This document shows positions 1 through 64,000 of a DNA stretch of 64,000 nucleotides, in pieces; positions within the stretch are counted from its first letter, which is position 1, and the number at the start of each line of letters is the position of its first letter. The position numbers and the translations under genes are program-made. The notes beneath the pieces were generated by a model that saw only the letters and a list, made by a program, of their open reading frames with translations, searched no databases and was not told the origin of the DNA. Source of the DNA: an uncultured Prolixibacteraceae bacterium (GTDB lineage: Bacteria; Bacteroidota; Bacteroidia; Bacteroidales; FEN-979); the NCBI GenBank assembly GCA_964455285.1, contig CAYVVG010000001.1:64960-128959 (forward strand), read 5' to 3'.

Positions 1-304
1 GCGTGCTGTCGTTGAGGTACTGCACATACCGGCTTCCGGCCCAAAGGGCTGAATCCTGCCGTTCCTGCGACATCGAGTCGAAACCAGGGATATCCTCCCC
101 TCGGTGATTGAATTTAAACACCAGTGCCGGCGAATTGACGAGGAGGGTGATCCGTGGGGGTGATTGAACGAAAGTGCCTGCAACCTGCCTCCCCGGAAGG
201 CATGACGGCAGGATCGCGGCCAGCGCCAGGATAAAGACAAAACTCCCGGCCCGGCAGGGATGACCGGTGCTACGATACCATCTGATTCCCGAACTTCCTG
301 CCAT
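1..304 (-). CDS. hypothetical lipoprotein, N-terminal fragment (gene runs off the left window edge)
   Basis: Absent from the ORF track because it has no stop codon in the window. The minus-strand frame opens at ATG 304-302 and reads MAGSSGIRWYRSTGHPCRAGSFVFILALAAILPSC..., a hydrophobic stretch plus a lipobox-like Cys. It stays open to position 1. It overlaps the 3' end of the upstream gene by 35 nt, so the start is uncertain. Confidence 0.35.
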   Translation of the reverse strand, partial: MAGSSGIRWYRSTGHPCRAGSFVFILALAAILPSCLPGRQVAGTFVQSPPRITLLVNSPALVFKFNHRGEDIPGFDSMSQERQDSALWAGSRYVQYLNDST

Positions 305-1469
305 ATTCAATGCATTTCAACCGCACTTCGTTATGCGGCTTAAATTTGACCATAAGCCCCTCGTCCATTACCCGCAGCTTCAGGTTGGCCATTGCCGACG
401 TCATGATCCGGGCGCCTTCGCCGCTCCAGCCATATGAGCCGAAGGCGGCAGCCAGTTTGTTCCGGTCGCGGATCGGATTGATGAGCGCGAACACCTGGTA
501 GACGGGCAGGAGGATATTCTGGCTGAAAGTCGGACATCCCAGCATGATGGCTGACGCTTCGGCGATCTTCTTCTCGACGGTAGCTGCATCCATCTTTTCG
601 ATATCGCAAAGGTCCACGTCGATATCCCCTGCCTGGCGGATACCCTCGGCGATCATCATGGCGATGGTTTCCGTGTTGTGATAGGCCGACACATAGCCCA
701 GGAACACCCGGTTGGGTTTCTGTTCTTCCAGGGCTTCATGCGCATACTTTTCCGAAAGTTCCACGTATTTTTTCCAGTCCGACCGCAGCACAGCGCCGTG
801 TCCCGGCAGAATGGCCCGGATCTCCAGCGGGCGGATCCTTGCGATGGCCTGCAGCATGAACTTGCTGTATGGCTTCATGATCACCTCGTAGTAATACCGG
901 AACGCATCGCCGAAGTCGCCGACAAGGTCGTCGAACACCTCTTCATGACAGTAATGTTCGCCAAAAATGTCGCAGGTAAAGAGCAGTTTATCTTCTACCA
1001 GGTAAGTCATCATCGAGTCGGGCCAGTGGAGGTTGGCAGCAGCGATGAATTGAAGAGTCCTGTTCCCAAGGTCAAGCGTCTGACCGTCTTTCACCACCAG
1101 GTTGGGGAATTCAAACCCGACCAGGTCGCGCAGGTACCGGATAGCATTTCCGCTTCCGACCACGGTGGCGTGAGGGGCCAGTTTCAGCAGGTTCGCCAGG
1201 CAACCCGAGTGGTCGGGTTCTGTGTGATTGACCACGATATAATCGATCGAGGCCGGGTCGGTAACTGCCCGCAACTTCGCCTCATAGGTATCCCAGAAGG
1301 ACTCTTTTACCGTTTCGATTACGGCCTTCTTTTCCGCGTTGATAAAATAGGAGTTGTAGGTGGTGCCGAATTTCGTCTCCATCACTACGTCGAACGTAAT
1401 GATATCGCGATCAAGCACACCGATCCAGCTCACCTCTTCATTGATCTTCTTTACAGCCTGGTCGTTCAT
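270..1469 (-). CDS. flavodiiron protein (FprA-type A-class flavoprotein, O2/NO reductase)
   Basis: 399 aa. N-terminal metallo-beta-lactamase-like domain with di-iron ligand motif HTEPDHSG; C-terminal flavodoxin-like domain (IMLGCPTFSQN...). Length and order are typical of class A FDPs. ATG start. Confidence 0.9.
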   Translation of the reverse strand: MNDQAVKKINEEVSWIGVLDRDIITFDVVMETKFGTTYNSYFINAEKKAVIETVKESFWDTYEAKLRAVTDPASIDYIVVNHTEPDHSGCLANLLKLAPHATVVGSGNAIRYLRDLVGFEFPNLVVKDGQTLDLGNRTLQFIAAANLHWPDSMMTYLVEDKLLFTCDIFGEHYCHEEVFDDLVGDFGDAFRYYYEVIMKPYSKFMLQAIARIRPLEIRAILPGHGAVLRSDWKKYVELSEKYAHEALEEQKPNRVFLGYVSAYHNTETIAMMIAEGIRQAGDIDVDLCDIEKMDAATVEKKIAEASAIMLGCPTFSQNILLPVYQVFALINPIRDRNKLAAAFGSYGWSGEGARIMTSAMANLKLRVMDEGLMVKFKPHNEVRLKCIEYGRKFGNQMVS

Positions 1470-1553
1470 TCTGGTATTGGCGATGTGTTCATTCAGTGGA
1501 AAACAGGGTAACGGGGCAACGTCGGATTTATTACATGCCGGATGACATTTCGA

Positions 1554-2006
1554 TCAAGGTGCCTGGTTTGGCGGGACATTGATCAGGAGCCAGAAGAGAC
1601 CGGTTGTGTTGATGGAATGGATGAACGAGTCAAAATCGACCGGTTTCACCACGTAACTGTTGGCTCCCAGTGCATATGCCTGCTGGATATCCGGATCTTC
1701 TTTCGAAGAGGTAAGGATGACCACGGGCAGAAGCCGGGTGCTTTCATTCGATTTGATGGCTTGCAGCACCTCGAGTCCGCTCACCTTGGGCAGTTTCAGA
1801 TCGAGAAAGATCACCCTCAATGTTTTGGACCTGTCGCGGGCGGCATATTTCCCCCGCGAGAAGATGAACTCGAGGGCATCTTCTCCATCCTCCACGATAA
1901 AACAGTTGTTGGCCAGGTTGCTTCTTCTCAGCGCCCGTACAGTCAGTTCCGCATCGTGGGGATTGTCTTCGACGATAAGGATCTCAACGGGCTCGTAATT
2001 TTCCAT
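1554..2006 (-). CDS. stand-alone response regulator (receiver domain only)
   Basis: 150 aa, CheY-like: ILIVEDNPHD, phospho-acceptor context VIFLDLKLP, conserved VILTSS and KP (VVKPVDF). No output domain. Confidence 0.9.
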   Translation of the reverse strand: MENYEPVEILIVEDNPHDAELTVRALRRSNLANNCFIVEDGEDALEFIFSRGKYAARDRSKTLRVIFLDLKLPKVSGLEVLQAIKSNESTRLLPVVILTSSKEDPDIQQAYALGANSYVVKPVDFDSFIHSINTTGLFWLLINVPPNQAP

Positions 2007-2039
2007 AATTCAGGGGTCAAATGGTCAAGTACGGCAGTC

Positions 2040-3854
2040 CTATGGTTTTTTCGACTTCAAAGGTAAGGAAAAATAAAAAGAGGCTCCTTCATTCACGGCG
2101 CCGGTGGCCCATACGTTACCTCCGTGCCGGCGGATGATGCGCTGAACGATCGCCAGCCCGATCCCGGTTCCTTCAAATTCTTTGACACTGTGAAGTCGCT
2201 GGAATGCGCCAAAAAGTTTATCGGCATACTTCATATCAAAACCGGCGCCGTTGTCGCAGATACAGTAAATCACCTGGTTGTTCCTGAGCGACGAGGTTAG
2301 CTGGACAGATGCCCGGGCACGGTAAGCGGAAAATTTGACCGCATTCCCAATGAGATTCACCAGCACCTGTCTGATCAGGATCTGATCGCCCGTAGCTGCG
2401 TGGAGGTCGTCGGCTGAAAAGTCGGTACGGTCTTTCTCGCCGGGTGTCGTGATCTCGTGGTAAACCTCGCGGGCCAGCTTGGCCATATTGATTTCCGAGA
2501 ACTGCATATTGGTCCTGTTCAACCGTGACAGTGCCAGGAGGTCGTCGATCAGTTGCCCCATCCGGATAGCGTTCTCCTGAATGACCCGGCAGATCCGCTT
2601 GCCTTCATCGTCGAACGACGGCAGGTAATCTTCGGTGAGGATGCGCGCAAATCCGTCGATTGCGCGCAGCGGTGCCCTCAGGTCATGGGAGACCGAATAG
2701 GTGAAGGCCTCCAGTTCGCTGTTGGCCGATTGGAGCTGGGCCGTCCGTTCCAGCACACGCCGCTCCAGTTCATCATTGAGTTTCTTTATCTCGTGCTCTG
2801 CGTTGCGGCGGGAAGTGATGTCCTCAATGTATCCTTCGAGGTACAGCACATTTCCCTGGTCATCGTAAATTCCGCGCCCCCGTTCCCACATCCAACGTAT
2901 TTCGCCGGTGGCCGTCAGGATGGGATATTCACCTTCAAACATCTCCCGGTTCCGGACCTTCACACGCCACTGGTCCATCACTCGTTCCCGGTAATCATCG
3001 AGGATCAGGTCGTTGAACACCGTGTTCTTCTCCCCCATGAAATCCTCCGGCTGGTAACCGGTCACGGCAAAGCAACCATTGCTGACAAAAAGCATCCTGC
3101 CTTCATATCCGTTGTGGCAGCGATAAACCATGCCCGGCAGGTTGCTGACCAGGGTCGACAGCTGTTGCTCTCTTTCAGCCAGTTGTTTCGACATGTCCCT
3201 CTCCGCCGTTCGGTCCTGCGCGCTTCCGACCGTTCCGATCAGCTTGCCGTTTACATCATACAGCGGTGATTTCCGGACATCAAGAAAGAGGAATTTCTTT
3301 CTGACATTGCCATATTCGTCAAACTGCATGGGTTTTCCGGATTGGAGCACAGCATCATCGGAGTCACGGCAGATCTCGCCGAAGGTATGCCACTCCGGAT
3401 CGTCGGGATGCAGCGCCCGCTGCCTGCCGGCGAAAAACATGTCGTCCTTGCCGATCGGCTCTTCGGTATCCGTGGCGATCAGCAGGTTGTCGCAAAAGGA
3501 TTTGTTCGTGAAAATGTATTTGTTTTCCAGGTTCTTGGCCCAGAGCATGTCGGTCATGTTATCGCTGATGGCCCGGTAGAGCAGGTAAAGGTCCTGGAGA
3601 TTCTGCTTACTTTCATTCAGGGTCTCTTCCGATCGCTTGCGCTGGTCCACCTCCGCCTTCAGGTCTTCCATCAGGTTCAGTGCGGCAAGTTTGGTGGTTT
3701 GCAGTTCGGCATACGATTTTTTCAACGACAGGTCCGTCCTCTTTAATTCATCCAATTGCAATTGAAGATTACGTAGCCGTTCTTCCGGCGATCGTTCCTG
3801 GTCCTGACCGCTCAGCAGGCGGTCTTCCGGCGTGGCTCTTGGCTGCATTACCAT
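2040..3854 (-). CDS. PAS-domain sensor histidine kinase (coiled coil - 2x PAS - HisKA - HATPase_c)
   Basis: 604 aa. H-box FTYSVSHDLRAPLRAIDGF; N, G1 and G2 boxes (LIGNAVKF, DNGAGFD, GTGIGLAIV); two PAS-like segments; N-terminal heptad-rich region (LQLQLDELKRTDLSLKK...AALNLMEDLKAEV). No TM helix. Confidence 0.9.
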   Translation of the reverse strand: MVMQPRATPEDRLLSGQDQERSPEERLRNLQLQLDELKRTDLSLKKSYAELQTTKLAALNLMEDLKAEVDQRKRSEETLNESKQNLQDLYLLYRAISDNMTDMLWAKNLENKYIFTNKSFCDNLLIATDTEEPIGKDDMFFAGRQRALHPDDPEWHTFGEICRDSDDAVLQSGKPMQFDEYGNVRKKFLFLDVRKSPLYDVNGKLIGTVGSAQDRTAERDMSKQLAEREQQLSTLVSNLPGMVYRCHNGYEGRMLFVSNGCFAVTGYQPEDFMGEKNTVFNDLILDDYRERVMDQWRVKVRNREMFEGEYPILTATGEIRWMWERGRGIYDDQGNVLYLEGYIEDITSRRNAEHEIKKLNDELERRVLERTAQLQSANSELEAFTYSVSHDLRAPLRAIDGFARILTEDYLPSFDDEGKRICRVIQENAIRMGQLIDDLLALSRLNRTNMQFSEINMAKLAREVYHEITTPGEKDRTDFSADDLHAATGDQILIRQVLVNLIGNAVKFSAYRARASVQLTSSLRNNQVIYCICDNGAGFDMKYADKLFGAFQRLHSVKEFEGTGIGLAIVQRIIRRHGGNVWATGAVNEGASFYFSLPLKSKKP

Positions 3855-3858
3855 ACAG

Positions 3859-4860
3859 TTACAGGGTTACACGGTATTTTTCAGGTTTATCGGCCATGGC
3901 CAGCAATTCGTTCACCTCTTTCTTCAATTCGATCATCCGGAGTTCCCGTCCCAGCATCAGGTAATTGAACCTTTCCAACTCGGCGATCTTGATCTTCAAC
4001 TCATGTTCTGAATGCAGGCGGTCCTCTTCGAGCGACAGCGCTCTTGCCAGTATCCCGATGATGTCGATCTCTTCGCGGCCAAAGATCCTGGGTTCATCAT
4101 CCATGACGGTCAGCGTTCCGATGATCTTTCCCTGCCGGGTCACTTCAGCGCCGAGGTACGATTTCATGCCAAACCGGGTGATAGCTTCATCTGTGCCGGC
4201 AAAGCCGGTCTTTGCAAGATCCTCGAATGCGACCCAGCCCTGGCCACCGGCACGGGTTGTCTCAAAGGGAATCCTTCCGGCTCCGGGTGTTGTATGGGGC
4301 CAATCGCTGGGAAGACCGCAACCGGTCACCACCATCAGATTATCGGACTTGAAGTCCAGCCGGATGTAAGCAGAGATCTTGGTCCCGTTCACCTCCCTGG
4401 CGCACCGGACGATGATCTGGAAATTGCGGTCCTGGATGGTGCCGAGATCGCGGAAGAGATCGGCCACCGAACGGAATCTGTCCTGCAACCGTTTGATCTC
4501 GGTGACATCCTTGGTGGTTCCGATCAGGGCGACAGGTTGTCCCATATCATCCCGGATGACCGATGTGGAGATGAATACCGGGAACTCCGTTCCGTCCTTC
4601 CTGCGGTTCATTACCTCCCCTGTCCATCCGCCTTCCAGGGTTCGCGGCAGGATGCCTGCCACCACGTCGGGACGGTTTTTTTCGGACCGGATGAAATTCA
4701 TAGGTTTCCCGATCAGTTCTTCCCTGGGATAACCATACATGCGTGTGAATGCATCATTCACAAAAAGGATGTCGTCGTTCATATCCGATATGCAAACGCC
4801 ATCGCTGATGCTTTTCAATGCCAATACCAGCATGGTATTATCCGGTAAAATTTCCGTCAT
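3859..4860 (-). CDS. PAS + GAF sensor protein without output domain
   Basis: 333 aa. N-terminal PAS (FVNDAFTRMYGYPREELIGKPM...TKDVTEIKRLQ), then a GAF-like domain. It ends in a coiled-coil tail ELERFNYLMLGRELRMIELKKEVNELL. Lies 4 nt upstream of the kinase gene. Confidence 0.75.
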   Translation of the reverse strand: MTEILPDNTMLVLALKSISDGVCISDMNDDILFVNDAFTRMYGYPREELIGKPMNFIRSEKNRPDVVAGILPRTLEGGWTGEVMNRRKDGTEFPVFISTSVIRDDMGQPVALIGTTKDVTEIKRLQDRFRSVADLFRDLGTIQDRNFQIIVRCAREVNGTKISAYIRLDFKSDNLMVVTGCGLPSDWPHTTPGAGRIPFETTRAGGQGWVAFEDLAKTGFAGTDEAITRFGMKSYLGAEVTRQGKIIGTLTVMDDEPRIFGREEIDIIGILARALSLEEDRLHSEHELKIKIAELERFNYLMLGRELRMIELKKEVNELLAMADKPEKYRVTL

Positions 4861-4872
4861 ATCTCTCCTGCC

Positions 4873-5997
4873 TTATGAATCCGAAAATTCCCCTTCCGGC
4901 GTCTCGTGGATGAAGTACCTTGATTCTTTCCCCATCTCGGCCAGCAGTCCGTTGATCTCTTTCTTCAGGTCGATCATCCGCAACTCCCTGCCGAGCATCA
5001 GGCTGTTGAAGTTCTCGAGGTCCCGGGCTTTCTTGCTCAGGGCTTCTTCGGCCACTTTACGCTCGGTGATGTTCATCGCGATCCCTCCCAGCATGTCTCC
5101 CTTGTCCTGGTTCGGGATGATGAACTTATGCGTCTCGAATGTACCCACCCTCCCGCTCAGTTCTGTAAAATCCTCGACGATGCTGTGGAACCCTTTCTTC
5201 ATGGTCTGCCTGTCGTCATTCAGTATCTGTTCTCCCTTGTCACCGGGAAAACACTCCTGTGGTGTTTTCCCGATCCAGGCTTGCGATCCCAGGGCATCGT
5301 TCATGGCCTTATTGGTATAGATCAGGCGGAATTCCTGATCTTTAATGAAGGCCAGTGCAGGCAGGTTCTCCATGAATGAAGCGAACCGGTTCTCACTCTC
5401 CTTGAGTGCTTCCTCAGTTTCTGCTTTCAGAGCACTGTCCACCTGGTCTTTGAGGATCTTTCCTATCAGGGCAGTGGCTATGGGATAGATCCCGATGATG
5501 GTCATCGAAAGGGTTCTGAAAGCAGTGATCCGCATCGGGGAGGGGATGGTAAGCATCAACACCAGCATGATGATATGCACGAGCAACCCGATGCCATAAA
5601 GGTAATAGGTATTCCCCAGCATCCTGTTCGTCCTGGAATCCCGGTGAAAGAGGACCCCCACCAGGGCGGAGGAGATGATCACGCTCACCCCCATCACAGC
5701 TCCTCCCCCTCCCACGTAGATCCGGTAAACCAGGGCGATGAAGGCGGCGATGAAAGCCGATACCGGGCCGAAAAAGAGTCCGCACAGGCTAAGAACCACG
5801 CTTCTTCCATCGAAAATGATCCCCGGCGTAAGCACAAACGGATTCAGCATCCCGATGAGAGCGACAATACCGAAGAGAAGTCCCTGCAACACCTGTCCCT
5901 CTTTTGATTCCCGCTTCCAGCGTTTGCCGATGAAACCGGAGAGGGTGCTGACCGCGACCAGCAACGCAAGATTGAAAATGAGGTCAACTATGATCAT
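4873..5997 (-). CDS. membrane sensor: 5TMR-LYT-type transmembrane domain + PAS, no output domain
   Basis: 374 aa. About 5-6 TM helices with the Gly/Pro-rich pattern of LytS/YhcK-type 5TM receptors (LNPFVLTPGIIFDGRSVVLSLCGLFFGP). One PAS domain follows, then the same C-terminal motif as the neighbouring gene (DLENFNSLMLGRELRMIDLKKEINGLL). Confidence 0.75.
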   Translation of the reverse strand: MIIVDLIFNLALLVAVSTLSGFIGKRWKRESKEGQVLQGLLFGIVALIGMLNPFVLTPGIIFDGRSVVLSLCGLFFGPVSAFIAAFIALVYRIYVGGGGAVMGVSVIISSALVGVLFHRDSRTNRMLGNTYYLYGIGLLVHIIMLVLMLTIPSPMRITAFRTLSMTIIGIYPIATALIGKILKDQVDSALKAETEEALKESENRFASFMENLPALAFIKDQEFRLIYTNKAMNDALGSQAWIGKTPQECFPGDKGEQILNDDRQTMKKGFHSIVEDFTELSGRVGTFETHKFIIPNQDKGDMLGGIAMNITERKVAEEALSKKARDLENFNSLMLGRELRMIDLKKEINGLLAEMGKESRYFIHETPEGEFSDS

Positions 5998-6071
5998 AAT
6001 ACGGAGGTTAATGTTTCACACCGCTATCCCGGTCAATATTCCGGCGCTCCGCCCCCGGCGCTAAACGCGGC

Positions 6072-8759
6072 CTACAGGGGCAGCTCCATCTGGCCGGCCC
6101 CGTCGACGGGTCCGGGAATTTCCGGGTCCGGGGGTTGGAGGGGCACTGCCGCTTTGGATTCGCGGGAACCTTTATTCTGAACCTCTTCGATCCGGAATGG
6201 AACAGGCGGGATATCTTCGGCAGGGATCGTTTCGGTTGTTCCGGGCGCCTCTTCGGGCGTTGCCGGTTCCAGCCATGCGCATTTTCGCAACGGATGCACG
6301 GAAATCCTCTTCCCCTTGGCCTTGTATCCTTTGACCCCGATGAAATCATGCACGCCGATCTCTTCCGATTCAACCCCTTTGGTTTTCATCTTCATGTCAA
6401 AATGGATCTCCAGACGTGGGAGCGGATCCCCGGTAAGCAGTACAAGTTTATCCGGATCTTCGATAAATTCTATCTTCTTTTCGCTTAGCTCAGCCCTGAA
6501 GCGCTTTATGTAATAATTCTTCGAATCCGCCTCCTGGTATACCACGGTATAGATCCTTTCGGGATCGAATTTTTCGATAAGGATCATCTCTTCGTCGAAA
6601 TGAGCCGACAGGTCGAAGGAGGTCAGCCGGTAATAACCCTGACGCATGACAGTGATGATACGGTCGGTTCCTGAAAATGCCCCGAGGAGCAGCCCCCGTT
6701 CGTCGGTGTTGAGCCTCTGCACGGTCTCATCATACCAGATGTTCAGCGAACCCAGCGTGGAAACTCCTTCCTGGCGCTTCTCGATCTTTCTCACTGCAAA
6801 TTTGGTGAGGGTGTTTCCCATCGAGGCGCGGCCTTTAATGGCAATGGAGGCGAAATCGAATTCAAACGAAGTTTTTTTCATCCTCGGCTTGGGCTTCAGG
6901 TCCACCTTCACCACCTCAGCCTCCCCGTTCGGGTTGGCCGTGAAGTACAGCACTTTCGATCCTGCCGTCCCTTTCGTCGCGTAATATTCCTTGTCACGAG
7001 TGACCCCCAGCACGCTGAACCGTTTCACGAGGATCTTGCCGTTCTTCCCGTCGCGGTAGATCATGTTATAAACCGTCCTGGAATCATTTTTATTGAAGAC
7101 CGCGATATGGATCACGTTCTGTCCGACAAACAGTTTCGGAGCGATCTTCGCTACCAGGAATGTTCCGTCATCCCTGAAGACAATGATATCGTCGATATCG
7201 GAGCAGTCGCATACGAACTCGTCCTTCTTCAGTCCGGTCCCGGCAAAGCCCTCCTCACGGTTCACATAGAGTTTTTCGTTGGCGGCGGCGACCTTCACGG
7301 CCTCGATCGTGTCGAAGTTCCTCAGTTCGGTGTGTCGGTCGCGGTTTTTCCCGTGTTTCTTCCGGACCTGCCGGAAATATTCGATCGCGTAATCGATCAG
7401 GTGGGCCAGGTGGTTGTCGACCTCCTCCATGTCGGCTTTCACGTTTGCCATCGCTTCGTCGGCTTTCGCCGAATTATATTTCGAAATCCGTTCGATGGGG
7501 ATCCGCCGCAACCGCTGGATATCTTCGGGCGAAACCGGCCGGATCAGATGTTTGGTGTAGGGTTTCAGCCCCCGGAGGATGGCTGTGTCAATCTCTTCGG
7601 TAGTCCTGCACTTCTTGATTCCTTCGTAGATCTCATTCTCGATAAAGATCTTTTCAAGGGAGATGGAATGCAGCTGGTCGAGCAGATCCTGCCTTCGGAT
7701 ATCCAGTTCCATCTTCAGCAGGTTCACCGTTGTTTCCGTGTTGACCCGCAGGATCTCGGATACACCCATGAACCTCGGTTTCCCGTTTTCTATGACACAG
7801 GCGTTGGGAGAGATGGACACCTCGCACTCGGTAAAGGCGAACAGCGCATCCATCGTAGTGTCGGGCGACACGCCCGGCGCCAGGTGGATGACGATCTCCA
7901 CGTCGGAAGCGGTATTGTCGTCGATTTTCCGGATCTTTATCTTCCCTTTGTCGTTGGCTGAAAGGATGGAATCGATGATCGACCCCGTGGTGGTACCAAA
8001 GGGGATCTCACGGACCACAAGGGTTTTTTTATCTTCCTGGTTGATCCGGGCACGGACCCGGATCTTGCCCCCGCGCAACCCGTCGTTGTACCTCGAGACA
8101 TCAGCCATACCGCCGGTCAGGAAGTCGGGATATAACTCGAACTCCTTGCCCTGTAGTATTTTAATCGAAGCGTCGATGAGTTCGTTGAAGTTATGCGGGA
8201 GTATTTTGGAGGCAAGCCCCACCGCGATTCCTTCCACCCCTTGTGCCAGCAGCAACGGAAATTTGGCCGGAAGTGCCACCGGCTCCTTGTTCCGGCCGTC
8301 GTAGGATGCCTGCCAGGCGGTTGTTTTCGGGTTATACAGTACTTCGAGGGCAAATTTCGAAGGACGCGCTTCGATGTACCTGGCTGCCGCTGCACTGTCG
8401 CCGGTGAGGATGTTTCCCCAGTTTCCCTGGCAATCGACAAGCAGGTCCTTCTGCCCCAGTTGCACCAGGGCATCACCGATGGAGGCATCGCCGTGGGGAT
8501 GGTACTTCATGGTGTGGCCGATGATGTTGGCCACTTTATTGAACCGGCCGTCGTCGAGTTCCTTCATGGCATGAAGGATCCGACGCTGAACTGGCTTAAG
8601 CCCGTCGGTGATCTCAGGCACGGCACGCTCCAGGATGACATAGGATGAATAGTCGAGGAACCATCCCTGGTACATTTCGGAGAGGTGAACCGCTCCCTTC
8701 AGTGTCCCTGTTTCGAGTTCGGGACTTTCGGCATTACCGTTCAGGAGTTCTTCAGACAA
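6072..8759 (-). CDS. parC: DNA topoisomerase IV subunit A (type IIA topoisomerase A subunit, Bacteroidota ParC type)
   Basis: 895 aa. GLKPVQRRILHAM, HPHGD, catalytic Tyr context AAARYIEARPS, and a beta-pinwheel C-terminal domain. I saw no GyrA-box (QRRGGKG), which favours ParC. The first codon in the track is TTG (no in-frame ATG upstream of the conserved N-terminus). Pro/Glu-rich C-terminal tail of about 90 aa. Confidence 0.88.
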   Translation of the reverse strand: MSEELLNGNAESPELETGTLKGAVHLSEMYQGWFLDYSSYVILERAVPEITDGLKPVQRRILHAMKELDDGRFNKVANIIGHTMKYHPHGDASIGDALVQLGQKDLLVDCQGNWGNILTGDSAAAARYIEARPSKFALEVLYNPKTTAWQASYDGRNKEPVALPAKFPLLLAQGVEGIAVGLASKILPHNFNELIDASIKILQGKEFELYPDFLTGGMADVSRYNDGLRGGKIRVRARINQEDKKTLVVREIPFGTTTGSIIDSILSANDKGKIKIRKIDDNTASDVEIVIHLAPGVSPDTTMDALFAFTECEVSISPNACVIENGKPRFMGVSEILRVNTETTVNLLKMELDIRRQDLLDQLHSISLEKIFIENEIYEGIKKCRTTEEIDTAILRGLKPYTKHLIRPVSPEDIQRLRRIPIERISKYNSAKADEAMANVKADMEEVDNHLAHLIDYAIEYFRQVRKKHGKNRDRHTELRNFDTIEAVKVAAANEKLYVNREEGFAGTGLKKDEFVCDCSDIDDIIVFRDDGTFLVAKIAPKLFVGQNVIHIAVFNKNDSRTVYNMIYRDGKNGKILVKRFSVLGVTRDKEYYATKGTAGSKVLYFTANPNGEAEVVKVDLKPKPRMKKTSFEFDFASIAIKGRASMGNTLTKFAVRKIEKRQEGVSTLGSLNIWYDETVQRLNTDERGLLLGAFSGTDRIITVMRQGYYRLTSFDLSAHFDEEMILIEKFDPERIYTVVYQEADSKNYYIKRFRAELSEKKIEFIEDPDKLVLLTGDPLPRLEIHFDMKMKTKGVESEEIGVHDFIGVKGYKAKGKRISVHPLRKCAWLEPATPEEAPGTTETIPAEDIPPVPFRIEEVQNKGSRESKAAVPLQPPDPEIPGPVDGAGQMELPL

Positions 8760-8775
8760 AGTACAGTCATATTTA

Positions 8776-8847
8776 ATGCAGTCAATGCAAACAATGCAGG
8801 CAACGCAAACAATGCAGGCAATGCAAACAATGCAGGCAATGCAAATA
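8776..8847 (+). repeat. tandem array, 8 x 9 nt, ATGCA(A/G)(A/G)CA family
   Basis: atgcagtca atgcaaaca atgcaggca acgcaaaca atgcaggca atgcaaaca atgcaggca atgcaaata. Almost fills the spacer between the isochorismatase stop (8848) and the parC start (8759). Confidence 0.95.
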
Positions 8848-9390
8848 TTATTTAACCAGGCGGGAGATCGCCTTAAAGGTCTCCCCTCCCGAATGCCTCA
8901 GCAGTTCAAAGAGGATGGCTTCGTAAGTGGTGATGTACGCTCCTTCGCGGCGCATCCGTTCAAGCGCGATCTTTTTATCGTTGGGTTTGCGCGAGGAGAT
9001 GCAGTCCTCCGCCACCACAGGGTGGTATCCGGCGTGCAGCAGGTCGATGACGGTCTGCAGTACGCATACATGGCTCTCGATTCCGGCGATGATCACCTGG
9101 TCGCGTCCCGACGACGCCAGCTCCATCATGAACTTCGGTTCGTCGCAGCAGCTGAAGGATGATTTCTCCACGCGCGGGATCCCCTCCAGCTTCCCGGCGA
9201 TAACTGCCACCGTCGGTCCGAGTCCCTTGACATACTGCTCGGTGACCAAAATGGGGATGCCAAGGACTTTCAACCCTTCGATCAGGATGGGAACATTCCG
9301 CGTCAGCATCTCATGCTCATGGATCGCGGGGAAGATCCGCTCCTGGAAGTCGATGATCACTGCGGCGGTTTTTTCTTTGATGAATCTCAT
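8848..9390 (-). CDS. isochorismatase-family cysteine hydrolase
   Basis: VIIDFQERIF..., catalytic Cys context IIAGIESHVCVLQTVIDLL. I moved the start to ATG 9390 (MRFIKEK...). The 13 extra codons in the track (to 9429) are encoded by the ATGCAGGCA repeat and look spurious. Confidence 0.8.
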   Translation of the reverse strand: MRFIKEKTAAVIIDFQERIFPAIHEHEMLTRNVPILIEGLKVLGIPILVTEQYVKGLGPTVAVIAGKLEGIPRVEKSSFSCCDEPKFMMELASSGRDQVIIAGIESHVCVLQTVIDLLHAGYHPVVAEDCISSRKPNDKKIALERMRREGAYITTYEAILFELLRHSGGETFKAISRLVK

Positions 9391-9402
9391 AACTTTGGTT
9401 TT

Positions 9403-9429
9403 CAATGCAGGCAATGCAGGCAGCATCAA
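9403..9429 (+). repeat. short copy of the ATGCARRCA nonamer array (2 perfect + 1 degenerate unit)
   Basis: caatgcagg caatgcagg cagcatcaa. Same orientation as the array at 8776-8847, so the isochorismatase gene is bracketed by direct copies. Confidence 0.8.
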
Positions 9430-9525
9430 TAATATGCTACAGTCACAGGTCCGTATGCCTGGTAAATTGCAAAATTAAGTTTTCCCGTGAAAGCCTGTGA
9501 CGGTTGTTCAAAACTTAATATTTGC

Positions 9526-9533
9526 TAATTTTG
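9526..9533 (+). promoter_or_regulatory. candidate Bacteroidota sigma-A -7 box (TAATTTTG) for tRNA-Arg
   Basis: Exact match to TAnnTTTG, ending 13 nt upstream of the mature tRNA 5' end. Six fixed bases are expected by chance only about once per 4 kb per strand, yet matches cluster just upstream of operon-leading genes in this window. Confidence 0.5.
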
Positions 9534-9545
9534 CGGACCTTCAGG

Positions 9546-9619
9546 GGTCCCGTAGCTCAGTTGGATAGAGCAACAGCCTTCTAAGCTGTGGGTCGGGCGT
9601 TCGAATCGCCCCGGGATCA
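9546..9619 (+). tRNA. tRNA-Arg (anticodon UCU)
   Basis: Folded by hand into a 74-nt cloverleaf: acceptor GGTCCCG/CGGGATC (one G-U), D-arm GCTC/GAGC, anticodon stem ACAGC/GCTGT with loop CTTCTAA (anticodon TCT at 9580-9582), 5-nt variable loop, T-arm GGGCG-TTCGAAT-CGCCC, discriminator A. CCA is not encoded. Confidence 0.95.
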
Positions 9620-9667
9620 CAAAACAGACAGAAAACCGTAAATGGTCAGGTGGCCTTTTTCTGCCGG

Positions 9668-10462
9668 TCAGGATTTATTGGCGATCACCAGCATCTCAAA
9701 ATCTTCGGTCGTCAGGCGGTCGTTCCTCGAAAAGGCACCGAGTTTTGCTCCAAATATCCCGATATCCGCAAATCCCAGCGACTTAAGCATCCAGATGATC
9801 TCGCTGGGGACGTAATAACGTTCATTGCAGTCGAGGGTTATCCGGTTCCCTTCATCGTCTTCGACCTCGGTGACATTGTGGTCGCGAAAGGTCATCAGGT
9901 CGAACGAATTGCTGCGATATGTTGCGCCATCAGGCGATTGTGAAGCACAGAACTTCTCCACGGAATGGTAGAGCGGGAAGAGTCCGTTGAGCGTGGTGAA
10001 GATGAATCTTCCGCCCGGCTTCAGTGACCGGGTCACGCCTGCCAGGATGGCGAAGTTCATCTCGTCGGTCTCCATCAGCGGGAACCCTCCCTCGCAGAGC
10101 ATGATGGCCGCGCCGAACGCTCCTTCGAAGGGCAGTGACCGTGCATCCAGTTTCCTGAAATCGATGGAGAGCCCCTCCCCTGCCGCTTTCTCCCGGGCCC
10201 TTGCAAGCTGCGATTCCGACAGGTCGACCCCGGTGACGGAATATCCCCGTTTCGTCAGCTCGATGGCGTGACGGCCGGTACCGCACCCGACATCGAGGAT
10301 GGTCACCGACCGGTCGCCCCGGAGTTCCTGATCGATAAAGTCGCACTCTCCCACCGTGCCATGAACGAACACCTCCCGGTCATATTTCCGGGCATAGTTT
10401 TCAAAGAGCGATTCGTACCATTGTTGATTTTTCATGATCTTACGGTTTGAAAATTCCATCAT
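9668..10462 (-). CDS. class I SAM-dependent methyltransferase
   Basis: 264 aa. Motif I ILDVGCGTGRHAIELTKRG, acidic loop VTGVDLS, motif post-II LKPGGRFIF. The start lies 1 nt after the stop of the radical SAM gene. Confidence 0.85.
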   Translation of the reverse strand: MMEFSNRKIMKNQQWYESLFENYARKYDREVFVHGTVGECDFIDQELRGDRSVTILDVGCGTGRHAIELTKRGYSVTGVDLSESQLARAREKAAGEGLSIDFRKLDARSLPFEGAFGAAIMLCEGGFPLMETDEMNFAILAGVTRSLKPGGRFIFTTLNGLFPLYHSVEKFCASQSPDGATYRSNSFDLMTFRDHNVTEVEDDEGNRITLDCNERYYVPSEIIWMLKSLGFADIGIFGAKLGAFSRNDRLTTEDFEMLVIANKS

Positions 10463-10463
10463 G

Positions 10464-11831
10464 TCAGGGGGTGAGGGCCCCGGGGAGGTACTTTTGCACG
10501 TTGAAATCGACCTCGACTCCGGATGGGTTTTGGAATATGCGGGATTTATGGGAAGGATTGTTCTTCAGACGGTACCCATTGTTCAGCGCAAAATAGAAAA
10601 CGGCCTGCTCGACACTCATCGTGATATTGGGCAACGCACGCCTGAGGATCGACATCTTCCCGTAAATCCTGTTTTTAATGCGATCGAAACTTTCAACCAT
10701 TTTTTCGGGTGTCATGTTTTTTGGAGAGACGATGATCTTCGTCGAATCAAATTTGCTCCAGTCATCCGTTAAAATCCTCCCCTCGCTTCTCAGCTTCTCA
10801 AAAACCGGTGTCCCGGGATAGGGTGTCATGGCACAAGCCTGGAAAAAGGCGGCTTTGGATTTTACCAGGAATTCATAACCCAGGTCAAAATCCTTCGGCG
10901 TGTCGGAATCCAGGCCAAATATGAGTGATGCCATGGTCATGATCCCGTTGCTCCGTAGCCTCCTGACGGCCAGAACATTCTCCTCAAGGGTTTTCAGCGA
11001 CTTCCGGTATGTATTGATCCCGACTTCTCCCATCGACTCGAAACCGATCAGCAACGCTTTGCAACCCGACTTATGAGCCAGTTTCATAAGTTCTTCATCC
11101 TTTGCAATATTAATGGAAGACTGACCAACCCAGCCCTTTTTCAACGGGATCATTTCCCTGAACAGGTCCGCCGCAAATTTCCTGTCAAATGTTATATTGT
11201 CATCGAGAAAAAAAAGGTAGTGTTGCGGACAGGACTCGGCTTCCGCCAGGATGTTTTTTATTTGCTTATGTCGCTGCCGGGTCCCGAAAAACCTGGAAAC
11301 AGTGCAGAAATCGCAGTTGTACGGGCACCCCCGGGTCGTCTCAATGGGTGCGACTGACAATTTCCCGGATGAACACTTGATCAGATCGCGTCGCGGAAAT
11401 ACGTGATCATGCAGATCGGGAAGTCTGTCGAGTTTGTAGAACTGACGTAGTTTGCGCTTTTCCGCGTCCGCCAGCACCTCTTCCCACAACCCTCCTTCCG
11501 CCTCACCGATCACCACGGCATCGCCGTACCGGATCGCTTCTTCGGGGAGGCAGGTAGCATGGATCCCACCAAAGACCACTGTCTTACCCCGCTTTTTGAA
11601 TTCGATGGCAATCTCATATCCGCGAATGCAGGTCTGGGTCATCAGGGTGATCCCGACAAGATCATGATCACCGTCAAAATTGACTTTGTCGCCATATACC
11701 TCTTCACAAATCGACACTTCGTGCTGGGCAGGTGTCATGCCCGCGATCAGCGAAAGGGTAAGTTGCGGGATGTCCATCGTATCCGGACGCTGCTCATTTT
11801 CAAGACAAGGCGCTACCAGCAGAATCTTCAT
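10464..11831 (-). CDS. B12-binding-domain radical SAM protein
   Basis: 455 aa. N-terminal cobalamin-binding-like Rossmann region (DLVGITLMTQT...VVFGGIHAT). Radical SAM cluster motif TTRGCPYNCDFCTV (CxxxCxxC). Confidence 0.88.
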   Translation of the reverse strand: MKILLVAPCLENEQRPDTMDIPQLTLSLIAGMTPAQHEVSICEEVYGDKVNFDGDHDLVGITLMTQTCIRGYEIAIEFKKRGKTVVFGGIHATCLPEEAIRYGDAVVIGEAEGGLWEEVLADAEKRKLRQFYKLDRLPDLHDHVFPRRDLIKCSSGKLSVAPIETTRGCPYNCDFCTVSRFFGTRQRHKQIKNILAEAESCPQHYLFFLDDNITFDRKFAADLFREMIPLKKGWVGQSSINIAKDEELMKLAHKSGCKALLIGFESMGEVGINTYRKSLKTLEENVLAVRRLRSNGIMTMASLIFGLDSDTPKDFDLGYEFLVKSKAAFFQACAMTPYPGTPVFEKLRSEGRILTDDWSKFDSTKIIVSPKNMTPEKMVESFDRIKNRIYGKMSILRRALPNITMSVEQAVFYFALNNGYRLKNNPSHKSRIFQNPSGVEVDFNVQKYLPGALTP

Positions 11832-11833
11832 GC

Positions 11834-13258
11834 CTATTGTTTTATGAGCGTTCCGGAAACGATGCGGTTATCTCCCCCAAAAATCCGGTAAACGTAAAAT
11901 CCCGGCTTCAAATGGCACAGGTTCAATGCGATATTTTCGCCGGAAAGGTCTGCCTCAAGGACAGTTGAACCCGCAAGGTCACAGATTTTAACAAGGAACC
12001 TTCCGGATATTCCTTGCAGCGTAACGATATCCTGAACAGGATTGGGATAGAAAGAGGGATAACATTCCGGATTTCGATCCCCCGGAACGCCGGTGTACAG
12101 GGCTGACTTCACATCCGCAACAGCGCCTTCGATGATGGTCAGGTTGTAGGGAATACTGGTGGGCGGAAGGGTGTACCATCCGTTGGCGGAACCGCCCCAA
12201 CCGAAATTGAAATGGTAGAACTCATCGGTATTGTATCCGTCAACGACTACGTTATGACCGCCGGAACCTCCCTCGACCAGCAGCCCGAGTTGCACGGGCA
12301 ACGCGGCTTTGATGTTTTCCGCGATCAGGGTGTTCAGCGTAGTGTCGTCGGGATACACCAGCCTCGACTCTTCAAAGCCGAACCGCTGCCAGGCCATGAT
12401 CGCCTGTTCGAGCCCGAATGTGCCCGACACGGAGGAACTGTAGACCTGGCGAGCCGCCACGCCGCAGGCAAAGGTAAGGGCCGCTTTCAAAGGATTGTTC
12501 AGTCCGTATTCCCACGAAACCTCCAGGCTGTCGAGCCAGTAATTCAGCGTATCGAAACAGGGAAAATCTCTGCTCTGGTAATCGTCGTCGATCCAGTAAC
12601 TGTTACCGGAGCCATAACTGTGGTAGTAGTCATCGGCATCGCCGAAACGGGTGCCGTTGATCCCGCGGTGGTAGTTGATCATCTGGGCCATGGCCGTGGC
12701 GGGACATCCGGCCACGCTCCGGTTGCCTGTATTCAGGTCGACAGGACACATATTGTTGTATGGAGCCGACTGGGTCCAGTTTGTCTCGAGCCATCCCCCG
12801 GTATAGGTAGTCCCCTCGGGCGGCCATTGCTCGAATGAGGGCGACCGGCCGCCACCCGACAGGAACTCCCTCCATTGCCGGCCTATCCGGGTTCGCTCAC
12901 CTGCAGACAGGTAACGGTAACCTTCGGCCCGGAGTTGCAGGTCATGCACCACAATTTCTTTCCATTCCCGGGCCTGCAGGGTCGAAAGATCCATGCTCTG
13001 ATCTGCCGACCAGGCATAAACCGGGGATACAGCGGTGGTGCCGGCCGTTACCACGAATCCCGCAGGGCGGAACAGGAAAAGATGCCCGGCCACTTCATTG
13101 TTTTCCTTCACTAACGGTATGTCGGCAACGATTTCCATTCGTTGCGAGTGATGGAACATAAACATCTCCGCCGCATGTCTCAGCGAATCGGCAGGGATCT
13201 CCCTTGCGACAGAAGACAGACCTGACAGCAGGCAGAGCGTAAAGAATAATCGTCTCAT
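11834..13258 (-). CDS. C10-family (streptopain/SpeB-like) cysteine peptidase with T9SS C-terminal sorting domain
   Basis: 474 aa. Signal peptide MRRLFFTLCLLSGLSSVA; catalytic Cys context VAGCPATAMAQMINYH; His context GGSGGHNVVVDGY...FYHFNFGWGG. C-terminal ~80 aa resemble the Por secretion tail (FYPNPVQDIVTLQ...YVYRIF...LIKQ). Confidence 0.85.
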   Translation of the reverse strand: MRRLFFTLCLLSGLSSVAREIPADSLRHAAEMFMFHHSQRMEIVADIPLVKENNEVAGHLFLFRPAGFVVTAGTTAVSPVYAWSADQSMDLSTLQAREWKEIVVHDLQLRAEGYRYLSAGERTRIGRQWREFLSGGGRSPSFEQWPPEGTTYTGGWLETNWTQSAPYNNMCPVDLNTGNRSVAGCPATAMAQMINYHRGINGTRFGDADDYYHSYGSGNSYWIDDDYQSRDFPCFDTLNYWLDSLEVSWEYGLNNPLKAALTFACGVAARQVYSSSVSGTFGLEQAIMAWQRFGFEESRLVYPDDTTLNTLIAENIKAALPVQLGLLVEGGSGGHNVVVDGYNTDEFYHFNFGWGGSANGWYTLPPTSIPYNLTIIEGAVADVKSALYTGVPGDRNPECYPSFYPNPVQDIVTLQGISGRFLVKICDLAGSTVLEADLSGENIALNLCHLKPGFYVYRIFGGDNRIVSGTLIKQ

Positions 13259-13285
13259 ATAATAGAATATTGATCAGGATATTTT

Positions 13286-16200
13286 TCAAACAGTCCCGGA
13301 CTCGTCAACGGCAGTATTTTCGTCATAACTTTCCATGATCTCGTTGAGATCGAACATTTTTCCTGCGTTCTGTTCGACCAGTTTTTTATATTGAGCCGGA
13401 TTGATTGCCCGGATGACCGATAACAATTTTGCCAGTCCTGGTTTTTGTTCTCCGATATCTTCATCTCCGAAAGAATCACTTAATTTCTGAATGATTGATT
13501 TGTCGACCACCAGGAAATAGGCGATCACGGGTTTGATGCGATTGATCACTTCGAGGAGGTTGGCAAACCCGATGAAATACCGGGGGGAAATGGCGAACGT
13601 CCTCGGCATGAGATACTGCAGCCGTTTGGTAATCCTGATCGCCATCCCCATATCAACCTGAGATATCACGTCTAAAAATTTTGCAGTAGGTTGAAAATCA
13701 TCAGGATAAACAAAGTATTGCGTCGCATACTGGATGATGACTGCTTCTCTCGAAGAGATTTCCCGGATCAAGTCCTCCGACCGGATATCCTCTCCCATCT
13801 CCCCTGATTTTTGGATCAAATAGCCCAGCAAATGCGTAAATGTCCGTATGTGGATCCGATGGTGTATAGGCTGTCGTTTCAACAATTCCAACCAGTCAAT
13901 CTTCCTGATAACCTCTTTCTGTTTCTCCTCCCCGAGACTCGAAACAAGCGAACAAAAGGAGGCAGTCTCCTTGTTCGTGATCAGCCGGGAATAAGAAAAG
14001 ATATCCTCGAGTTTGAAATAGGCCGACAGTCTCTCTTTGCATGGCCCCAGGGCGTGGATGAAATTCAACAGCATCGGCAACCGGGGTGCCCCGGGTTGAA
14101 TACAGGTTTGAGCCACCTTTTCCCAGTTCAGTCGTTCGAGGAGTTCCCTTTTACCCGGATGAGAACCGAATGCGTTCAGCAGCCCGGCTACCTGGTCAAG
14201 TTGCTCCGCCTGAGCCATGTTCATCTTTTCAGCCAGTTGGTCATAGGCCAGTTTGTTCAGCAGGTCTTGCGTTTTCCTGCCCCCTCCGAGGGCAATGATG
14301 AAGTCAGCCACCTGGTTGAAATGGCCCACCTCCGCATGCCTTATTCTCCCTGCCAATCTATCCAGGTTGAGTTTTTCGATGAAGACTGTTCTTTCAGGAT
14401 GACCGGAGAGTGAATTCAACAGGGTAGCCACCCTGGATAACTGGTTGAGCTCTACAGCGTTAGCCGCCTTTGCCAGCTTCTCCAGTTCCAGGGCAACAAT
14501 GAATTTTCTTCCCTGTGCATGATAACCGATCGCCCCGATGAGATAGGCGATTGAATGAAATACGACCACCTCATAGGTTTTGATCGATTTCGCCAGTCGC
14601 TCGACATCTAAATGGCTGATAAAAAAATCTTTGTCTTTCGTCGATTGCAATGCATTGATAAAATCGGCCAGCTGAGTGAATTGTGATTCTCTTGCTTCAT
14701 TCGCATGCAGGGCCATTTTGGCGAGGTCGAGAAGGGAAAGAAACCTGTGTTTCTCCTTGGAAACACCCAGGGCGTTGATGACACTGGAAATCTGCGAAAA
14801 CTGTCCCACCGCGGCTTCACTCGCGTGACGGGCCATTTTGCCGACATCCAGCTTCTCAATGAAGCTTGCCCGGTTTCGCCCGAAGATGTGGATAAAATCC
14901 TGAATTGCTTTGAATTTCGATGGTGGTGCTTCTGAAGCCTGAACAGCAACACATTCAAAATAGGCCGGGGTCAGCAGGAGATTGTAAAACGCCGGGTGGA
15001 ATCGCTTCAGCGTTGTCAGCAGAAACGGGTATACGTGTAACTTTTCAACCACAAGGCTTGTGAGAAAACCGTTCACCCATACCGTGTTTTCCTGTAAAAG
15101 CAATGCCTGGCATTTCCGTATCGCATTAAAAAAGATCCCGAAATAGATGTGATCGGCATAATTCGTTGTCAGCAGATTTTGGAATGCCTGAAGGATCATC
15201 CTGATCATGAACTCGTCGCTGATCTGGTCAGTGATCGATTTTACGATGGCCTGTGACATCCTGTAATGCGGTGCCTTCAGGAAAACATTGTCCAGTTCTT
15301 TTCTGTGTTCCAGGATCAGCAATCTTCCGCTATCCTGGGAGGCAAGGTCGGTGATCAACCGGGACGGCGTATAAGATTCCATCTTTTTTTGCAAAAGTGG
15401 CGGTCCGGCACCGACCAACAATTCGATAAACTCAACCTGGCTGATTGCTTTATCCCCGGTAATGATATTCCTCGCTGAAAACAGGAAAATGGCCAGTATC
15501 AACAGATCCCGCTCATTTCGACGGGATATCTTTCCAAGTAATTGTGCAATCCTTTCTTCACCGGCTGAGGCGATAAAATTGAAATGCCATGGATCATGGA
15601 TCTTGCCATTTTCTTTCATCCTGATTGCCTCCTCCAGGCCTTTGCACCTTGCCGTGATCACCTCCCTGACCAGCGGGTTTTCAGAACGATAAAAGTCCCT
15701 CATCAGCCTGGGATAAAATTCATCAAAGGCAATACCGACAGCGTCAGGATTATCCTGCGGGCCTATTTCCAGGTAGTTGGTATTGATCCAGATGACCTTT
15801 CCGTTTTTATTCTGGCGGGCCTCTTCCTCAAACTCATACCTGAGTGCATTTTCAAACGGCAGGTTGTGGGCGTCATCTACCAGTATGATCTTATGCCGGT
15901 TACCTTTCAGAGCATCCAGTTCATCAAGCACCTGGGGTATCTCCTTTGTCTCCTTTATCCGATCAATAACCAGCCGGTAGCCCCTGCATTTGCTCCAGGG
16001 AATTTTGATGGATAACCGGTAGGAAAACCCCAGTCTCCTCCGGTATCGGAAAATAGCGTGATAAGCCAGCAGGGTTTTACCGTCGCCGGGCTTACCATTC
16101 TCCCACACAAATCTTTTTTCGTAAAGAGCCCGATAGATTTTGTCAATTTCCACGCTGACAGGGGCGACATGAACAAACCAGGGTTGTGATTTCTCAGAAT

Positions 16201-16528
16201 TCAATATTCCGTCCACGCCTTTCCTGAGGTTTTCCTTTGAAGGCTTTCCAAATTTCAGCGGTTCGAAATAGTGCTTGTCAGGTTTTTTAAGCGCGATATA
16301 CAACCGGCTTAGCAGGTAGGAAATCAGTAAAATGAGAATGAAAATTCCCCCGTAAGCGATAGCAGCGGCTGACCTGCTTTTCGGATCGAGCGATAATTCC
16401 TTATTGATCAGAGGGATCAAAACGGACATGAATCCCTCTTTGAACAGGGCGGTCAGTGCAATGAAAATACTCAATGGCACCAGCGCGGCCCAACGTTTCA
16501 GGCCCAGTCGTTTGGTTTTTCTTTTCAT
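13286..16528 (-). CDS. membrane-anchored P-loop (STAND/AAA-like) NTPase with C-terminal 40-residue helical repeat array; function unknown
   Basis: 1080 aa. Two N-terminal TM helices (about aa 13-29 and 55-78). Walker A GKPGDGKT (aa 145-152, nt 16073-16096). Walker B IILVDDAH (aa 214-221). A helical region follows, then about 10 repeats in strict 40-aa register (aa 516-915). Markedly lower G+C than its neighbours. Confidence 0.7.
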   Translation of the reverse strand: MKRKTKRLGLKRWAALVPLSIFIALTALFKEGFMSVLIPLINKELSLDPKSRSAAAIAYGGIFILILLISYLLSRLYIALKKPDKHYFEPLKFGKPSKENLRKGVDGILNSEKSQPWFVHVAPVSVEIDKIYRALYEKRFVWENGKPGDGKTLLAYHAIFRYRRRLGFSYRLSIKIPWSKCRGYRLVIDRIKETKEIPQVLDELDALKGNRHKIILVDDAHNLPFENALRYEFEEEARQNKNGKVIWINTNYLEIGPQDNPDAVGIAFDEFYPRLMRDFYRSENPLVREVITARCKGLEEAIRMKENGKIHDPWHFNFIASAGEERIAQLLGKISRRNERDLLILAIFLFSARNIITGDKAISQVEFIELLVGAGPPLLQKKMESYTPSRLITDLASQDSGRLLILEHRKELDNVFLKAPHYRMSQAIVKSITDQISDEFMIRMILQAFQNLLTTNYADHIYFGIFFNAIRKCQALLLQENTVWVNGFLTSLVVEKLHVYPFLLTTLKRFHPAFYNLLLTPAYFECVAVQASEAPPSKFKAIQDFIHIFGRNRASFIEKLDVGKMARHASEAAVGQFSQISSVINALGVSKEKHRFLSLLDLAKMALHANEARESQFTQLADFINALQSTKDKDFFISHLDVERLAKSIKTYEVVVFHSIAYLIGAIGYHAQGRKFIVALELEKLAKAANAVELNQLSRVATLLNSLSGHPERTVFIEKLNLDRLAGRIRHAEVGHFNQVADFIIALGGGRKTQDLLNKLAYDQLAEKMNMAQAEQLDQVAGLLNAFGSHPGKRELLERLNWEKVAQTCIQPGAPRLPMLLNFIHALGPCKERLSAYFKLEDIFSYSRLITNKETASFCSLVSSLGEEKQKEVIRKIDWLELLKRQPIHHRIHIRTFTHLLGYLIQKSGEMGEDIRSEDLIREISSREAVIIQYATQYFVYPDDFQPTAKFLDVISQVDMGMAIRITKRLQYLMPRTFAISPRYFIGFANLLEVINRIKPVIAYFLVVDKSIIQKLSDSFGDEDIGEQKPGLAKLLSVIRAINPAQYKKLVEQNAGKMFDLNEIMESYDENTAVDESGTV
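13784..14983 (-). repeat. protein-level repeat array: ~10 x 40 aa (7 clear units at nt 14024-14863)
   Basis: Units start at aa 556, 596, 636, 676, 716, 756 and 796, exactly 40 apart. Consensus: FIxKLDxxKLAxxxxxAExxQFxQVAxFINALGxxxxxxx. Degenerate units lie on both sides. Nucleotide copies are diverged, so this is not a recent duplication. Confidence 0.85.
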
Positions 16529-17271
16529 TCTATCGAATACTCCACGCTCACCACCACCCGCACTTTCTTGTACAGGTCGGAGTTGTTCCCTCCAAATCCA
16601 CCTTCGGTCTGCCCGGCAAGGAAATCGTCGCGGTCGATGATGGAAAAGAGTCCCTGGGTGGCCTTCTTCAGCCCGCCCAGTTTCGTGCCACTCTCCTTGG
16701 CGAACTGCACCGCAGCTTCACGGGCATTCCGGGTGGCTTCGGTCAGCATGGCCGGCTTGATGGTGTTCAGTTTCGTGAAGACAAACTTCACGGTTCCTTC
16801 GTAGGGATTGTTGCTGATGGCCACTCCCGCCTTGAGCAACTCGTCGGTCATCCTGCTCACTGCCTGCACCTGGTCAACATGGTCGCTGCGGACCTGGATC
16901 ACCTTCTCGATGATGTAACGGAATGCGTCAACCGTATTATTATTGTATTCCTGGGCCCTTTTGTCGGTGACGATCAGATCCTTCTGAATGATCTCTTCCT
17001 CTCTGATCCCGTTCTTCAGCAGGAAAGCGACCACCTTGTTCCTTGCGTCGTCGATGGCGCGGCTGCCTACGATGAGATCGTTGCCTGCTACCCGGGTCTT
17101 GATGGTCCAGACGGCAAAGTCGGCTTTCACCTCCCTTTCGGAGAATCCTTTTACCGAAACCGAACGGTCTTCCTTCCGGAACCGTTCCAGCGAACGGCCC
17201 AGGATCAGTGCACCCAGCGCCAAACCGGCCATGAGGGCCAGCGACAGCATGAGGGTCTTTTTCATTTCCAT
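16525..17271 (-). CDS. SIMPL-domain (DUF541, YggE/BP26-like) protein with N-terminal signal/anchor
   Basis: 248 aa. Hydrophobic N-terminus MEMKKTLMLSLALMAGLALGALILG. The body resembles the SIMPL family pattern (VSVKGFSEREVKADFAVWTI...). Its stop TGA overlaps the ATG of the NTPase gene (ATGA, 16525-16528). Confidence 0.65.
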   Translation of the reverse strand: MEMKKTLMLSLALMAGLALGALILGRSLERFRKEDRSVSVKGFSEREVKADFAVWTIKTRVAGNDLIVGSRAIDDARNKVVAFLLKNGIREEEIIQKDLIVTDKRAQEYNNNTVDAFRYIIEKVIQVRSDHVDQVQAVSRMTDELLKAGVAISNNPYEGTVKFVFTKLNTIKPAMLTEATRNAREAAVQFAKESGTKLGGLKKATQGLFSIIDRDDFLAGQTEGGFGGNNSDLYKKVRVVVSVEYSIE

Positions 17272-17408
17272 AACCAGGGGGATTTGGGGGAATAAAGGTA
17301 ATGAGATTCGGCGAAGCAGGAAAATAATTCACACCGGAGTTCCCGCGATCCATCATGGACAGGACGGAAAATATTCCGGCGCACGTCGCCGGATTGCAGA
17401 TTAAAGAA

Positions 17409-17416
17409 TAAATTTG
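17409..17416 (+). promoter_or_regulatory. candidate -7 box (TAAATTTG)
   Basis: Exact TAnnTTTG, 22 nt upstream of ATG 17439. Confidence 0.45.
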
Positions 17417-17438
17417 AACTGTCATATACCGATTCGTC

Positions 17439-19250
17439 ATGACCTCCGTGAAAAGATCCATTTTATTTGCCATTTCAGCACTTATGCTTCTGGCAATCGC
17501 CGGCGGGACCACCTCCTGCAAAAAAAAGGAAGAGTCATCCTCCACGCTGATCGTTAAGGTTCTTTATGACGGCGATCCCCTTGCCAACGTCCATGTTTTC
17601 ACGGTGCCCTTCACGACGGATGCCATAACCGATATGTACGGCCTGACCAAAATAACCGGAGTGCCGGCCGGCGAGTACCAGGTGTACGCGGAATCCGGAA
17701 GTGTCACCGGAAAATCCATCATCATGGTGGGGCAGAACGAAGTTCAGAATGCCACGGTCGATATCAATTATACCGGCCCCATCACCTTTATTCCGCAAAT
17801 CTCCTTCCTCCTTCCGGATCTTTCCTGTTCTTACGCTCCGGGAGATACCGTGACATTCAGGGTGAAAGTCACGAATTTCAAAGAGGGCAGCCCGGTCACC
17901 TGGAACAGCGACCTTGACGGGCATCTGGCTTCCACCCCGGTCACGGAGGAGGGCTTCAGCGATTTTACCACCCATACCCTGTCCAGGGGGGAACATGTCA
18001 TCACCGTAAAGGCGGAGGGAAGGGAAGGATACAACGCGGTTAAAGTCAATCATGTCAGCATGGACGGTCCCCGGAAAGTCTATCTGTATCCGCCCGGGAT
18101 CACCGGAAACACGGTCACCCTGAGATGGTCGAAATATGCAGACAACGATTTTTCTTTTTACCAGGCCAACTGCAGGTACAATACAGGCCCAGGCGTACCC
18201 TTCACCGGCACGATCTCAACGGGCAGCATCACCGTCGTGAGCGACACTTCGGTCACCTTTCAGCTACCCTATTCATTCTGCACCGTTCAGTTTTACATTA
18301 TGGCCGGCAATGGCAGCGGGAAATACAATATCAGCAACACCCGGGAGTTTTCGCACAACACGGGGATGGTTTTCGAGGGGACTCCTGTTCAAATGATGCA
18401 ACACCCGCTGAACAACTGGATCTACCTGGTCTTTGCCGATCACACGGTTCTGTACGATTATCAAACCAAAACAACGGTTGCATCCTGCAACGTCGGGAGC
18501 TCATCCCGATTCACCGACCTGGGCGACAACGGGGCCGGGATCGAGCTGTACCTTCCCGGTCAGTCGACACTGAAGGTGCTCGATGGCAACACTCTGACGC
18601 TGAAAAAGGAGATCACCTTTCCCCATGAACTGATTTCAGTGGTTTCCAGCGGGCTGGGTTTCCTGATCTGTTCCCAGCGATCCGAGTCGGCCGATGTCAA
18701 ACCCCTCCAGGTGTATTCCCTGTCGCAGCAAGCCCTGATCGCAGAGGGAGGAGAGCCGTTCGACACCTATTACATGAAAAAGATCCCCGGCCGTAATGCC
18801 CTTGCCGCGTGCACCCGGAGGGGATACAGCTCGGAGTTGGATTATTTTGAATACGATGATCTCGGATCGGTCACCCTGCATAACAATATCTACAACGCCG
18901 GCGGGGGATTCAGCGCAGAGGTGATGGAGATGTCGCCCACCGGGGAATATTTCTGTGTGGGAATCAACGGGTACTTCAGGACCACCGATCATGATCTGAC
19001 CAGCGTAGCGTACCTCAACGGTTCCGACCAGGTTTCCGACTTCGCATTCAATGACGCGGGGACCAGGGCGTATAGCTGTTCCTCCAACTCATCGCTCATC
19101 CATGAGTACCTTTACCCTTCCGGGTCGGTCGAAGGGGAGCATCTAGTTTACGGCAGTCCCCTTCATATGGTGTGTCGCGGCAGCACCTGTATCGTTGCTT
19201 CGCGCACCGCCAACGGTTCTCAATGCTGCATTGTGACCGTACAATTATAG
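17439..19250 (+). CDS. hypothetical lipoprotein (CarboxypepD_reg-like + Ig/FN3-like + beta-propeller-like regions)
   Basis: 603 aa. Lipobox LLAIAGGTTSC. N-terminal carboxypeptidase-regulatory-like fold signature (KVLYDGDPLANVHVF...GEYQVYA). FN3-like VTLRWSKYADNDFSFYQ. No catalytic motif recognised. Confidence 0.55.
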   Translation: MTSVKRSILFAISALMLLAIAGGTTSCKKKEESSSTLIVKVLYDGDPLANVHVFTVPFTTDAITDMYGLTKITGVPAGEYQVYAESGSVTGKSIIMVGQNEVQNATVDINYTGPITFIPQISFLLPDLSCSYAPGDTVTFRVKVTNFKEGSPVTWNSDLDGHLASTPVTEEGFSDFTTHTLSRGEHVITVKAEGREGYNAVKVNHVSMDGPRKVYLYPPGITGNTVTLRWSKYADNDFSFYQANCRYNTGPGVPFTGTISTGSITVVSDTSVTFQLPYSFCTVQFYIMAGNGSGKYNISNTREFSHNTGMVFEGTPVQMMQHPLNNWIYLVFADHTVLYDYQTKTTVASCNVGSSSRFTDLGDNGAGIELYLPGQSTLKVLDGNTLTLKKEITFPHELISVVSSGLGFLICSQRSESADVKPLQVYSLSQQALIAEGGEPFDTYYMKKIPGRNALAACTRRGYSSELDYFEYDDLGSVTLHNNIYNAGGGFSAEVMEMSPTGEYFCVGINGYFRTTDHDLTSVAYLNGSDQVSDFAFNDAGTRAYSCSSNSSLIHEYLYPSGSVEGEHLVYGSPLHMVCRGSTCIVASRTANGSQCCIVTVQL

Positions 19251-19278
19251 GGAGAAAAACCAAGCGCCCGTTATCCCC

Positions 19279-21204
19279 ATGAAACCAAGCACCCAATCAA
19301 AAAAGAGAAAGACCGGCCCCGCCATAAAGTCGCCTGCATTCAAAAAACAGGTCCTGCCAAATCCCACCACCCGCAACGACCGGCTTTGGGCACTGGCGAT
19401 CTTCCTGCTGGCCTTCGCCCTTTACGCCAATACACTTCCCAACCAGTACGTCATGGATGACTTCAGCGTTCTGAGCGACAATTTTGTCGTCAAACGGGGC
19501 GTCGAAGGCATCTCCACGATCCTCTCTACTCCCTACCGGTACGGCTTCAACCTGCTGAGCGACAACCTGTACCGTCCGCTTACGCTGGTGATGTTCGCCA
19601 TCGAATGGCAGATCGCCCCTGACACCCCCATGCTGAGTCACTTCATCAACATCCTGTTTTATGCTTTCACTGCGGTACTCCTCTTCTTCCTGCTCAGGAA
19701 ACTGCTGCGGGGGAAAAACCTGACGGCCGCACTGATCGCCGCGCTCCTGTGGGTTTTTCACCCTGTGCATACCGAGGTGGTGGCCAACATCAAGAGCCGT
19801 GATGAGATCATGTCGGCATTCTTCGTCTTTCTGACCTTGTTGCTCTTCCTGCGCTACCTCGAAACGAGAAAGATCCTCCTGCTCGCCGGAGCGTTGGTGA
19901 CCTACCTGCTTGGCTTTTTCTCCAAGGAGGGCGTAATCACCTTCCTGGTCCTCTTCCCTCTGGCAGGGTGGTACTTCACCGATGCCGGCCTGAAACGAAG
20001 CCTCGCTGCTTCGGCGCTGATGCTGATCCCGGCCGCGATCTTCCTGCTGATCCGCCACAACGTGCTTTCCACCTACGCCACTCCTTTCGTCCCCGGTGTC
20101 GCCGACAACCTGCTGGTGGCCGCACCCGACATTCCGACCCGGCTCTCCACCGCCATCCTGATCCTGGGAAAGTACCTGTTGCTCATGCTGGCACCCTATC
20201 AGCTGGTCTCCGATTACTCCTTCAACCAGATTCCCATCACCGGTTGGTCCTCGCCGCTGGTATGGATCTCCTTCCTGGTCTATGCAGCTGCCGTGGTCTA
20301 CTCCTTCCTGAAGATCAGCAAACGTTCGGCGGTCGTCTTCTCCATGCTTTTTTTCCTCGTCACCATGAGCATTGCCAGCAACCTATTCACGCTCATCGGC
20401 ACCTCTTTTGCCGAACGGCTCCTGTTCCTGCCGTCGGCCGGTTTATGCCTGCTGGCAGGAATCCTGCTGGTGAGGATCCAGCCAGTACCGGAAGCGCAGG
20501 GAGAACCTGCGAACCTGAAGCGGGTTTTTTCGAGGTACCCGGTTGCATGGGTGATCACCGGTTTGCTTCTCTCCCTGTATGCGGTGAAGACCGTGAGTCG
20601 CAACGCCGAGTGGCGCGATCCCTGGACGCTGGCCACCACCGACGTCAAGCGATCGCCCAACAGCGCCCACATGCGCTATTACAGCGGGATGGCATACCGC
20701 GACAAAGCCAAAGAGCAGGAGGATCCGTCCAAATTCGGTGAATACATGCAGCAGGCCATCCGGGAGTTCCAGACCTGTGTCCGGATCCTGCCTTCGTTCA
20801 GCGAAGGGTACGAACAGCTCGGACTGGCCTGGTACCGGATGAAAAACCCCGGCGAGGCGATCCGAAACTATGAGCTGGCGCTGAAACTGAGTCCCGGGAA
20901 AGCCCCCACCCATTCGAACCTGGGGATGATCTATTTCGAGCGGAAGGAGTATGGCAAAGCTTTCGAATTGTACAAAAGGGCCACGGAGCTGGACTCCAAC
21001 TTCGCCGACGGATTCCTCAACCTGGGCAGCATGTACGGGATGCAGAAACAGTTTGAGCTCGCCGCCCGCAACTTCGAGCGGTCGGTCAGGCTGAAACCCG
21101 AGAACCCCCAGGCGTGGTACTACCTCGGCATCACCTACCGGTCGCTGAACCGTGAAGACAAGGCCCGCGAATGCCTGGCCAGGGCGGAGGAATTGAGGAG
21201 ATGA
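19279..21204 (+). CDS. polytopic membrane protein with C-terminal TPR repeats (TMTC-like GT-C glycosyl/mannosyltransferase candidate)
   Basis: 641 aa. About 10-11 TM helices followed by 4-5 TPR units (GYEQLGLAWYRMKNPGEAIRNYELALKLSP...). The early loop motif NQYVMDDFSVL resembles the DD-containing first loop of GT-C/TMTC enzymes. Confidence 0.6.
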   Translation: MKPSTQSKKRKTGPAIKSPAFKKQVLPNPTTRNDRLWALAIFLLAFALYANTLPNQYVMDDFSVLSDNFVVKRGVEGISTILSTPYRYGFNLLSDNLYRPLTLVMFAIEWQIAPDTPMLSHFINILFYAFTAVLLFFLLRKLLRGKNLTAALIAALLWVFHPVHTEVVANIKSRDEIMSAFFVFLTLLLFLRYLETRKILLLAGALVTYLLGFFSKEGVITFLVLFPLAGWYFTDAGLKRSLAASALMLIPAAIFLLIRHNVLSTYATPFVPGVADNLLVAAPDIPTRLSTAILILGKYLLLMLAPYQLVSDYSFNQIPITGWSSPLVWISFLVYAAAVVYSFLKISKRSAVVFSMLFFLVTMSIASNLFTLIGTSFAERLLFLPSAGLCLLAGILLVRIQPVPEAQGEPANLKRVFSRYPVAWVITGLLLSLYAVKTVSRNAEWRDPWTLATTDVKRSPNSAHMRYYSGMAYRDKAKEQEDPSKFGEYMQQAIREFQTCVRILPSFSEGYEQLGLAWYRMKNPGEAIRNYELALKLSPGKAPTHSNLGMIYFERKEYGKAFELYKRATELDSNFADGFLNLGSMYGMQKQFELAARNFERSVRLKPENPQAWYYLGITYRSLNREDKARECLARAEELRR

Positions 21205-21248
21205 CCCCACCCCGGCCTGCGGCCTTCCCCTCCCCAAACAGGGAGGGG
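21205..21248 (+). repeat. 44-nt GC-rich hairpin element, copy 1
   Basis: ccccaccccggcctgcggccttcccctccccaaacagggagggg. Contains an 8-bp stem CCCCTCCC/GGGAGGGG with a 6-nt loop. Starts 1 nt after the stop of the TPR membrane protein gene. Identical to the copy at 51652-51695. Confidence 0.9.
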
Positions 21249-21289
21249 CCCACGGCTAATGACTCCCGACCCACAGACCAGCAAAAAGT

Positions 21290-21785
21290 ATGGTTAATGC
21301 AATAAAATTCTGGAATAAACGGTCGAAAAGCTACGACAAGGCTGTTTTCGGAAAGTACCGCCCGGTTTATGATACCCTGGCCGGTTTATCAAAAAAGTAC
21401 CTGAATGCCGGCGACACACTGCTCGATTTTGCCTGCGGGACGGGATCCATCCCTGCCCGCCGGATCGTTCCACGTGGTTTCGGCATTCAATATCCTGCAG
21501 TTCATCCGCGAGGAGGACCCTTTGCTGTTGCGTATTCGTGAACTGCTGAAACCGGGCGGCGTGCTGATCGCAGCCGTAGATTGCTACCCGGAGCGAAAGA
21601 CCCCGCTGACCCTGCTTACCCTCTTCCTGAGCATGATGGGTATTTTTCCATTCATACGGCAATGGAAGCTTAACGAACTGAAGGAAGCATTCCGGCGCAA
21701 CGGCTTTGACGTGCTGGAAACCGTAAAAATATGCGATTCGCCGGTAGTGAGCTATTTTGCTGCATGCAGAAGCCGTGAGCCGTGA
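21290..21785 (+). pseudogene. class I SAM-methyltransferase remnant (internal deletion + frameshift)
   Basis: The frame from ATG 21290 gives the N-terminus through motif I (LLDFACGTGS), then runs into nonsense. A second frame (from about 21460) gives SFHVVSAFNILQFI...LLKPGGVL...NGFDVLE, the post-motif-I half. The ~50 aa normally between motif I and the SFDVV-type strand are missing. Confidence 0.65.
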
Positions 21786-21792
21786 GCCGTGA
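21772..21792 (+). repeat. tandem array 3 x 7 nt GCCGTGA
   Basis: gccgtga gccgtga gccgtga. The remnant ORF's TGA (21783-21785) is the TGA of unit 2. Confidence 0.85.
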
Positions 21793-21795
21793 TTT

Positions 21796-21838
21796 CCCCT
21801 CCCTGTTTGGGGAGGGGTGGCCGCAGGCCGGGGTGGGG
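21796..21838 (-). repeat. GC-rich hairpin element, copy 2 (inverted, 43 nt)
   Basis: The reverse complement reads ccccaccccggcctgcggccacccctccccaaacagggagggg. With copy 1 it forms inverted repeats bracketing the methyltransferase remnant. Confidence 0.9.
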
Positions 21839-21848
21839 TGCTCGATGA

Positions 21849-21879
21849 ATTGACGATTGTCGATTGCTGATTGACGATT
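21849..21879 (+). repeat. tandem array ~4.4 x 7 nt ATTG(A/T/C)(C/T)G
   Basis: attgacg attgtcg attgctg attgacg att. Confidence 0.8.
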
Positions 21880-21898
21880 AAGGATAATTTCCTTTTCG

Positions 21899-21906
21899 TA
21901 AATTTG
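21899..21906 (+). promoter_or_regulatory. candidate -7 box (TAAATTTG)
   Basis: Exact TAnnTTTG upstream of the BNR-repeat gene (61 nt before ATG 21968). Confidence 0.4.
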
Positions 21907-21967
21907 TCATCATTGGATCATCCCGGCCGAATGCCCGGAACAGTTATTGAACAAGAGTTTAGTGTTT

Positions 21968-24112
21968 ATGCCTGCAATCATGAACAACTCCTTGAAAATC
22001 AACGTAAAACATCTCCTCCTGGTTTTGACCTTTACATCGGGTTTTCATTCCGTACAAGCCCAGTGGATCCCGGGTCAGGGACTTGACGGAGCCAAGGTTT
22101 CGGATATGGTCGTGCTGGATTCGCTGCTCTTCATCTGCACGAACGCGAACGGCCTTTACGTCAGAAATCTCAACGGGGGCGAATGGCAGCAAAATACCCC
22201 GGAAGGAGGATATTCCATTGACCGTTGCGGCGACGCGCTGTTCACATGGTATCCGTACGATTGCTACCGGTCGCTCGACCACGGCGGCACATGGCAGAAC
22301 ATGTTACCCTACTTTGGCTACGGTTCCGTCAGGTCCTTTTGTGTGATCGACACATCGCTGTTTTTCACCACCACATTCACGAACGGATTGATGTTTCGAA
22401 GCGACGATTACGGAAACACACTCGACACAATAAACCATAACCTGCCTGCCCTGTTTCTCCCTTTGGTAAGCGCCGGCGACAGCGGCATGTTGTTTTGTTA
22501 TCAGGATTACCCGGGTCCCATGTATTTCCTGTCGGGGAACAAGGGGGCTACCTGGGACAGCATTCCAACCACCGGACTTCCCTCGTCTTCCTATGATACC
22601 TATACCATCGGGAACATGGGTTCTACCCTGTGGCTTTCGACCACCGCCGGGATCTTCAGGAAAGAAATTTCCCAGGGATCGTGGATTTTCGTGCAGGATT
22701 CCGTGCCGATCGCGCAAATGCAGGTGATTGACGGAACTCTTTTCGCCACCGCACTGTCGCGAGGACCCTTCCGGTTTGATCCGGGTTCCGGACAATGGAT
22801 CCAGGAGATTACCGGTCTTGAACAGCCTGCGGTGAACTCATTCTGTGCCGACAGCAGCCACATCTACCTGGCCACCCGGTTGGGTCCGTATAAATGCGAC
22901 ACCCCCTACACATGGCTCCCTTTTTACGGGGGATTGAACCAGTCCTCCGTTTCGATGGTATCTGCCCATGATAATGAGGTGTGGGCTGTGACCACCAGAG
23001 GCACTTTTATTTCTACGGATATGGGGGCTACTTTTACCCTTCACCCGTTAACCGGCATGGGGGATCCGGTGCGGCTGATCATGACCGATTCTTTATACTA
23101 TGCATTGTCGCACGGTTTTTTCTACCTGTCAACAGATCATGGGGCCAGTTGGACAAAGCAGCATACCGGGTTGCCGGATCCCCCTCCGGGAACATCACTT
23201 TCCTGCAATGGACTGGAAATGGTCTCTGACCAGCTGTTCCTCAAAACGGCGGCGGGACTGTTCCATTCCGACTTAAGTCCGATCCTGTGGACAGCCATTC
23301 CCCCCGGGCCGGCCGCCAGTGACATTTACAGGATCTTTGGCTGTGATTCCATTCTTTTCATGGTGAAGCGGGTTCAATCTTCCCCCGAGCAGTTCGCCTC
23401 TTTCCGGTCGGCCGACTTCGGCCTCACTTTCGATTCGATCACTACCCTACCCCTTCCCGGATACATTCCCTTTTTTGCCAATGACGGTGATCGTTTCTAT
23501 TCTCTGGTGTTCAACCGGATACTGAAATCGCAGGACTACGGCCTCACCTGGTCCGAGATCCCGGTGGGGAATCCCTCCATTCGCGGGCACAGTCTTTCCG
23601 TATCCGGACCGGCCGTAATTGTATGCGGATCCATACTGGATATGACGCTGACCGACCTGTATCTTGCTGTCACGTATGACGATGGAAACCACTGGACTGA
23701 TGTCCTCGACAACCTCCCGGATCCCTCGTGGCCGATCTTCCTCTGCATGGAAACCCATCAGCAGCGAACCTTCGTGGCTCCGAATGCCAACGGTTTGTGG
23801 TATCGTGACGGGTTGCTGACCACCATCCGGGAATCCAGGAGTGCAGAAGCGGGAACGTTGCGTATCCATCCCAATCCTGCCGGGCGGCAGGCCTGTCTGA
23901 AATTCACGCTGCCGATACCTGCCGATGGACAGGTGAGTATGTTCAATATGCAAGGAGAACTTGAATTCCAGGGAGATCCTGTGAGATTTTCAGGCGGAGA
24001 GAACACGGTCGTGCTTGACGTTCGCCCGTACACCCCCGGAGTACACTGCGTAGTGGTGACAACGGAGCAGCGTAAAATGGTCGGTACTTTCGTGGTGAGT
24101 CGTGAGTGGTGA
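21968..24112 (+). CDS. secreted BNR/Asp-box repeat beta-propeller protein (sortilin/VPS10- or GH74-like) with T9SS C-terminal domain
   Basis: At least 8 Asp-box motifs SxDxGxTW (SLDHGGTW, SGNKGATW, STDMGATF, STDHGASW, SADFGLTF, SQDYGLTW, TYDDGNHW...). Signal peptide ...FTSGFHSVQAQ. C-terminal Por tail (LRIHPNPAGRQACLKF...). The track start 21947 is TTG; I prefer ATG 21968. Confidence 0.75.
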   Translation: MPAIMNNSLKINVKHLLLVLTFTSGFHSVQAQWIPGQGLDGAKVSDMVVLDSLLFICTNANGLYVRNLNGGEWQQNTPEGGYSIDRCGDALFTWYPYDCYRSLDHGGTWQNMLPYFGYGSVRSFCVIDTSLFFTTTFTNGLMFRSDDYGNTLDTINHNLPALFLPLVSAGDSGMLFCYQDYPGPMYFLSGNKGATWDSIPTTGLPSSSYDTYTIGNMGSTLWLSTTAGIFRKEISQGSWIFVQDSVPIAQMQVIDGTLFATALSRGPFRFDPGSGQWIQEITGLEQPAVNSFCADSSHIYLATRLGPYKCDTPYTWLPFYGGLNQSSVSMVSAHDNEVWAVTTRGTFISTDMGATFTLHPLTGMGDPVRLIMTDSLYYALSHGFFYLSTDHGASWTKQHTGLPDPPPGTSLSCNGLEMVSDQLFLKTAAGLFHSDLSPILWTAIPPGPAASDIYRIFGCDSILFMVKRVQSSPEQFASFRSADFGLTFDSITTLPLPGYIPFFANDGDRFYSLVFNRILKSQDYGLTWSEIPVGNPSIRGHSLSVSGPAVIVCGSILDMTLTDLYLAVTYDDGNHWTDVLDNLPDPSWPIFLCMETHQQRTFVAPNANGLWYRDGLLTTIRESRSAEAGTLRIHPNPAGRQACLKFTLPIPADGQVSMFNMQGELEFQGDPVRFSGGENTVVLDVRPYTPGVHCVVVTTEQRKMVGTFVVSREW

Positions 24113-24126
24113 GTGGTGAGTGGTCA
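24092..24126 (+). repeat. tandem array 5 x 7 nt GTGGTGA / GTCGTGA
   Basis: gtggtga gtcgtga gtggtga gtggtga gtggtca. The BNR gene's stop (24110-24112) is the TGA of unit 3; the last residues VVSREW are repeat-encoded. Confidence 0.9.
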
Positions 24127-24249
24127 GGGAGCTCGCTCCGCCGGAGCGAAATCTCGGCAGCAGGATGATGTATCGGATGAATCCTCCCTCCTTCACCCAG
24201 TTTCTCCCCCATTTCACCGAAAAACCATCCCGGATCGGCGCGAATGTGC

Positions 24250-24257
24250 TATTTTTG
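24250..24257 (+). promoter_or_regulatory. candidate -7 box (TATTTTTG)
   Basis: Exact TAnnTTTG, 23 nt upstream of ATG 24281. A small palindrome TGGTTTT-TCCA-AAAACCA (24256-24274) lies between the box and the ATG. Confidence 0.45.
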
Positions 24258-24280
24258 GTTTTTCCAAAAACCATGATTCC

Positions 24281-26350
24281 ATGAAACGTTTACTTCCTCT
24301 CTTTCTCTGCCTGGCGCCGGTATTCGGGTTTGGCCAGGTGAAGTTCAACCCGCCGGCCACGGAGAAACACCCGGTGGTGGACACGCTGCACGGCTACCTG
24401 TTGACAGACAACTATCGCTGGCTCGAAGACAAGACCGACCCCAGGGTGGTCGAATGGACCCGGGCCCAGCATGACTATACGGTGAAATACCTCGAAGCCA
24501 CCCAGAAAACACACCCCGGCCTGCGTGACGAGGTCACGGCGTACATCGACATGGATTACGAGGGACCGCTGAGCAAGGAGGGGAAACGGGTGTTCCAGAC
24601 GATCCGCAAGAAGGGCGACAAGCAGTCGTCGGTGTGGACGATCCTCAGCGGGAAAAAGATCAAGATCTGGGACCCGGTGGCGCTCGATACCTCGGGAAAG
24701 ACCTCCACGACCGGCGTGGCCTACACCTACGACGGCGAGCGGGCCGCGGTGAGCGTACAGAAGAGCGGCGCAGAGATCTCCACCACTTACATCATCGACA
24801 CGCGCACGGGCAAGGTGCTCTACCCGCCCCTCGAAAATATCTTCGGCTACCAGTGGACGCGCGACCAGCAACACGCCTACTTCACCATTCGCAGCCAGAA
24901 GGATGTGGACGAACAACGCCCGCTCCGGACCTACCTGTGGAAAGTGGGCGACCCGGTGGATAAGGCCGGGTTCATCGGCACCACCACCGATGCGAAGAAT
25001 TCCTACTACGTGTACGACAACCGTTACAGCGACGTAAGTTTTTACGGCGAGAGCGACTTTAACTCCAACAGTTGCCGGATCTTCAAAACAGGGATGAATG
25101 TGGAAGGAAAACTGATTTACGAGAGCAAGGAATTCCAGTTCTACCCCTGGGCGATCGGCGAAAAGCTGTACGCACTCACCAACGACCACGCCCCCAATTA
25201 CCGCTTCATGACCACCGACAAGGCCCGTCCCGAGTTCAGGGACTGGAAGGTGCTGATCCCCGAAGGTCCGACGGTGATCCAGAACGTCGAAGTGCTGAAG
25301 GACGGCCGCCTGATCGTCCAGGACAAGGTCGACATCCAGAGCCGGCTTACTTTGTATGACCCCAACGGGAAGCGGATCGGTCCCATCGAATTGCCCGAGG
25401 TGGGCAACGTGAACTATGTAAGCTACGACCGCGAAGAGGATTCGGTGTACATCTACCAGAGCAGTTTCACCTCGGCGGGCAAGATGTATGTCGCCTCGCC
25501 GAACAACTTCAAATGGCGCCTCTATTACACCCGCGTGGTGCCGGTCGACATGAGCAACATCACCGGCGAGATCCGGTTCTATTATTCGAAAGACAGCACG
25601 CGCATCCCGGTGAATGTGATCCACCGCAAGGATCTGAAGCTCGACGGCAACAACCCGGTGTTCCTTACGGCCTATGGCGGGTTCAACATCGGCATCAGCC
25701 CGGGCTTCTACGGCTATTACGCACCCTTCATCAACCGCGGCGGCGTGGTGGTGGAGGCGGGCATCCGGGGGGGTGACGAGTACGGCGAAAAGTGGCACAA
25801 GGATGGGATGCTGCTCAACAAGCAGAACTGTTTCGACGACTTCAACGCCTGTGCCGAGTGGCTGGTAAAGGAGAAATACACCACCACCAACCGCATCGTC
25901 GCCGAAGGCGGAAGCAACGGCGGGCTGCTCATGGGCGCCATCGCCACGCAGCGTCCCGACCTTTATAAAGCGGTGATCTGCGCGGTGCCGCTGCTCGACA
26001 TGGTGCGCTTCCACAAGTTCCTTATCGCCCGCTACTGGATCCCCGAATACGGTTCGTCGGACAACGAAGAGGATTTCCGCAACATCCTCTCCTACTCACC
26101 TTACCACCACGTGCGTGCCGGGGTCAACCTGCCGACGATGCTGGTGCGCACCGGGGCCAACGACAGCCGGGTGGACCCCTTGCATGCCAAGAAATTTACC
26201 GCGCTGCTGCAGAACAACCCCGGCCAGGTCAACCCGGTTCTGCTCTATATCGACTACAACGTGGGCCATGGCAGCGGCCAGGCCACGAAACAGCGGATCG
26301 AGAATTCGCTGGTGGATTTCGAGTTCATCCTGAACCAGCTGGGGATGTAA
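24281..26350 (+). CDS. prolyl oligopeptidase (S9A serine peptidase), secreted/periplasmic
   Basis: 689 aa from ATG 24281 (signal peptide MKRLLPLFLCLAPVFGFGQ). N-terminal propeller region with YRWLED motif. Nucleophile elbow GGSNGGLLMGA; Asp context GANDSRVDP; His context NVGHGSG. The track's 5' extension (GTG 24113) covers the repeat region and was trimmed. Confidence 0.9.
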   Translation: MKRLLPLFLCLAPVFGFGQVKFNPPATEKHPVVDTLHGYLLTDNYRWLEDKTDPRVVEWTRAQHDYTVKYLEATQKTHPGLRDEVTAYIDMDYEGPLSKEGKRVFQTIRKKGDKQSSVWTILSGKKIKIWDPVALDTSGKTSTTGVAYTYDGERAAVSVQKSGAEISTTYIIDTRTGKVLYPPLENIFGYQWTRDQQHAYFTIRSQKDVDEQRPLRTYLWKVGDPVDKAGFIGTTTDAKNSYYVYDNRYSDVSFYGESDFNSNSCRIFKTGMNVEGKLIYESKEFQFYPWAIGEKLYALTNDHAPNYRFMTTDKARPEFRDWKVLIPEGPTVIQNVEVLKDGRLIVQDKVDIQSRLTLYDPNGKRIGPIELPEVGNVNYVSYDREEDSVYIYQSSFTSAGKMYVASPNNFKWRLYYTRVVPVDMSNITGEIRFYYSKDSTRIPVNVIHRKDLKLDGNNPVFLTAYGGFNIGISPGFYGYYAPFINRGGVVVEAGIRGGDEYGEKWHKDGMLLNKQNCFDDFNACAEWLVKEKYTTTNRIVAEGGSNGGLLMGAIATQRPDLYKAVICAVPLLDMVRFHKFLIARYWIPEYGSSDNEEDFRNILSYSPYHHVRAGVNLPTMLVRTGANDSRVDPLHAKKFTALLQNNPGQVNPVLLYIDYNVGHGSGQATKQRIENSLVDFEFILNQLGM

Positions 26351-26353
26351 TGA

Positions 26354-26374
26354 GGTGACAGGTAACAGGTGAAC
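26354..26374 (+). repeat. tandem array 3 x 7 nt GGT(G/A)A(C/A)(A/C)
   Basis: ggtgaca ggtaaca ggtgaac, starting 4 nt after the peptidase stop codon. Confidence 0.75.
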
Positions 26375-26392
26375 TGATTACTAAGCAGGAAG

Positions 26393-26947
26393 ATGATAGA
26401 CAGACTCCTGGCGTTGGGACAACAGGACGAATCGCTGCGCGCCTTTATTACAGATAAATTCGAGGAGCGCACGGTGCCTGCCAGGACGGTGCTCCTTCGG
26501 GAAGGCGAGGTATCGACGCATCTCTATTGTGTTAAAAAGGGATGCCTCCGGCTTTGGGTCAACAAGGATGGGAAAGATATCACCGTGCAGTTCTTTTTCG
26601 AGGGACAGGGAGTGGCATCGATTGAGAGCCTGCTCACCGGGCAGCCGAGCCTGTTCACGCTGGAGACCATTGAACCGGCAACGCTTACGGTGTTCACGAA
26701 GGAGACGTTCGAGGAGTTGATGGCGCGCTTCCCGGCGTTCAGAGAAGGGTTTAACGACCTGCTGTTCCAACGGTTCCGTCATTATGCCGGACTGTTCCTG
26801 TCGAGGATCCGGGATACCCCCATGGAACGGTATGAGGACCTGATCAGAAACCACCCGGAGATCCTCCGGCGCATCCCGCAGCATTACATCGCCTCGTACC
26901 TGGGAATCACGCCCATCTCGCTCAGCCGCATCCGAAACCGTCGGTGA
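26393..26947 (+). CDS. Crp/Fnr-family transcriptional regulator (cNMP-binding domain + HTH)
   Basis: 184 aa. Beta-barrel cNMP-binding-like region (LLREGEVSTHLYCVKKGCLRLW...). C-terminal HTH IPQHYIASYLGITPISLSRIRNR. No N-terminal Cys cluster of FNR proper. Confidence 0.8.
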   Translation: MIDRLLALGQQDESLRAFITDKFEERTVPARTVLLREGEVSTHLYCVKKGCLRLWVNKDGKDITVQFFFEGQGVASIESLLTGQPSLFTLETIEPATLTVFTKETFEELMARFPAFREGFNDLLFQRFRHYAGLFLSRIRDTPMERYEDLIRNHPEILRRIPQHYIASYLGITPISLSRIRNRR

Positions 26948-27009
26948 TTTCTTAACATTTGTTATTGCAGTTTGGCTACCCGCCGGGGGAAATTTGGTAA
27001 AAATATCTC

Positions 27010-27831
27010 ATGTTTCTTTCCCTTTCTGGTCGCCGTCACGACAGTTCCGATCACGTGATGCTCGAAACCCGCCGGTGCGAAGCCTGTTGGACCTGTCTCC
27101 GGGTCTGCAAAAATCAGGTCTTCGGACGCATTAACCTGCCGTTCCACCGCCATGCCCTGATCTCCCATCCGGAGAATTGCTCCGGATGCCTCCGGTGTCT
27201 CAAAGCCTGTCCTGACAGAGCCATCCACTCTGTAGATCAGAAGGAAAGTCTTCGTTCATCATCCCTCCGGATCATTTTCCGGCGCCACCTGCGCGACCTC
27301 CTCCTGGTGACCGGCTTCGCCCTCCTGCTTTCCGGCATAACCATCCAGGTGGGATACCACATGGGGCATCGTGATTCAACAGTTACAACAGATCCGCCCG
27401 GGAATCATACAACGACCTCTGGTCGAGTGATTGATCAGGCTTCTTCTTTTGCAGGCCTTCCCTATTCCACCTGGTCAATCCTGCACCGCACCCTTTCGCT
27501 CGTGTTCTCGGCAGCGCTACTCTGTCATCTCGTATTCCATCGATTGTGGTATCGCGAGACCTTGAACGGCCGGAAACGGATCCGGGATCACCGGTTAGTT
27601 GCCGGACTATCGTTTCTGCTGCTCCCGGTTGCTTTCACCGGTTTCCTGGCCTGGCTCTTCACCCTCACGGGGGCCAATGCCGCCAGGTTGGGGCTGATCG
27701 AAATCCATGACAAGATCGCTATGGCGTTTGGCGTATTAATGATAACCCATGGATGGCGGAAGGTGACAGGTTACTGCTTCACCACTTTTACCGACCGGGT
27801 CTCGTCTCCGGAGGTGACGCGCAGCAGGTAA
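27010..27831 (+). CDS. fusion protein: 2x[4Fe-4S] ferredoxin-type domain + four-TM His-rich domain (DUF4405/di-haem-b-like)
   Basis: 273 aa. Cluster motifs CEACWTCLRVC and CSGCLRCLKACP. Four TM helices follow, with conserved-looking His in TM1 (QVGYHMGH), TM2 (ILHRT...LLCHLVFH) and TM4 (IEIHDK...ITHGW). Its 3' end overlaps the convergent cytochrome gene by 61 nt. Confidence 0.65.
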   Translation: MFLSLSGRRHDSSDHVMLETRRCEACWTCLRVCKNQVFGRINLPFHRHALISHPENCSGCLRCLKACPDRAIHSVDQKESLRSSSLRIIFRRHLRDLLLVTGFALLLSGITIQVGYHMGHRDSTVTTDPPGNHTTTSGRVIDQASSFAGLPYSTWSILHRTLSLVFSAALLCHLVFHRLWYRETLNGRKRIRDHRLVAGLSFLLLPVAFTGFLAWLFTLTGANAARLGLIEIHDKIAMAFGVLMITHGWRKVTGYCFTTFTDRVSSPEVTRSR

Positions 27832-29492
27832 ATACCGGCTGGTCCGTCAAGCAACAGGGACCGGGTACCGCCGGAAAGGAAGCTGCCCTCGCCGGTCTTT
27901 TCTCCGCGACCGGTAAAGATATCCATGTGGAAAGTCCGGTCATTCACGGCCCCCGCGATCTCAACGGTGATCATCCCCGTGGTGGGATTGGGGTAAGCAG
28001 TGACCGTAAACGATTCCACCTTCGCGATTCGGGGTCCCTGCGTTGCCTCTCCTCCGGTCAAGGGCGCCGCCGGGGCCGGGCAATACTGGTTGTTGGTGGT
28101 GATATACCCGTGAAGGTAGCTTCCCGCAGCGGCGGTGGTCCCGGGCAGGAAATTAACCGCCAGCCCGGCCACGAAGGTAGCGTTGCCGCCGCTCTGGACG
28201 GTAACTGCGGTGCCATTTCCAGCGACACGGAGAAATCCCGATGCCGGGTAGCAGGACGTCAGTCCGCTTCCGACCGAAATGTTCTGTACGGTAGAATTCA
28301 TGATCCCGTGGGGGCCCGGGCCGGAGGGATAATAGCCATGGCAAACCGCGCAATCGGAAAGTGTTCCCGCATGGCCCTGCAGGGAGGTGTTCTGGAGGTT
28401 GTCACGTTCGTTCCCGGTAGGAAAGATGGCATGCGGCGACCCGTGACAGGCGCTGCAATAAAGGCTGCCGTGACCCTTCGAATTGCGGAACAGTTTACCG
28501 GGCTCCTCGGCATAGGCGGGACCATGGCAGGCTGCCGCACCGCAGGAAGGCTCTTCCAGCCAGGGCTCCCTCCCGTCCTCCTCGATGGATTTACCGACCT
28601 GGTAAGTGCTCCCGTGGCAATCCTGGCATTTTGTGATCCCGCCGGGCGAGCCGTGCATGACGTCACGCCAGCACTGGGTGTTGGGTCCAGGGTGACATTT
28701 GTAGCAATCATCGGAGGTGCCTCCCGTGATAAACTCCCCGTGTTTTAGGTGCATCACCTGTGAAAAGGAGGGCACCCCGGGCATCCCCGGTTTGCCCAGC
28801 GCGTTATCGGAGTGACAATCGGCGCAAAAGATGGGCCGGTTGTTGATGTTGAACCCGGAAACCGGGTCGTGCATCTGCAGGATGTTCAGCTCGCTGGTAT
28901 GGCATCCGGAGCTGACGCAGTTGATCTCGTGAGAAACGGGAATCACGCTTTGGGTCGTCGCCAGCAATTCATTCGAAGCGGAGAACACTTTGATCAGGGT
29001 CAGCTGGTAAGGATCCTGCACTGTGGGCGTCGCGTCGGGATAAGCCGTGACGGGGATCCCTTCGGCGTGGAAATAATTCCCGGCTGCCGCCGGCATCGGT
29101 CCCGACATGCCGAATCCCGCCAGGCCTACATTCGGAGGTAAAGCCACGCCAAAAAGCTGCTGCGCATAACTCCAGAAGTTGGTTTTGGTGGCCGACTGGG
29201 TGTTCACGGGTATCTCGTAGGTAAGGTATATGCCTGAGGTCCCGTTCAAAACGGCAGGAAGCGAGGTTGGGGATCCCCTGAAGATCACCTGTGCCGTCTG
29301 GTTGTTATAAGGCGGCAGGATGCACATGTTCGAAAAGTCCTGGTTGGCGCAATGCATGCCCAGGTCGTTCCAGGCCAGCACGATGTACTGGGGGTTCAGG
29401 GAGGCCGATTTACCACCGGGGGCGGCGGTAAAAGAGGTAAGCAGCCCCGGAACGATGGATACCAGCAAGGCAAGGGTAAATTTTCTTTTCAT
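27771..29492 (-). CDS. multihaem c-type cytochrome (7 haem-binding motifs) with T9SS C-terminal sorting domain
   Basis: 573 aa. Signal peptide MKRKFTLALLVSIVPGLLTSFTA. Five CxxCH motifs (CADCH, CYKCH, CQDCH, CSACH, CAVCH) plus two CxxxxCH (CVSSGCH, CGAAACH). Last ~80 aa resemble the Por tail (FTVTAYPNPTTGMITVEI...GIYLLRV...VKVVKQ). Confidence 0.8.
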   Translation of the reverse strand: MKRKFTLALLVSIVPGLLTSFTAAPGGKSASLNPQYIVLAWNDLGMHCANQDFSNMCILPPYNNQTAQVIFRGSPTSLPAVLNGTSGIYLTYEIPVNTQSATKTNFWSYAQQLFGVALPPNVGLAGFGMSGPMPAAAGNYFHAEGIPVTAYPDATPTVQDPYQLTLIKVFSASNELLATTQSVIPVSHEINCVSSGCHTSELNILQMHDPVSGFNINNRPIFCADCHSDNALGKPGMPGVPSFSQVMHLKHGEFITGGTSDDCYKCHPGPNTQCWRDVMHGSPGGITKCQDCHGSTYQVGKSIEEDGREPWLEEPSCGAAACHGPAYAEEPGKLFRNSKGHGSLYCSACHGSPHAIFPTGNERDNLQNTSLQGHAGTLSDCAVCHGYYPSGPGPHGIMNSTVQNISVGSGLTSCYPASGFLRVAGNGTAVTVQSGGNATFVAGLAVNFLPGTTAAAGSYLHGYITTNNQYCPAPAAPLTGGEATQGPRIAKVESFTVTAYPNPTTGMITVEIAGAVNDRTFHMDIFTGRGEKTGEGSFLSGGTRSLLLDGPAGIYLLRVTSGDETRSVKVVKQ

Positions 29493-29518
29493 GGGCGTAG
29501 ATTTTTACATCATATCTA

Positions 29519-29526
29519 CAAAGATA
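29519..29526 (-). promoter_or_regulatory. candidate -7 box (TATCTTTG) for the cytochrome gene
   Basis: Plus strand caaagata = minus strand TATCTTTG. Exact TAnnTTTG, 26 nt upstream of ATG 29492. Confidence 0.45.
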
Positions 29527-29610
29527 CATGTTTTTATATAAAGTTGCCCGAAGCGGGGGGAAATTTCAGATTGCCGATGGAGGAATTAAAGTTGAGTCCA
29601 CTCCGAAAAG

Positions 29611-29653
29611 TCAATCTACCCACCCCTAGCCCCTCCCTGCCAGTAGGGAGGGG
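29611..29653 (+). repeat. GC-rich hairpin element, related family (43 nt)
   Basis: tcaatctacccacccctagcccctccctgccagtagggagggg. Same architecture as the 44-nt element (CCCACCCC box, then a CCCCTCCC/GGGAGGGG hairpin). Confidence 0.85.
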
Positions 29654-29710
29654 AATAACCGATACACCCATATTAAAGATTATCAATGCTTTATGCAGCA
29701 CATTTTAACA

Positions 29711-29753
29711 CCCCTCCCTTGATCAAGGGAGGGGCAGGGGTGGGTAGATTTGA
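29711..29753 (-). repeat. GC-rich hairpin element, inverted partner of 29611-29653
   Basis: The reverse complement reads tcaaatctacccacccctgcccctcccttgatcaagggagggg. The two copies face each other across a 57-nt AT-rich spacer. Confidence 0.85.
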
Positions 29754-29857
29754 TTCCGACCTGCTTTTCAGATCAGTCTCAAAGTTGAGAATGACAGGAT
29801 GGGTACCTGTATCAGAAGGACCAAAGCGGTCACCAGGATACCGTCCAGATCAGCGGA

Positions 29858-30595
29858 TCACAAGAGCAGGAAATCGAGGTTATCGGAAGCCGAATATTCC
29901 TTTGCCTCCTGTCCGTACCGGAACACCCTCAGGGGACGCGACCCGGTAAGGGTCATGGAGTCGCCGGACACCCGGAGCAGGCATCCTTCGCGAAGACCGA
30001 CGACGGTCGTGGTGCGGTTGACTGTGAGGAATTCGAGGATGCGTTGTTCCCGTGTCTCCCCGGCATGACCGGCCGGGTTGGCGTCGAGGTAGTGCGGATT
30101 GATCTGGAAAGGAACCAGGTCGAGGCAGCCGAAGGAGGGTGGTTCACAAACAGGCATGTCGTTGGTGGTCTTCATCGTCGGGCAGGCCACGTTGGCCCCG
30201 GCACTCCACCCGGCGAAGGGAGTGCCCTGCAGCACCTTCCGGCGGATGGCTTCCATCAGTCCCAGTTCCTGCATCATCATCACCAGGTGAAAGGTATTCC
30301 CGCCTCCCACCACGATCGACTCCGCTTCGTTGACGGCCGACACGGGATCGGGCTCCCGGTGCACCGAAGTGAGGCTGAATCCCATTTCGCTGAATATCGT
30401 CGCGACCCTTTCTTCATACAGGCCGAACGAACGGGTCAGGCTTTCGGGCGACAGGTTCACTCCTGCAAAAGGCACGAACAGCACGCGCTTCACCCCTGCT
30501 TCTTCAAAAAAGGATTTCAGGTGCCGGCGCGGCCAGGCGAGGTAATCCTCCCCCGCGTTGGTGGAGTTGGAAATAAGCAGAAGATTTCGGATCAT
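29858..30595 (-). CDS. pepE: dipeptidase E (S51 peptidase, alpha-aspartyl dipeptidase)
   Basis: 245 aa. LLLISNSTN start, GGGNTFHL motif, nucleophile context GWSAGANV, and a His further downstream. Typical PepE length. Confidence 0.85.
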   Translation of the reverse strand: MIRNLLLISNSTNAGEDYLAWPRRHLKSFFEEAGVKRVLFVPFAGVNLSPESLTRSFGLYEERVATIFSEMGFSLTSVHREPDPVSAVNEAESIVVGGGNTFHLVMMMQELGLMEAIRRKVLQGTPFAGWSAGANVACPTMKTTNDMPVCEPPSFGCLDLVPFQINPHYLDANPAGHAGETREQRILEFLTVNRTTTVVGLREGCLLRVSGDSMTLTGSRPLRVFRYGQEAKEYSASDNLDFLLL

Positions 30596-30634
30596 GGCGT
30601 GGATTTTAGGTCATAAAAGTAAACAGAACTTTCT

Positions 30635-30642
30635 TACTTTTG
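30635..30642 (+). promoter_or_regulatory. candidate -7 box (TACTTTTG) only 4 nt upstream of the MFS start codon
   Basis: Exact TAnnTTTG. The first ATG is at 30647 and a second at 30653, implying a leaderless or near-leaderless transcript if the box is functional. Confidence 0.35.
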
Positions 30643-30646
30643 ACCC

Positions 30647-31960
30647 ATGGAAATGATAAAAAACCGAAGCCCGCACAAGGGAAAACCCAGGCTCAGTTTT
30701 TCTCAGGTGATCAACATGAGTTTCGGCTTCCTGGGGATCCAGTTCGGATTTGCTCTGCAAAACGGGAATGCCTCCCGTATCCTCCTCACCTTCGGGGCCG
30801 ACGTCGAACACCTGAGCTGGTTCTGGCTGGTAGCGCCGATCACCGGCATGATCGTCCAGCCGATCGTGGGTTATTTCAGCGACCGTACATGGAACCGGCT
30901 TGGCAGGCGGCGCCCCTATTTCCTGGCCGGGGCCCTGCTGACGAGCATAGCGCTGGTGCTGATGCCCAACGCACCGCACCTCGCCACCTTCATTGCTCCC
31001 ATGTTCATCGGCGGCGGGTTGCTCATGATCATGGATGCCTCGATCAACATATCCATGGAGCCTTTCCGCGCCCTGGTCGCCGACAAGTTGCCCGAAGAAC
31101 AGCACACACTTGGCTTCTCTGTCCAAACGCTCCTGATCGGGATCGGAGCGGTCGTCGGATCGTGGCTTCCATACATGCTTGGGAACTGGTTCGGAATCTC
31201 AAAAACAGCAGGCGCCCATGGTTTGGTGCCCGACAACGTTGTCTTTTCGTTTTACACGGGGGCGGCAGTTCTGCTGGGAGCCATTCTCTGGACCGTTTTC
31301 ACCACCACCGAATACCCGCCTGAAGAGCTTTACAGGGAGGAAAAGCAAGAAAAAGCAGGCCGCTTCACCATCCCGCCCATCATGCTCAAGTTGCTGCTGG
31401 TGCAATTTTTTTCCTGGTTCGGTCTTTTCTCCATGTGGGTTTATACCACCCCGGCTGTCGCCCAGCGGTTTTACGGCACCACCGACGCCAACTCCCCGCT
31501 GTTCCAGGAGGCCGGTGACTGGGTCGGGATCCTGTTCGGCGTGTATAACGGGGTTTCCGCCCTCATCGCCCTGCTGTTACCGATGGTGGCCGCCCGGCTT
31601 TCCAAAAAGGTCACCCACTCCCTGGCCCTCACCCTCGGCGGGCTGTCGCTGCTCTCGTTCCTGGTATTCCGCGACCCTCACTGGCTGATCGTGCCCATGG
31701 TGGGCATCGGCATCGCGTGGGGGAGCATACTGGCCATGCCGTACGCCATGCTGGCAGGTTCGGTCTCGCCGCGTCACATGGGAGTCACGATGGGTCTTTT
31801 CAACATGTCGATCACCATTCCACAGATTGTCAGCGGGGTGACCAGCGGACTGATCCTGAAGTATTTCTTCCACGACGACCCGGCGTTGTGCCTGGTCATG
31901 GCCGGGGTGAGCATGCTGCTGGGAGCCTTGAGTGCACTGGCGATCTGGGAGCAGAAGTGA
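30647..31960 (+). CDS. MFS sugar transporter, SLC45/GPH-like (maltose/maltodextrin permease candidate)
   Basis: 437 aa, about 12 TM helices. Signature GYFSDRTWNRLGRRRPYFLAGALL (the RxGRR loop of sucrose/maltose-H+ symporter-like MFS). Sits at the head of the alpha-glucan locus. Confidence 0.8.
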   Translation: MEMIKNRSPHKGKPRLSFSQVINMSFGFLGIQFGFALQNGNASRILLTFGADVEHLSWFWLVAPITGMIVQPIVGYFSDRTWNRLGRRRPYFLAGALLTSIALVLMPNAPHLATFIAPMFIGGGLLMIMDASINISMEPFRALVADKLPEEQHTLGFSVQTLLIGIGAVVGSWLPYMLGNWFGISKTAGAHGLVPDNVVFSFYTGAAVLLGAILWTVFTTTEYPPEELYREEKQEKAGRFTIPPIMLKLLLVQFFSWFGLFSMWVYTTPAVAQRFYGTTDANSPLFQEAGDWVGILFGVYNGVSALIALLLPMVAARLSKKVTHSLALTLGGLSLLSFLVFRDPHWLIVPMVGIGIAWGSILAMPYAMLAGSVSPRHMGVTMGLFNMSITIPQIVSGVTSGLILKYFFHDDPALCLVMAGVSMLLGALSALAIWEQK

Positions 31961-31965
31961 CCGGG

Positions 31966-31983
31966 ATAAGGAAAATAAGGAAA
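31966..31983 (+). repeat. 2 x 9 nt ATAAGGAAA
   Basis: ataaggaaa ataaggaaa, 6 nt after the MFS stop codon. Confidence 0.7.
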
Positions 31984-31988
31984 ATTGA

Positions 31989-32013
31989 CCGCAGAGACGC
32001 AGAGGCGCAGAGA
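31989..32013 (+). repeat. CGCAGAGR octamer array with ACCGCAGAGA head (3 units)
   Basis: ccgcagaga cgcagagg cgcagaga. Confidence 0.85.
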
Positions 32014-32086
32014 AAAATCATAAAATCAGCAACTTAGCGTCCTTTTAGAACATTATGAAAATCACAGATAGTCAATATAAACACGC

Positions 32087-33592
32087 ATGCTGAAAGATAG
32101 ATCAAGCGGTATATTGCTCCATCCCACTTCACTCCCGGGAAGATATGGCATCGGCACACTCGGAAAAGCCGCCTTCGACTTCATCGATTTCCTGGCGAGG
32201 GCCCGCCAACAATACTGGCAGATCCTCCCGCTCGGCCCCACGGGCTATGCCGACTCGCCGTACCAGTGCTTCTCGGCCCATGCCGGGAACCCAAACCTCA
32301 TCGATCCTGACCTGCTGGTCAAAGACCATTTGCTGCAGCCCGGCGACGTGGAATCGTTTCCCTGGCTGGGGGATGACCGCATCGACTATGGCGCCGTGCT
32401 GGAAGCCAGGTCACCCTTGCTGAAAAGGGCCTATGCCGCATTTTGCGACCGGGATGACCCGACGCTGAAGCTGGCATACCGCAATTTTCTGAAGGACCAG
32501 TCGAAATGGATCCACGATTACGCGCTTTTCCGGGCCATCAAGTCCGCCCGGGGGCAGCGTCCCTGGTACGAGTGGGAGCAACCTCTCAAGATGCGCGAGC
32601 CCGATGCACTCCGTGCGATGGAGTCGTCGCTGCACGATGAGATCGAATTTCACAAGTTCCTGCAGTTCATCTTTTTCAGGCAGTGGCACTCCGTCAAAGA
32701 ATATGCTCACCAGCACGGGGTGAAGATCATCGGCGACATCCCGCTGTACGTGGCGCTCGACAGCGCCGATGCCTGGTCGAACCCTGAGATCTTCGAATTC
32801 GACGAACATCGCAACCCCATCCGGGTGGGCGGTGTCCCTCCCGACTATTTCAGCGAGACAGGCCAGTTGTGGGGCAATCCCCTTTTTCGTTGGGATATGC
32901 TGGAACAGACCGGTTACCGGTGGTGGATCGAACGCATCCGGACCAACCTCTTCCTGTACGACGTGATCCGGATCGACCATTTCCGCGGTTTCGCAGCCTA
33001 CTGGGCGGTACCCTATGGCGAGAAGACAGCCATCAACGGCACCTGGATCCCGTGCCCGGGACGGGAGTTCTTCGAAGCGCTGAAAGCCGAATTCGGGGCT
33101 TTGCCGATCATTGCCGAGGATCTCGGGGTGATCACTCCCGACGTGGAAGAGTTGCGCGACGGTTTCGGCCTGCCGGGGATGAAGATCCTGCAGTTTGCCT
33201 TCGATTCGTCGGAAGCCAACGACTACATTCCCCACAATTACGTAAAGAACTGCATCGTTTACACAGGCACACACGACAATGACACCGTGGCAGGATGGTT
33301 CGCCGCGGCTTCGCCCGACGACCGGAAATATGTGATGGAATACCTGAACTCCGGCGACCGGGATATCCATTGGGCATTCATCCGGCTGGCATGGGCGTCG
33401 GTTGCGTACACCGCCATTGTCCCGATGCAAGACCTGCTGGGGCTGGGCACACACGCCCGCATGAACCTCCCGGGAACCACCGTCAACAACTGGCAATGGA
33501 GGGCCAAAGAGGGGGACTTCTCACTTGAACTTTCGCTCCGGCTGGCGAGGCTCACTGAGCTTTTTGGAAGAATCCCGAAAAAGGCAAAATGA
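32087..33592 (+). CDS. malQ: 4-alpha-glucanotransferase (amylomaltase, GH77)
   Basis: 501 aa. N-terminus SGILLHPTSLPGRYGIGTLG. Also DSADAW, IDHFRGF, IIAEDLG and YTGTHDN, the canonical GH77 blocks. Confidence 0.92.
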   Translation: MLKDRSSGILLHPTSLPGRYGIGTLGKAAFDFIDFLARARQQYWQILPLGPTGYADSPYQCFSAHAGNPNLIDPDLLVKDHLLQPGDVESFPWLGDDRIDYGAVLEARSPLLKRAYAAFCDRDDPTLKLAYRNFLKDQSKWIHDYALFRAIKSARGQRPWYEWEQPLKMREPDALRAMESSLHDEIEFHKFLQFIFFRQWHSVKEYAHQHGVKIIGDIPLYVALDSADAWSNPEIFEFDEHRNPIRVGGVPPDYFSETGQLWGNPLFRWDMLEQTGYRWWIERIRTNLFLYDVIRIDHFRGFAAYWAVPYGEKTAINGTWIPCPGREFFEALKAEFGALPIIAEDLGVITPDVEELRDGFGLPGMKILQFAFDSSEANDYIPHNYVKNCIVYTGTHDNDTVAGWFAAASPDDRKYVMEYLNSGDRDIHWAFIRLAWASVAYTAIVPMQDLLGLGTHARMNLPGTTVNNWQWRAKEGDFSLELSLRLARLTELFGRIPKKAK

Positions 33593-33634
33593 CCGCAAAC
33601 ATGCCTGCCTATTTGCATGGACGCAGAAAAAGTT

Positions 33635-33676
33635 AACCGCAGAGAACGCAGAGGAAGCGCTGAGGGCCGCTGAAAG
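33635..33676 (+). repeat. degenerate CGCAGAG array, left inverted repeat of the GxxExxY cassette
   Basis: aaccgcagagaacgcagaggaagcgctgagggccgctgaaag. The TTAACCGCAGAGA head is mirrored at 34107-34119. Confidence 0.8.
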
Positions 33677-33691
33677 AACTTACCGATTTAA

Positions 33692-34069
33692 ATGACAGAA
33701 AATCAGATTACCGAGGCAATCATTGGGGGTGCAATCAAGGTGCATAAAAACCTGGGACCGGGATTATTGGAGTCTGCTTATGAAGAATGTTTGTCATACG
33801 AACTGAAGAAGGCCGGTATATTAACCGAAAGACAACGGGCACTCCCGCTGGTTTACGAAGAAGTAAGACTCGATTGCGGATACCGCGTGGATATGATGAT
33901 TGAGAATAAGGTAATTGTAGAAATCAAATCTGTTGATGCCCTTAATGATATACATCTTGCCCAGATTTTAACTTATCTGCGGCTGTCAGGTTGCAAGGTG
34001 GGCCTGTTAATAAATTTCAATGTCGTGAAACTAACCAACGGGATCAGACGTGTAGTGAACGATTTTTAG
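33692..34069 (+). CDS. GxxExxY protein (PD-(D/E)XK-like small protein family)
   Basis: 125 aa. N-terminal IIGGAIKVHKNLGPGLLESAYEECLSYEL contains the eponymous G-x2-E-x2-Y. The acidic/Lys core follows (YRVDMMIENKVIVEIKS). G+C is clearly lower than the flanks (hand counts 32-48 % per line). Confidence 0.85.
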   Translation: MTENQITEAIIGGAIKVHKNLGPGLLESAYEECLSYELKKAGILTERQRALPLVYEEVRLDCGYRVDMMIENKVIVEIKSVDALNDIHLAQILTYLRLSGCKVGLLINFNVVKLTNGIRRVVNDF

Positions 34070-34077
34070 CCGGAATA

Positions 34078-34119
34078 TCTCTGCAGCCCTCTGCGCCTTC
34101 TCTGCGGCTCTCTGCGGTT
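34078..34119 (-). repeat. degenerate CGCAGAG array, right inverted repeat of the GxxExxY cassette
   Basis: The reverse complement reads aaccgcagagagccgcagagaaggcgcagagggctgcagaga. Confidence 0.8.
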
Positions 34120-34146
34120 AAAGATAGGCAACTAGAATTTGAAACA

Positions 34147-36003
34147 ATGAAGCAATTGAAATATCTTAGTCTGATTCTGTTCCTGTTTTCGGGAAATCTC
34201 TCAGCCCAGGATTCAACCCCAGACAGAGTTGAACCGCCTTTCTGGTGGACCGGGTTCAAACATCCTGAGCTGCAGCTGATGATCCATGGAAAGGAGATCG
34301 CATCGACCACGGTCACGGTGAATTACCCGGGCCTGACGCTGAAAAAGGTGCATAAAGTCTCCAATCCCAACTACCTGTTCCTCGACCTGGTGATGGCTCC
34401 CGGAATGAAGCCGGGAACGGCCGTCGTGCGTTTTACAGCCGGCAGAAAAGAGATCGCCCGGTATGACTATGTTTTTAAAGCCCGCAAACCCGGTTCCGCC
34501 GAAAGGAAGAGTTTTTCCTCACACGACGTGATCTACCTGGTGACTCCCGACCGGTTCTCGAACGGAGATACCACCAACGACAACATCGCCGGAATGGCGG
34601 AAAGGGCCAACCGCAGCAACAAGGACGGCCGTCACGGAGGCGACATCCGGGGCATCCTTGATCACCTCGACTATCTTTCCGACCTGGGCATCACCGCCTT
34701 GTGGATCAACCCGCTGCTGGTGAACGACCAGGCGAAGTATTCCTATCACGGCTATTCGATCACCGATTATTACCGCATGGATCCCCGCTTCGGGTCGAAC
34801 GGCGATTATCTCCGCCTGGCCGAAGAACTTCACCGGCGCGGCATCAAGCTCATCATGGACATGGTATTCAACCATTGCGGCAGCGGTCATTGGTGGATGA
34901 AAGACCTTCCGTCGGACGACTGGATCAACCAGTGGCCCGAATTCACGCGGACCAACTACCGGGCGAGTACATTCACCGACCCTTACGCCTCCCAGGCCGA
35001 CAGCAATCTTTTTGTCAGGGGATGGTTCGACAACACCATGCCCGACCTGAACCAATCCAATCCATTCCTTAGCAACTACCTGATCCAGAACAGCATCTGG
35101 TGGATTGAATACGCGGGACTCGACGGCATTCGCCAGGACACCCACCCCTACCCTTTCAAAGAGATGATGGCCGAATGGGGCAGGCGGTTGCAGAAAGAGT
35201 ATCCCGGTTTTAATGTCGTCGGGGAATGCTGGCTCAACTACCCGGCCTCGGTTGCGTACTGGCAGCAGGGAAAATGCAACAACGACGGGTACAACTCACA
35301 CCTTCCGTCGGTGTTCGATTTCCCGCTGTACGACGCGCTGAACGCCGCATTCCGCGAAAAAGAGGGGTGGAATTCCGGGATCGTCAGGCTTTATGACATC
35401 CTGGCGCAGGACTTCAACTACCCCCATCCCGGCAACATCGTGACTTTCGCCGACAACCACGACGTAAACCGCTACCTCGATTCGCAGGATGAGGATGTCC
35501 GACGGCTGAAGATGGCCATGGCCTTCGTGCTTACGACCCGCGGCATTCCACAGATCTATTATGGCACCGAGATCCTGATGACCCGGGGCCCTGACAAGGA
35601 GGGCGATGGCAACAAGCGCCGCGATTTTCCCGGGGGCTGGCCCGGCGACATCCGCAACGCCTTCACACCCGAAGGACGAACCCCGGCCGAGGCGGAGATG
35701 CATCACTTCCTGCGCACCCTGATCCGGTGGCGCACCGGAAAGGAGGTGATCCACACCGGTCAGGTACGCCACTTCATTCCATCCGACGGGATTTATACCT
35801 ATTTTCGTTTCAACGAAAAAGAGACCGTCATGGTGGTGATGAACAACAACGAAACGGAAAAGACCATCGGGACTTCGCGGTATAACGAGTTCCTGAAAAA
35901 ATTCACTTCGGGTTCGGAGGTCATCACCGGGAAACCCCTCACCGACCTTTCGGGCCTAACGATACCGGGGAAAGGAGTGTTGATCGTGGAGTTAGGAAAT
36001 TGA
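34147..36003 (+). CDS. periplasmic GH13 alpha-amylase-family enzyme (SusA/neopullulanase- or cyclomaltodextrinase-like)
   Basis: 618 aa from ATG 34147 (signal peptide MKQLKYLSLILFLFSGNLSAQ). N-terminal Ig-like domain (VEPPFWWTGFKHPELQLMIHG). GH13 regions I-IV: LIMDMVFNHCG, LDGIRQDTHPY, VVGECW, FADNHD. The track's TTG 33991 start overlaps the previous gene and the repeat, so it was trimmed. Confidence 0.85.
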   Translation: MKQLKYLSLILFLFSGNLSAQDSTPDRVEPPFWWTGFKHPELQLMIHGKEIASTTVTVNYPGLTLKKVHKVSNPNYLFLDLVMAPGMKPGTAVVRFTAGRKEIARYDYVFKARKPGSAERKSFSSHDVIYLVTPDRFSNGDTTNDNIAGMAERANRSNKDGRHGGDIRGILDHLDYLSDLGITALWINPLLVNDQAKYSYHGYSITDYYRMDPRFGSNGDYLRLAEELHRRGIKLIMDMVFNHCGSGHWWMKDLPSDDWINQWPEFTRTNYRASTFTDPYASQADSNLFVRGWFDNTMPDLNQSNPFLSNYLIQNSIWWIEYAGLDGIRQDTHPYPFKEMMAEWGRRLQKEYPGFNVVGECWLNYPASVAYWQQGKCNNDGYNSHLPSVFDFPLYDALNAAFREKEGWNSGIVRLYDILAQDFNYPHPGNIVTFADNHDVNRYLDSQDEDVRRLKMAMAFVLTTRGIPQIYYGTEILMTRGPDKEGDGNKRRDFPGGWPGDIRNAFTPEGRTPAEAEMHHFLRTLIRWRTGKEVIHTGQVRHFIPSDGIYTYFRFNEKETVMVVMNNNETEKTIGTSRYNEFLKKFTSGSEVITGKPLTDLSGLTIPGKGVLIVELGN

Positions 36004-36072
36004 GTGACAAAGTAACAAAGTGACAAAGTAACAAAGTAACAGAGTAACAAAGTAACAGAGTAACAGAGTAAC
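36004..36072 (+). repeat. tandem array 8.6 x 8 nt GT(G/A)ACA(A/G)A
   Basis: gtgacaaa gtaacaaa gtgacaaa gtaacaaa gtaacaga gtaacaaa gtaacaga gtaacaga gtaac. Begins at the base after the GH13 TGA. Confidence 0.95.
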
Positions 36073-36083
36073 TGTTCACTAAA

Positions 36084-36134
36084 TCGTAGATCGTACATCG
36101 TACATCGTACATCGTACATCGTACATCGTAAATC
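36084..36134 (+). repeat. tandem array 7 x 7 nt TCGTACA
   Basis: tcgtaga tcgtaca x5 tcgtaaa tc. Ends 7 nt before the ATG of the second MFS gene. Confidence 0.95.
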
Positions 36135-36141
36135 CCTTATT

Positions 36142-37416
36142 ATGTTAGCCATTCAAAAACGTCTCAGCAACATTTTCTACGTCATCCTGGGATTGCCCAG
36201 CACGGCCATGGGTTTCGCTTTATCGATCCAGATCGCGGTGTTGAGCTGGATCCTCCGGACCCGGTACAACCTTGAGATCGACCAGATCGGAATTGTATGG
36301 GCGGCCGGACCCATCGCCGGCATCCTGGGTCAGCCGATCATCGGGCTGATCAGCGACAAAGTATGGTTCTGGGGAGGCCGTCGAAGGCCTTTCATCATCA
36401 TCGGCGGGATCCTCGCAGCACTCATGATCTTTGCGTTGCCGAACATCGACCGAATCGCCGGCTTTTTCGGGATCGCCAGCATCATGGCGGTGGCGGTGAC
36501 GATTGCGCTGACCCTCGACCTGTCGATCAACATCAGTTTCAATCCCACCCGGTCGATCATCGCCGATGTGACTCCCGACGGACAGCCGCGCACCAAGGGC
36601 TACACCTGGATGCAGTCGATCTCCAACCTGTTCGGAAGCGGGGCTTACCTGATGGGGGCCCTGATCGGGAACTACTTCCTGATCTACGCCGGGGTGATCA
36701 TCGTTCTGGTTTTCTCTCTTGCCCCGCTGCTGATGATCGAAGAGCCCAGGGAACTGAAACCGGCCCCGGACAGCAAGGAAGAGAACAAGTCCCCGGCGGA
36801 AGTAAAAAAAACCGAATGGATCGAACTCTTCAAGCTCTATTTTGCCCATGGTTTTTCCTGGCTGGGGATCCAGACTATGTTCGTTTACATGTTTGCCTTC
36901 CTTGAACAGCGGCTGCCGGCGGCGGCCGGGATGGCGGCCGATGCATGGAACCTGAAACTGGGTCAGATGATCGGATGGTCGTTCTTTATCCTTAACGCGG
37001 TCGGTGCCATCTGGCCGGCGTTCATGCTCGAACCGATGGCCAAGCGGATCGGGCGCGTCAAAACCCATGCCCTGATGGTCGGGATCATGGCGCTGGGCTA
37101 TTTCGGCATCGTAACCATGGCCAACAGCACGGTGACCCTTTACTCCATGATGTGCATCCTGACCTTCGGATGGGCCGCGGTGGTCAGCCTCCCCTTCGCC
37201 ATCATGTCGGAGAAAGTTGACAAGAGCCGCATGGGATTTTTCATGGGGATCTTCAACCTTTCGGTCGTGCTTCCTCAATTGGTTGCCAGCTCCATCCTGG
37301 GCACCGTGATCCGCCACGCCGACGATAAAAGCATCGTATTTCTGATCAGCGGGATCTCGCTGGCTGTCTCAGCAGTTCTATGGCTGTTCGTAAGGGAGAA
37401 GAGGAAGGCGGATTAG
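36142..37416 (+). CDS. second MFS sugar transporter, SLC45/GPH-like
   Basis: 424 aa, about 12 TM helices. Same loop signature as the first (GLISDKVWFWGGRRRPFIIIGGILAA). Confidence 0.8.
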   Translation: MLAIQKRLSNIFYVILGLPSTAMGFALSIQIAVLSWILRTRYNLEIDQIGIVWAAGPIAGILGQPIIGLISDKVWFWGGRRRPFIIIGGILAALMIFALPNIDRIAGFFGIASIMAVAVTIALTLDLSINISFNPTRSIIADVTPDGQPRTKGYTWMQSISNLFGSGAYLMGALIGNYFLIYAGVIIVLVFSLAPLLMIEEPRELKPAPDSKEENKSPAEVKKTEWIELFKLYFAHGFSWLGIQTMFVYMFAFLEQRLPAAAGMAADAWNLKLGQMIGWSFFILNAVGAIWPAFMLEPMAKRIGRVKTHALMVGIMALGYFGIVTMANSTVTLYSMMCILTFGWAAVVSLPFAIMSEKVDKSRMGFFMGIFNLSVVLPQLVASSILGTVIRHADDKSIVFLISGISLAVSAVLWLFVREKRKAD

Positions 37417-37424
37417 AATATCTT

Positions 37425-38582
37425 ATGAAAACCGCATTCATCGTCCTTGCCTCTATTGCCTGGGCCCTGCCGGGATGGACCCAGGATTTCGGCAACTTCC
37501 TGCGTGAAACGGAAAGGTTGCCTGTTGACCGGCGCCAGTCGGCGGCCGACGCTTACCTGAGATCGCAGAAATCGTTTCCCATCCTCGAGAACGATACCAC
37601 GGTGCACTTCCTTTTTTCGGGCGATGCCCGGCAGGTCAATCTGGCCGGCGACATGACCGGCTGGCAACCCGGCCCGCTGTTCCGAAGACTGGACGGCACT
37701 ACGCTGTACTACCTTACCAGACACTTTGAACCGGACGCCCGGCTGGATTACAAGTTCGTGACCGACAGCACACGCTGGATCCTGGACCCGCTCAACCCCG
37801 ATACCTGCATGAGCGGATTTGGCCCCAATTCCCAGTTCAGGATGCCGAAAAACGTCATGCCGCCGGAAACAGTATTCCACCCTGAAATTCAGCATGGTAC
37901 CCTGACCGACATCATGTTCCGCTCGAAAGCGCTGGGAAATGACCGCAGGATAAGGGTTTACCTCCCGGCAGGTTTTTCAGCCGAAACAACAGGCTATCCC
38001 GTCATCCTGTTCCACGACGGCCTTGAATTCATCGATCTTGGCAAGGCCGACCGGGTGCTTGACTACCTCATCGCAAATCATACGATTGTGCCTGTGGTCG
38101 CAGTGTTCGTGCAACCCATTGACCGGGACGAGGAATATTCCGGGCAGAAGAAAGAACGTTACACCCGGTTCATCGTGGATGAATTGATGCCTGCCTTGGA
38201 AAAGCGGTACCGGGTCAGTACCGACCCATCGAAACGGGCCATGGCGGGAATCTCAAACGGAGGCAACATCGCACTCTATATCGGGATCAACCACCCCGGG
38301 CAGTTCGGCAAGATATCGGCCCAGTCGAGCAACGTAATCCATGAGATCTTAAAACGGTTCAAAAAAAGAGACCGGCAGAACCTGCTGATCTATACCGACA
38401 TCGGTAAATACGATATCGACATCCTGGTCTCCATGGCCTTTGACCTGAAAGGCATCCTTCAGGAGAAAGGCTATCAGCACCTTTTCCACGTATGGAATGA
38501 AGGGCACAGCTGGTGCAGTTGGAAAGAGCATCTGAAGGAGCCGCTGGTGTGGTTTCTGGGAGGCAATAAGGTGACAGAGTAA
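37425..38582 (+). CDS. secreted esterase-family alpha/beta hydrolase (PF00756-like) with N-terminal Ig/CBM48-like domain
   Basis: 385 aa from ATG 37425 (signal MKTAFIVLASIAWALPGWTQ). N-terminal beta-sandwich signature VHFLFSGDARQVNLAGDMTGWQP...YKFV. Hydrolase part with nucleophile elbow AGISNGG. The track's upstream ATG 37380 overlaps the MFS gene. Confidence 0.7.
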   Translation: MKTAFIVLASIAWALPGWTQDFGNFLRETERLPVDRRQSAADAYLRSQKSFPILENDTTVHFLFSGDARQVNLAGDMTGWQPGPLFRRLDGTTLYYLTRHFEPDARLDYKFVTDSTRWILDPLNPDTCMSGFGPNSQFRMPKNVMPPETVFHPEIQHGTLTDIMFRSKALGNDRRIRVYLPAGFSAETTGYPVILFHDGLEFIDLGKADRVLDYLIANHTIVPVVAVFVQPIDRDEEYSGQKKERYTRFIVDELMPALEKRYRVSTDPSKRAMAGISNGGNIALYIGINHPGQFGKISAQSSNVIHEILKRFKKRDRQNLLIYTDIGKYDIDILVSMAFDLKGILQEKGYQHLFHVWNEGHSWCSWKEHLKEPLVWFLGGNKVTE

Positions 38583-38618
38583 CAGAGTAACAAAGTGACA
38601 GAGCAACAGAGTGACAGA
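38571..38618 (+). repeat. tandem array 6 x 8 nt GT(G/A)ACAGA family (same family as 36004-36072)
   Basis: gtgacaga gtaacaga gtaacaaa gtgacaga gcaacaga gtgacaga. The esterase stop TAA (38580-38582) lies inside unit 2; the terminal residues KVTE are repeat-encoded. Confidence 0.92.
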
Positions 38619-38670
38619 GTGGGACGGGTTTTGGGATTGGGAACGGATCGCAACTTTAATCTTTAAAATA

Positions 38671-41061
38671 ATGAATAAGAGTATTTTATCGTATTTATTC
38701 GGGGGTATGATCATCCTCGTGGCAGGGTGCAGGTCAAACGACGATGTACCGGTGGCAAAGGATCCCCAGATGCTGAAGCTGGCGGCGCCGGTAGTGATCA
38801 ACCTGGATTCGACCGCGATCCGGCTTTCGGATTACCTGCTCCGACCGAATGAGATCGACAGTTTCGGTCTTTGTCCCGATCTGAGGGCAGAGATCACACC
38901 CGATTCGATGCTGATGGTCATCAGGCCTGTAAGCCAGGACTTTCCGAAACTTTCCGAACTGAAGATCTGGTCAAAGGGATATCCTTATTCCCTTCTGCTG
39001 GAAAGGACTACGCGGATCGGGTACCGCTTCACCTTCGATCCCGGCAATAAAAAGTACCGCCGGGTGCAGATCAAGGGGCAGATGAACGAATGGAACGCTG
39101 CGGCCGGTTACCTGTTCGAACGCGAAGGAAAGTGGCACATCGATTTTCATCTCTTCCCGGGAAAGTACCCGTACAAGCTGATCCTCGACGGAAGGGAGGT
39201 GAGCGATCCCGCCAACCCCGACTCGATGCCCAACGGGCTTGGCGGCTTCAACTCGCTCCTGACCCTGGGGAACCTCAGCTCCCCGAACCTTCCCGCCCTG
39301 TTCACCGATAAGACGGAGGGTCACAGGGTGACTGTCGGAGTGAAAAACAAGATTGACACCGCGTTTGTATTCTGGCAGAATTACCTGCTTGACGGAAAAT
39401 TCTGGAAACGCGACAGTTCAGGCATCCGGATCGACATTCCCCGCAAAGCCCGCTCCTTCGACCGCAGTTACCTCCGGGTTTTCGCCTTCAATAAAACCGG
39501 GCTTTCAAACCAGGTACTCATCCCGCTGGAGGATGGCAAGGTTCTGTCTGACCCGACCCGGCTGACCCGGAACGACCGCGAAGCGATGATCCTCTATTTC
39601 CTGATGGTGGACCGGTTCCGCAACGGTAAAACGGATAACGACCGGAAGCTCGAAGACCCCGAGATCGACCCAAAAGTGAATTACATGGGCGGCGACCTGG
39701 CCGGTGTCACCAAAGCCATCCAGGAAGGGTACTTCACCAACCTGGGAGTCAACACGATCTGGATTTCGCCCATCACCCAGAACCCGCTCGGAGGCTATAC
39801 CGAGTACCCCGCCCCCCACCGGAAGTTTTCGGGGTACCACGGTTACTGGCCGATCACGCTTTCGACCGTGGATTCGCGCTTCGGCACCCCCGGTGATCTG
39901 AAGGGACTGGTCAACGAGGCGCACGACAAAAACATGAATGTCCTCCTCGACTTTGTCTCCCATCACGTTCACCAGGAGTATCCCCTCCTGAAGCAGCATC
40001 CCGACTGGATCACGCCGATCGATCTGCCCGGGAAGCGAAAGAATCTGCGACTGTGGGATGAGCAGCGGCTGACCACCTGGTTCGACATCTTCCTTCCCAC
40101 CTTCGACCTGACCAAACCCGAGGTTGCAGAACTGGTCTCCGATTCTGCCGCTTTCTGGATCAAAGAGTACAAACTTGACGGCTTCCGTCACGACGCAGCC
40201 AAGCACGTACCCGAAAACTATTGGCGAACCCTCACCGGAAAACTCACCGCCGGTGTGGTCATCCCCGAGGACCGTCCTGTATTCCAGATCGGCGAAACGT
40301 TCGGCAGCCGCGACCTGATCGGCAGCTATGTCAACCCGGGCATGCTCGACGCCCAGTTCGAGTTCAACCTGTACTGGGATGCAAAATCTGCCTTTGCCAC
40401 CGACAATTTCTCGTTCCGTGACCTGAACTACTCCCTCCAGCAATCGTTCAGCTATTACGGCGAGCATAACCTGATGGGCAACATAACCGGGAACCAGGAC
40501 ATGACCCGGTTCATTTCTTATGCCGGCGGGGCAATGACTTTTACCGAGGACGACCATGAAGCCGGCTGGAAGCGGAAGATTGAGGTCATCGACACCAACG
40601 GATACCGCCGCCTGGCCATGCTGCAGGCATTCAACATGACCATCCCGGGGATCCCGGTCATCTACTATGGCGATGAATTCGGCATGGCAGGCGCCAACGA
40701 TCCCGACAACCGGCGGATGATGAAGTTCGACAGCCTGAGCCGGCACGAGAGTCGCCTGAAGGAGATCACTGCTACCCTGGCCCGCCTGCGGGGATCCGAG
40801 CTGGCCCTTACGTATGGTGATTTCACTGCCCTGAAGGTCACCGACAAGGTGTTCGTGTACCTGCGCTCCTATTTCGACCGCGCGGTGGTGGTCATCTTCA
40901 ACAAAGACAGGTCCTCCAGGAAGATCGAATTCACCCTCCCCGACCGGTATGCCGCCACATCCCTGAAGGCCCTGTTCGGCACCGCTTTTTCCTGTTCTGA
41001 AGGGCAGGCAACGCTGGACCTGCCGGGTCACTCGTTCGAGATCCTTGTCAATCAGAAGTAA
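38671..41061 (+). CDS. GH13 alpha-amylase-family lipoprotein with N-terminal beta-sandwich (CBM48/E-set-like) domains
   Basis: 796 aa from ATG 38671 (lipobox MIILVAGC). KGQMNEWN...YKLILDG beta-sandwich. GH13 regions NVLLDFVSHHV, LDGFRHDAAKHV, QIGETF, GNQDMTR. The track start is GTG 38611, inside the repeat. Confidence 0.8.
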   Translation: MNKSILSYLFGGMIILVAGCRSNDDVPVAKDPQMLKLAAPVVINLDSTAIRLSDYLLRPNEIDSFGLCPDLRAEITPDSMLMVIRPVSQDFPKLSELKIWSKGYPYSLLLERTTRIGYRFTFDPGNKKYRRVQIKGQMNEWNAAAGYLFEREGKWHIDFHLFPGKYPYKLILDGREVSDPANPDSMPNGLGGFNSLLTLGNLSSPNLPALFTDKTEGHRVTVGVKNKIDTAFVFWQNYLLDGKFWKRDSSGIRIDIPRKARSFDRSYLRVFAFNKTGLSNQVLIPLEDGKVLSDPTRLTRNDREAMILYFLMVDRFRNGKTDNDRKLEDPEIDPKVNYMGGDLAGVTKAIQEGYFTNLGVNTIWISPITQNPLGGYTEYPAPHRKFSGYHGYWPITLSTVDSRFGTPGDLKGLVNEAHDKNMNVLLDFVSHHVHQEYPLLKQHPDWITPIDLPGKRKNLRLWDEQRLTTWFDIFLPTFDLTKPEVAELVSDSAAFWIKEYKLDGFRHDAAKHVPENYWRTLTGKLTAGVVIPEDRPVFQIGETFGSRDLIGSYVNPGMLDAQFEFNLYWDAKSAFATDNFSFRDLNYSLQQSFSYYGEHNLMGNITGNQDMTRFISYAGGAMTFTEDDHEAGWKRKIEVIDTNGYRRLAMLQAFNMTIPGIPVIYYGDEFGMAGANDPDNRRMMKFDSLSRHESRLKEITATLARLRGSELALTYGDFTALKVTDKVFVYLRSYFDRAVVVIFNKDRSSRKIEFTLPDRYAATSLKALFGTAFSCSEGQATLDLPGHSFEILVNQK

Positions 41062-41076
41062 CCAAAATCCCAGATC

Positions 41077-42438
41077 ATGAGAACTGTCATTATCTCTGTC
41101 GCGGCTGTCTTACTCCTGTCAACAGCCTGTCACCGGCCCGATGCCGAAAAAAGATCTGATCCGCGCGAACATGTTGCCTGGAGCCGGAATGCCACGATCT
41201 ATGAAGTGAACGTAAGACAGTTCACCCCCGAAGGAACGTTCAGCGCCCTCGAGCGGGAGTTGCCGCGGCTGCAGCGGATGGGAGTGGATATCCTGTGGCT
41301 GATGCCCATCCACCCCATCGGAGAGAAAAACCGCAAAGGCTCACTGGGGAGTTATTACGCGGTAAGAGATTACCTTGATGTAAACCCCGAATTCGGAAAC
41401 CGCAACGACTTCGTCAAACTGGTAAAACAGGCGCACGAACTGGGCATGAAGGTGATCATCGACTGGGTTGCCAACCATACTTCGTGGGATAACAAGCTGA
41501 TCGACAAACATCCTGAGTGGTACGAGCACGATTCGGTCAGCGGAAAGATCATCGCGCCCGTTGCAGACTGGACGGATGTCGCGTCGCTCGATTACAGCCG
41601 GCAGGAGTTGTGGGAATACATGACCGACGCGATGATCTACTGGATCAGGGAGGCCGACATCGACGGTTACCGTTGCGACGTTGCCGGCATGATGCCGGTC
41701 GCCTTCTGGAACCAGGCCATCCCGAAGCTGAAGGAGATCAAGCCGGTTTTCATGCTTGCGGAGGCCGAAACCCCTGGCATCCACGATACGGGGTATTTTG
41801 ATGCCACATACTCCTGGGAGGTCTTCCGGATGATGAACGACATAGCCCAAAAGAAAAAGAACGCCTTCAATCTGGATTCGCTGCTGGCGGCTGAGAAGAA
41901 AGCCTACCCGCCGGATGCATACCGGATGCGCTTCACCTCCAACCATGACGAAAATACGTGGAACGGAACCGAATACGAACGAATGGGCGCCGGGGCCCGT
42001 ACCTTCGCCGTATTCACCTTTACAATGCCCGGGATCCCGTTGGTTTACAGCGGGCAGGAAGCGGCGATGGATCGCCGTTTGCGGTTTTTCGACAAGGATA
42101 CCATTCCCTGGGGAGCCTTTACCCTCGAGTCGTTCTACACGGCCCTGATGCAACTGAAAAAGAAGAACGACCTGGTCGCTTCGGGCGACAGCGGCGGCCG
42201 GTTCATCAAGGTGCCGAACAGCAACGAACGATCCGTTTATACTTTTCTCCGGCAAAAGGAGAACCGGCGGCTGCTGGTCATCCTCAACTTCTCCGATTCC
42301 GATCAGCCGGTAACCCTGAAAGGAAGCGATATCGAGGGAAAATACAAGGAACTTTTCACAGGGCAGGAAAAAGAATTCAAATCCGGCGAATACCTTTCCC
42401 TTACGCCATGGCAGTACCTGGTGTACGAATCGGAATAA
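41077..42438 (+). CDS. GH13 alpha-amylase (compact catalytic type), lipoprotein
   Basis: 453 aa. Lipobox LLLSTAC. GH13 regions VIIDWVANHTS, IDGYRCDVAGMM, MLAEAE, FTSNHDEN. Confidence 0.85.
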   Translation: MRTVIISVAAVLLLSTACHRPDAEKRSDPREHVAWSRNATIYEVNVRQFTPEGTFSALERELPRLQRMGVDILWLMPIHPIGEKNRKGSLGSYYAVRDYLDVNPEFGNRNDFVKLVKQAHELGMKVIIDWVANHTSWDNKLIDKHPEWYEHDSVSGKIIAPVADWTDVASLDYSRQELWEYMTDAMIYWIREADIDGYRCDVAGMMPVAFWNQAIPKLKEIKPVFMLAEAETPGIHDTGYFDATYSWEVFRMMNDIAQKKKNAFNLDSLLAAEKKAYPPDAYRMRFTSNHDENTWNGTEYERMGAGARTFAVFTFTMPGIPLVYSGQEAAMDRRLRFFDKDTIPWGAFTLESFYTALMQLKKKNDLVASGDSGGRFIKVPNSNERSVYTFLRQKENRRLLVILNFSDSDQPVTLKGSDIEGKYKELFTGQEKEFKSGEYLSLTPWQYLVYESE

Positions 42439-42445
42439 ACCTTAT

Positions 42446-42490
42446 CCCCTGCACCCCTTCTCCCTGGTGAGAAGGGGACGGGGTTGAGGT
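42446..42490 (-). repeat. GC-rich hairpin element, divergent family member
   Basis: cccctgcaccccttctccctggtgagaaggggacggggttgaggt. Has a 9-bp stem CCCCTTCTC/GAGAAGGGG with a 6-nt loop plus an ACCCC-type box on the other strand. Lies 8 nt after the GH13 stop. Confidence 0.7.
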
Positions 42491-42493
42491 CGT

Positions 42494-42532
42494 AAAAAAA
42501 AAGCTGCCTCCGTTTGGGGGCAGCTTTTTTTT
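42494..42532. terminator. bidirectional rho-independent terminator between convergent GH13 and susE/F-like genes
   Basis: A-run (42494-42501), a 10-bp stem AGCTGCCTCC / GGGGGCAGCT (one G-U), loop GTTT, then a T-run (42525-42532). Confidence 0.85.
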
Positions 42533-42546
42533 ATTGGTCAGAGATC

Positions 42547-43677
42547 CTACCTGGCCACGATCTTGTATTTCAGTTTCACCAGGTCGATGAGAATCGTGTA
42601 ATTACCGGCTCCCGGTGATGGAATCGACGGTGGATCGGCAACGCCCTCATTCGGACGATACACGAGGTTGCCGAAGTTGCTGCTTCCGTTCGCATCGGTT
42701 CCCCATTGCGGCGCCCAGCCGGTCGTGGTCTCCATGAACTTCAGGTTACCTGCCGCCAGCGTGGTGCTGAGTGAAAAATAGCCCGCGGAATCTTTGGTGA
42801 AAGCGATCCCGCTTGCCGGATCCCATCCTGCAGCGCAACCGTCGCCCACGAGGTACAACTGGGCGGAGGTGGCCGTAACGGTGTACGTCAGCAGGGCGGT
42901 ATCGGCCACGATGCGGTAATCACCCTCGGCGAGGGGGCAAGGAATGGCCGGCGGATCGGGTTCCGATTCGGTCGCACGATACACCAGGTTACCCGATTCG
43001 GGCGTGCCGGCGGCATCGGTCCCCCATTGCGGAGCCCATGCGTTGAGGTTGGCAATGAATTTCAGGAACTTGCCTCCGGTCTGCAGGTGATCGACAATGG
43101 CGAACTTCCCTCCATCCAGGTATGACAGGGCCCTGGCCTTGGAGTTATCCCAGCCCACCGTCGTGGCATCCCCCAGCAGGTAGATAGGGGGCAGGATCAC
43201 GACTGCGTTGTACGGGGTGATATCGAGTGTGACCACCTCGGAGATGTTGTTGGTGGCCGGATTGCCGGATGCCAGGGAGGCCTTGACCCGGAACTGAAAA
43301 TGGTACAAACTGTCGCCAACGCCGTTGAATACCGCCAGGATCATGTCGTTCATGGCACCTGCGGTCATCGAATGGGCAAAGCCCTGCCCGGTGTACATCA
43401 CCTTCGGGTTGCTGAAGTTGTTCCCGCTTATATCCATTTCGAGGGTATAGGTGGGGGGGATGATCTCCGCTTTCAGGTTATAATCAGCCGCGATCCAGTT
43501 GAATTTAAAAAGGAGGGAATCCTTCAGTTCCTCTTTCAGTACGAAGGACGAACCTGCTGAGGGGGTTTGGATTACGGCAGGTTTAAAGAACTCAAGGACT
43601 GCTTTGGTCTCATCCTTTTTACACGACACCCAGCTGAATAAACCAACGGCCAGCAATAAAATTGATATCTTTTTCAT
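42547..43677 (-). CDS. SusE/SusF-like outer-membrane starch-binding lipoprotein
   Basis: 376 aa. Lipobox LFSWVSC. Located immediately downstream of susD. Two tandem C-terminal modules share LxGDxxxxGWD...KF...WAPQWGTDAxG...GNLVYR. Confidence 0.7.
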   Translation of the reverse strand: MKKISILLLAVGLFSWVSCKKDETKAVLEFFKPAVIQTPSAGSSFVLKEELKDSLLFKFNWIAADYNLKAEIIPPTYTLEMDISGNNFSNPKVMYTGQGFAHSMTAGAMNDMILAVFNGVGDSLYHFQFRVKASLASGNPATNNISEVVTLDITPYNAVVILPPIYLLGDATTVGWDNSKARALSYLDGGKFAIVDHLQTGGKFLKFIANLNAWAPQWGTDAAGTPESGNLVYRATESEPDPPAIPCPLAEGDYRIVADTALLTYTVTATSAQLYLVGDGCAAGWDPASGIAFTKDSAGYFSLSTTLAAGNLKFMETTTGWAPQWGTDANGSSNFGNLVYRPNEGVADPPSIPSPGAGNYTILIDLVKLKYKIVAR

Positions 43678-43696
43678 GTTGATTGGTTTTATCAGA

Positions 43697-45931
43697 TTAA
43701 TATTTCGGATTCTGTTTCAGGTTGGGATTGGCCGTTACGTCGGTCGCCGGGATCGGGAAGATGTCGTACATCGGATCCACCGATTTTCCGTCCTTGGTGC
43801 CACCCTTCCAGGGCCACGCATAGGTACCGCTGCTGAACTGGCCGAAGCGGATCAGGTCGGTGCGGCGGTAGCCTTCCCAATACAGTTCCCGGGCGCGCTC
43901 ATCCAGGATGAATTCGGGGGTAAGGTCGGCGCTGGAAATTCGTCCGGTCTCATCGGTAAAGGCACGGTCGCGGATCGCGTTGACCAGGTCGAGCGCGGTT
44001 CCCGCGTCGCCGCCGCTTCCGCCTTTGAGAACGGCTTCGGCATACATCAGGTAGACATCGGCCAGGCGGAACACCGGGAAATCGGTATCGACAAAGGTGG
44101 CATCGCTGCCCGGCACGCCGGTGCTGGATACATTCGTGAACTTGGGTACCGCGTACCCTTCGGTGAATACGCCGATGTCGTTGATCTCAAGCGACTGTCC
44201 ATCGGTATAGAAGATCGGACGGTGGTCGATGCTGGGAGGCGTGTTGACCACAATGGTATAGGTGTAATCCGGGGCTCCCAGTTTCATGGTGATCAGGTAG
44301 TTCCCGGCCGTCGGGATGGATATGTTGGATCCGCCGGCTTCGAGGATGCCGTTGGCGCCGTCGTCGCCGTAGTTGATGTCCCAGCCGTCGTTGGCGCGGA
44401 ACTTGATCTCTCCCACTCCGAGGTCGAGGATCACGCTCCAGGTGCCGGCGGCCGCGTCATAGGTCATGTTCTGGTCCGAATCCCAGCCGCCGGCCGTGGC
44501 CGAGCCGATGACTCCCCAGTCGGTCTTGACTGCCGTGTAGGTCAGAGCGGTCATATCGACATTCAACTTATAGTAGCCAGCGTCGGCCATTGTGATGTTG
44601 CTTCCCGGATGCGCAAGTTTCCCGGTAGAAGTCCCATCATCGCCATAGTCGTTGGTCCAGTCGGGGGTGGTACAGAATTTGAACTCGGCACTGGCCGGGA
44701 AAGAGAGATAGCCTTCGAACTTGTTGTCGCTGGCAACCGATTTCAGGACGGTAGTGGTATTGGAAGGATCCCACCCCTGGTGATTGCCGGGCACATAGAG
44801 CATCGGGTAATCGCGGTTTGCCTTGCGGGGCTTGGGCGACGACCAGAAGCTGGGAACATCGCCGTCGGGAAAGAACTTGTCGACCAGGCCGCTGGTGGTG
44901 CGGATACCGCCCCAACCGCCGCCGATGCCGTAATTCCCCGGGGTCATGCTTCCCCCGACAGCAGCGTGAACGATGAAGGTCGTTCCGCCCCAGGTCTGGG
45001 TGCGGGTGCCGTCGAATGCGACCGGGAAGATGATCTCATTGCTGAGGTGGTTGTCGGCCGTGAAGAGGTTCTGGTAAACAGGCTCGAGGGTGTACCCGGC
45101 GCCGAGCACCTTGTTGCAATAGGTGAGGCACTTGGTGAGTTCGCCCGGATAGTCAAACCCGCTGACTTCCTTATTATAGACCTGCGAGTTCAGGTACAGC
45201 TTGGCCAGGAGCGTCCATGCGGCAGCCTGTCCGGCACGGGCGTACTCGGGCCCCTTCACGCTGGTCAGCAGGGGTTCGATGGCCAGGAGTTCAGATTCGA
45301 CATATTTGTAGAGATTTGCCCGGGTGATCTGCGGAGGGAAGAATTTTCCGACCGGATCGTTCTCGGTGACGAAGGGCACGTTGCCGAAGAGGTCCAGCGC
45401 GTGGTAGTAGCTCAGTGCCCGCAGGAAGCGTGCCTCGAGCCGGTACTGGCGGATGAGGTTCTTTTCGGCTTCGTTGAAACCACGTTCATCCAGCTTGCTG
45501 TCGCTCGACTCGCGGATAAACTCGTTGGTAGCGCATACCTGGAAGAAGATCCGGTAGTACATCGCTGCGACGAAAACATCGCTGGATCCCCACGACTGGC
45601 TATGGAAGTTTTTGATCGTCTGGTCGTTCCACCCGATGACAGCCTCGTCGGTCGTCAACTCCTGGTGATACCAGTAACCGCGGAGGTATTCGCCGAATCC
45701 TTCGTCGATCCCTTTGATGTCGGGTTTACCGGCAGGGCCTTCCTGTCCTGAAACAGCAAGACCGGCATACAGTTTGGCAAGCACCATTTTATAGTTGCCT
45801 GCCGTTTTATAAACGTTGACAGTTGTCCAGTCATCCGGATCGATGGGCTTGGTATCCAGATCTTTGACACAGGAGGCAAGAAACACGGTCATTGCCAGCA
45901 CCATGCCTGTTATCGTGAATATTCTTTTCAT
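43697..45931 (-). CDS. susD: SusD/RagB-family nutrient-binding lipoprotein, unusually long (744 aa) with internal tandem beta-sandwich insertion
   Basis: Lipobox VFLASC. SusD N-terminal TPR-like helices (LAKLYAGLAV..., RFLRALSYYHALDLFGNVPF). Canonical C-terminus (FRLADVYLMYAEA..., ERARELYWEGYRRTDLIRF). A segment of about 190 aa at aa 376-562 is unlike SusD. Confidence 0.85.
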   Translation of the reverse strand: MKRIFTITGMVLAMTVFLASCVKDLDTKPIDPDDWTTVNVYKTAGNYKMVLAKLYAGLAVSGQEGPAGKPDIKGIDEGFGEYLRGYWYHQELTTDEAVIGWNDQTIKNFHSQSWGSSDVFVAAMYYRIFFQVCATNEFIRESSDSKLDERGFNEAEKNLIRQYRLEARFLRALSYYHALDLFGNVPFVTENDPVGKFFPPQITRANLYKYVESELLAIEPLLTSVKGPEYARAGQAAAWTLLAKLYLNSQVYNKEVSGFDYPGELTKCLTYCNKVLGAGYTLEPVYQNLFTADNHLSNEIIFPVAFDGTRTQTWGGTTFIVHAAVGGSMTPGNYGIGGGWGGIRTTSGLVDKFFPDGDVPSFWSSPKPRKANRDYPMLYVPGNHQGWDPSNTTTVLKSVASDNKFEGYLSFPASAEFKFCTTPDWTNDYGDDGTSTGKLAHPGSNITMADAGYYKLNVDMTALTYTAVKTDWGVIGSATAGGWDSDQNMTYDAAAGTWSVILDLGVGEIKFRANDGWDINYGDDGANGILEAGGSNISIPTAGNYLITMKLGAPDYTYTIVVNTPPSIDHRPIFYTDGQSLEINDIGVFTEGYAVPKFTNVSSTGVPGSDATFVDTDFPVFRLADVYLMYAEAVLKGGSGGDAGTALDLVNAIRDRAFTDETGRISSADLTPEFILDERARELYWEGYRRTDLIRFGQFSSGTYAWPWKGGTKDGKSVDPMYDIFPIPATDVTANPNLKQNPKY

Positions 45932-45951
45932 GTTATCAATAGTTTATTTGG

Positions 45952-48900
45952 TTACAGTGAAAGGTTTACACCCAGAACGAACACCCGCGAGCGCGGATAG
46001 ATGTTGTTGTCGATACCATTATTGACTTCCGGATCGAGGCCCGTGTACTTGGTGATCGTGAACACGTTGTTGACCGTGAAACTGAGCCGGAGGCCCATGG
46101 AATTCTTCATCAGGTTGCCGAAATCGTAGCCCAGGCTGACATAATCGAGCTTGAAGTAAGAGGCATTCTGGATGTAATAATCCGACAGATACTGCTGGTT
46201 CTCGAAACCTACCTCATTCACATCCTTGGAGACGTTGCCGAGATAGGGTCCTTCAGGCCGGAAAAGGTTGGAATACACACCCCGGTTGGAGGCGTTGTTA
46301 TTATATATGTAATTCCCGACGGTGGCATGTCCCGCGGCCGCGAGTGAAAACCGCTTGTAGTTCAGGGCGGTCGAAACGCCGTAAGTGGAGGTGCCGTTGG
46401 GGCTCTTGTAGTGATACCGGTCGGCATCGGTGATCTTTCCGTCTGCATTCAGGTCTTCCACCAATCCTTCGATCGGTTTGCCATTGGCATCGTACACCTG
46501 CTTGTAAACGAAGAAAGAGTTCATCGGGTAACCCACGCTGTGGATCTGGATGGTGTTGCCCACTCCACCGGAGATGCCCCCCGTGTAAACGCCCAGGTAT
46601 GTCGGGTCGTCGATGGCGGTGAGTTTGGTGATCTTGTTGGAGTTGAAGGCCGCGTTGACCGAAAGTTCCCATTTCCAATCCTTGGTAACGATGGGCTTGC
46701 CGCTCAGGGTGAATTCAAATCCCTTGTTCTCCATGTCGCCGATGTTGGTCACGATATAGTTGGTCAGGTTGGTACCTGCCGGCACCTGGATCTCGTTGAT
46801 CAGGTCCTTGGTGTTGCGGATGTAATAATCGACCGACCCGGTGATACGGTCCTTCAGGAAACCGAAATCGAGTCCGATGTTGGTCGTCGTGGTCGTTTCC
46901 CATTTGATGTCGGCGTCATACCCGTTCGGGCGGAGCGTGGCGTACCAAACGTTCCCGATCTGGTAATAGGCATATTTGTTACTGATGGTATAAAGCGGCT
47001 GGTAGGGATACCAGTTGTCCATGATGTCCTGCTGCCCGGTGACGCCCCATCCGAAACGAAGTTTCAACTGGGAGATCACCTTCGAATCACGCAGAAATGC
47101 TTCATCGTTGATCTTCCACGCGAGAGCGAGCGAGGGGAAGAGGCCCCAGCGGTTATCTTCGGAAAACTTCGAAGAGCCGTCGTCGCGCAGGGTGAAGGTG
47201 AGCAGGTAGCGGTCGGCCAGGGTATAATTCAAACGACCGTAGAAGGAGACGAGATAATACTCCTTCTTGTCGAGGATGGTATTCTTTCTGATCGTATCGT
47301 GAGGCACATTGTTGTTATAGGTATTGTTCTCAACTTTGAAGTGCTGCCACGAGTAACCCGCCATCAGGTCAAATTTGCTCTTGATGGACTTGACCTCTTT
47401 CACGTAATTCAGATAGAAATCAAGCACGCTGTTGTTCTTGGTCTGGTCATATTCACGGTCGAGGCCCTTATAAAGATAGGAACCAACCGATTCCAGGGGG
47501 ATGTCGGAATTGATCGGGATCGTCACCGTTCCCTTCGATTTGGTATAATCGAGACCGAGGTTCAGGACGGCGCGAAGTTCGGGAAGGAAATGCATTTTGT
47601 AATCGATCTGGGCATTGCCGAGGATACGATTCACATGCGAGCGGTCATCCTTCATTTCGAGCATGGCCATCGGGTTTTTGGTGGCCTGGTTTACCGGTTC
47701 CCGGTATCCCATCGTGTCGGTGGGCTGCAACCATGCCCAGTATCCGCCATACACCTCGTATCCTTCCCCGTATTTATTCTTCAGGTACCGGGTATCTCTC
47801 ACCGGCTTGGTCGGATCCATGCTGATGGCAGCTCCGATGGCGCCGTTGTCGGCAAAGCGGTTCTTTTCATACAAATACTTGGCATTCACATTCACCTTCA
47901 GATAGTTCTTGAAGAATGAGGGATTGAGGTTGGCACCGACAGTGGTGCGCTGCATGTTGTCGGTCTTCAGAATACCGTCGGAATAGTTGTAGCCGAGCGA
48001 AATGCGGTAGGGCATGGTGCTGACGGCGCCGGTAAAGGCCAGGTTGTGGTCTGTTCCCATCGCGGTGCGGAAGATCTCCTTCTGCCAGTCGGTGGAGATG
48101 GCGCTGTTGGTGTCGAGGAGGCCCAGCACATCGGCGCGTCCCTTGTACCGTTCCTTGACCATGGTACGGTACTCGTCGCCCGAAAGCACTTCGATTGTCT
48201 TGGGTACGGTGGCGATGGAGATGTTGCCCGAATATTCGAGTCCGAACTTCTTGCTGCCGGCCTGTCCTTTCTTTGTGGTGATCATGATGACCCCGTTGGA
48301 GGCGCGCGAACCGTAAATGGCCGTGGCAGAGGCATCCTTCAGCACGACGTAGTTTGCAATGTCGTCGGGATTGATCATCCCCAGCGAACTGCGGGCGCCC
48401 GAGGTTTTGGCGTTGTCGATGGGCACGCCGTCGATGACCACCAGCGGGTCGTTGGAGGCGTTGATGGAGGAGCCCCCGCGGATGCGGATTTCGGCATCAC
48501 CGCCCGGTGCACCGCCGAAGGTGGTGACGGTCACCCCGGGGATCTTCCCGATAATGGCCTGCTGCGGGGAGCTGATGCTTCCCTGGTTGAAGTCATCCGA
48601 AGCCAGCGTGGCGACAGACCCGGTGGCGTCCTGACGCTTCACCGTACCGTAGCCGATCACGACCAGTTCGTTAAGACTTTTTACACCGGTTGCCAGCGAC
48701 ACGTTCAATGTCTTCTGACCGGTATAGGTGATCTCCTGCGTGGCATAACCCACATACGAAAAGACCACGATATCGCCGTTCTTCACTTTCAGCGAATACT
48801 TTCCGTCAATATCCGTTATCGTTCCGGTCGTGGTATTCTTGATAACAACCGTTACGCCCGGAATTGAACCTCCGTCCGATGCGTCTGTCACAACCCCGGT

Positions 48901-48990
48901 CAATGCAGCTTCCTGCGCATAACCGGCCGATGCCAGCGTAACGGCGAGGAACATGACCAGATAACGCAACCAAAGTACACGTTTCTTCAT
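45952..48990 (-). CDS. susC: SusC/RagA-family TonB-dependent outer-membrane transporter
   Basis: 1012 aa. Signal peptide, CarboxypepD_reg-like N-domain (GVVTDASDGGSIPGVTVVIKNT), plug with ELVVIGYGTVKRQDATGSV, long beta-barrel, terminal aromatic-rich strand. Confidence 0.92.
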   Translation of the reverse strand: MKKRVLWLRYLVMFLAVTLASAGYAQEAALTGVVTDASDGGSIPGVTVVIKNTTTGTITDIDGKYSLKVKNGDIVVFSYVGYATQEITYTGQKTLNVSLATGVKSLNELVVIGYGTVKRQDATGSVATLASDDFNQGSISSPQQAIIGKIPGVTVTTFGGAPGGDAEIRIRGGSSINASNDPLVVIDGVPIDNAKTSGARSSLGMINPDDIANYVVLKDASATAIYGSRASNGVIMITTKKGQAGSKKFGLEYSGNISIATVPKTIEVLSGDEYRTMVKERYKGRADVLGLLDTNSAISTDWQKEIFRTAMGTDHNLAFTGAVSTMPYRISLGYNYSDGILKTDNMQRTTVGANLNPSFFKNYLKVNVNAKYLYEKNRFADNGAIGAAISMDPTKPVRDTRYLKNKYGEGYEVYGGYWAWLQPTDTMGYREPVNQATKNPMAMLEMKDDRSHVNRILGNAQIDYKMHFLPELRAVLNLGLDYTKSKGTVTIPINSDIPLESVGSYLYKGLDREYDQTKNNSVLDFYLNYVKEVKSIKSKFDLMAGYSWQHFKVENNTYNNNVPHDTIRKNTILDKKEYYLVSFYGRLNYTLADRYLLTFTLRDDGSSKFSEDNRWGLFPSLALAWKINDEAFLRDSKVISQLKLRFGWGVTGQQDIMDNWYPYQPLYTISNKYAYYQIGNVWYATLRPNGYDADIKWETTTTTNIGLDFGFLKDRITGSVDYYIRNTKDLINEIQVPAGTNLTNYIVTNIGDMENKGFEFTLSGKPIVTKDWKWELSVNAAFNSNKITKLTAIDDPTYLGVYTGGISGGVGNTIQIHSVGYPMNSFFVYKQVYDANGKPIEGLVEDLNADGKITDADRYHYKSPNGTSTYGVSTALNYKRFSLAAAGHATVGNYIYNNNASNRGVYSNLFRPEGPYLGNVSKDVNEVGFENQQYLSDYYIQNASYFKLDYVSLGYDFGNLMKNSMGLRLSFTVNNVFTITKYTGLDPEVNNGIDNNIYPRSRVFVLGVNLSL

Positions 48991-49139
48991 AGATTTGGTT
49001 TTAACTAGTTTAACATTACATGAACTGTATTTTATATCATTGGATCAAATAAAGAATGCCGGTGCAAAATAATAAAAAAAAAAGACTGTATTCTCAAAAA
49101 AAAAAACTCCTTATTTAAGCAACTCAAACACAATATCAT

Positions 49140-50354
49140 TTAAAAGTCATATTCGGCTTTCATATACCTGGCAGAGGGCAATGCCGATCCGGTGAAATCG
49201 AAGAGCGTGCAGTTGTCCCATGAGGATCCGGTCCCCCATTTGTCCTTCATACCCGACGTGATCCAGGCCGGCTCCCAGTACATCAGCCCTGTTCCGCCCC
49301 CCCGGATGACCGCCTGTGTCAGATCCCGGAAATAGGCAAACTGGCCGTTCACCGTCGCGGGGTATCCCGCAACCGTGTCGCCGGGCCCGAAAATATTGCC
49401 GTAGGCGTCGGCGTTTCCCCCGGTCCAGGGGTAGGCGGTCTCCACGATCATGACCTGCTTTCCATACGTTGTGCGGATCGAGGAAATGCGGTTGGCGATC
49501 TGATCCATGCCGGTGAAGGTCGACCATTTGGCATAGTGTGAGATCCCGAGGATGTCGAAATCGGAAACACGCCCTTTTTTCACCAGCTCGTCAATCCACC
49601 ATTGAGCATGTTGCATCTGGGCCACATGAAGAATGATCTTCGGCTTTATGGTGGAGTTTGCCGAAAAATCCCTGACGGCCCGGATCCCCGACTGCATAAG
49701 TGTCGCGAACGAGGTCCAGATCCCGCCTGAAACCTGTCCTGCCGGGAAAAGCATCCCCCCGTTGGTCTCGTTGCCCACCTGTACCATCTCGGGCGTCAGG
49801 TCCTTCGATTTCAGATAGTTTAAGACACGAAGGGTATAATTGTACACCGAATCTTTCAGAATGGCCAGCGACAGGCCCGACCAGGCCGCCGGGGTCTCCT
49901 GATGGCCGGGATCGGCCCAGGAATCGGAATAATGAAAGTCGAGATTCACGGCCATACCCGCCTCCCTGGCCCGTCGGATCGTCTTTTCGGCATCCGCCAG
50001 GTCACTGTAGAGCCGCCCCCCCGTGATCGCACCCACCCATTGCGGATCATACCACAACCGGACACGCACCGTGTTGGCTCCATACTTCTTCAGGATCCGG
50101 AAAGGATCCGAAACCCGGCCCGAATCGCTGAATATCCCGCCATAATCCTCGATCTCGTTGACATAGGAGAGGTCAACCCCCATGCAGAACCGGGTCCATG
50201 AATAGGGGGGCTTTACGGGGGCGGGAACGGGCGCGGGGGTCTCATCTTCAGGCTTCTGGCTGCACGAAACGACCATGAGGCCCAGCAATGCCAGAAACGA
50301 CAACCGGTTCCGGAAGCGATAGGCAAATTTCAGGGCGGCGGGGATTTTCAACAT
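49140..50354 (-). CDS. arabinogalactan endo-beta-1,4-galactanase (GH53), lipoprotein
   Basis: 404 aa from ATG 50354 (MLKIP...LGLMVVSC lipobox). GH53 blocks GVDLSYVNEIE, VRVRLWYDP, FHYSDSWADPG, VQVGNE (acid/base), VMIVETAYPW (nucleophile). The track's longer 5' extension has no signal-peptide logic. Confidence 0.85.
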   Translation of the reverse strand: MLKIPAALKFAYRFRNRLSFLALLGLMVVSCSQKPEDETPAPVPAPVKPPYSWTRFCMGVDLSYVNEIEDYGGIFSDSGRVSDPFRILKKYGANTVRVRLWYDPQWVGAITGGRLYSDLADAEKTIRRAREAGMAVNLDFHYSDSWADPGHQETPAAWSGLSLAILKDSVYNYTLRVLNYLKSKDLTPEMVQVGNETNGGMLFPAGQVSGGIWTSFATLMQSGIRAVRDFSANSTIKPKIILHVAQMQHAQWWIDELVKKGRVSDFDILGISHYAKWSTFTGMDQIANRISSIRTTYGKQVMIVETAYPWTGGNADAYGNIFGPGDTVAGYPATVNGQFAYFRDLTQAVIRGGGTGLMYWEPAWITSGMKDKWGTGSSWDNCTLFDFTGSALPSARYMKAEYDF

Positions 50355-50488
50355 AGTGAGCCGGTTCAATGATTCGATGATAAAGGTAAGCATTATTTCC
50401 GGAAATGGGCCATGTTCGTTTTCAGACTGCTCCAATCCTGTTCGGGCGGATATTTTTTTTGACCGGCGGAAGATCGGGGATTCTGCCG

Positions 50489-50496
50489 TATTTTTG
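50489..50496 (+). promoter_or_regulatory. candidate -7 box (TATTTTTG)
   Basis: Exact TAnnTTTG, 16 nt upstream of ATG 50513. Confidence 0.45.
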
Positions 50497-50512
50497 CCCG
50501 GTGCACCCATTT

Positions 50513-51502
50513 ATGAAAACCCTCTCCTGCCGATGCCTTTCCTGCCTGTACCTGGTCCTTGCCGGGCTTGTTGGGCATGGATATGGTCAATCCCCGGGGA
50601 CTGGTTGCGTGCCCGCACCCTGCACTCCCCCGATCCGGCTGATCACCGGAACGGTCGAACGGTATGAAGCCTTTCCCTCGCGCTGGGTGGATGCCCGGAA
50701 TGTCGACGTATGGCTGCCTGAGGGCTATGGTCGGGGCGGGGAAAAATACGATGTCGTGTATATGCACGACGGACAGATGCTATTCGATCCGGCCGTTACC
50801 TGGAACAGGCAGTCGTGGGGGGCCGACGAAACCCTGGGAAAACTGGTCGCATCGGGACAGATCCGCCCCTGCATCCTTGTCGGGATCTGGAACAACGGCG
50901 TGTACCGTCACGCGGAGTTCATGCCCCGTAAAGCGATGGATTATATGACCGGCGAAGAACGCCGCAAAATCCTGGAATATGCCACCCCGGAGAAAGGGTT
51001 GCTGTACCGGGGTGAACTCCGCGCCGACCACTACCTGAGATTCCTGGTGACGGAACTGAAACCTCTCATCGACCGGAACTACCGCACCCGGAGCAGCCCC
51101 AGACACACGTTCATAGCCGGGTCAAGCATGGGCGGGATGATCTCGCTTTACGCCATCTGCGAATACCCGAAGGTGTTCGGAGGCGCTGCCTGCCTTTCGA
51201 CCCACTGGACCGGCACATATTATACTGTGGGGAACCCCGTTCCCGGGGCGATGGCCGCCTACCTCCGCGACCACCTGCCCTCCCCTGTCCGTCACCGGAT
51301 CTACTTTGATTTCGGAACAAAAACACTCGACACCCTGTACCGGCCTTTCCAGGCTGCGGTCGACCGGGTGATGCAGGAACAGGGGTACAACAGGAGAAAC
51401 TGGATCACAAGGGAATTTCCCGGCGATGACCATTCGGAGAACGCATGGAAGAGAAGGTTTGAGATACCGGTGCGGTTTCTGCTCGGGACGCGAGAAAGAT
51501 GA
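50513..51502 (+). CDS. secreted esterase-family alpha/beta hydrolase (PF00756-like)
   Basis: 329 aa from ATG 50513 (signal MKTLSCRCLSCLYLVLAGLVGHGYGQ). VVYMHDGQ block, nucleophile elbow AGSSMGG, C-terminal DDHSE. Confidence 0.7.
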   Translation: MKTLSCRCLSCLYLVLAGLVGHGYGQSPGTGCVPAPCTPPIRLITGTVERYEAFPSRWVDARNVDVWLPEGYGRGGEKYDVVYMHDGQMLFDPAVTWNRQSWGADETLGKLVASGQIRPCILVGIWNNGVYRHAEFMPRKAMDYMTGEERRKILEYATPEKGLLYRGELRADHYLRFLVTELKPLIDRNYRTRSSPRHTFIAGSSMGGMISLYAICEYPKVFGGAACLSTHWTGTYYTVGNPVPGAMAAYLRDHLPSPVRHRIYFDFGTKTLDTLYRPFQAAVDRVMQEQGYNRRNWITREFPGDDHSENAWKRRFEIPVRFLLGTRER

Positions 51503-51572
51503 GAGGACTGGCGGACAAGCGGACAAGCGGACAAGCGGACAAGCGGACAAGCGGACAAGCGGACAAGCGGAC
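51503..51572 (+). repeat. tandem array ~8.5 x 8 nt GCGGACAA (end units GCGGACTG)
   Basis: (ga)ggactg gcggacaa x6 gcggactg gcggac. Starts at the base after the esterase TGA and ends 8 nt before ATG 51581. Confidence 0.95.
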
Positions 51573-51580
51573 TGGCGGAC

Positions 51581-53569
51581 ATGAGTCATAACAGATATAA
51601 AAATGATATGAGCAATACATTCTCTGCGTTTCTGCGTCTCTGCGGTTATTACCCCACCCCGGCCTGCGGCCTTCCCCTCCCCAAACAGGGAGGGGCACAC
51701 TCTGCGTCTCTGCGTCTCTGCGGTTATTTTACGTTAGCCCTCCTCAGCCTGTTTTCTGTAATCGCTTTGGCTCAGAACCCGGCTGCCAGCCCGGAAGATG
51801 CCCCTCCGGAATGGGCGAAACACGCCATCTGGTACCAGATCTTTGTCGAACGGTTCCACAACGGGGACTCCCTGAATGATCCCGGGCCCGGGAACATCAA
51901 CATTCCCCCGCTCGGGGTCACCGCCCCCCGGGGTTGGAAAACAACTCCGTGGACGCAGGACTGGTACGGCAGGGATTCCTGGTGGAGGAACGACCGGCAT
52001 TTTGGAGATAATCTCCAGTTCCGCCGGTACGGGGGAGACCTGAAGGGGGTGATCGACAAACTCGGGTACCTGCACGAACTCGGGATCAACGCGATCTTTT
52101 TCAACCCCTTGAACGACGCACCCTCGCTTCACAAGTATGATGCCCGGAACTACCATCATATCGACGTCAACTTCGGTCCTGACCCGGCCGGCGACAGCCG
52201 GATCATCGCGTCGGAAAACCCGGCCGACCCTTCGACATGGAAATGGACATCGGCCGACCGTCTCTTCCTCGAACTGATCGGCAAGGCACACAGGATGGGG
52301 ATCCGCGTGATCATGGATTATTCGTGGAACCATACCGGCGTGCTGTTCTGGGCCTGGCAGGACATCCTGAAGAACCAGGAAAAGTCGGCTTTCAGGGATT
52401 GGTACGCGATAAAGTCGTTCGACGACCCGGTGACCCCGGCAAACGAGTTCTCCTATGCCGGCTGGGCGAACGTTCCCAGCCTTCCCGAACTGAAGAAGGT
52501 GGGCATCACCACGGAGCGGATCAACGGATACCCTTACGAAGGAACGATCAACCCGGGAGCCAGGGAGCACATTTTTAACGTTACACGGCGCTGGCTCGCT
52601 CCCGACGGCGATCCTGCAAAGGGGATCGACGGCTTCCGGCTGGATGTGGCCGACCAGGTGGGGCTCGGCTTCTGGCGAGAATACCGGCAGCTCGTGAAAT
52701 CGGTAAACCGCGATGCTTACCTGGTCGGGGAGATCTGGTGGGCCCAATGGCCCGACAAGATGATGGACCCTGCTCCATACACGGGCAACGGGATCTTCGA
52801 CGCAGTGATGTTTTACCAGGTGTATAAACCGGCCCGCTATTTCTTTGCCCGTAACAACTTCGGGATCGATGCAAAAACATTGGCCGACAGCTTAAACCTG
52901 CAGTGGAGCCGGATCCCCCCGGCCAACCTGCCTGCCATGATGAACGTCGCCACCTCCCATGACACACCCCGGCTTCTGACCGACTTTTTCAACCCGAACC
53001 GGTACAAATTCCACTCCTCGCCCGGCGACGACGCTGCCTTCATGACCGGGAAACCGGACGAGGAGACCTATACCCGCCTTCGCCTCTACCTGGTATTCGC
53101 CTTTACCGCCCCGGGCTCTCCGCACATCTGGAACGGTGAAGAGATGGGGATGTGGGGAGCCGACGATCCGTATAACCGCAAACCTCTCTGGTGGAAGGAG
53201 TTCCGGTTTGAAAACGAGACCCGCAACAACTGGCAGCCGGGAGAAAAGAGCGGGGATCCGGTCGGCTTCAACGCCGGCCTCTTCGGCTGGTATCAACACC
53301 TGGTCGGAATCCGGAAAACGAATGCCTGCCTGCAAACCGGCGGTATCACCTTCCTGACGACGGAGGGGAAAAAACTGGCGTACAAGAGATTCAGCGACAC
53401 GGAAGAAATTTTCGTCTTTTTCAACCTGGAACCGACCCCCCGGACGTTCGAACTACCGGCGGCCGGCAGCTATGTAAACCTGCTGTCGGGCCGGCCGTTC
53501 AAAGACAACAAGGTCAACCTGGGAAGCCTGGAAGCGATGGTGGTGAAGGTGGTGAAGGTGACGAGGTGA
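51581..53569 (+). CDS. secreted GH13 alpha-amylase-family enzyme; 5' end interrupted in-frame by repeat elements
   Basis: 662 aa. GH13 regions RVIMDYSWNHTG, IDGFRLDVADQV, LVGEIW, ATSHDTPR. The hydrophobic core and AxA site (FTLALLSLFSVIALAQ) lie about 45-55 aa after the only available ATGs (51581, 51608). The intervening codons are the CTCTGCG repeat plus the 44-nt hairpin element. Confidence 0.8.
   Translation: MSHNRYKNDMSNTFSAFLRLCGYYPTPACGLPLPKQGGAHSASLRLCGYFTLALLSLFSVIALAQNPAASPEDAPPEWAKHAIWYQIFVERFHNGDSLNDPGPGNINIPPLGVTAPRGWKTTPWTQDWYGRDSWWRNDRHFGDNLQFRRYGGDLKGVIDKLGYLHELGINAIFFNPLNDAPSLHKYDARNYHHIDVNFGPDPAGDSRIIASENPADPSTWKWTSADRLFLELIGKAHRMGIRVIMDYSWNHTGVLFWAWQDILKNQEKSAFRDWYAIKSFDDPVTPANEFSYAGWANVPSLPELKKVGITTERINGYPYEGTINPGAREHIFNVTRRWLAPDGDPAKGIDGFRLDVADQVGLGFWREYRQLVKSVNRDAYLVGEIWWAQWPDKMMDPAPYTGNGIFDAVMFYQVYKPARYFFARNNFGIDAKTLADSLNLQWSRIPPANLPAMMNVATSHDTPRLLTDFFNPNRYKFHSSPGDDAAFMTGKPDEETYTRLRLYLVFAFTAPGSPHIWNGEEMGMWGADDPYNRKPLWWKEFRFENETRNNWQPGEKSGDPVGFNAGLFGWYQHLVGIRKTNACLQTGGITFLTTEGKKLAYKRFSDTEEIFVFFNLEPTPRTFELPAAGSYVNLLSGRPFKDNKVNLGSLEAMVVKVVKVTR
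51622..51650 (-). repeat. 29-nt direct repeat, left copy (CGCAGAG-family array ending in AACCGCAGAG head on the minus strand)
   Basis: ctctgcgtttctgcgtctctgcggttatt. Confidence 0.9.
51652..51695 (+). repeat. 44-nt GC-rich hairpin element, copy 3 (identical to 21205-21248)
   Basis: ccccaccccggcctgcggccttcccctccccaaacagggagggg, inside the GH13 reading frame (translated YPTPACGLPLPKQGGA). Confidence 0.92.
51700..51728 (-). repeat. 29-nt direct repeat, right copy
   Basis: ctctgcgtctctgcgtctctgcggttatt. It has 28/29 identity to the left copy, and the two starts are exactly 78 nt apart. Confidence 0.9.
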
Positions 53570-53580
53570 CGGGTGACGGG
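53539..53580 (+). repeat. composite tandem array GGTGAAGGT x2 then GGTGACG x3
   Basis: atg gtggtgaag gtggtgaag gtgacga ggtgacg ggtgacg gg. The GH13 stop TGA (53567-53569) is inside the array; the C-terminal VVKVVKVTR is repeat-encoded. Confidence 0.85.
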
Positions 53581-53611
53581 TTATAGAGTAATGGTAGATT
53601 TTGTATTCAAA

Positions 53612-56092
53612 ATGAATCGTAAGAGTATGAACAACCTTCAAAATTCCCGCATTGCAACATGGTTTGCATTGCTTGCATGGTTTGCATTGTTTGCATTCAA
53701 CCCCCGGCCGGCAGCCGCCCGCGAGGTGGTGACCCTGCGCAACAACTGGAAATTTGCCAGGGGAGCGCACGAAAAGGCGCATTTGGTGAATTTCGACGAT
53801 TCGAAGTGGGAAAATGTGACGGTCCCCCACGATTGGGCGATCGCCGGTCCCTTCGACGCGGCAGGCGACGGCAACACCGGCAAACTGCCCTGGAAAGGCG
53901 AGGGGTGGTACCGACTCTCGTTCGACATGACCGGGGATCTGAAGGGAAAGACCATATACCTGGTCTTCGACGGAATCCTGTCGTCGCCCGGGGTATTCGT
54001 CAACGGAAAACCTGCCGGAAGGTGGGATTACGGATACAACTCCTTTTACCTGGATATCACCCGGCTGATCAGGATCGGCGGGAAAAACGTACTGGCCGTT
54101 CATGCTGATACGCGGAACCATGACAGCCGCTGGTACCCGGGGGCCGGGATCTTCCGGAAAGTGCAGATGGTGGTGACCGATCCGGTCCATGTGGCAGTGT
54201 GGGGAACCCACATCACCACCCCCGTGGCGGAGGCCGACCAGGCCGAGGTCAGGGTGGTGAATACCCTGCTCAACCGGCAGGCTTCGAGATCCACCGAAGT
54301 GACCGTTGAAAATATTGTCTCCAATCCTTATGGGAAAGTGTTAGCCCGGCAGCAAGTCCGTGGAGTCATCCCGTCCGGGGAAACGCTGGATCTGCCCGTG
54401 GTGATGACTTTCGACGCGCCCGACCGCTGGGATGTCGGCCACGGTTCGCTGTACACCCTCTCGACCGTGGTGACAGCGGGAGGCCGCACCACTGATTCCA
54501 CGGCCACACGGTTCGGTGTGCGAAGTATCCGGTTCACTGCCGACGACGGTTTCCACCTCAACGGCCGGCGGGTGCAACTCAAGGGTGTCAACCTCCATCA
54601 CGACCAGGGGCCCCTCGGCGCCGCTTTCAACTACCGTGCGATGCAAAGGCAGCTGGAATTGCTTGTTTCCATGGGTTGCAATGCGGTCAGGACCAGTCAC
54701 AACACCGCTGCCCCGGAACTCCTCGACCTGTGCGATGAAATGGGGATCCTGGTGTTCAATGAAGTATTCGACAAGTATGACGGCAAGGCCGACATAAACG
54801 AAAAGACCGATTTCCGGGAATTCGCGGCGCGAAACATCCGGAATTTCGTGGTACGCGACCGGAATCACCCCTGCGTGTTCATCTGGAGCATCGGCAACGA
54901 GATGGGCGACGTACAATGGGATAAGAACGGCGGCTTCGACAGGATGAAGACGATGATCGGGCATGTCAGGGAGTTCGATCCCACCCGGCCGGTCACCATG
55001 GTCTGCGACAGCCGAAACAGTGCCGAAAAGAGACATTTCGATCATTATGACGTTCATTCATGGAATTACGGCCGGCGATACGACCTGGCACGCCGGATGG
55101 AACCCGGCAAAGCGGTGATCATCAGCGAATCGGCATCGACAGTAAGCACCCGCGGATTTTACGAACTCCCGCTTCCGGACAAGAAAACCGATTTCACCCG
55201 ATCGATGCAGGTAAGTTCCTATGACCTGAACGCCCCCGAATGGGCCGAGATCGCCGACGACGACTTCATGTGGCAGCAGGATGAACCCTATGTGGCCGGC
55301 GAGTTCGTGTGGACCGGTTTCGACTACCTGGGCGAACCCACACCCTACACCAACGAATGGGCGGAAAAGAACGGGATGAGCGCCAAGGAAGCCGCCCGCA
55401 GCTCCTACTTCGGCATTTTCGACCTGTGCGGCATCCCGAAAGACCGTTACTACCTGTACAAGAGTTACTGGAAACCAGGAGAGACCACGGTGCACATCCT
55501 TCCCCACTGGAACTGGCCGGCCATCGACAGCCTGAACGTGCCCGTGTTCGTCTACACCAATGGCGACTGCGCCGAACTCTTCCTGAACGGCGTTTCCCAG
55601 GGAAGAAAATGCAAGATCCCCGGTTCGAAGATCTCAACCGAACGGTTCCGGCTGATGTGGAAGGAGGTAATATACCAGCCGGGGGAACTGAAAGCCGTGG
55701 CTTACAAGGATGGCCTGATGATCGGCGAAAGCGTGGTGAAGACCGCCGGCGATCCGGTCGCCCTCCGCCTCACCCCCGACCGGACCGGCATCCGTGCCAC
55801 GGCCGGCGACCTGTCCTACATCCTGATCGAAGCGGTCGACCGCGACGGAAATCTTTGTCCCCTGGCGGGGAACACGGTCACGCTGACCGTGGGCCGGGGG
55901 GGAGCGATCGCTGCCGTATGCAACGGCGACCCGCAGTCGTACGACCCCTTCCAATCGGACACTGTGAAACTTTTTTACGGGAAAGCGATGCTCATCGTCC
56001 ATGCAGCCGGATGGCCGGTAAAAGAAGATATCGAGGTAACGGCCGTCAGCGATGGCCTGGGATCCGCCCGGACTGTCGTCCCGGTCAATTGA
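53612..56092 (+). CDS. GH2 beta-galactosidase-family glycoside hydrolase, secreted
   Basis: 826 aa from ATG 53612 (or ATG 53627). LRNNWKFARG...FDDSKWENVTVPHDW sugar-binding domain. NHPCVFIWSIGNEM (acid/base Glu). TIM-barrel and C-terminal Ig-like domains. The signal-peptide core is encoded by the nonamer repeat. Confidence 0.85.
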   Translation: MNRKSMNNLQNSRIATWFALLAWFALFAFNPRPAAAREVVTLRNNWKFARGAHEKAHLVNFDDSKWENVTVPHDWAIAGPFDAAGDGNTGKLPWKGEGWYRLSFDMTGDLKGKTIYLVFDGILSSPGVFVNGKPAGRWDYGYNSFYLDITRLIRIGGKNVLAVHADTRNHDSRWYPGAGIFRKVQMVVTDPVHVAVWGTHITTPVAEADQAEVRVVNTLLNRQASRSTEVTVENIVSNPYGKVLARQQVRGVIPSGETLDLPVVMTFDAPDRWDVGHGSLYTLSTVVTAGGRTTDSTATRFGVRSIRFTADDGFHLNGRRVQLKGVNLHHDQGPLGAAFNYRAMQRQLELLVSMGCNAVRTSHNTAAPELLDLCDEMGILVFNEVFDKYDGKADINEKTDFREFAARNIRNFVVRDRNHPCVFIWSIGNEMGDVQWDKNGGFDRMKTMIGHVREFDPTRPVTMVCDSRNSAEKRHFDHYDVHSWNYGRRYDLARRMEPGKAVIISESASTVSTRGFYELPLPDKKTDFTRSMQVSSYDLNAPEWAEIADDDFMWQQDEPYVAGEFVWTGFDYLGEPTPYTNEWAEKNGMSAKEAARSSYFGIFDLCGIPKDRYYLYKSYWKPGETTVHILPHWNWPAIDSLNVPVFVYTNGDCAELFLNGVSQGRKCKIPGSKISTERFRLMWKEVIYQPGELKAVAYKDGLMIGESVVKTAGDPVALRLTPDRTGIRATAGDLSYILIEAVDRDGNLCPLAGNTVTLTVGRGGAIAAVCNGDPQSYDPFQSDTVKLFYGKAMLIVHAAGWPVKEDIEVTAVSDGLGSARTVVPVN
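53648..53698 (-). repeat. ATGCARRCA nonamer array (5-6 units, inverted orientation) inside the GH2 coding region
   Basis: att gca aca tgg ttt gca ttg ctt gca tgg ttt gca ttg ttt gca ttc = IATWFALLAWFALFAF. The reverse complement is the same family as 8776-8847. Confidence 0.88.
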
Positions 56093-56118
56093 TGCGCCGG
56101 TGAAAACCGGCTAATGCT

Positions 56119-56126
56119 TACCTTTG
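56119..56126 (+). promoter_or_regulatory. candidate -7 box (TACCTTTG)
   Basis: Exact TAnnTTTG, 19 nt upstream of ATG 56146. Confidence 0.45.
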
Positions 56127-56145
56127 CCTGTTCAATCGTCCTGCC

Positions 56146-59001
56146 ATGAAAAAAAAGACAGCTGTATGCCTTTTCCTGCTCCTGACGAGCCGGATCTATC
56201 TACCCGCCCAGGTGATTACCACCCAGCCGGTATACCCCATCGACACTGATTCGGTAACAGTGTTTTTCGATGCGACCCAGGGCAATGCGGGGCTGAAAGA
56301 TGTGAATCCTCCCATCTACGCACATACCGGAGTCATCACGAACCTGAGTACCTCCGGTTCCGACTGGAAATATGTGATTGCGGCATGGAACGTGAACCTG
56401 CCGAAGGCATTGATGACGCCCCTTGGCAATAATAAGTACAAGATCACGCTGAAACCCTCCATCCGTGAGTTTTACGGCGTCCCGGCTTCCGAACAGATCC
56501 TCAAACTGGCCTTTGTCTTCCGCAACTCCGACGGCTCCAAGGAGGGTAAGGATACTGGGGGCGCCGATATCTTTGCCGATGTCTATACCTCTGCGATGAG
56601 CGTGAACATTACGCTTCCTGAGGAGAAAAATCTCTTTCTCAAACAGATGACAGAGATACCCGTTTCAGCGGTCAGTCCCCCTGCCACTTCCATGAAACTC
56701 TTCGTCAACGGCACCCTGGTGAAAAGTGTCACCGGAAACACACTGACCGACACGGTGGTTGCGGATAACCAGGGACATAACTGGGTTAAGAACTGGGTTC
56801 GCATCGAGGCTTCCGACAACACAGGTGCCGTTGCCGATTCCTTCTCCTACACGGTCATTCCCGATGCCCCGGTCGCCAGCCTTCCGGCGGGGATCAGCGA
56901 CGGCATCAATTACGTCAATGCTTCGACCGTGGTCCTGTGCCTGTATGCCCCCGGAAAAGACCATGTCTTTGCCACCGGCGACTTCAACGACTGGCAGCTC
57001 GATTCGGCCCACTATATGTTCCTCACCCCCGATCACGAACGTTTCTGGCTGAATATCAGCGGACTGACACCCAAACAGGAGTATATTTTTCAATACGTGG
57101 TTGACGGAAAGATCCGGATCGGCGACCCGTATGCCGATAAAGTCAGCGACCCGAACGATCAATACATATCCCCGTCCACCTATCCCAACCTGACACCCTA
57201 TCCGGCCGGCAAGGCGTCGGGAATCGCCACGTTTCTTCAGCCGGGACAGGATGCCTACGCCTGGAATTCCACCCCTTTCACACCACCGGCCGTCACCGAC
57301 CTGGTCGTGTATGAACTGCTGATCCGCGATTTTACCGATGCGCACGACTACCCTTCGCTCATCGGCCGGCTCGATTACCTGAAAGATCTGGGTGTCAATG
57401 CCATAGAGCTGATGCCCGTAATGGAATACGAGGGAAATATCAGCTGGGGATACAACACCAATTACTCGTTCGCCGTCGATAAGTACTATGGGACCAAAGA
57501 GGGATTGAAACAGTTCGTTGAAGCGGCACACGCCCGCGGAATGGCAGTCATTCTCGACATTGTATGCAACCACCATTTCGGCAGCTCGCCCCTGGTGCGC
57601 CTTTACTGGGACGATGCCAACCAGAGGCCGGCAGCCGATAATCCCTGGCTGAACCCGGTACCCAGGCATCCGTACAACGTTGGTTATGATTTCAACCACG
57701 AAAGTCAGCAAACCCGTCAGTACATGAAACGGCTCGTAAAGTACTGGCTCACCGAATACCGCATCGACGGATTCAGGTTCGACCTGTCGAAAGGATTTAC
57801 GCAAACGAATACATACCCAAACAACGTATCGCTCTGGGGGCAATTCGATGCCAGCCGCGTCGCCATCCTGAAGGATTATGAGGCGGAGATCCATGCCGTG
57901 AATCCAACGGCTTACATGATCCTCGAACATCTTTCCGACAACCCGGAGGAGAAGGAACTGGCTGCCAACCGCATGATCCTGTGGGGGAACATGAATTACA
58001 AGTACATCCAGGGGGCAGGCGGATGGGTCACGGGATCCAATTCCGACTATTCGTGGGCTTCGTGGAAATACCGGGGGTGGACCCAGCCCAACCTGGTCGC
58101 GTACATGGAAAGCCATGACGAAGAACGGGTGATGTTCAGGAACATCTCCGCCGGCAACGCCTCGAAGCCCCCCTACAATGTCAGGGACACCGCCACCGGG
58201 CTGAAACGCGTGGAACTCAACGCCAACTTCTTCTTCACCATCCCCGGCCCCAAGCAGATCTGGCAGTTCGGGGAATTGGGGTACGATTACTCCATCAATT
58301 ATCCCTCCATGACCTCGGCATCGCGGCTCGACCCCAAACCGGTCCGCTGGGATTACCTCGATAGCTGGCCGAGGCGGTACACCAAAAATGTTTTTGCCTC
58401 GCTGATCGCACTCAAGAAGAGCCAGCCCGCGTTCGCCACCGCCGACTATTCCATCGACCTCACCGGAAATGTGAAGCGGCTGTGGTTGAAACATTCGTCG
58501 ATGGATGTGACCGTGCTGGGCAATTTCGATGTCGTCACGAAAAATGTCACCGGAGGATTTACCCGGAAAGGAGCCTGGTTTGAATACTATTCGGGAGATA
58601 CGCTGAATGTGACCGACACGGAAATGCTCATCAGCTTCAAACCCGGCGAATACAGGCTATATACCACCGTCAAGCTGGCGAAGCCGTCCTTTACCGGCAT
58701 CGGCGATGACCCGGCTGCAACACCTGATGCGGGAACACCGGTTGTGGCCTATCCCAACCCATCCCCGGGTATTTTCAACCTTGCATTCCGCCTGGACCGG
58801 CCGCAAACAGCGGAAATTACCGTTTATGACATCTTCGGAAAAATGGTGACGAAGGTAAAATCCGGGACCCTGGACACCGGCGTGAACTCCCTGCGCATCG
58901 ACCTGAATGACCTGTTGCAAGGCCGGGCGCCCTCGGGCATGTATTTCTTCCGGTTCGAAACTGAGACCATTCAGGAGACCGGAAAGCTGATCGTGAGATG
59001 A
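56146..59001 (+). CDS. extracellular GH13 alpha-amylase/pullulanase-family enzyme with N-terminal beta-sandwich domains and T9SS C-terminal sorting domain
   Basis: 951 aa. Signal peptide MKKKTAVCLFLLLTSRIYLPAQ. CBM48-like TGDFNDWQL. GH13 regions AVILDIVCNHHF, IDGFRFDLSKGF, MILEHL, YMESHDEER. Por tail VVAYPNPSPGIFNLAFRL...GMYFFRF...LIVR. Confidence 0.85.
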   Translation: MKKKTAVCLFLLLTSRIYLPAQVITTQPVYPIDTDSVTVFFDATQGNAGLKDVNPPIYAHTGVITNLSTSGSDWKYVIAAWNVNLPKALMTPLGNNKYKITLKPSIREFYGVPASEQILKLAFVFRNSDGSKEGKDTGGADIFADVYTSAMSVNITLPEEKNLFLKQMTEIPVSAVSPPATSMKLFVNGTLVKSVTGNTLTDTVVADNQGHNWVKNWVRIEASDNTGAVADSFSYTVIPDAPVASLPAGISDGINYVNASTVVLCLYAPGKDHVFATGDFNDWQLDSAHYMFLTPDHERFWLNISGLTPKQEYIFQYVVDGKIRIGDPYADKVSDPNDQYISPSTYPNLTPYPAGKASGIATFLQPGQDAYAWNSTPFTPPAVTDLVVYELLIRDFTDAHDYPSLIGRLDYLKDLGVNAIELMPVMEYEGNISWGYNTNYSFAVDKYYGTKEGLKQFVEAAHARGMAVILDIVCNHHFGSSPLVRLYWDDANQRPAADNPWLNPVPRHPYNVGYDFNHESQQTRQYMKRLVKYWLTEYRIDGFRFDLSKGFTQTNTYPNNVSLWGQFDASRVAILKDYEAEIHAVNPTAYMILEHLSDNPEEKELAANRMILWGNMNYKYIQGAGGWVTGSNSDYSWASWKYRGWTQPNLVAYMESHDEERVMFRNISAGNASKPPYNVRDTATGLKRVELNANFFFTIPGPKQIWQFGELGYDYSINYPSMTSASRLDPKPVRWDYLDSWPRRYTKNVFASLIALKKSQPAFATADYSIDLTGNVKRLWLKHSSMDVTVLGNFDVVTKNVTGGFTRKGAWFEYYSGDTLNVTDTEMLISFKPGEYRLYTTVKLAKPSFTGIGDDPAATPDAGTPVVAYPNPSPGIFNLAFRLDRPQTAEITVYDIFGKMVTKVKSGTLDTGVNSLRIDLNDLLQGRAPSGMYFFRFETETIQETGKLIVR

Positions 59002-60680
59002 AACGCCTTATCCTCCTCATGCTGGCATTACTCCCGCTGGTCGGAGCCGCGCAGACCAATGTTCCCGGGGGTAATGTCAGCGGAACCTGGACCGCTGCCG
59101 CATCGCCATACAGGATCCAGGGAAGCATAAGGGTCCCCGCAGATTCCATGCTGCTGATCCAGGCAGGCACGACCGTTATCTTCCAGGGTCACTATAAATT
59201 CCTGGTTGAAGGCCGGATGCTGGCGCTTGGTTCCGCGACGGCCAACGTGGTTTTTACCGCCGCTAATCCTTCCTCAGGCTGGCTTGGTATCCGCATCGAA
59301 TACCCTCCCGCCTCCAACGATTCTTCCATTTTTGACTATTGCGCTTTCTGGTACGGGAAGGGTGCTGATCCGGTGAACAACGGCGGGGTGATGGCCATCT
59401 ACGGTTTTTCCAGGGTCAGGGTCAGCCACTGCCTGTTCCGGGAGAACTCAGCCCCATGGTGCGGCGGCGCCATGGATGTAAGCTCCTGCGATCCGGTCAT
59501 CACGCAGAACACCTTTTCCGGCAATTCCGTCAACTACCAGTCGAATATGCTGAACGGAGGCGGGGCCCTGTGTCTGTACCAGTCCGATGCGACGGTTACG
59601 GGAAATACCTTTTCAGGCAATCATGCCGGTTCCGGCGTGGGAGGGGGCGGGGCGATCTTCATCCAGGGAGGGCATCCGCTGATCGACCGGAACACGATCA
59701 TCAACAACAGCAGTACCAACGACACCTTTTTCAACGAAGGCGGGGGCGGGGCGATCTTTGCCGACGGGGATGCCACCATCAGCAACAATACCATTTCGAA
59801 CAATACAGCCAACGGTTATATCGGCCGGGGAGGCGCTATTTACCTTTACTGGAACACGGATGCCGTCATATTCAACAACACCATCACCAATAATACGGCA
59901 ACCGGATCAGAGGGGATAGGCGGCGCCTTGTTCTGCCTTCTCAACTGCAATCCTTACCTGACCAACAACACCATCGCACATAATCACTCCCTGACCAGCG
60001 GAGGTGGGCTTTACTGTTCCAGTGGATCCAGTCCGCAATTCCGCAATTGCATCCTTTATGGTAACACGGCATCGGCCGATACCAACCAGGTCTATCTCCT
60101 CGATGAGCAGAGCGATCCGCACTTCTATTACTGCGACATACAGGGTGGAATGGCCGGTTTTGAACTGAACGGCAATTTTTACAATGGTGATTACGAGCAC
60201 AATATCAGCCTGAATCCTCGCTTCCAGTGGCCATCGCCGGGAAGCGGAAGCGGATTCAACGGAGTGGTGTGCGACTGGACCGAGAATACCGCATCACCGT
60301 GCATCAACGCAGGAGACCCCGCCCTCTCCTACCCGCTGACCGACAAAGCGGGTAATCCCCGGATTGTGAACGGCTGTGTGGATATCGGAGCCTTTGAGTA
60401 CCAATGGATGGTTGGATTCGGCGACCGCCCGGATTTTCCTGCGATCACCTGCTCCCCAAACCCATGCCGTGACCGGACAAATCTCCGGTTTGACGGGCCC
60501 ATAACCAGGGGAAAGATTGAGCTCCGGGACAGGTCGGGAAGGACTGTGAGGACCGTTTACGGGGTGAACGGTGCTGAGACCGTGATAGACAAAGGAGACC
60601 TGCCTGCCGGCTGTTACACGATTATTCTCTCCATGGGGAACCGGCCGGTGAAAATCGGAACGATCATTTTTACCGACTGA
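58998..60680 (+). CDS. right-handed parallel beta-helix repeat protein (Pmp-like GGAI/FxxN repeats) with T9SS C-terminal sorting domain
   Basis: 560 aa. Signal peptide MKRLILLMLALLPLVGAAQ. More than 8 repeats of the type GGA(I/L)...(N/G)NT(F/I)xxN (GGALCLY..GNTFSGN, GGGAIFIQ..RNTIINN, GGGAIFAD..NNTISNN, GGAIYLY..NNTITNN). C-terminal Por-tail-like ITCSPNPCRDRTNLRF...IIFTD. Its ATG overlaps the upstream stop (ATGA 58998-59001). Confidence 0.7.
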   Translation: MKRLILLMLALLPLVGAAQTNVPGGNVSGTWTAAASPYRIQGSIRVPADSMLLIQAGTTVIFQGHYKFLVEGRMLALGSATANVVFTAANPSSGWLGIRIEYPPASNDSSIFDYCAFWYGKGADPVNNGGVMAIYGFSRVRVSHCLFRENSAPWCGGAMDVSSCDPVITQNTFSGNSVNYQSNMLNGGGALCLYQSDATVTGNTFSGNHAGSGVGGGGAIFIQGGHPLIDRNTIINNSSTNDTFFNEGGGGAIFADGDATISNNTISNNTANGYIGRGGAIYLYWNTDAVIFNNTITNNTATGSEGIGGALFCLLNCNPYLTNNTIAHNHSLTSGGGLYCSSGSSPQFRNCILYGNTASADTNQVYLLDEQSDPHFYYCDIQGGMAGFELNGNFYNGDYEHNISLNPRFQWPSPGSGSGFNGVVCDWTENTASPCINAGDPALSYPLTDKAGNPRIVNGCVDIGAFEYQWMVGFGDRPDFPAITCSPNPCRDRTNLRFDGPITRGKIELRDRSGRTVRTVYGVNGAETVIDKGDLPAGCYTIILSMGNRPVKIGTIIFTD

Positions 60681-60700
60681 CGATAACCCGGCGGTTGCAT

Positions 60701-63409
60701 TCACCTTAACTCGCTTCGCGATTTTAAACTGTCGTTGCGTTGTTCATTCCACCCTTTCAGGTAAGCCTTCCGGAGCGGATCGAACCATCTGCCGGAAACA
60801 AGATGTTTTTCGAAGCGTTGCGCAGGATCGGCAGCCGGGGATTCGATGAAATCTGCTTTCCCAATCCGGCGCCCCAGTTCTTTCAGTAATGGGATAGCAG
60901 ATCCCGCAGGAAATCCTTGTTCCTGCGCCAGCCTTACACACATCAAGGCTGCCCGGTCATCCCCCTTGTCCAGGAAATGATTCGCCCCTTGCCAGGTCAG
61001 GTAGGGATTTTCATGCGACCGGAAGAAATCGATCATGCCGGTCTCCTTCAATCCGAACCTGCCCAGGTCGTTCCGTTCAAATGCCTGCTGGTTGGCCATG
61101 AAGCGGGCAATTGCCCCGGAATAGTTCCCTGTTACAGCCAGGGCCGCGATGACCGACTCTTCCTGCTGCCAGTCGGCTGCGGAATTGTATTTATCCAGGC
61201 TGTCTCTGCAAGGCTGGTCCGGGAGGACACATTCGGGCATGCTGGCAATGAATTCCAGTGCCTGCTGCCAGGCATCCCGGGCCCCGGTAAAATTCTTCAG
61301 AGCAAGCGCCCGGTCCGCCCGGATCATTCTCAATCCGGCCGAATCGAGCAGGTTGGCGCATTTCTGTTCCCTGATCTTGGAACGGAACAGGTCCATGGCG
61401 CTGTTCAACACCGAATCGTTCCCCAGCCCGAAATCGAAAGCCTCCTGCTCCGTGGCTTTCAGAGCCAGCTGCGCCGAATCGAACCGGTTCACCCAGATCA
61501 CCTTGCGGGCAGAGTAAAGCCTGACGACCAGGTACATCTTCATAGCCTCCCTGTAAAGCGAATCAAAGCCGCGCCCGGGATCGAAACGACCATCCGAAGC
61601 GAGTAACCTTGCCTCCCTGAACCGGCTGACCGCCAGGGTATATTGCCTCTTTTCCAACGCCTCGGCTGCTTCCCGGGCCACCTTCCCCGATTTGATCCGG
61701 CTCATCCCGGGCACCAGATCGTGAAGCCGGTCGTCTACCTCCGTGCGTAACGACGACGTTAAACGCAAGGCCATGGCTCGTTCAAATGCGGTCACCGCAG
61801 AATCCGGAGAGCCCTCCCTCAAAGCCTTTACAGTCTGTCCAAGCGACTGCTCCGCCAGCCCCAGGGAGGCCTGCGACATTTTATTTCCCAACTGTTCGCT
61901 TACGGGAGCCAGATCCTCCGGACGGTACCTCAGTTCCAGTTCCCGGAGGCATTCGAGGGCGACGGAGTACTCTTTTCGCCCGAGCAACTGGTCACAATCA
62001 TCGTTGCGCATAAAGAAGAGTTCGCTGAAGACCGCCCGGTACAGCGAATCGGAGCGTATATAACGGGCCTGGCCGGCGGCATACCGCGAAGCTTTTTCCA
62101 GGTAACGGTCGGCCATCTCGTACTGACGGCGCTCCATGCAGGTCCTGGCGATACCGGCATACGCGTTGAACACGCCTTCGGCGGCCGTGGTCATGCGGTC
62201 AGAATAATCGCTGTCCGGCTCAATCCCGACCATTTCTGCGAACTTCCGGCCATTGTCCAGCACCGACCAGGCCTGGGCGTATTCCCGCCCTTCGATGAGC
62301 GAAACTGCCTGACGACGGTATGAATCCAGCACGAAACCGGCAAAGAACCGGGGCAGGCTATCGGCCTTTGCACCGGGGTACATCTTTTCGAGAAGCCGGA
62401 TAAAGACCTCCGGCCCCGGAGGAGCCGCCTCCCCGTCGAAAAGATGGTCCAGGCAATCCTGGTACACCGGTCCCTGCAAGTGGTCCATCAGATTCGACAT
62501 CCTCACATAGGCCAGCACCCGCGAAGTCAGGTAACCGGCCAGCCTGCGGGCATCCCCGTCCCAGGAAACTCCTCTGCTGCCTTCCACGGCATCGATCAGA
62601 TTATATGTCAGCGTTTTCGACTGCCGGTAAGCTTCGCGGTACCGGTTGCTGAACCCCCGGGGGTCAAAACCGCCGGCCAGCAGGGTACCCCCGAAACTAC
62701 GGCTCGCGATACGGTTCAGCACCACGCTCGTCTCCCATGCCTTCAGGCAATAATACGGTAGCTGCGCTGTGTCCCGGGTATTCATGCCGGCCGCGATCCG
62801 TTGTAAGGTATCGAGCAGCGACAAGGATGCATAGTAATCATGGATGAGCGAAACCTGTTCCATGAATCGCACGAAGGCCGCAGAATCATAACTCATCCGG
62901 ACCTCCCTGACCATCAGCGTATCCACTGCCGGATCGAACAGGAATACGGGCACCCTGCAAACGGCGCTGTCGCCCGCAGATACCGGTTGCCACGACAAGG
63001 GTTGTTCGGCATACCCGGAAGTGTCGGCCCGGTTTGCCCACCGCAGGGTCATCCGGATGTGCGACGGATATTGAACGCCGGCAACGGAGAAGCTCCGGAA
63101 TGCCGTGTCGCCCTCCACCCGCCGATCCACCAGCCTGACCGTGAGGAACATCCCTGACCCGTCGCGTTCCACGTGCAGCTGCAATTGACCTCGGGCATGT
63201 AACTTTACAAGCCAGGGCTCCCTCAGCACATCCCTGGCCATCTCTTTCAGGATGAGATTACCGTAGACATATTCCTTCCCCCCGCTCTTGTGGTAAGGCA
63301 CCTGAAAATCGAGCGGACCGGCGGTAAGGGAAATCGTCTCCTGGGCGGGTAACGGCAGGGAGATAAACAACAGCAGAACCCCTGCGAGCGACCTGAGAAG
63401 GGAAGTCAT
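60701..63409 (-). CDS. hypothetical secreted protein, N-terminal beta-rich region + long alpha-helical (TPR-like) body
   Basis: 902 aa. Signal peptide MTSLLRSLAGVLLLFISLPLPAQ. No catalytic or named motif recognised. Coding potential is supported by length, codon usage similar to the neighbours, and an exact -7 box upstream. Confidence 0.6.
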   Translation of the reverse strand: MTSLLRSLAGVLLLFISLPLPAQETISLTAGPLDFQVPYHKSGGKEYVYGNLILKEMARDVLREPWLVKLHARGQLQLHVERDGSGMFLTVRLVDRRVEGDTAFRSFSVAGVQYPSHIRMTLRWANRADTSGYAEQPLSWQPVSAGDSAVCRVPVFLFDPAVDTLMVREVRMSYDSAAFVRFMEQVSLIHDYYASLSLLDTLQRIAAGMNTRDTAQLPYYCLKAWETSVVLNRIASRSFGGTLLAGGFDPRGFSNRYREAYRQSKTLTYNLIDAVEGSRGVSWDGDARRLAGYLTSRVLAYVRMSNLMDHLQGPVYQDCLDHLFDGEAAPPGPEVFIRLLEKMYPGAKADSLPRFFAGFVLDSYRRQAVSLIEGREYAQAWSVLDNGRKFAEMVGIEPDSDYSDRMTTAAEGVFNAYAGIARTCMERRQYEMADRYLEKASRYAAGQARYIRSDSLYRAVFSELFFMRNDDCDQLLGRKEYSVALECLRELELRYRPEDLAPVSEQLGNKMSQASLGLAEQSLGQTVKALREGSPDSAVTAFERAMALRLTSSLRTEVDDRLHDLVPGMSRIKSGKVAREAAEALEKRQYTLAVSRFREARLLASDGRFDPGRGFDSLYREAMKMYLVVRLYSARKVIWVNRFDSAQLALKATEQEAFDFGLGNDSVLNSAMDLFRSKIREQKCANLLDSAGLRMIRADRALALKNFTGARDAWQQALEFIASMPECVLPDQPCRDSLDKYNSAADWQQEESVIAALAVTGNYSGAIARFMANQQAFERNDLGRFGLKETGMIDFFRSHENPYLTWQGANHFLDKGDDRAALMCVRLAQEQGFPAGSAIPLLKELGRRIGKADFIESPAADPAQRFEKHLVSGRWFDPLRKAYLKGWNEQRNDSLKSRSELR

Positions 63410-63426
63410 GACTGGATTTTAATCGC

Positions 63427-63434
63427 CAAAGTTA
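63427..63434 (-). promoter_or_regulatory. candidate -7 box (TAACTTTG) for the 902-aa gene
   Basis: Plus strand caaagtta. Exact TAnnTTTG on the minus strand, 17 nt upstream of ATG 63409. Confidence 0.45.
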
Positions 63435-63498
63435 GGAAAAAGCAAACGGCGGGAGCGGCCGGATTTCGGGGAGATTCTGTGGATTACGGTAAATAAGA

Positions 63499-63506
63499 TA
63501 TCTTTG
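63499..63506 (+). promoter_or_regulatory. candidate -7 box (TATCTTTG)
   Basis: Exact TAnnTTTG, 29 nt upstream of ATG 63536. Confidence 0.45.
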
Positions 63507-63535
63507 TCAGAAGGAATGCCCTAAAACCGCCCCGG

Positions 63536-64000
63536 ATGCCCAGGAAAGAGATTGAACAGCAATACAGGAAGGTGTGCGAACTCACCTATTCCCGGCAGTT
63601 GAAAAGCGCCCTCGGGGAGCTGGAAAAGTTCTCCCGCCTCACCACCCGCACCGACTATTTCTACCAGCTTGAGAATTTCTCGGAGAATTACCGGACCCTT
63701 TTGCGGTATGCTTTTGAAGGATATCACGACCCCCAGCAACCCGCCATCCTGAACCGGCTTTGTGCCTCGATGCTGGCCGTGGCCGACGAGGTGCGGCAGA
63801 TCCTGCTCGATGGGGAGCTCCCCGGGAAGCATGGGGAAAGAAAATTCCTGGCCTCCGAATTCGGCGACGACCCCGCCGTGATCGCCGCACGGATCGAAGA
63901 GATGTTCTTCCACCGGCAGGTCAAAAAACTGATCGACGAACCGGAAGCCCTCCCGGTGACGGATTGCGACCTGATCTTCAGGCAGATATGGCTGACAGGA
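63536..64000 (+). CDS. hypothetical protein, N-terminal fragment (runs off the right window edge)
   Basis: Absent from the ORF track (no stop in the window). The frame from ATG 63536 reads MPRKEIEQQYRKVCELTYSRQLKSALGELEKFSRL...FRQIWLTG with no stop for 155 codons. The antisense ORFs listed here (63521-63913 etc.) are Arg/Gly-rich mirror artefacts. Confidence 0.5.
   Translation, partial: MPRKEIEQQYRKVCELTYSRQLKSALGELEKFSRLTTRTDYFYQLENFSENYRTLLRYAFEGYHDPQQPAILNRLCASMLAVADEVRQILLDGELPGKHGERKFLASEFGDDPAVIAARIEEMFFHRQVKKLIDEPEALPVTDCDLIFRQIWLTG

Follow-up and report, generated by a model that had tools for sequence, protein, structure and literature searches.

A membrane-anchored nSTAND3-type NTPase with an ARM-like repeat array, a candidate single-gene Avs-like defence protein

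Comparison with described systems

Among the closest described systems is Avs5 (AVAST type 5; EfAvs5, PDB 9jap), the NTPase of which has been annotated as nSTAND3 (bioRxiv 10.1101/2025.07.08.663546). The protein considered here is encoded by an uncultured Prolixibacteraceae bacterium within a 64,000-nucleotide stretch of DNA, which was analysed as a whole and is designated as the window. Both proteins are single-gene and tripartite, with an nSTAND3-type NTPase and a C-terminal α-helical repeat sensor. Avs5, however, is soluble, its effector is a SIR2 NADase while the window protein has a hairpin of two transmembrane (TM) helices, and its sensors are of the TPR/Sel1/PPR type and not built of 40-residue ARM-like units. 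No SIR2 match was found in the window protein, the N-terminus of which consists of the two TM helices, and no PADLOC Avs model matches it. Proteins fused to Cap4, HNH or SIR2-like domains share with the window protein the NTPase–helical–winged-helix module, a motif preceding the P-loop, the signature PW.F.F..GW.R and the winged-helix histidine, but they have soluble N-terminal domains and other C-terminal regions and are themselves uncharacterised. The HEPN_Swt1 (+HD)-nSTAND proteins P0073 and P0077 have in common with the window protein the sensor of 38–40-residue repeats and the C-terminal helical domain, whereas their NTPase is of another subtype, their effectors are of the HEPN/HD RNase type and no TM hairpin stands in that place. 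One of the P0073/P0077 loci looks archaeal.

In plant CC-NLR resistosomes of the ZAR1 type, a sensor-driven STAND oligomer gathers N-terminal helices to perforate the membrane, and the TM effectors of CBASS, Pycsar and type III CRISPR systems are signal-driven membrane effectors gated by oligomerisation. The 2TM domains of SLATT proteins have likewise been discussed as oligomerisation-gated membrane effectors (PMC7159879). The likeness of the window protein to ZAR1, CBASS, Pycsar and SLATT is a functional analogy only, the membrane module being without homology, and its helices are predicted to sit in the membrane at all times and not to be released on activation. Tmn (YobI family) and KAP are P-loop NTPases that are integrated in the membrane, consist of one polypeptide and sense phage proteins through repeats or arms (PMC13001434). 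The TM helices of YobI and KAP lie inside the P-loop domain or are differently placed around it, whereas both helices precede the NTPase in the window protein, and the NTPase clades differ. Both candidates were rejected: hydrophobic segments occur only at residues 15–81, before the NTPase, and no KAP Pfam profile matches at E ≤ 0.1, while for YobI/Tmn there is no TM insertion between Walker A and Walker B and no Tmn match in PADLOC. STAND effectors have been described as "in some cases ... pore-forming membrane proteins" (PMC13001434), and both Avs7-sensor relatives and bNACHT proteins are on record as carrying TM modules.

Gene and NTPase module

As the first-pass annotation had proposed, positions 13286–16528 of the window (minus strand, as for all features below) hold an intact ORF of 1080 residues with an ATG start. 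The ATG is the most upstream start in frame, the N-terminus MKRKTKR is kept in homologs, and homologs spanning the full length show 35–41% identity; the public names of all family members are "hypothetical protein". On the ORF listing, the full-length homologs and the GC content, the ORF is complete and comprises a 2TM hairpin, an nSTAND3-type STAND NTPase and an ARM-like repeat sensor.

The nucleotide-binding domain (residues 138–267; 15728–16117) is marked by invariant motifs, a β-α-β pattern in the structure model and the nSTAND3 match described below. It contains Walker A (GKPGDGKT, residues 145–152; 16073–16096), which makes K151 the P-loop lysine, and Walker B (IILVDDAH, residues 214–221; 15866–15889), so that both the GxxxxGK[ST] and the hhhhDD patterns of STAND NTPases are present. 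K151 and D218 are 67 residues apart, in agreement with the spacing of about 65 residues read earlier from the sequence. A sensor-1-like element, WINTNY (residues 247–252), lies in the same domain. In an alignment of 39 family members, G145, G148, G150, K151 and W314 are invariant, and D218, D219, W247, T250, F318, A320 and H421 are conserved in at least 90% of the members. As the mean column identity is just 18%, the motifs are not due to chance. Helical domain 1 (residues 268–338; 15515–15727) is recognised by conservation and bears the signature DPWHFNF at residues 312–318. The following winged-helix-like domain (residues 339–436; 15221–15514) is modelled as helices and a β-hairpin and carries His421 in the motif APH. 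This residue aligns with an invariant histidine in the NTPase module of effector-bearing relatives and is a putative MHD-like histidine, in a position analogous to that of NB-ARC proteins. An all-helical linker domain (residues 437–523; 14960–15220), with block-mean pLDDT values of mostly 83–93, is covered by the hhalign match to the relatives.

The Pfam profile nSTAND3 (PF20720) was matched by 36 of the 39 members at E ≤ 0.01 (best E 1.2e-10), as compared with 17 for nSTAND5 and 12 for the generic AAA model; the NACHT-related NPHP3_N was weakly matched by 15 members and ranked behind nSTAND3. The window protein itself aligned with nSTAND3 over residues 129–189 at 20.9 bits (E 3e-4), the gathering threshold being 27.2 bits, and weakly with Pfam AAA (E 0.088). 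By these profiles, nSTAND3 membership appears clear at the family level and sub-threshold for the window sequence. NACHT, NB-ARC and MalT-type Pfam profiles gave no match to the window protein at E ≤ 0.1, consistent with the absence of a NACHT/NB-ARC signature by eye. The accompanying suggestion of a distinct P-loop clade was not borne out, as nSTAND3, the group into which the NTPase falls, had been named before; nor is the NTPase of a housekeeping family. PADLOC models gave only weak P-loop-level matches for the window protein (Nhi, E 0.004; AbiO, E 0.012), and NCBIfam gave no defence-system match.

An AlphaFold2 model of residues 80–556 (pLDDT 80) was compared with the PDB using Foldseek. 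The top match was EfAvs5 (9jap_A, SIR2-STAND; E 2e-5), in support of a STAND identity. ORC/Cdc6, CED-4 and Apaf-1 came after it, Avs4 ranked lower and AVAST5 filaments were also present; FtsH, the Ycf2-FtsHi motor, proteasomal ATPases and ORC/Cdc6 appeared at E 3e-4 to 1e-2. The TM-scores were low (0.30) owing to the multi-domain geometry. The model shows the order of nucleotide-binding, helical and winged-helix domains, although AAA+ proteins of the ORC/Cdc6 type score too. Sequence similarity to EfAvs5 is marginal, with E 0.011 for the profile of the relatives and none for the window protein itself.

Membrane hairpin, repeat sensor and effector slot

Exactly two hydrophobic segments are present in the whole protein, with Kyte-Doolittle peaks at residues 15–41 and 51–81 and uncharged runs at residues 13–29 and 53–74. 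The pattern recurs in each of the ten close homologs and in nearly every member of the core family, in support of the two N-terminal TM helices noted at first reading. The polybasic motif MKRKTKRLGLKR (residues 1–12; 16493–16528) is predicted to be cytoplasmic: the first 14 residues include seven K/R and no acidic residue, and the motif M-K-x-K-T-K/R-R recurs even in members at ~25% identity. TM helix 1 (residues 13–29, WAALVPLSIFIALTALF; 16442–16492) is assigned by hydropathy, the median uncharged run in the family being 20 residues. It is followed by a short loop, extracytoplasmic or interfacial (residues 30–52; 16373–16441), and by TM helix 2 (residues 53–74; 16307–16372), which has the strongest hydropathy peak (2.39). 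The loop measures 1–30 residues in the family and just 1–5 residues in several members, which is too short to accommodate an external sensor domain. Such short loops fit a predicted helical hairpin and argue against a cleaved signal peptide; they make the alternative of a signal peptide plus a buried helix unlikely.

The juxtamembrane segment preceding the nucleotide-binding domain (residues 83–137; 16118–16282) is conserved and contains the motifs YFE..F..P and FVHVAP....E, with F88, F93, K113, F118, H120, A122, P123 and E127 invariant in close homologs. In the model it packs onto the NTPase (block-mean pLDDT ~83–90 over most of the segment), and it aligns with the "ACPxLPEV" segment of the effector-bearing relatives. 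The distance from the end of TM helix 2 to Walker A is nearly constant in the family (median 70 residues, range 57–81).

The repeat array (residues 524–831; 14036–14959), delineated by a repeat HMM and the model, consists of one degenerate unit (residues 524–553) and seven clear 40-residue units (residues 557–831) with the consensus LIEKLDWEKLAKxANxAEVxQFxQVADFINALGxxK and per-unit HMM E values of 1e-9 to 5e-15. These eight units amount to ~310 residues and not the ~400 first estimated, and the tail is ~250 residues long (832–1080), where ~165 had been given, and is modelled as further degenerate helical repeats. Its C-terminal helical domain (residues 832–1066; 13331–14035), made up of degenerate ARM-like helices in the model, is conserved across the family. 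The tail is all-helical, and most of it is modelled with high confidence; the final ~14 residues are disordered, with pLDDT values below 50 in the last nine. In the model, the C-terminal half forms an ARM-like solenoid with three helices per unit (pLDDT 88.8; ~90–95 in the repeats) and its fold matches are of the ARM/HEAT type, while no Pfam repeat model matches the repeat array of the window protein. Homologs carry between 4 and 11 repeats, which reach 100% identity to one another inside a single protein as against ~40% between proteins. The repeats of the window protein show the greatest divergence of any member, with a mean identity of 30%, so that recent diversification is not evident in its copy. 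Divergence is faster in the sensor half, at 21–34% identity to the window protein, than in the NTPase half, at 30–50%.

By hhalign (99.8%, E 6e-28, 383 columns), the NTPase module shares homology with those of seven uncharacterised nSTAND3/5 relatives (P0133, P0140, P0148, P0131, P0138, P0147 and P0111), and the PW.F.F...GW.R signature of helical domain 1 is common to the SIR2-like-, Cap4- and HNH-fused proteins. Among the relatives checked, the N-terminus is a CBASS Cap4-type PDDEXK nuclease in P0133 (E 1e-57), a PtuB-like HNH in P0148 and a weak SIR2-like match in P0131 and P0147. The effector-bearing relatives have no TM segments, versus two in the core family. The repeat sensor and tail are also found behind the HEPN/HD-nSTAND proteins P0073 (E 1e-40) and P0077 (E 9e-36), and the modules of the family are shuffled with known toxic effectors. 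The order of effector, NTPase and sensor that had been likened to the STAND/Avs plan thus holds, with the nSTAND3 assignment, the EfAvs5 fold, the hairpin in the effector position and the repeat solenoid: the Avs-type tripartite layout is present in a single gene, with the hairpin as its presumed effector. Since the hairpin occupies the position of the relatives' nucleases and NADases, membrane damage would be the most likely mode of action, and the hairpin may be a membrane-disrupting abortive-infection effector.

We favour, with a probability of roughly 55%, a membrane-anchored nSTAND3-type STAND (NLR-like) NTPase that is a single-gene Avs-like defence protein with the hairpin as effector, most likely killing or arresting infected cells via membrane damage. 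The polybasic N-terminus and the two-helix hairpin would tether the protein to the inner membrane, its NTPase–sensor body lying in the cytoplasm and the resting NTPase being locked with ADP. A foreign protein, in all likelihood one of a phage or another mobile element, would be bound by the ARM-like solenoid of 38–40-residue three-helix repeats, and binding would permit nucleotide exchange and then ATP-dependent oligomerisation. The TM hairpins, fixed ~70 residues from the P-loop, would be clustered by oligomerisation into a pore or lesion, upon which the membrane potential would collapse and the infected cell would be arrested or killed (abortive infection).

The TM helix sequences are poorly conserved among family members, no SLATT or other pore-domain model in Pfam matches the TM helices of the window protein, and SLATT is absent from the 25 listed families, those with matches in the largest numbers of the 39 members. 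On these grounds the hairpin may serve as an anchor only. In that case it would keep an Avs-like sensor at the inner membrane, the site at which phage DNA enters and ejection proteins or phage membrane proteins turn up, and the harm would be done by other means, such as runaway ATP hydrolysis, target sequestration or a host factor recruited in trans. The conservation of the predicted cytoplasmic polybasic N-terminus and of the juxtamembrane segment agrees with an anchor, as do the reported action of Avs5 at a specific subcellular site (early infection vesicles) and the use of the host factor EF-Tu by Avs7. We nevertheless judge a pure anchor unlikely, because no partner gene is conserved in 11 loci, bona fide toxic effectors hold the same N-terminal slot in homologous NTPase modules, and the fixed spacing between TM helix 2 and the P-loop suggests mechanical coupling and less a loose tether.

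Genomic context and interpretation

The family is rare, with 169 clusters among 1.84 billion representatives and 6 loci in 185,579 species genomes, and no neighbour gene is conserved across 11 loci. The GC content of the window gene is 0.476 versus 0.50–0.58 in neighbouring genes, and in most loci the gene lies 5–20 points below its flanks. At 6 of 12 independent loci, a small sample, the family gene has one or more of the following near it: an MmeI-type IIG RM enzyme, which directly adjoins it, a PIN toxin, an IS200 transposase, baeRF, a prophage-like element that encodes terminase and integrase, or a pair of integrases together with IS110. The gene is solo and bears the signature of an accessory gene acquired by horizontal transfer.

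Within the window, PADLOC recognised no defence island around the gene. Its start codon and the stop codon of a SIMPL/DUF541 gene overlap in the sequence ATGA, inside a tight co-directional array that also includes a methyltransferase, a B12-radical SAM enzyme and a C10 peptidase ending in a T9SS tail, an arrangement that could mean a physiological operon. Many bacterial STANDs act as regulators, for example MalT and AfsR. These observations would fit a membrane-anchored STAND ATPase outside immunity, one that serves in signalling or as a scaffold for housekeeping or physiology, for instance in envelope or secretion regulation, and is co-expressed with the SIMPL/DUF541 and T9SS-secreted C10 peptidase genes. 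Such a role seems improbable to us, as the window neighbours are conserved at no other locus, the GC offset recurs at most of the other loci and the distribution is extremely sparse and patchy; moreover, the window protein has no DNA-binding or enzymatic output domain, and nuclease, HEPN and SIR2-like effectors are found on its relatives. An ORC/Cdc6- or FtsH-like membrane-tethered AAA+ remodeller with the repeats as substrate adaptor and no STAND switch, suggested by the AAA+ entries in the fold list and the weak Pfam AAA match, is highly improbable given the STAND protein at the top of that list with CED-4, Apaf-1 and Avs4 below it, the predominance of nSTAND3 over generic AAA matches, the STAND layout of a winged helix with conserved histidine and a C-terminal repeat solenoid, and the lack of a protease or a second AAA ring.

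More tentatively, the family might be an unnumbered antiviral STAND family, a "resistosome with a pre-inserted channel", in which a phage protein would trigger an ATP-dependent oligomer, constitutively embedded hairpins would form an ion-conducting pore, and the 38–40-residue ARM-like repeats would be a new, rapidly turning-over sensor. If so, the sensor may be specialised for membrane-proximal infection events, responding to ejection or tape-measure-type proteins.

Domain architecture and the nSTAND3-type switch

The gene is an intact ORF at window positions 13286–16528 on the minus strand, encoding 1080 aa from an ATG that is the first start downstream of the preceding stop, in agreement with the first-pass annotation. 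The sole two hydrophobic segments of the whole protein in a Kyte-Doolittle profile lie at aa 15–41 and 51–81 and bear out the two N-terminal TM helices initially assigned. The Walker A (GKPGDGKT, aa 145–152) and Walker B (IILVDDAH, aa 214–221) motifs named at that stage are both present, and a sensor-1-like WINTNY stretch is located at aa 247–252. The protein very probably combines an N-terminal two-TM hairpin, a STAND NTPase of the nSTAND3 type, and an ARM-like repeat sensor.

When searched alone, the window protein scored 20.9 bits against nSTAND3, below the 27.2-bit threshold. In the family alignment of 39 members, which has a mean column identity of 18%, 36 matched nSTAND3 (best E = 1.2e-10) and 17 also matched nSTAND5. 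G145, G148, G150, K151, and W314 are invariant among the 39 members, and D218, D219, A220, W247, T250, F318, A320, and H421 are each kept in at least 90% of them. In the AlphaFold2 model of aa 80–556 (mean pLDDT 80.3, pTM 0.75), a nucleotide-binding domain of beta-alpha-beta pattern leads into a helical domain; next comes a winged-helix-like domain bearing a beta-hairpin, and then a second helical domain. Its top fold match in the PDB was EfAvs5, a SIR2-STAND of the antiviral STAND (Avs) group (9jap_A, E = 2e-5, probability 1.0), and the lower matches included ORC/Cdc6, CED-4, Apaf-1, AVAST5 filaments, and Avs4. The Avs5 NTPase has been annotated as nSTAND3 (2025 preprint, 10.1101/2025.07.08.663546). 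At the sequence level, searches of PDB chains with the window protein and with the protein P0138 found nothing, the family profile gave P-loop-level matches only (CED-4, E = 0.068), and the profile of relatives sharing a homologous NTPase module reached EfAvs5 marginally (E = 0.011). The direct resemblance to EfAvs5 in sequence is no more than marginal, so the window protein is not Avs5 itself.

The family is very rare but real. Among 5.8 billion clusters, a word-indexed search recovered only ten homologous proteins with 24–46% identity, all unnamed or labelled "hypothetical". Searching 1.84 billion representatives exhaustively with the family profile gave 169 matches at E ≤ 1e-3, including many fragments, and 75 at E ≤ 1e-30. 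Six loci were found in 185,579 species represented by one genome each. Five of these are in MAGs, of which four are assigned to Bacteroidota (Sphingobacteriales, Flavobacteriaceae, Prolixibacteraceae, and Ferruginibacter) and the fifth to an uncultured, unclassified bacterium; the sixth locus is a distant one in Streptomyces. The NCBIfam search of the window protein returned no match and the PADLOC search only weak P-loop matches to Nhi/AbiO; Pfam matches to Xp10_P7 and MRP-S27 were rejected as short chance matches within the repeats. The family is new in having neither a name nor a defence-database model.

Membrane hairpin and effector position

The first 14 residues of the window protein include seven basic and no acidic residues, and MKRKTKRLGLKR precedes the hydrophobic segments. 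The membrane module was measured in 23 of the 32 core members examined, those whose two uncharged runs had definable limits. The uncharged runs have median lengths of 20 aa (range 15–27) for helix 1 and 21.5 aa (16–25) for helix 2, the connecting loop has a median of 15.5 aa (1–30), and Walker A follows helix 2 at a median distance of 70 aa (57–81). In several members the loop between TM1 and TM2 is just 1–5 residues long. Such loops fit only a helical hairpin and not a cleaved peptide followed by a periplasmic segment, so that the signal-peptide reading of helix 1, which the first-pass annotation had named as a possible refutation, is unlikely. The loop is also too short to hold an external sensor domain. 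From the polybasic N-terminus and the positive-inside rule, both termini and the whole NTPase-sensor body are predicted to be cytoplasmic. In this family a constitutive two-TM hairpin is joined to an nSTAND3 switch with the spacing between them fixed, and this is a new feature.

The polybasic motif M-K-x-K-T-K/R-R (window aa 1–12, nt 16493–16528) is kept in members of approximately 25% overall identity while the adjoining TM helices vary in sequence. Lipid binding, autoinhibition, and partner binding are candidate roles for it.

Proteins matched more weakly by the family profile have no TM segments and begin with different modules. P0133 begins with a CBASS Cap4-type PDDEXK endonuclease (PADLOC E = 1e-57), P0148 with a PtuB-like HNH nuclease, and P0131 and P0147 gave weak SIR2-like matches there. 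In a profile-profile comparison, the NTPase region of the family aligned with those of seven relatives over 383 columns (99.8% probability, E = 6e-28). The aligned stretch takes in the motif ahead of the P-loop, both Walker motifs, the PW.F.F...GW.R signature, the His of the winged-helix domain, and the helical linker. The repeat-plus-tail module of the family is also found behind a different nSTAND NTPase, with an HEPN_Swt1 N-terminus in P0073 and with HD plus HEPN in P0077, and P0056 has a 3-TM N-terminus ahead of the same module. Such recombining of effector, switch, and sensor modules is the hallmark of STAND conflict systems. The two-TM hairpin occupies the position of the effectors in the relatives. 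Locus L017, in which P0073 lies at 7438–10464, also encodes TBP and CDC48-like proteins together with an integrase and an HsdR-like helicase. These neighbours suggest that the host is an archaeon and that the sensor module has spread between domains of life.

Repeat sensor

The first-pass annotation had placed a repeat array of about 400 aa and a tail of about 165 aa at the C-terminus. Both elements exist, and an HMM built from the repeat consensus revised their lengths to approximately 310 aa and 250 aa, respectively. It detected seven clear 40-aa units at aa 557–831 and one degenerate unit at aa 524–553. The model of aa 505–1080 (mean pLDDT 88.8) contains only helices, three to each 40-aa unit, and the solenoid runs on into a degenerate helical C-terminal domain. 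Foldseek searches with the sensor half gave generic ARM/HEAT solenoids only (best E = 3.5e-4), including beta-catenin, importins, CIP2A, and axonemal ARM proteins, and the ligand therefore cannot be inferred from the fold. Pfam repeat models did not match these repeats, and the sensor is a new repeat type in this respect.

Members with at least four scored units have 4–11 repeats. Within many proteins the repeats share a mean identity of 50–86% (up to 100%), compared with approximately 40% between proteins, which points to recent duplication or homogenisation of units. The array of the window protein is the most diverged, with a mean identity of 30%. Members including P0011, P0014, P0016, P0020, and P0023 carry near-identical tandem repeats with units up to 97–100% identical; in this they resemble fungal NLRs, whose repeats are strongly conserved within a protein. 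The sensor half is 21–34% identical to that of the window protein, against 30–50% for the better conserved NTPase half. P0093, a tape-measure-like metagenomic protein of 954 aa, matched the family profile (E = 1.3e-14) through its own repeats of approximately 40 aa; its "IDWxKLG" motif resembles "LDWEKLA" of the sensor repeats by homology or convergence.

Genomic setting and proposed function

In the window, the gene lies in a tight co-directional array of five minus-strand genes (9668–17271). The stop codon of a SIMPL/DUF541 gene (16525–17271) overlaps the STAND start as ATGA, and the gene is followed by a C10 peptidase with a T9SS sorting tail (11834–13258), a B12-binding radical SAM enzyme (10464–11831), and a SAM methyltransferase (9668–10462), with remaining gaps of 27, 2, and 1 nt. 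This order is unique to the window among the family loci. When 102 ORFs neighbouring the gene at 11 loci were all compared with one another, no conserved neighbour emerged and the only similarities were weak TPR-TPR ones; the SIMPL/DUF541 protein, the C10 peptidase, and the radical SAM enzyme were accordingly rejected as conserved partners. The methyltransferase matches the methyltransferase portion of PADLOC mad2 (MADS, E = 1e-22) and the radical SAM enzyme weakly matches the candidate system PDC-M51A (E = 4e-7); both are probably generic domain similarities. No defence island was seen within the window. Consensus scans for promoters and terminators around the gene, with a set lacking Bacteroidota promoters, gave counts near shuffle expectation. 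An 18-bp tandem repeat, AATGCAGGCAATGCAAAC (8775–8845, 3.9 copies, 94% matches), lies in the short gap between the start of a ParC/GyrA-like gene and the end of ORF 8848–9429, and 2.2 copies of a related 9-mer are present at 9403–9422.

In most loci the GC content of the gene is 5–20 points below that of flanking genes: 0.476 against 0.50–0.58 in the window, 0.357 against 0.51–0.59 in L001, 0.306 against 0.41–0.48 in L010, 0.389 against mostly 0.44–0.58 in L013, and 0.545 against 0.59–0.70 in L014 (Streptomyces). Neighbours at other loci include a PIN toxin, an IS200-type transposase, and a baeRF gene. In L010 (10809–13535), from a Flavobacteriaceae MAG, a complete MmeI-type IIG restriction-modification enzyme (PADLOC 1253 bits) begins 103 nt after the family gene. 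Among distant members, P0035 lies in a prophage-like locus (L015) with a large terminase, a primase-polymerase, an integrase, an NmeDI-like endonuclease, and a phage DAM-like methyltransferase, and P0017 in an island (L016) with two tyrosine recombinases and an IS110 transposase. A scan of viral contigs found no relative of the family; hence, apart from the distant member in the prophage-like element, nothing points to carriage of the gene by phages.

The architecture, effector-swapped relatives, rarity, horizontal-transfer signature, and mobile or defence neighbourhoods together argue that the window protein is likely a conflict or defence protein. STAND/NLR-like sensors monitor much of the core phage proteome. 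STAND oligomerisation would assemble the N-terminal hairpins into a pore, and the hairpin itself is plausibly the killing device. We put the probability of this full model, defence by a hairpin pore, at about 0.55, a figure that partly credits variants of the output as well. The TM helices are poorly conserved in sequence across the family, and neither SLATT nor other pore-domain models in Pfam matched the window protein or stood among the 25 families listed as matching most of the 39 members; that the hairpin is an anchor only, in a slot where relatives carry nucleases, is an unlikely reading. A membrane STAND with a non-immune role, which the absence of a defence island in the window favours and the effector-swapped relatives speak against, is rather improbable. 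A generic AAA+ remodeller, despite the ORC/Cdc6 fold match, is very improbable beside the EfAvs5 match.

To our knowledge, characterised bacterial STAND/NLR-like sensors are soluble and have enzymatic effectors, namely nucleases, SIR2 NADases, and proteases. The window family is also set apart from SLATT effectors. In KAP and YobI/Tmn NTPases the TM helices lie within or differently around the P-loop domain, whereas here both helices come before it. TM modules on STAND and NACHT proteins have been catalogued (PMC13001434; PMC13581612; 10.1101/2022.07.19.500537) and pore-forming membrane effectors mentioned for bacterial STANDs (PMC13001434), so that the kind is already known; our literature search found such proteins in domain catalogues and no mechanistic study of a TM-bearing STAND.

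With the proposed hairpin pore, the family offers a compact single-gene model for the coupling of NTPase-driven oligomerisation to membrane damage in bacteria, the same question as is posed by plant CC-NLR resistosomes. Useful handles are K151, D218/D219, H421, and deletion or swaps of the hairpin, together with the fixed hairpin-to-P-loop spacing, the natural effector-swapped relatives (Cap4, HNH, SIR2-like, and HEPN), and a sensor of a new repeat type, with fast turnover of its units in some members. The family, which current defence-annotation models miss, adds a defence candidate from Bacteroidota, a group under-represented among tested systems.

Follow-up and report, generated by a model that had tools for sequence, protein, structure and literature searches.

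A reverse-strand gene in a 64,000-nucleotide stretch of DNA (the window) encodes a protein that we judge, on balance, to be a c-type cytochrome with seven haems that is secreted as a T9SS cargo and acts as an extracellular terminal redox module. The host is an uncultured member of the Bacteroidales that lies near MAGs from stratified and ferruginous lakes, the closest of which come from data sets such as those of Lake Pavin and of boreal lakes. Seven haem motifs, a Sec leader and a T9SS sorting domain are found in one polypeptide, and relatives of its core in other lineages bear other surface-type tails.

Gene, leader and haem sites

The first-pass annotation had described an ORF of 573 residues with a Sec leader, and both the ORF check and inspection of the leader bear this out (Table 1). 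The segment MKRKFTLALLVSIVPGLLTSFTAAP shows the n-region and h-region typical of Sec signal peptides, and the structure model predicts a helix over residues 2–20 of this leader. Inspection of the leader of the 573-aa protein revealed no lipobox Cys, and a hydrophobic N-terminus with MKK is common to the homologues. Upstream of the start codon, we identified the element TATCTTTG by its match to TAnnTTTG, the Bacteroidota −7 promoter consensus; it suggests that the cytochrome gene has a promoter of its own. A generic sigma-70 and terminator scan gave nothing meaningful, its results being at or below shuffle expectation.

Table 1. Features of the cytochrome gene and its product, with positions in the window and residue numbers of the 573-aa protein.
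Feature	Position	Strand	Details
ORF, whole gene	27771..29492	-	573 aa, ATG start; stop codon 27771-27773
Putative -7 promoter element	29519..29526	-	TATCTTTG; matches TAnnTTTG; 26 nt 5' of ATG
Sec (SPase I type) signal peptide, residues 1 to ~24	29421..29492	-	MKRKFTLALLVSIVPGLLTSFTAA; inspection
N-terminal beta-sandwich, residues 28-188	28929..29411	-	strands throughout; 53% mean identity, 78 species
Seven-haem domain, residues 189-396	28305..28928	-	Pfam Cytochrome_C7; 60% mean identity, 78 species
Haem sites C192/C197-H198, C223/C226-H227, C263/C266-H267, C289/C292-H293	in 28305..28928	-	motifs
Haem sites C317/C322-H323, C346/C349-H350, C381/C384-H385	in 28305..28928	-	motifs
Variable beta-rich spacer, residues 397-495	28008..28304	-	C414, C471; strands 400-464, pLDDT 81-92
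T9SS type A CTD, residues 496-573	27774..28007	-	YPNP, GIYLLRV, KVVKQ; TIGR04183, Foldseek, alignment

The 573-aa protein contains five CxxCH motifs (at residues 223, 263, 289, 346, and 381) and two CxxxxCH motifs (at residues 192 and 317). Shuffling the same protein 20,000 times gave a mean of 0.04 haem motifs and a maximum of 2, and no ORF in the 64 kb window other than the cytochrome gene has more than one. The seven sites show no variation among 79 relatives, which come from many phyla, except that Chloroflexota relatives have plain CxxCH at both CxxxxCH positions. An HMM search, which the first-pass annotation had proposed as a check, returned Pfam Cytochrome_C7 (PF14522) at 27.4 bits, above the cut-off of 24.8. 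Its motif count and its assignment of the protein to the multihaem c-type cytochromes are thus both upheld.

The family alignment contains exactly seven invariant His residues outside these motifs (H47, H208, H248, H251, H341, H354, and H395), which are candidate distal axial ligands for the seven haems. Because their number equals the number of haems, no open coordination site need be assumed. Bis-His ligation is predicted for all seven haems, which would be an electron-transfer rather than a catalytic haem pattern. Six of the haems would follow one another at intervals of about 29 residues in a compact haem domain, on which the N-terminal beta-sandwich would pack, with H47 probably serving as an axial ligand of one haem. 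Two lone Cys residues are also invariant, C274 in the seven-haem domain and C48 beside H47; electron transfer by bis-His haems does not account for them, which counts against that reading.

The core family and known multihaem proteins

The first-pass annotation treated the cytochrome as a one-off; instead, it belongs to a very large and highly conserved family whose range extends far outside Bacteroidota. This family, which is unnamed and unstudied, occurs in at least 584 GTDB species, and a threshold of E ≤ 1e-30 gives 651 clusters at 50% identity. Its members have in common a core of 370 residues, formed by the N-terminal beta-sandwich and the seven-haem domain, with 49–77% identity from Bacteroidales to Chloroflexota. 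Among the genomes listed, the carriers are Bacteroidales, Ignavibacteria, Zixibacteria, Eisenbacteria, Anaerolineae, and similar groups; none of the 160 genomes listed is that of a cultured organism, all of them being MAGs. Polar residues N42, N63, N97, S100, K103, D153, Q163, and E189 are invariant in the core, as is M46, and the beta-sandwich carries the invariant motif WNDLGMHC, which includes H47 and C48, together with LPPYNN.

A model of the core alone (pLDDT 88.7, pTM 0.88) has the N domain packed in cis. Comparison of this model with the PDB using Foldseek gave no neighbour at E ≤ 1e-3, and profile searches of PDB sequences gave nothing below E = 0.07. The full-length model has a pLDDT of 70, and its PDB matches are confined to beta-sandwich tails. 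The spacer that follows the core occurs in the subfamily of about 573 residues only and is missing in relatives of about 490 residues; it shows 18% identity and a weak match to GCX_COOH (E = 0.0019) that is below the cut-off.

In its predicted succession of a beta-domain and a dense bis-His haem domain, the protein resembles the surface multihaem cytochromes MtrC, OmcA, MtrF, and UndA of Shewanella. Tandem relatives of about 900 residues with 14 haems (L016, L033, and P0002–P0008) mimic the beta–haem–beta–haem layout of MtrC-type cytochromes. Weak matches occur among the 79 relatives, 25 to the MtrC/MtrF haem-domain model PF22113 (best E 1.6e-10), 20 to DmsE-type decahaem models, and four to TIGR03507. 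For the window protein itself, we rejected membership of the MtrC/OmcA/MtrF group: PF22113 reaches just 14.6 bits, its cut-off being 30, the haems number seven rather than ten, the layout is two-domain rather than four-domain, and the leader has no Cys. Foldseek likewise matched MtrC 6qyc without significance (E 3e-3, TM 0.15), no mtrA- or mtrB-like neighbours were found in about 80 loci, and the window has no other multihaem ORF. The export signal differs as well, a T9SS CTD being predicted here in place of the T2SS route of the Shewanella MtrC-type proteins.

Nanowire subunits (OmcS, OmcE, OmcZ, and archaeal ECNs) were absent from the PDB profile searches and from the Foldseek lists. Catalytic multihaem enzymes (NrfA, HAO/ONR, OTR, MccA, and TsdA) show no sequence similarity to the protein above noise, and the number of its invariant non-motif His residues is that of the haems. 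Since Foldseek gave no PDB neighbour of the core and the profile searches no PDB match within the E values given above, the MtrC/OmcA, nanowire, and catalytic-enzyme identities were all rejected. OcwA of the monoderm metal reducer Thermincola offers a likeness of another kind, as a terminal reductase in the outermost layer with lineage-specific anchoring that recalls the Chloroflexota members, which have the core alone or with cell-wall modules; OcwA differs in haem number, and no similarity in PDB sequence or fold was found. Only the heptahaem family has the N-terminal beta-sandwich with WNDLGMHC.

Conservation of this degree, with many invariant polar residues in the beta-sandwich, is unusual for an electron wire and would also be compatible with an enzyme or with a highly specific partner. 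The protein might then be an extracellular redox enzyme rather than a wire, with the beta-sandwich WNDLGMHC creating a site for substrate at one of the haems. Such a haem, ligated for instance by His/Cys or by Met, could turn over sulfur species or some other soluble extracellular substrate while the other six feed or drain electrons. We regard this reading as unlikely. It would agree with the identity of the core across phyla, with an N domain whose conservation comes close to that of the haem domain (53% vs 60%) and with the many invariant polar residues from N42 to E189, and the invariance of M46 and of C48 adjoining H47 is also in its favour, as are the lack of a PDB fold relative of the core and a solitary, self-contained gene that has apparently spread across phyla. 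However, the match between invariant non-motif His residues and haems speaks for electron transfer, the catalytic families named above are absent from the matches, and NrfB-type matches (E = 0.73 and 0.0022) fall well short of their cut-offs and are noise. The core, moreover, is never fused to an enzyme domain, no catalytic domain being joined to it among the longer relatives, and an extracellular catalyst would still need an electron route.

The sorting domain and the exchangeable tails

The C-terminal region of the cytochrome matches NCBIfam TIGR04183 (Por_Secre_tail) over residues 500–573 with 31.6 bits, above the cut-off of 23, and Pfam PF18962 with 23.3 bits, under the cut-off of 27. In the full-length model, the CTD has a pLDDT of 82–93, and Foldseek matched its fold to the CTDs of RgpB (7pq4) and mirolase (8qb1; TM 0.71) and to the NucA CTD in the T9SS translocon complex (8glk_D; TM 0.72). 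The protein is therefore like T9SS type A cargos, among them RgpB, mirolase, NucA and ChiA of F. johnsoniae, and amylases, in combining a Sec leader with a beta-sandwich of about 75 aa that bears motifs B, D, and E. The first-pass annotation had recognised a T9SS tail here, and the TIGR04183 score and the CTD fold agree with it, PF18962 alone falling below its cut-off.

That annotation had also likened the tail to those of three other proteins in the window, a comparison that stands for two of them. The YPNP, GxY, and KVVK motifs have aligned counterparts in the tails of two of these proteins, the C10 peptidase and the GH13 amylase, and both tails pass the HMMs (PF18962 at 33.6 bits and TIGR04183 at 42.4 bits). 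The tail of the beta-helix protein resembles the cytochrome CTD at the motif level only, and an HMM search of it gave no match at E ≤ 1e-4. No T9SS machinery genes were found in the 64 kb window; we infer that the host probably has a T9SS from the other CTD cargo encoded there, the C10 peptidase and the amylase. Since its tail is a T9SS export signal, the cytochrome is probably displayed outside the cell.

Relatives of the cytochrome differ in how they end. Among 79 members, the tail is TIGR04183 in 38, FlgD_ig in 20, dockerin in 8, and DUF5666 in 2; the Chloroflexota members end straight after the core. Longer relatives have the core joined to DUF11, CARDB, PKD, FN3/Ig, cohesin plus dockerin, InlB B-repeat, or PASTA modules, and one (L054) carries a C-terminal membrane helix. 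Some Bacteroidales relatives have no tail (P0041, P0075, and L012). Judged from these sequences, the tail is the sole part that varies across the family, and the tail modules are all of surface type. The finding that the same core bears different surface-targeting or adhesion modules in other lineages strengthens the case for a location outside the cell or on its surface.

A cytochrome of this kind need not stay on the surface. Many Flavobacterium type A CTD cargos are released rather than anchored, and a soluble or matrix form set free by removal of the CTD could diffuse or polymerise, serving as a shuttle, a capacitor, or a filament. Tandem 14-haem versions would suit such a role, and the dockerin and cohesin versions suggest assembly on an extracellular scaffold. 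However, the filament subunits OmcS, OmcE, and OmcZ are unlike the protein in sequence and fold, the core is modelled confidently as a monomer with the N domain in cis (pTM 0.88), and many relatives have adhesion or anchor modules or, in L054, a membrane helix, so that we think it doubtful that the released form is the right description. A periplasmic carrier whose C-terminal beta-sandwich is merely Ig-like and has no secretion role is improbable: the PF18962 score below the gathering threshold, the tail-less Bacteroidales relatives, and the lack of T9SS genes in the window favour it, but TIGR04183 is above its cut-off, the tail has the fold of solved CTDs, the tail has each of the three CTD motifs, in common with other cargo in the window, and most diderm lineages swap the tail for other surface modules, not for nothing.

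Genomic context, proposed route and significance

All-against-all clustering of ORFs revealed that no neighbouring gene family is found at more than 8 of about 80 loci and that neither a porin nor a periplasmic cytochrome is a recurrent neighbour there. The six neighbours in the window, compared by BLAST with 80 loci, yielded no conserved partner, and the encoding contigs examined for an operon partner had none. An adjacent Fer4+DUF4405 membrane protein and a Crp-like regulator were considered as partners and rejected, as they do not recur in the 80 loci; in the absence of any recurring neighbour, we take both to be coincidental. It follows from the same result that the cytochrome has no visible trans-outer-membrane partner. 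The outer-surface cytochromes MtrC and OmcB have theirs encoded alongside. Porin–cytochrome conduits such as MtrCAB and Geobacter OmaB–OmbB–OmcB take respiratory electrons to the exterior, which is the role proposed here, but they are operons of a porin with a periplasmic and an outer cytochrome, whereas our gene is solitary in every context examined. The first-pass description of a candidate cell-surface electron conduit is thus supported as to the surface, which the family tails strengthen, but not as to the conduit, as no path through the outer membrane is visible for this solitary gene.

We propose that the Sec leader would carry the apoprotein into the periplasm, where the cytochrome c maturation system would attach the seven haems covalently. 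The type A CTD would then be recognised, and the folded holoprotein would pass through the T9SS translocon. With the CTD cleaved off, the cytochrome would be anchored at the surface or released, and it may exchange electrons with acceptors or donors outside the cell, for instance Fe(III) or Mn(IV) minerals, humic substances, soluble electron shuttles, or other cells as partners. That the protein is an electron-transfer cytochrome carried by T9SS, and exported or surface-displayed, has good support, and it may plausibly take part in extracellular electron transfer.

Known T9SS cargos are hydrolases, adhesins, and haem-binding proteins, and we know of none with covalent cofactors; the window protein, in contrast, is predicted to bear seven covalent haems. 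We found no paper that links T9SS with multihaem cytochromes and no precedent for T9SS export of a covalently haem-loaded protein, and the publications listed as mentioning both T9SS and c-type cytochromes were unrelated by title. These literature searches agree with the first-pass annotation, which knew of no established T9SS-dependent route in Bacteroidota. Secreted multihaem cytochromes have been predicted in Bacteroidota, with a proposed role in extracellular electron transfer and T9SS unnamed (PMC11495043).

A broader reading, which we offer tentatively, is that the protein is a stand-alone "plug-in" for extracellular electron exchange that has spread horizontally. T9SS would export the folded seven-haem protein, the surface mounting would be specific to each lineage, and no porin–cytochrome conduit would be involved. 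This would be a new route in Bacteroidota, and the users of the plug-in would be hundreds of uncultured species of the FCB group and Chloroflexota in anoxic waters and sediments.

Anoxic sediments, lakes, wastewater sludge, and electrodes harbour large numbers of Bacteroidota, Ignavibacteria, and related groups, and we know of no means by which they exchange electrons with minerals or partner cells. The routes by which cytochromes reach the outer surface form a short list, consisting of T2SS lipoproteins and porin–cytochrome complexes. If the protein is exported by T9SS, it would add a further route to this list and a new class of T9SS cargo, the cofactor-loaded redox protein. Because the heptahaem family is large, extremely conserved, and structurally unlike solved proteins, with its location set in swappable tails, it is a candidate marker of extracellular electron transfer outside Proteobacteria and Desulfobacterota. 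Marker sets built on Shewanella and Geobacter alone would overlook it, as its similarity to their proteins is at most weak. Through this family, many bacteria of sediments may be able to pass electrons to and from their environment.

Haem motifs and the C-terminal sorting domain

The cytochrome gene is a 573-codon frame starting with ATG, and its product opens with a typical Sec leader, MKRKFTLALLVSIVPGLLTSFTAAP, in which a lipobox cysteine is absent. CxxCH motifs lie at residues 223, 263, 289, 346, and 381, and CxxxxCH motifs at residues 192 and 317. Over 20,000 shuffles of the protein's residues, haem-type motifs arose 0.04 times on average and at most twice, and no second ORF in the 64 kb window carries more than one. 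Pfam Cytochrome_C7 scores 27.4 bits, above its gathering score of 24.8. Together, the motif positions, the shuffles, and this multihaem family model bear out the five CxxCH and two CxxxxCH motifs claimed in the first-pass annotation, and the leader bears out its Sec signal peptide.

The NCBIfam T9SS type A sorting domain model TIGR04183 matches the last 74 residues (31.6 bits, cut-off 23), whereas its Pfam equivalent just misses (23.3 vs 27); the proposed sorting domain stands by the first model and falls just short by the second. A full-length AlphaFold2 model folds the tail confidently into a beta-sandwich (pLDDT 82–93), for which Foldseek finds matches among solved T9SS C-terminal domains (CTDs): those of RgpB (7pq4), mirolase (8qb1, TM 0.71), and the substrate NucA as captured in the T9SS translocon complex (8glk_D, TM 0.72). 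The C10 peptidase and the GH13 amylase of the window, both of which pass CTD models, have tails that align with the canonical YPNP, GxY, and K-V-V-K motifs of the cytochrome, in agreement with the likeness noted earlier. As T9SS type A cargo and as a multihaem cytochrome, the protein passes the available tests, and we are highly confident of a heptahaem cytochrome bearing a genuine CTD. The earlier observation is confirmed in every particular: the feature is real, was correctly read, and is larger than it appeared.

Features of the window and domains of the cytochrome
Feature	Position	Strand	Remark
SAM methyltransferase	9668-10462	-	After the radical SAM gene, on the C10 peptidase strand
B12-binding radical SAM protein	10464-11831	-	Same strand as the C10 peptidase
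C10-family cysteine peptidase	11834-13258	-	T9SS CTD; directly upstream of the radical SAM protein
ORF, 1080 aa	13286-16528	-	No Pfam/NCBIfam match at E<=1e-4
BNR/sortilin-like repeat protein	21947-24112	+	C-terminus IHPNPAGRQ...VGTFVV resembles a further T9SS CTD; no HMM match to CTD models at the thresholds used
Prolyl oligopeptidase	24113-26350	+	Neighbour
Crp-like (Crp/cNMP-binding) regulator	26393-26947	+	Neighbour
Fer4-dicluster/DUF4405 membrane protein	27010-27831	+	Convergent with the cytochrome gene, overlapping its 3' end by 61 bp
Cytochrome	27771-29492	-	573 aa
Peptidase E	29858-30595		Neighbour
Starch-utilisation locus	42547-59001		Several GH13, GH53, GH2, esterases
SusE-like, SusD, SusC genes	42547-48990		Part of the starch locus
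GH13 amylase	56146-59001		Part of the starch locus; also T9SS cargo
ORF, 902 aa	60701-63409	-	No Pfam/NCBIfam match at E<=1e-4
Beta-sandwich (N-terminal)	residues 28-188		From core alignments
Haem domain	residues 189-396		From core alignments

Anatomy and distribution of the conserved core

Alignments bound the core sharply at residues ~28–396. Across 78 species, mean identity to the window protein is 53% in the beta-sandwich and 60% in the haem domain, compared with 18% in the spacer (residues 397–495) and 27% in the CTD, both of which are often absent. Core identity is 53–77% in Bacteroidota and still 50–53% in Chloroflexota. All seven haem motifs are invariant across the family alignments, and the Chloroflexota counterparts of both CxxxxCH sites are ordinary CxxCH, which argues that these are real haem sites. 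The invariant histidines outside the motifs number exactly seven (H47, H208, H248, H251, H341, H354, and H395). With one candidate distal ligand per haem, the simplest reading of the core sequence would be an all-bis-His electron-transfer protein. H47 sits inside an invariant WNDLGMHC motif and, as a ligand, would tie the beta domain to the haem chain. Invariance extends to two lone cysteines, C48 and C274; our simplest guess is a putative disulfide between them.

Modelled alone from 130 diverse sequences, the core gives a confident AlphaFold2 prediction (pLDDT 88.7, pTM 0.88). No PDB structure resembles it at E<=1e-3, the top match being MtrC (6qyc, E 3e-3, TM 0.15), and profile searches of all PDB sequences found nothing for the family. 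In its logic, with a haem domain joined to a beta domain and predicted display at the surface, the protein resembles MtrC/OmcA, and the MtrC haem-domain model matches some relatives weakly. Membership in MtrC/OmcA fails on model score, haem number, lipoprotein signal, gene neighbours, and fold. Tandem duplications of the whole core give 14-haem proteins of ~900–1035 aa (homologous loci L016 7992-10706 and L033 989-4093; relatives P0002-P0008), recalling the four-domain layout of MtrC.

When 5.8 billion proteins were searched, more than 2,285 of the scored candidates proved to be relatives, nearly all of them unnamed or labelled merely "T9SS type A sorting domain-containing protein"; a distant member as query gave more than 3,000. 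Among 1.84 billion cluster representatives (50% identity), a family profile retrieved 651 clusters at E<=1e-30 and 1,542 at E<=1e-10, and a scan of one genome per species placed the family in at least 584 GTDB species. Carriers among the matches listed include Bacteroidales, Ignavibacteria, Kapabacteria, Chlorobiota, Zixibacteria, Calditrichota, Eisenbacteria, Krumholzibacteria, Gemmatimonadota, Chloroflexota, and a few oddly labelled bins, and all 160 of their genomes are MAGs. The host is an uncultured Bacteroidales whose ParC is 84% identical to that of stratified-lake MAGs, including Lake Pavin, followed by MAGs labelled Draconibacterium or Prolixibacteraceae.

Exchangeable tails and gene neighbourhood

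Among 79 family members scanned individually, 38 match TIGR04183, 20 FlgD_ig (a C-terminal Ig domain), 8 dockerin, and 2 DUF5666. Chloroflexota members stop 1–16 residues past the core or bear other modules, and one relative has a hydrophobic C-terminal helix. Longer relatives add DUF11, CARDB, PKD, FN3/Ig, cohesin with dockerin, InlB B-repeats, or PASTA, and none of them fuses an enzyme domain to the core. Each lineage therefore mounts the same core on its own surface-targeting device. This exchange of tails is the strongest comparative evidence that the core would work outside the cell, with T9SS as the predicted device in this Bacteroidales. Dockerin repeats replace the CTD at loci L022, L025-L027, L030, and L032 (Zixibacteria/Ignavibacteria MAGs) and in relatives P0252 and P0337; one relative combines dockerin with cohesin, and a further one has PASTA domains fused to the core, which hints at cytochromes held on cellulosome-like extracellular scaffolds.

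The extremely conserved non-haem domain, with its invariant polar residues and M46-H47-C48 triad, would also fit an active site. An extracellular redox enzyme is nevertheless unlikely, since the histidine count opposes it and both a catalytic-family signal and enzyme fusions are absent. A released shuttle, capacitor, or filament, really a variant of our favoured reading, seems unlikely. That the protein is a periplasmic carrier whose Ig tail is inert is highly improbable, as the CTD evidence and the swapping of tails both contradict it.

The cytochrome gene appears monocistronic, with a candidate -7 promoter fitting the Bacteroidota consensus, TATCTTTG, 26 nt upstream. None of its four tabulated neighbours (peptidase E, Fer4/DUF4405, Crp-like, and prolyl oligopeptidase) recurs beside homologues; the commonest neighbour family occurs at no more than 8 of 80 loci, and no cytochrome or porin is among the recurring families. 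The Fer4/DUF4405 protein (273 aa), encoded downstream of the Crp/cNMP-binding regulator, joins an N-terminal 4Fe-4S dicluster to a His-rich DUF4405 membrane domain and might serve electron transfer in the membrane; none of the 80 homologous loci has it alongside. As mechanically listed, the prolyl oligopeptidase ORF has a GTG start ~55 codons upstream of a much more plausible start with a signal peptide, MKRLLPLFLCLAPVFG, and the long N-terminal extension is probably left untranslated. The remainder of the window comprises housekeeping genes and the starch-utilisation locus, which encodes SusC/D/E along with several GH13 enzymes; no T9SS machinery genes lie within the 64 kb.

Proposed export and role

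The T9SS translocon carries folded cargo. We propose that the cytochrome would be exported by Sec and receive haem at its seven sites in the periplasm; the CTD would then mark the folded holoprotein for recognition, and after passage through the T9SS translocon the CTD would be removed and the cytochrome anchored at the surface or released. We infer the first two and the last three of these steps as likely, and export by T9SS is a probable prediction. Once outside, a closely packed chain of bis-His haems would exchange electrons with extracellular partners, a role in extracellular electron transfer that we put forward tentatively. Because no partner is encoded in cis, electron crossing of the outer membrane would need an unlinked conduit or diffusible shuttles. 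Taken whole, a T9SS-exported heptahaem cytochrome proposed for extracellular electron transfer is the reading that we favour, with modest confidence.

A search of 8.3 million papers found none in which T9SS occurs together with multiheme, or type IX secretion together with multi-heme, and among the papers listed as containing T9SS and c-type cytochrome none, judged mostly by title, was relevant; the first-pass annotation had likewise known of no established T9SS route. Secreted multihaem cytochromes have been predicted in Bacteroidota and extracellular electron transfer proposed for them, with T9SS unmentioned (PMC11495043). The novelty is the combination of T9SS type A cargo and multihaem cytochrome. 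Both domains are already listed next to each other by annotation pipelines; databases thus show the architecture, but in uninterpreted form. The window protein belongs to a vast family of surface-targeted heptahaem cytochromes, conserved and structurally unplaced.
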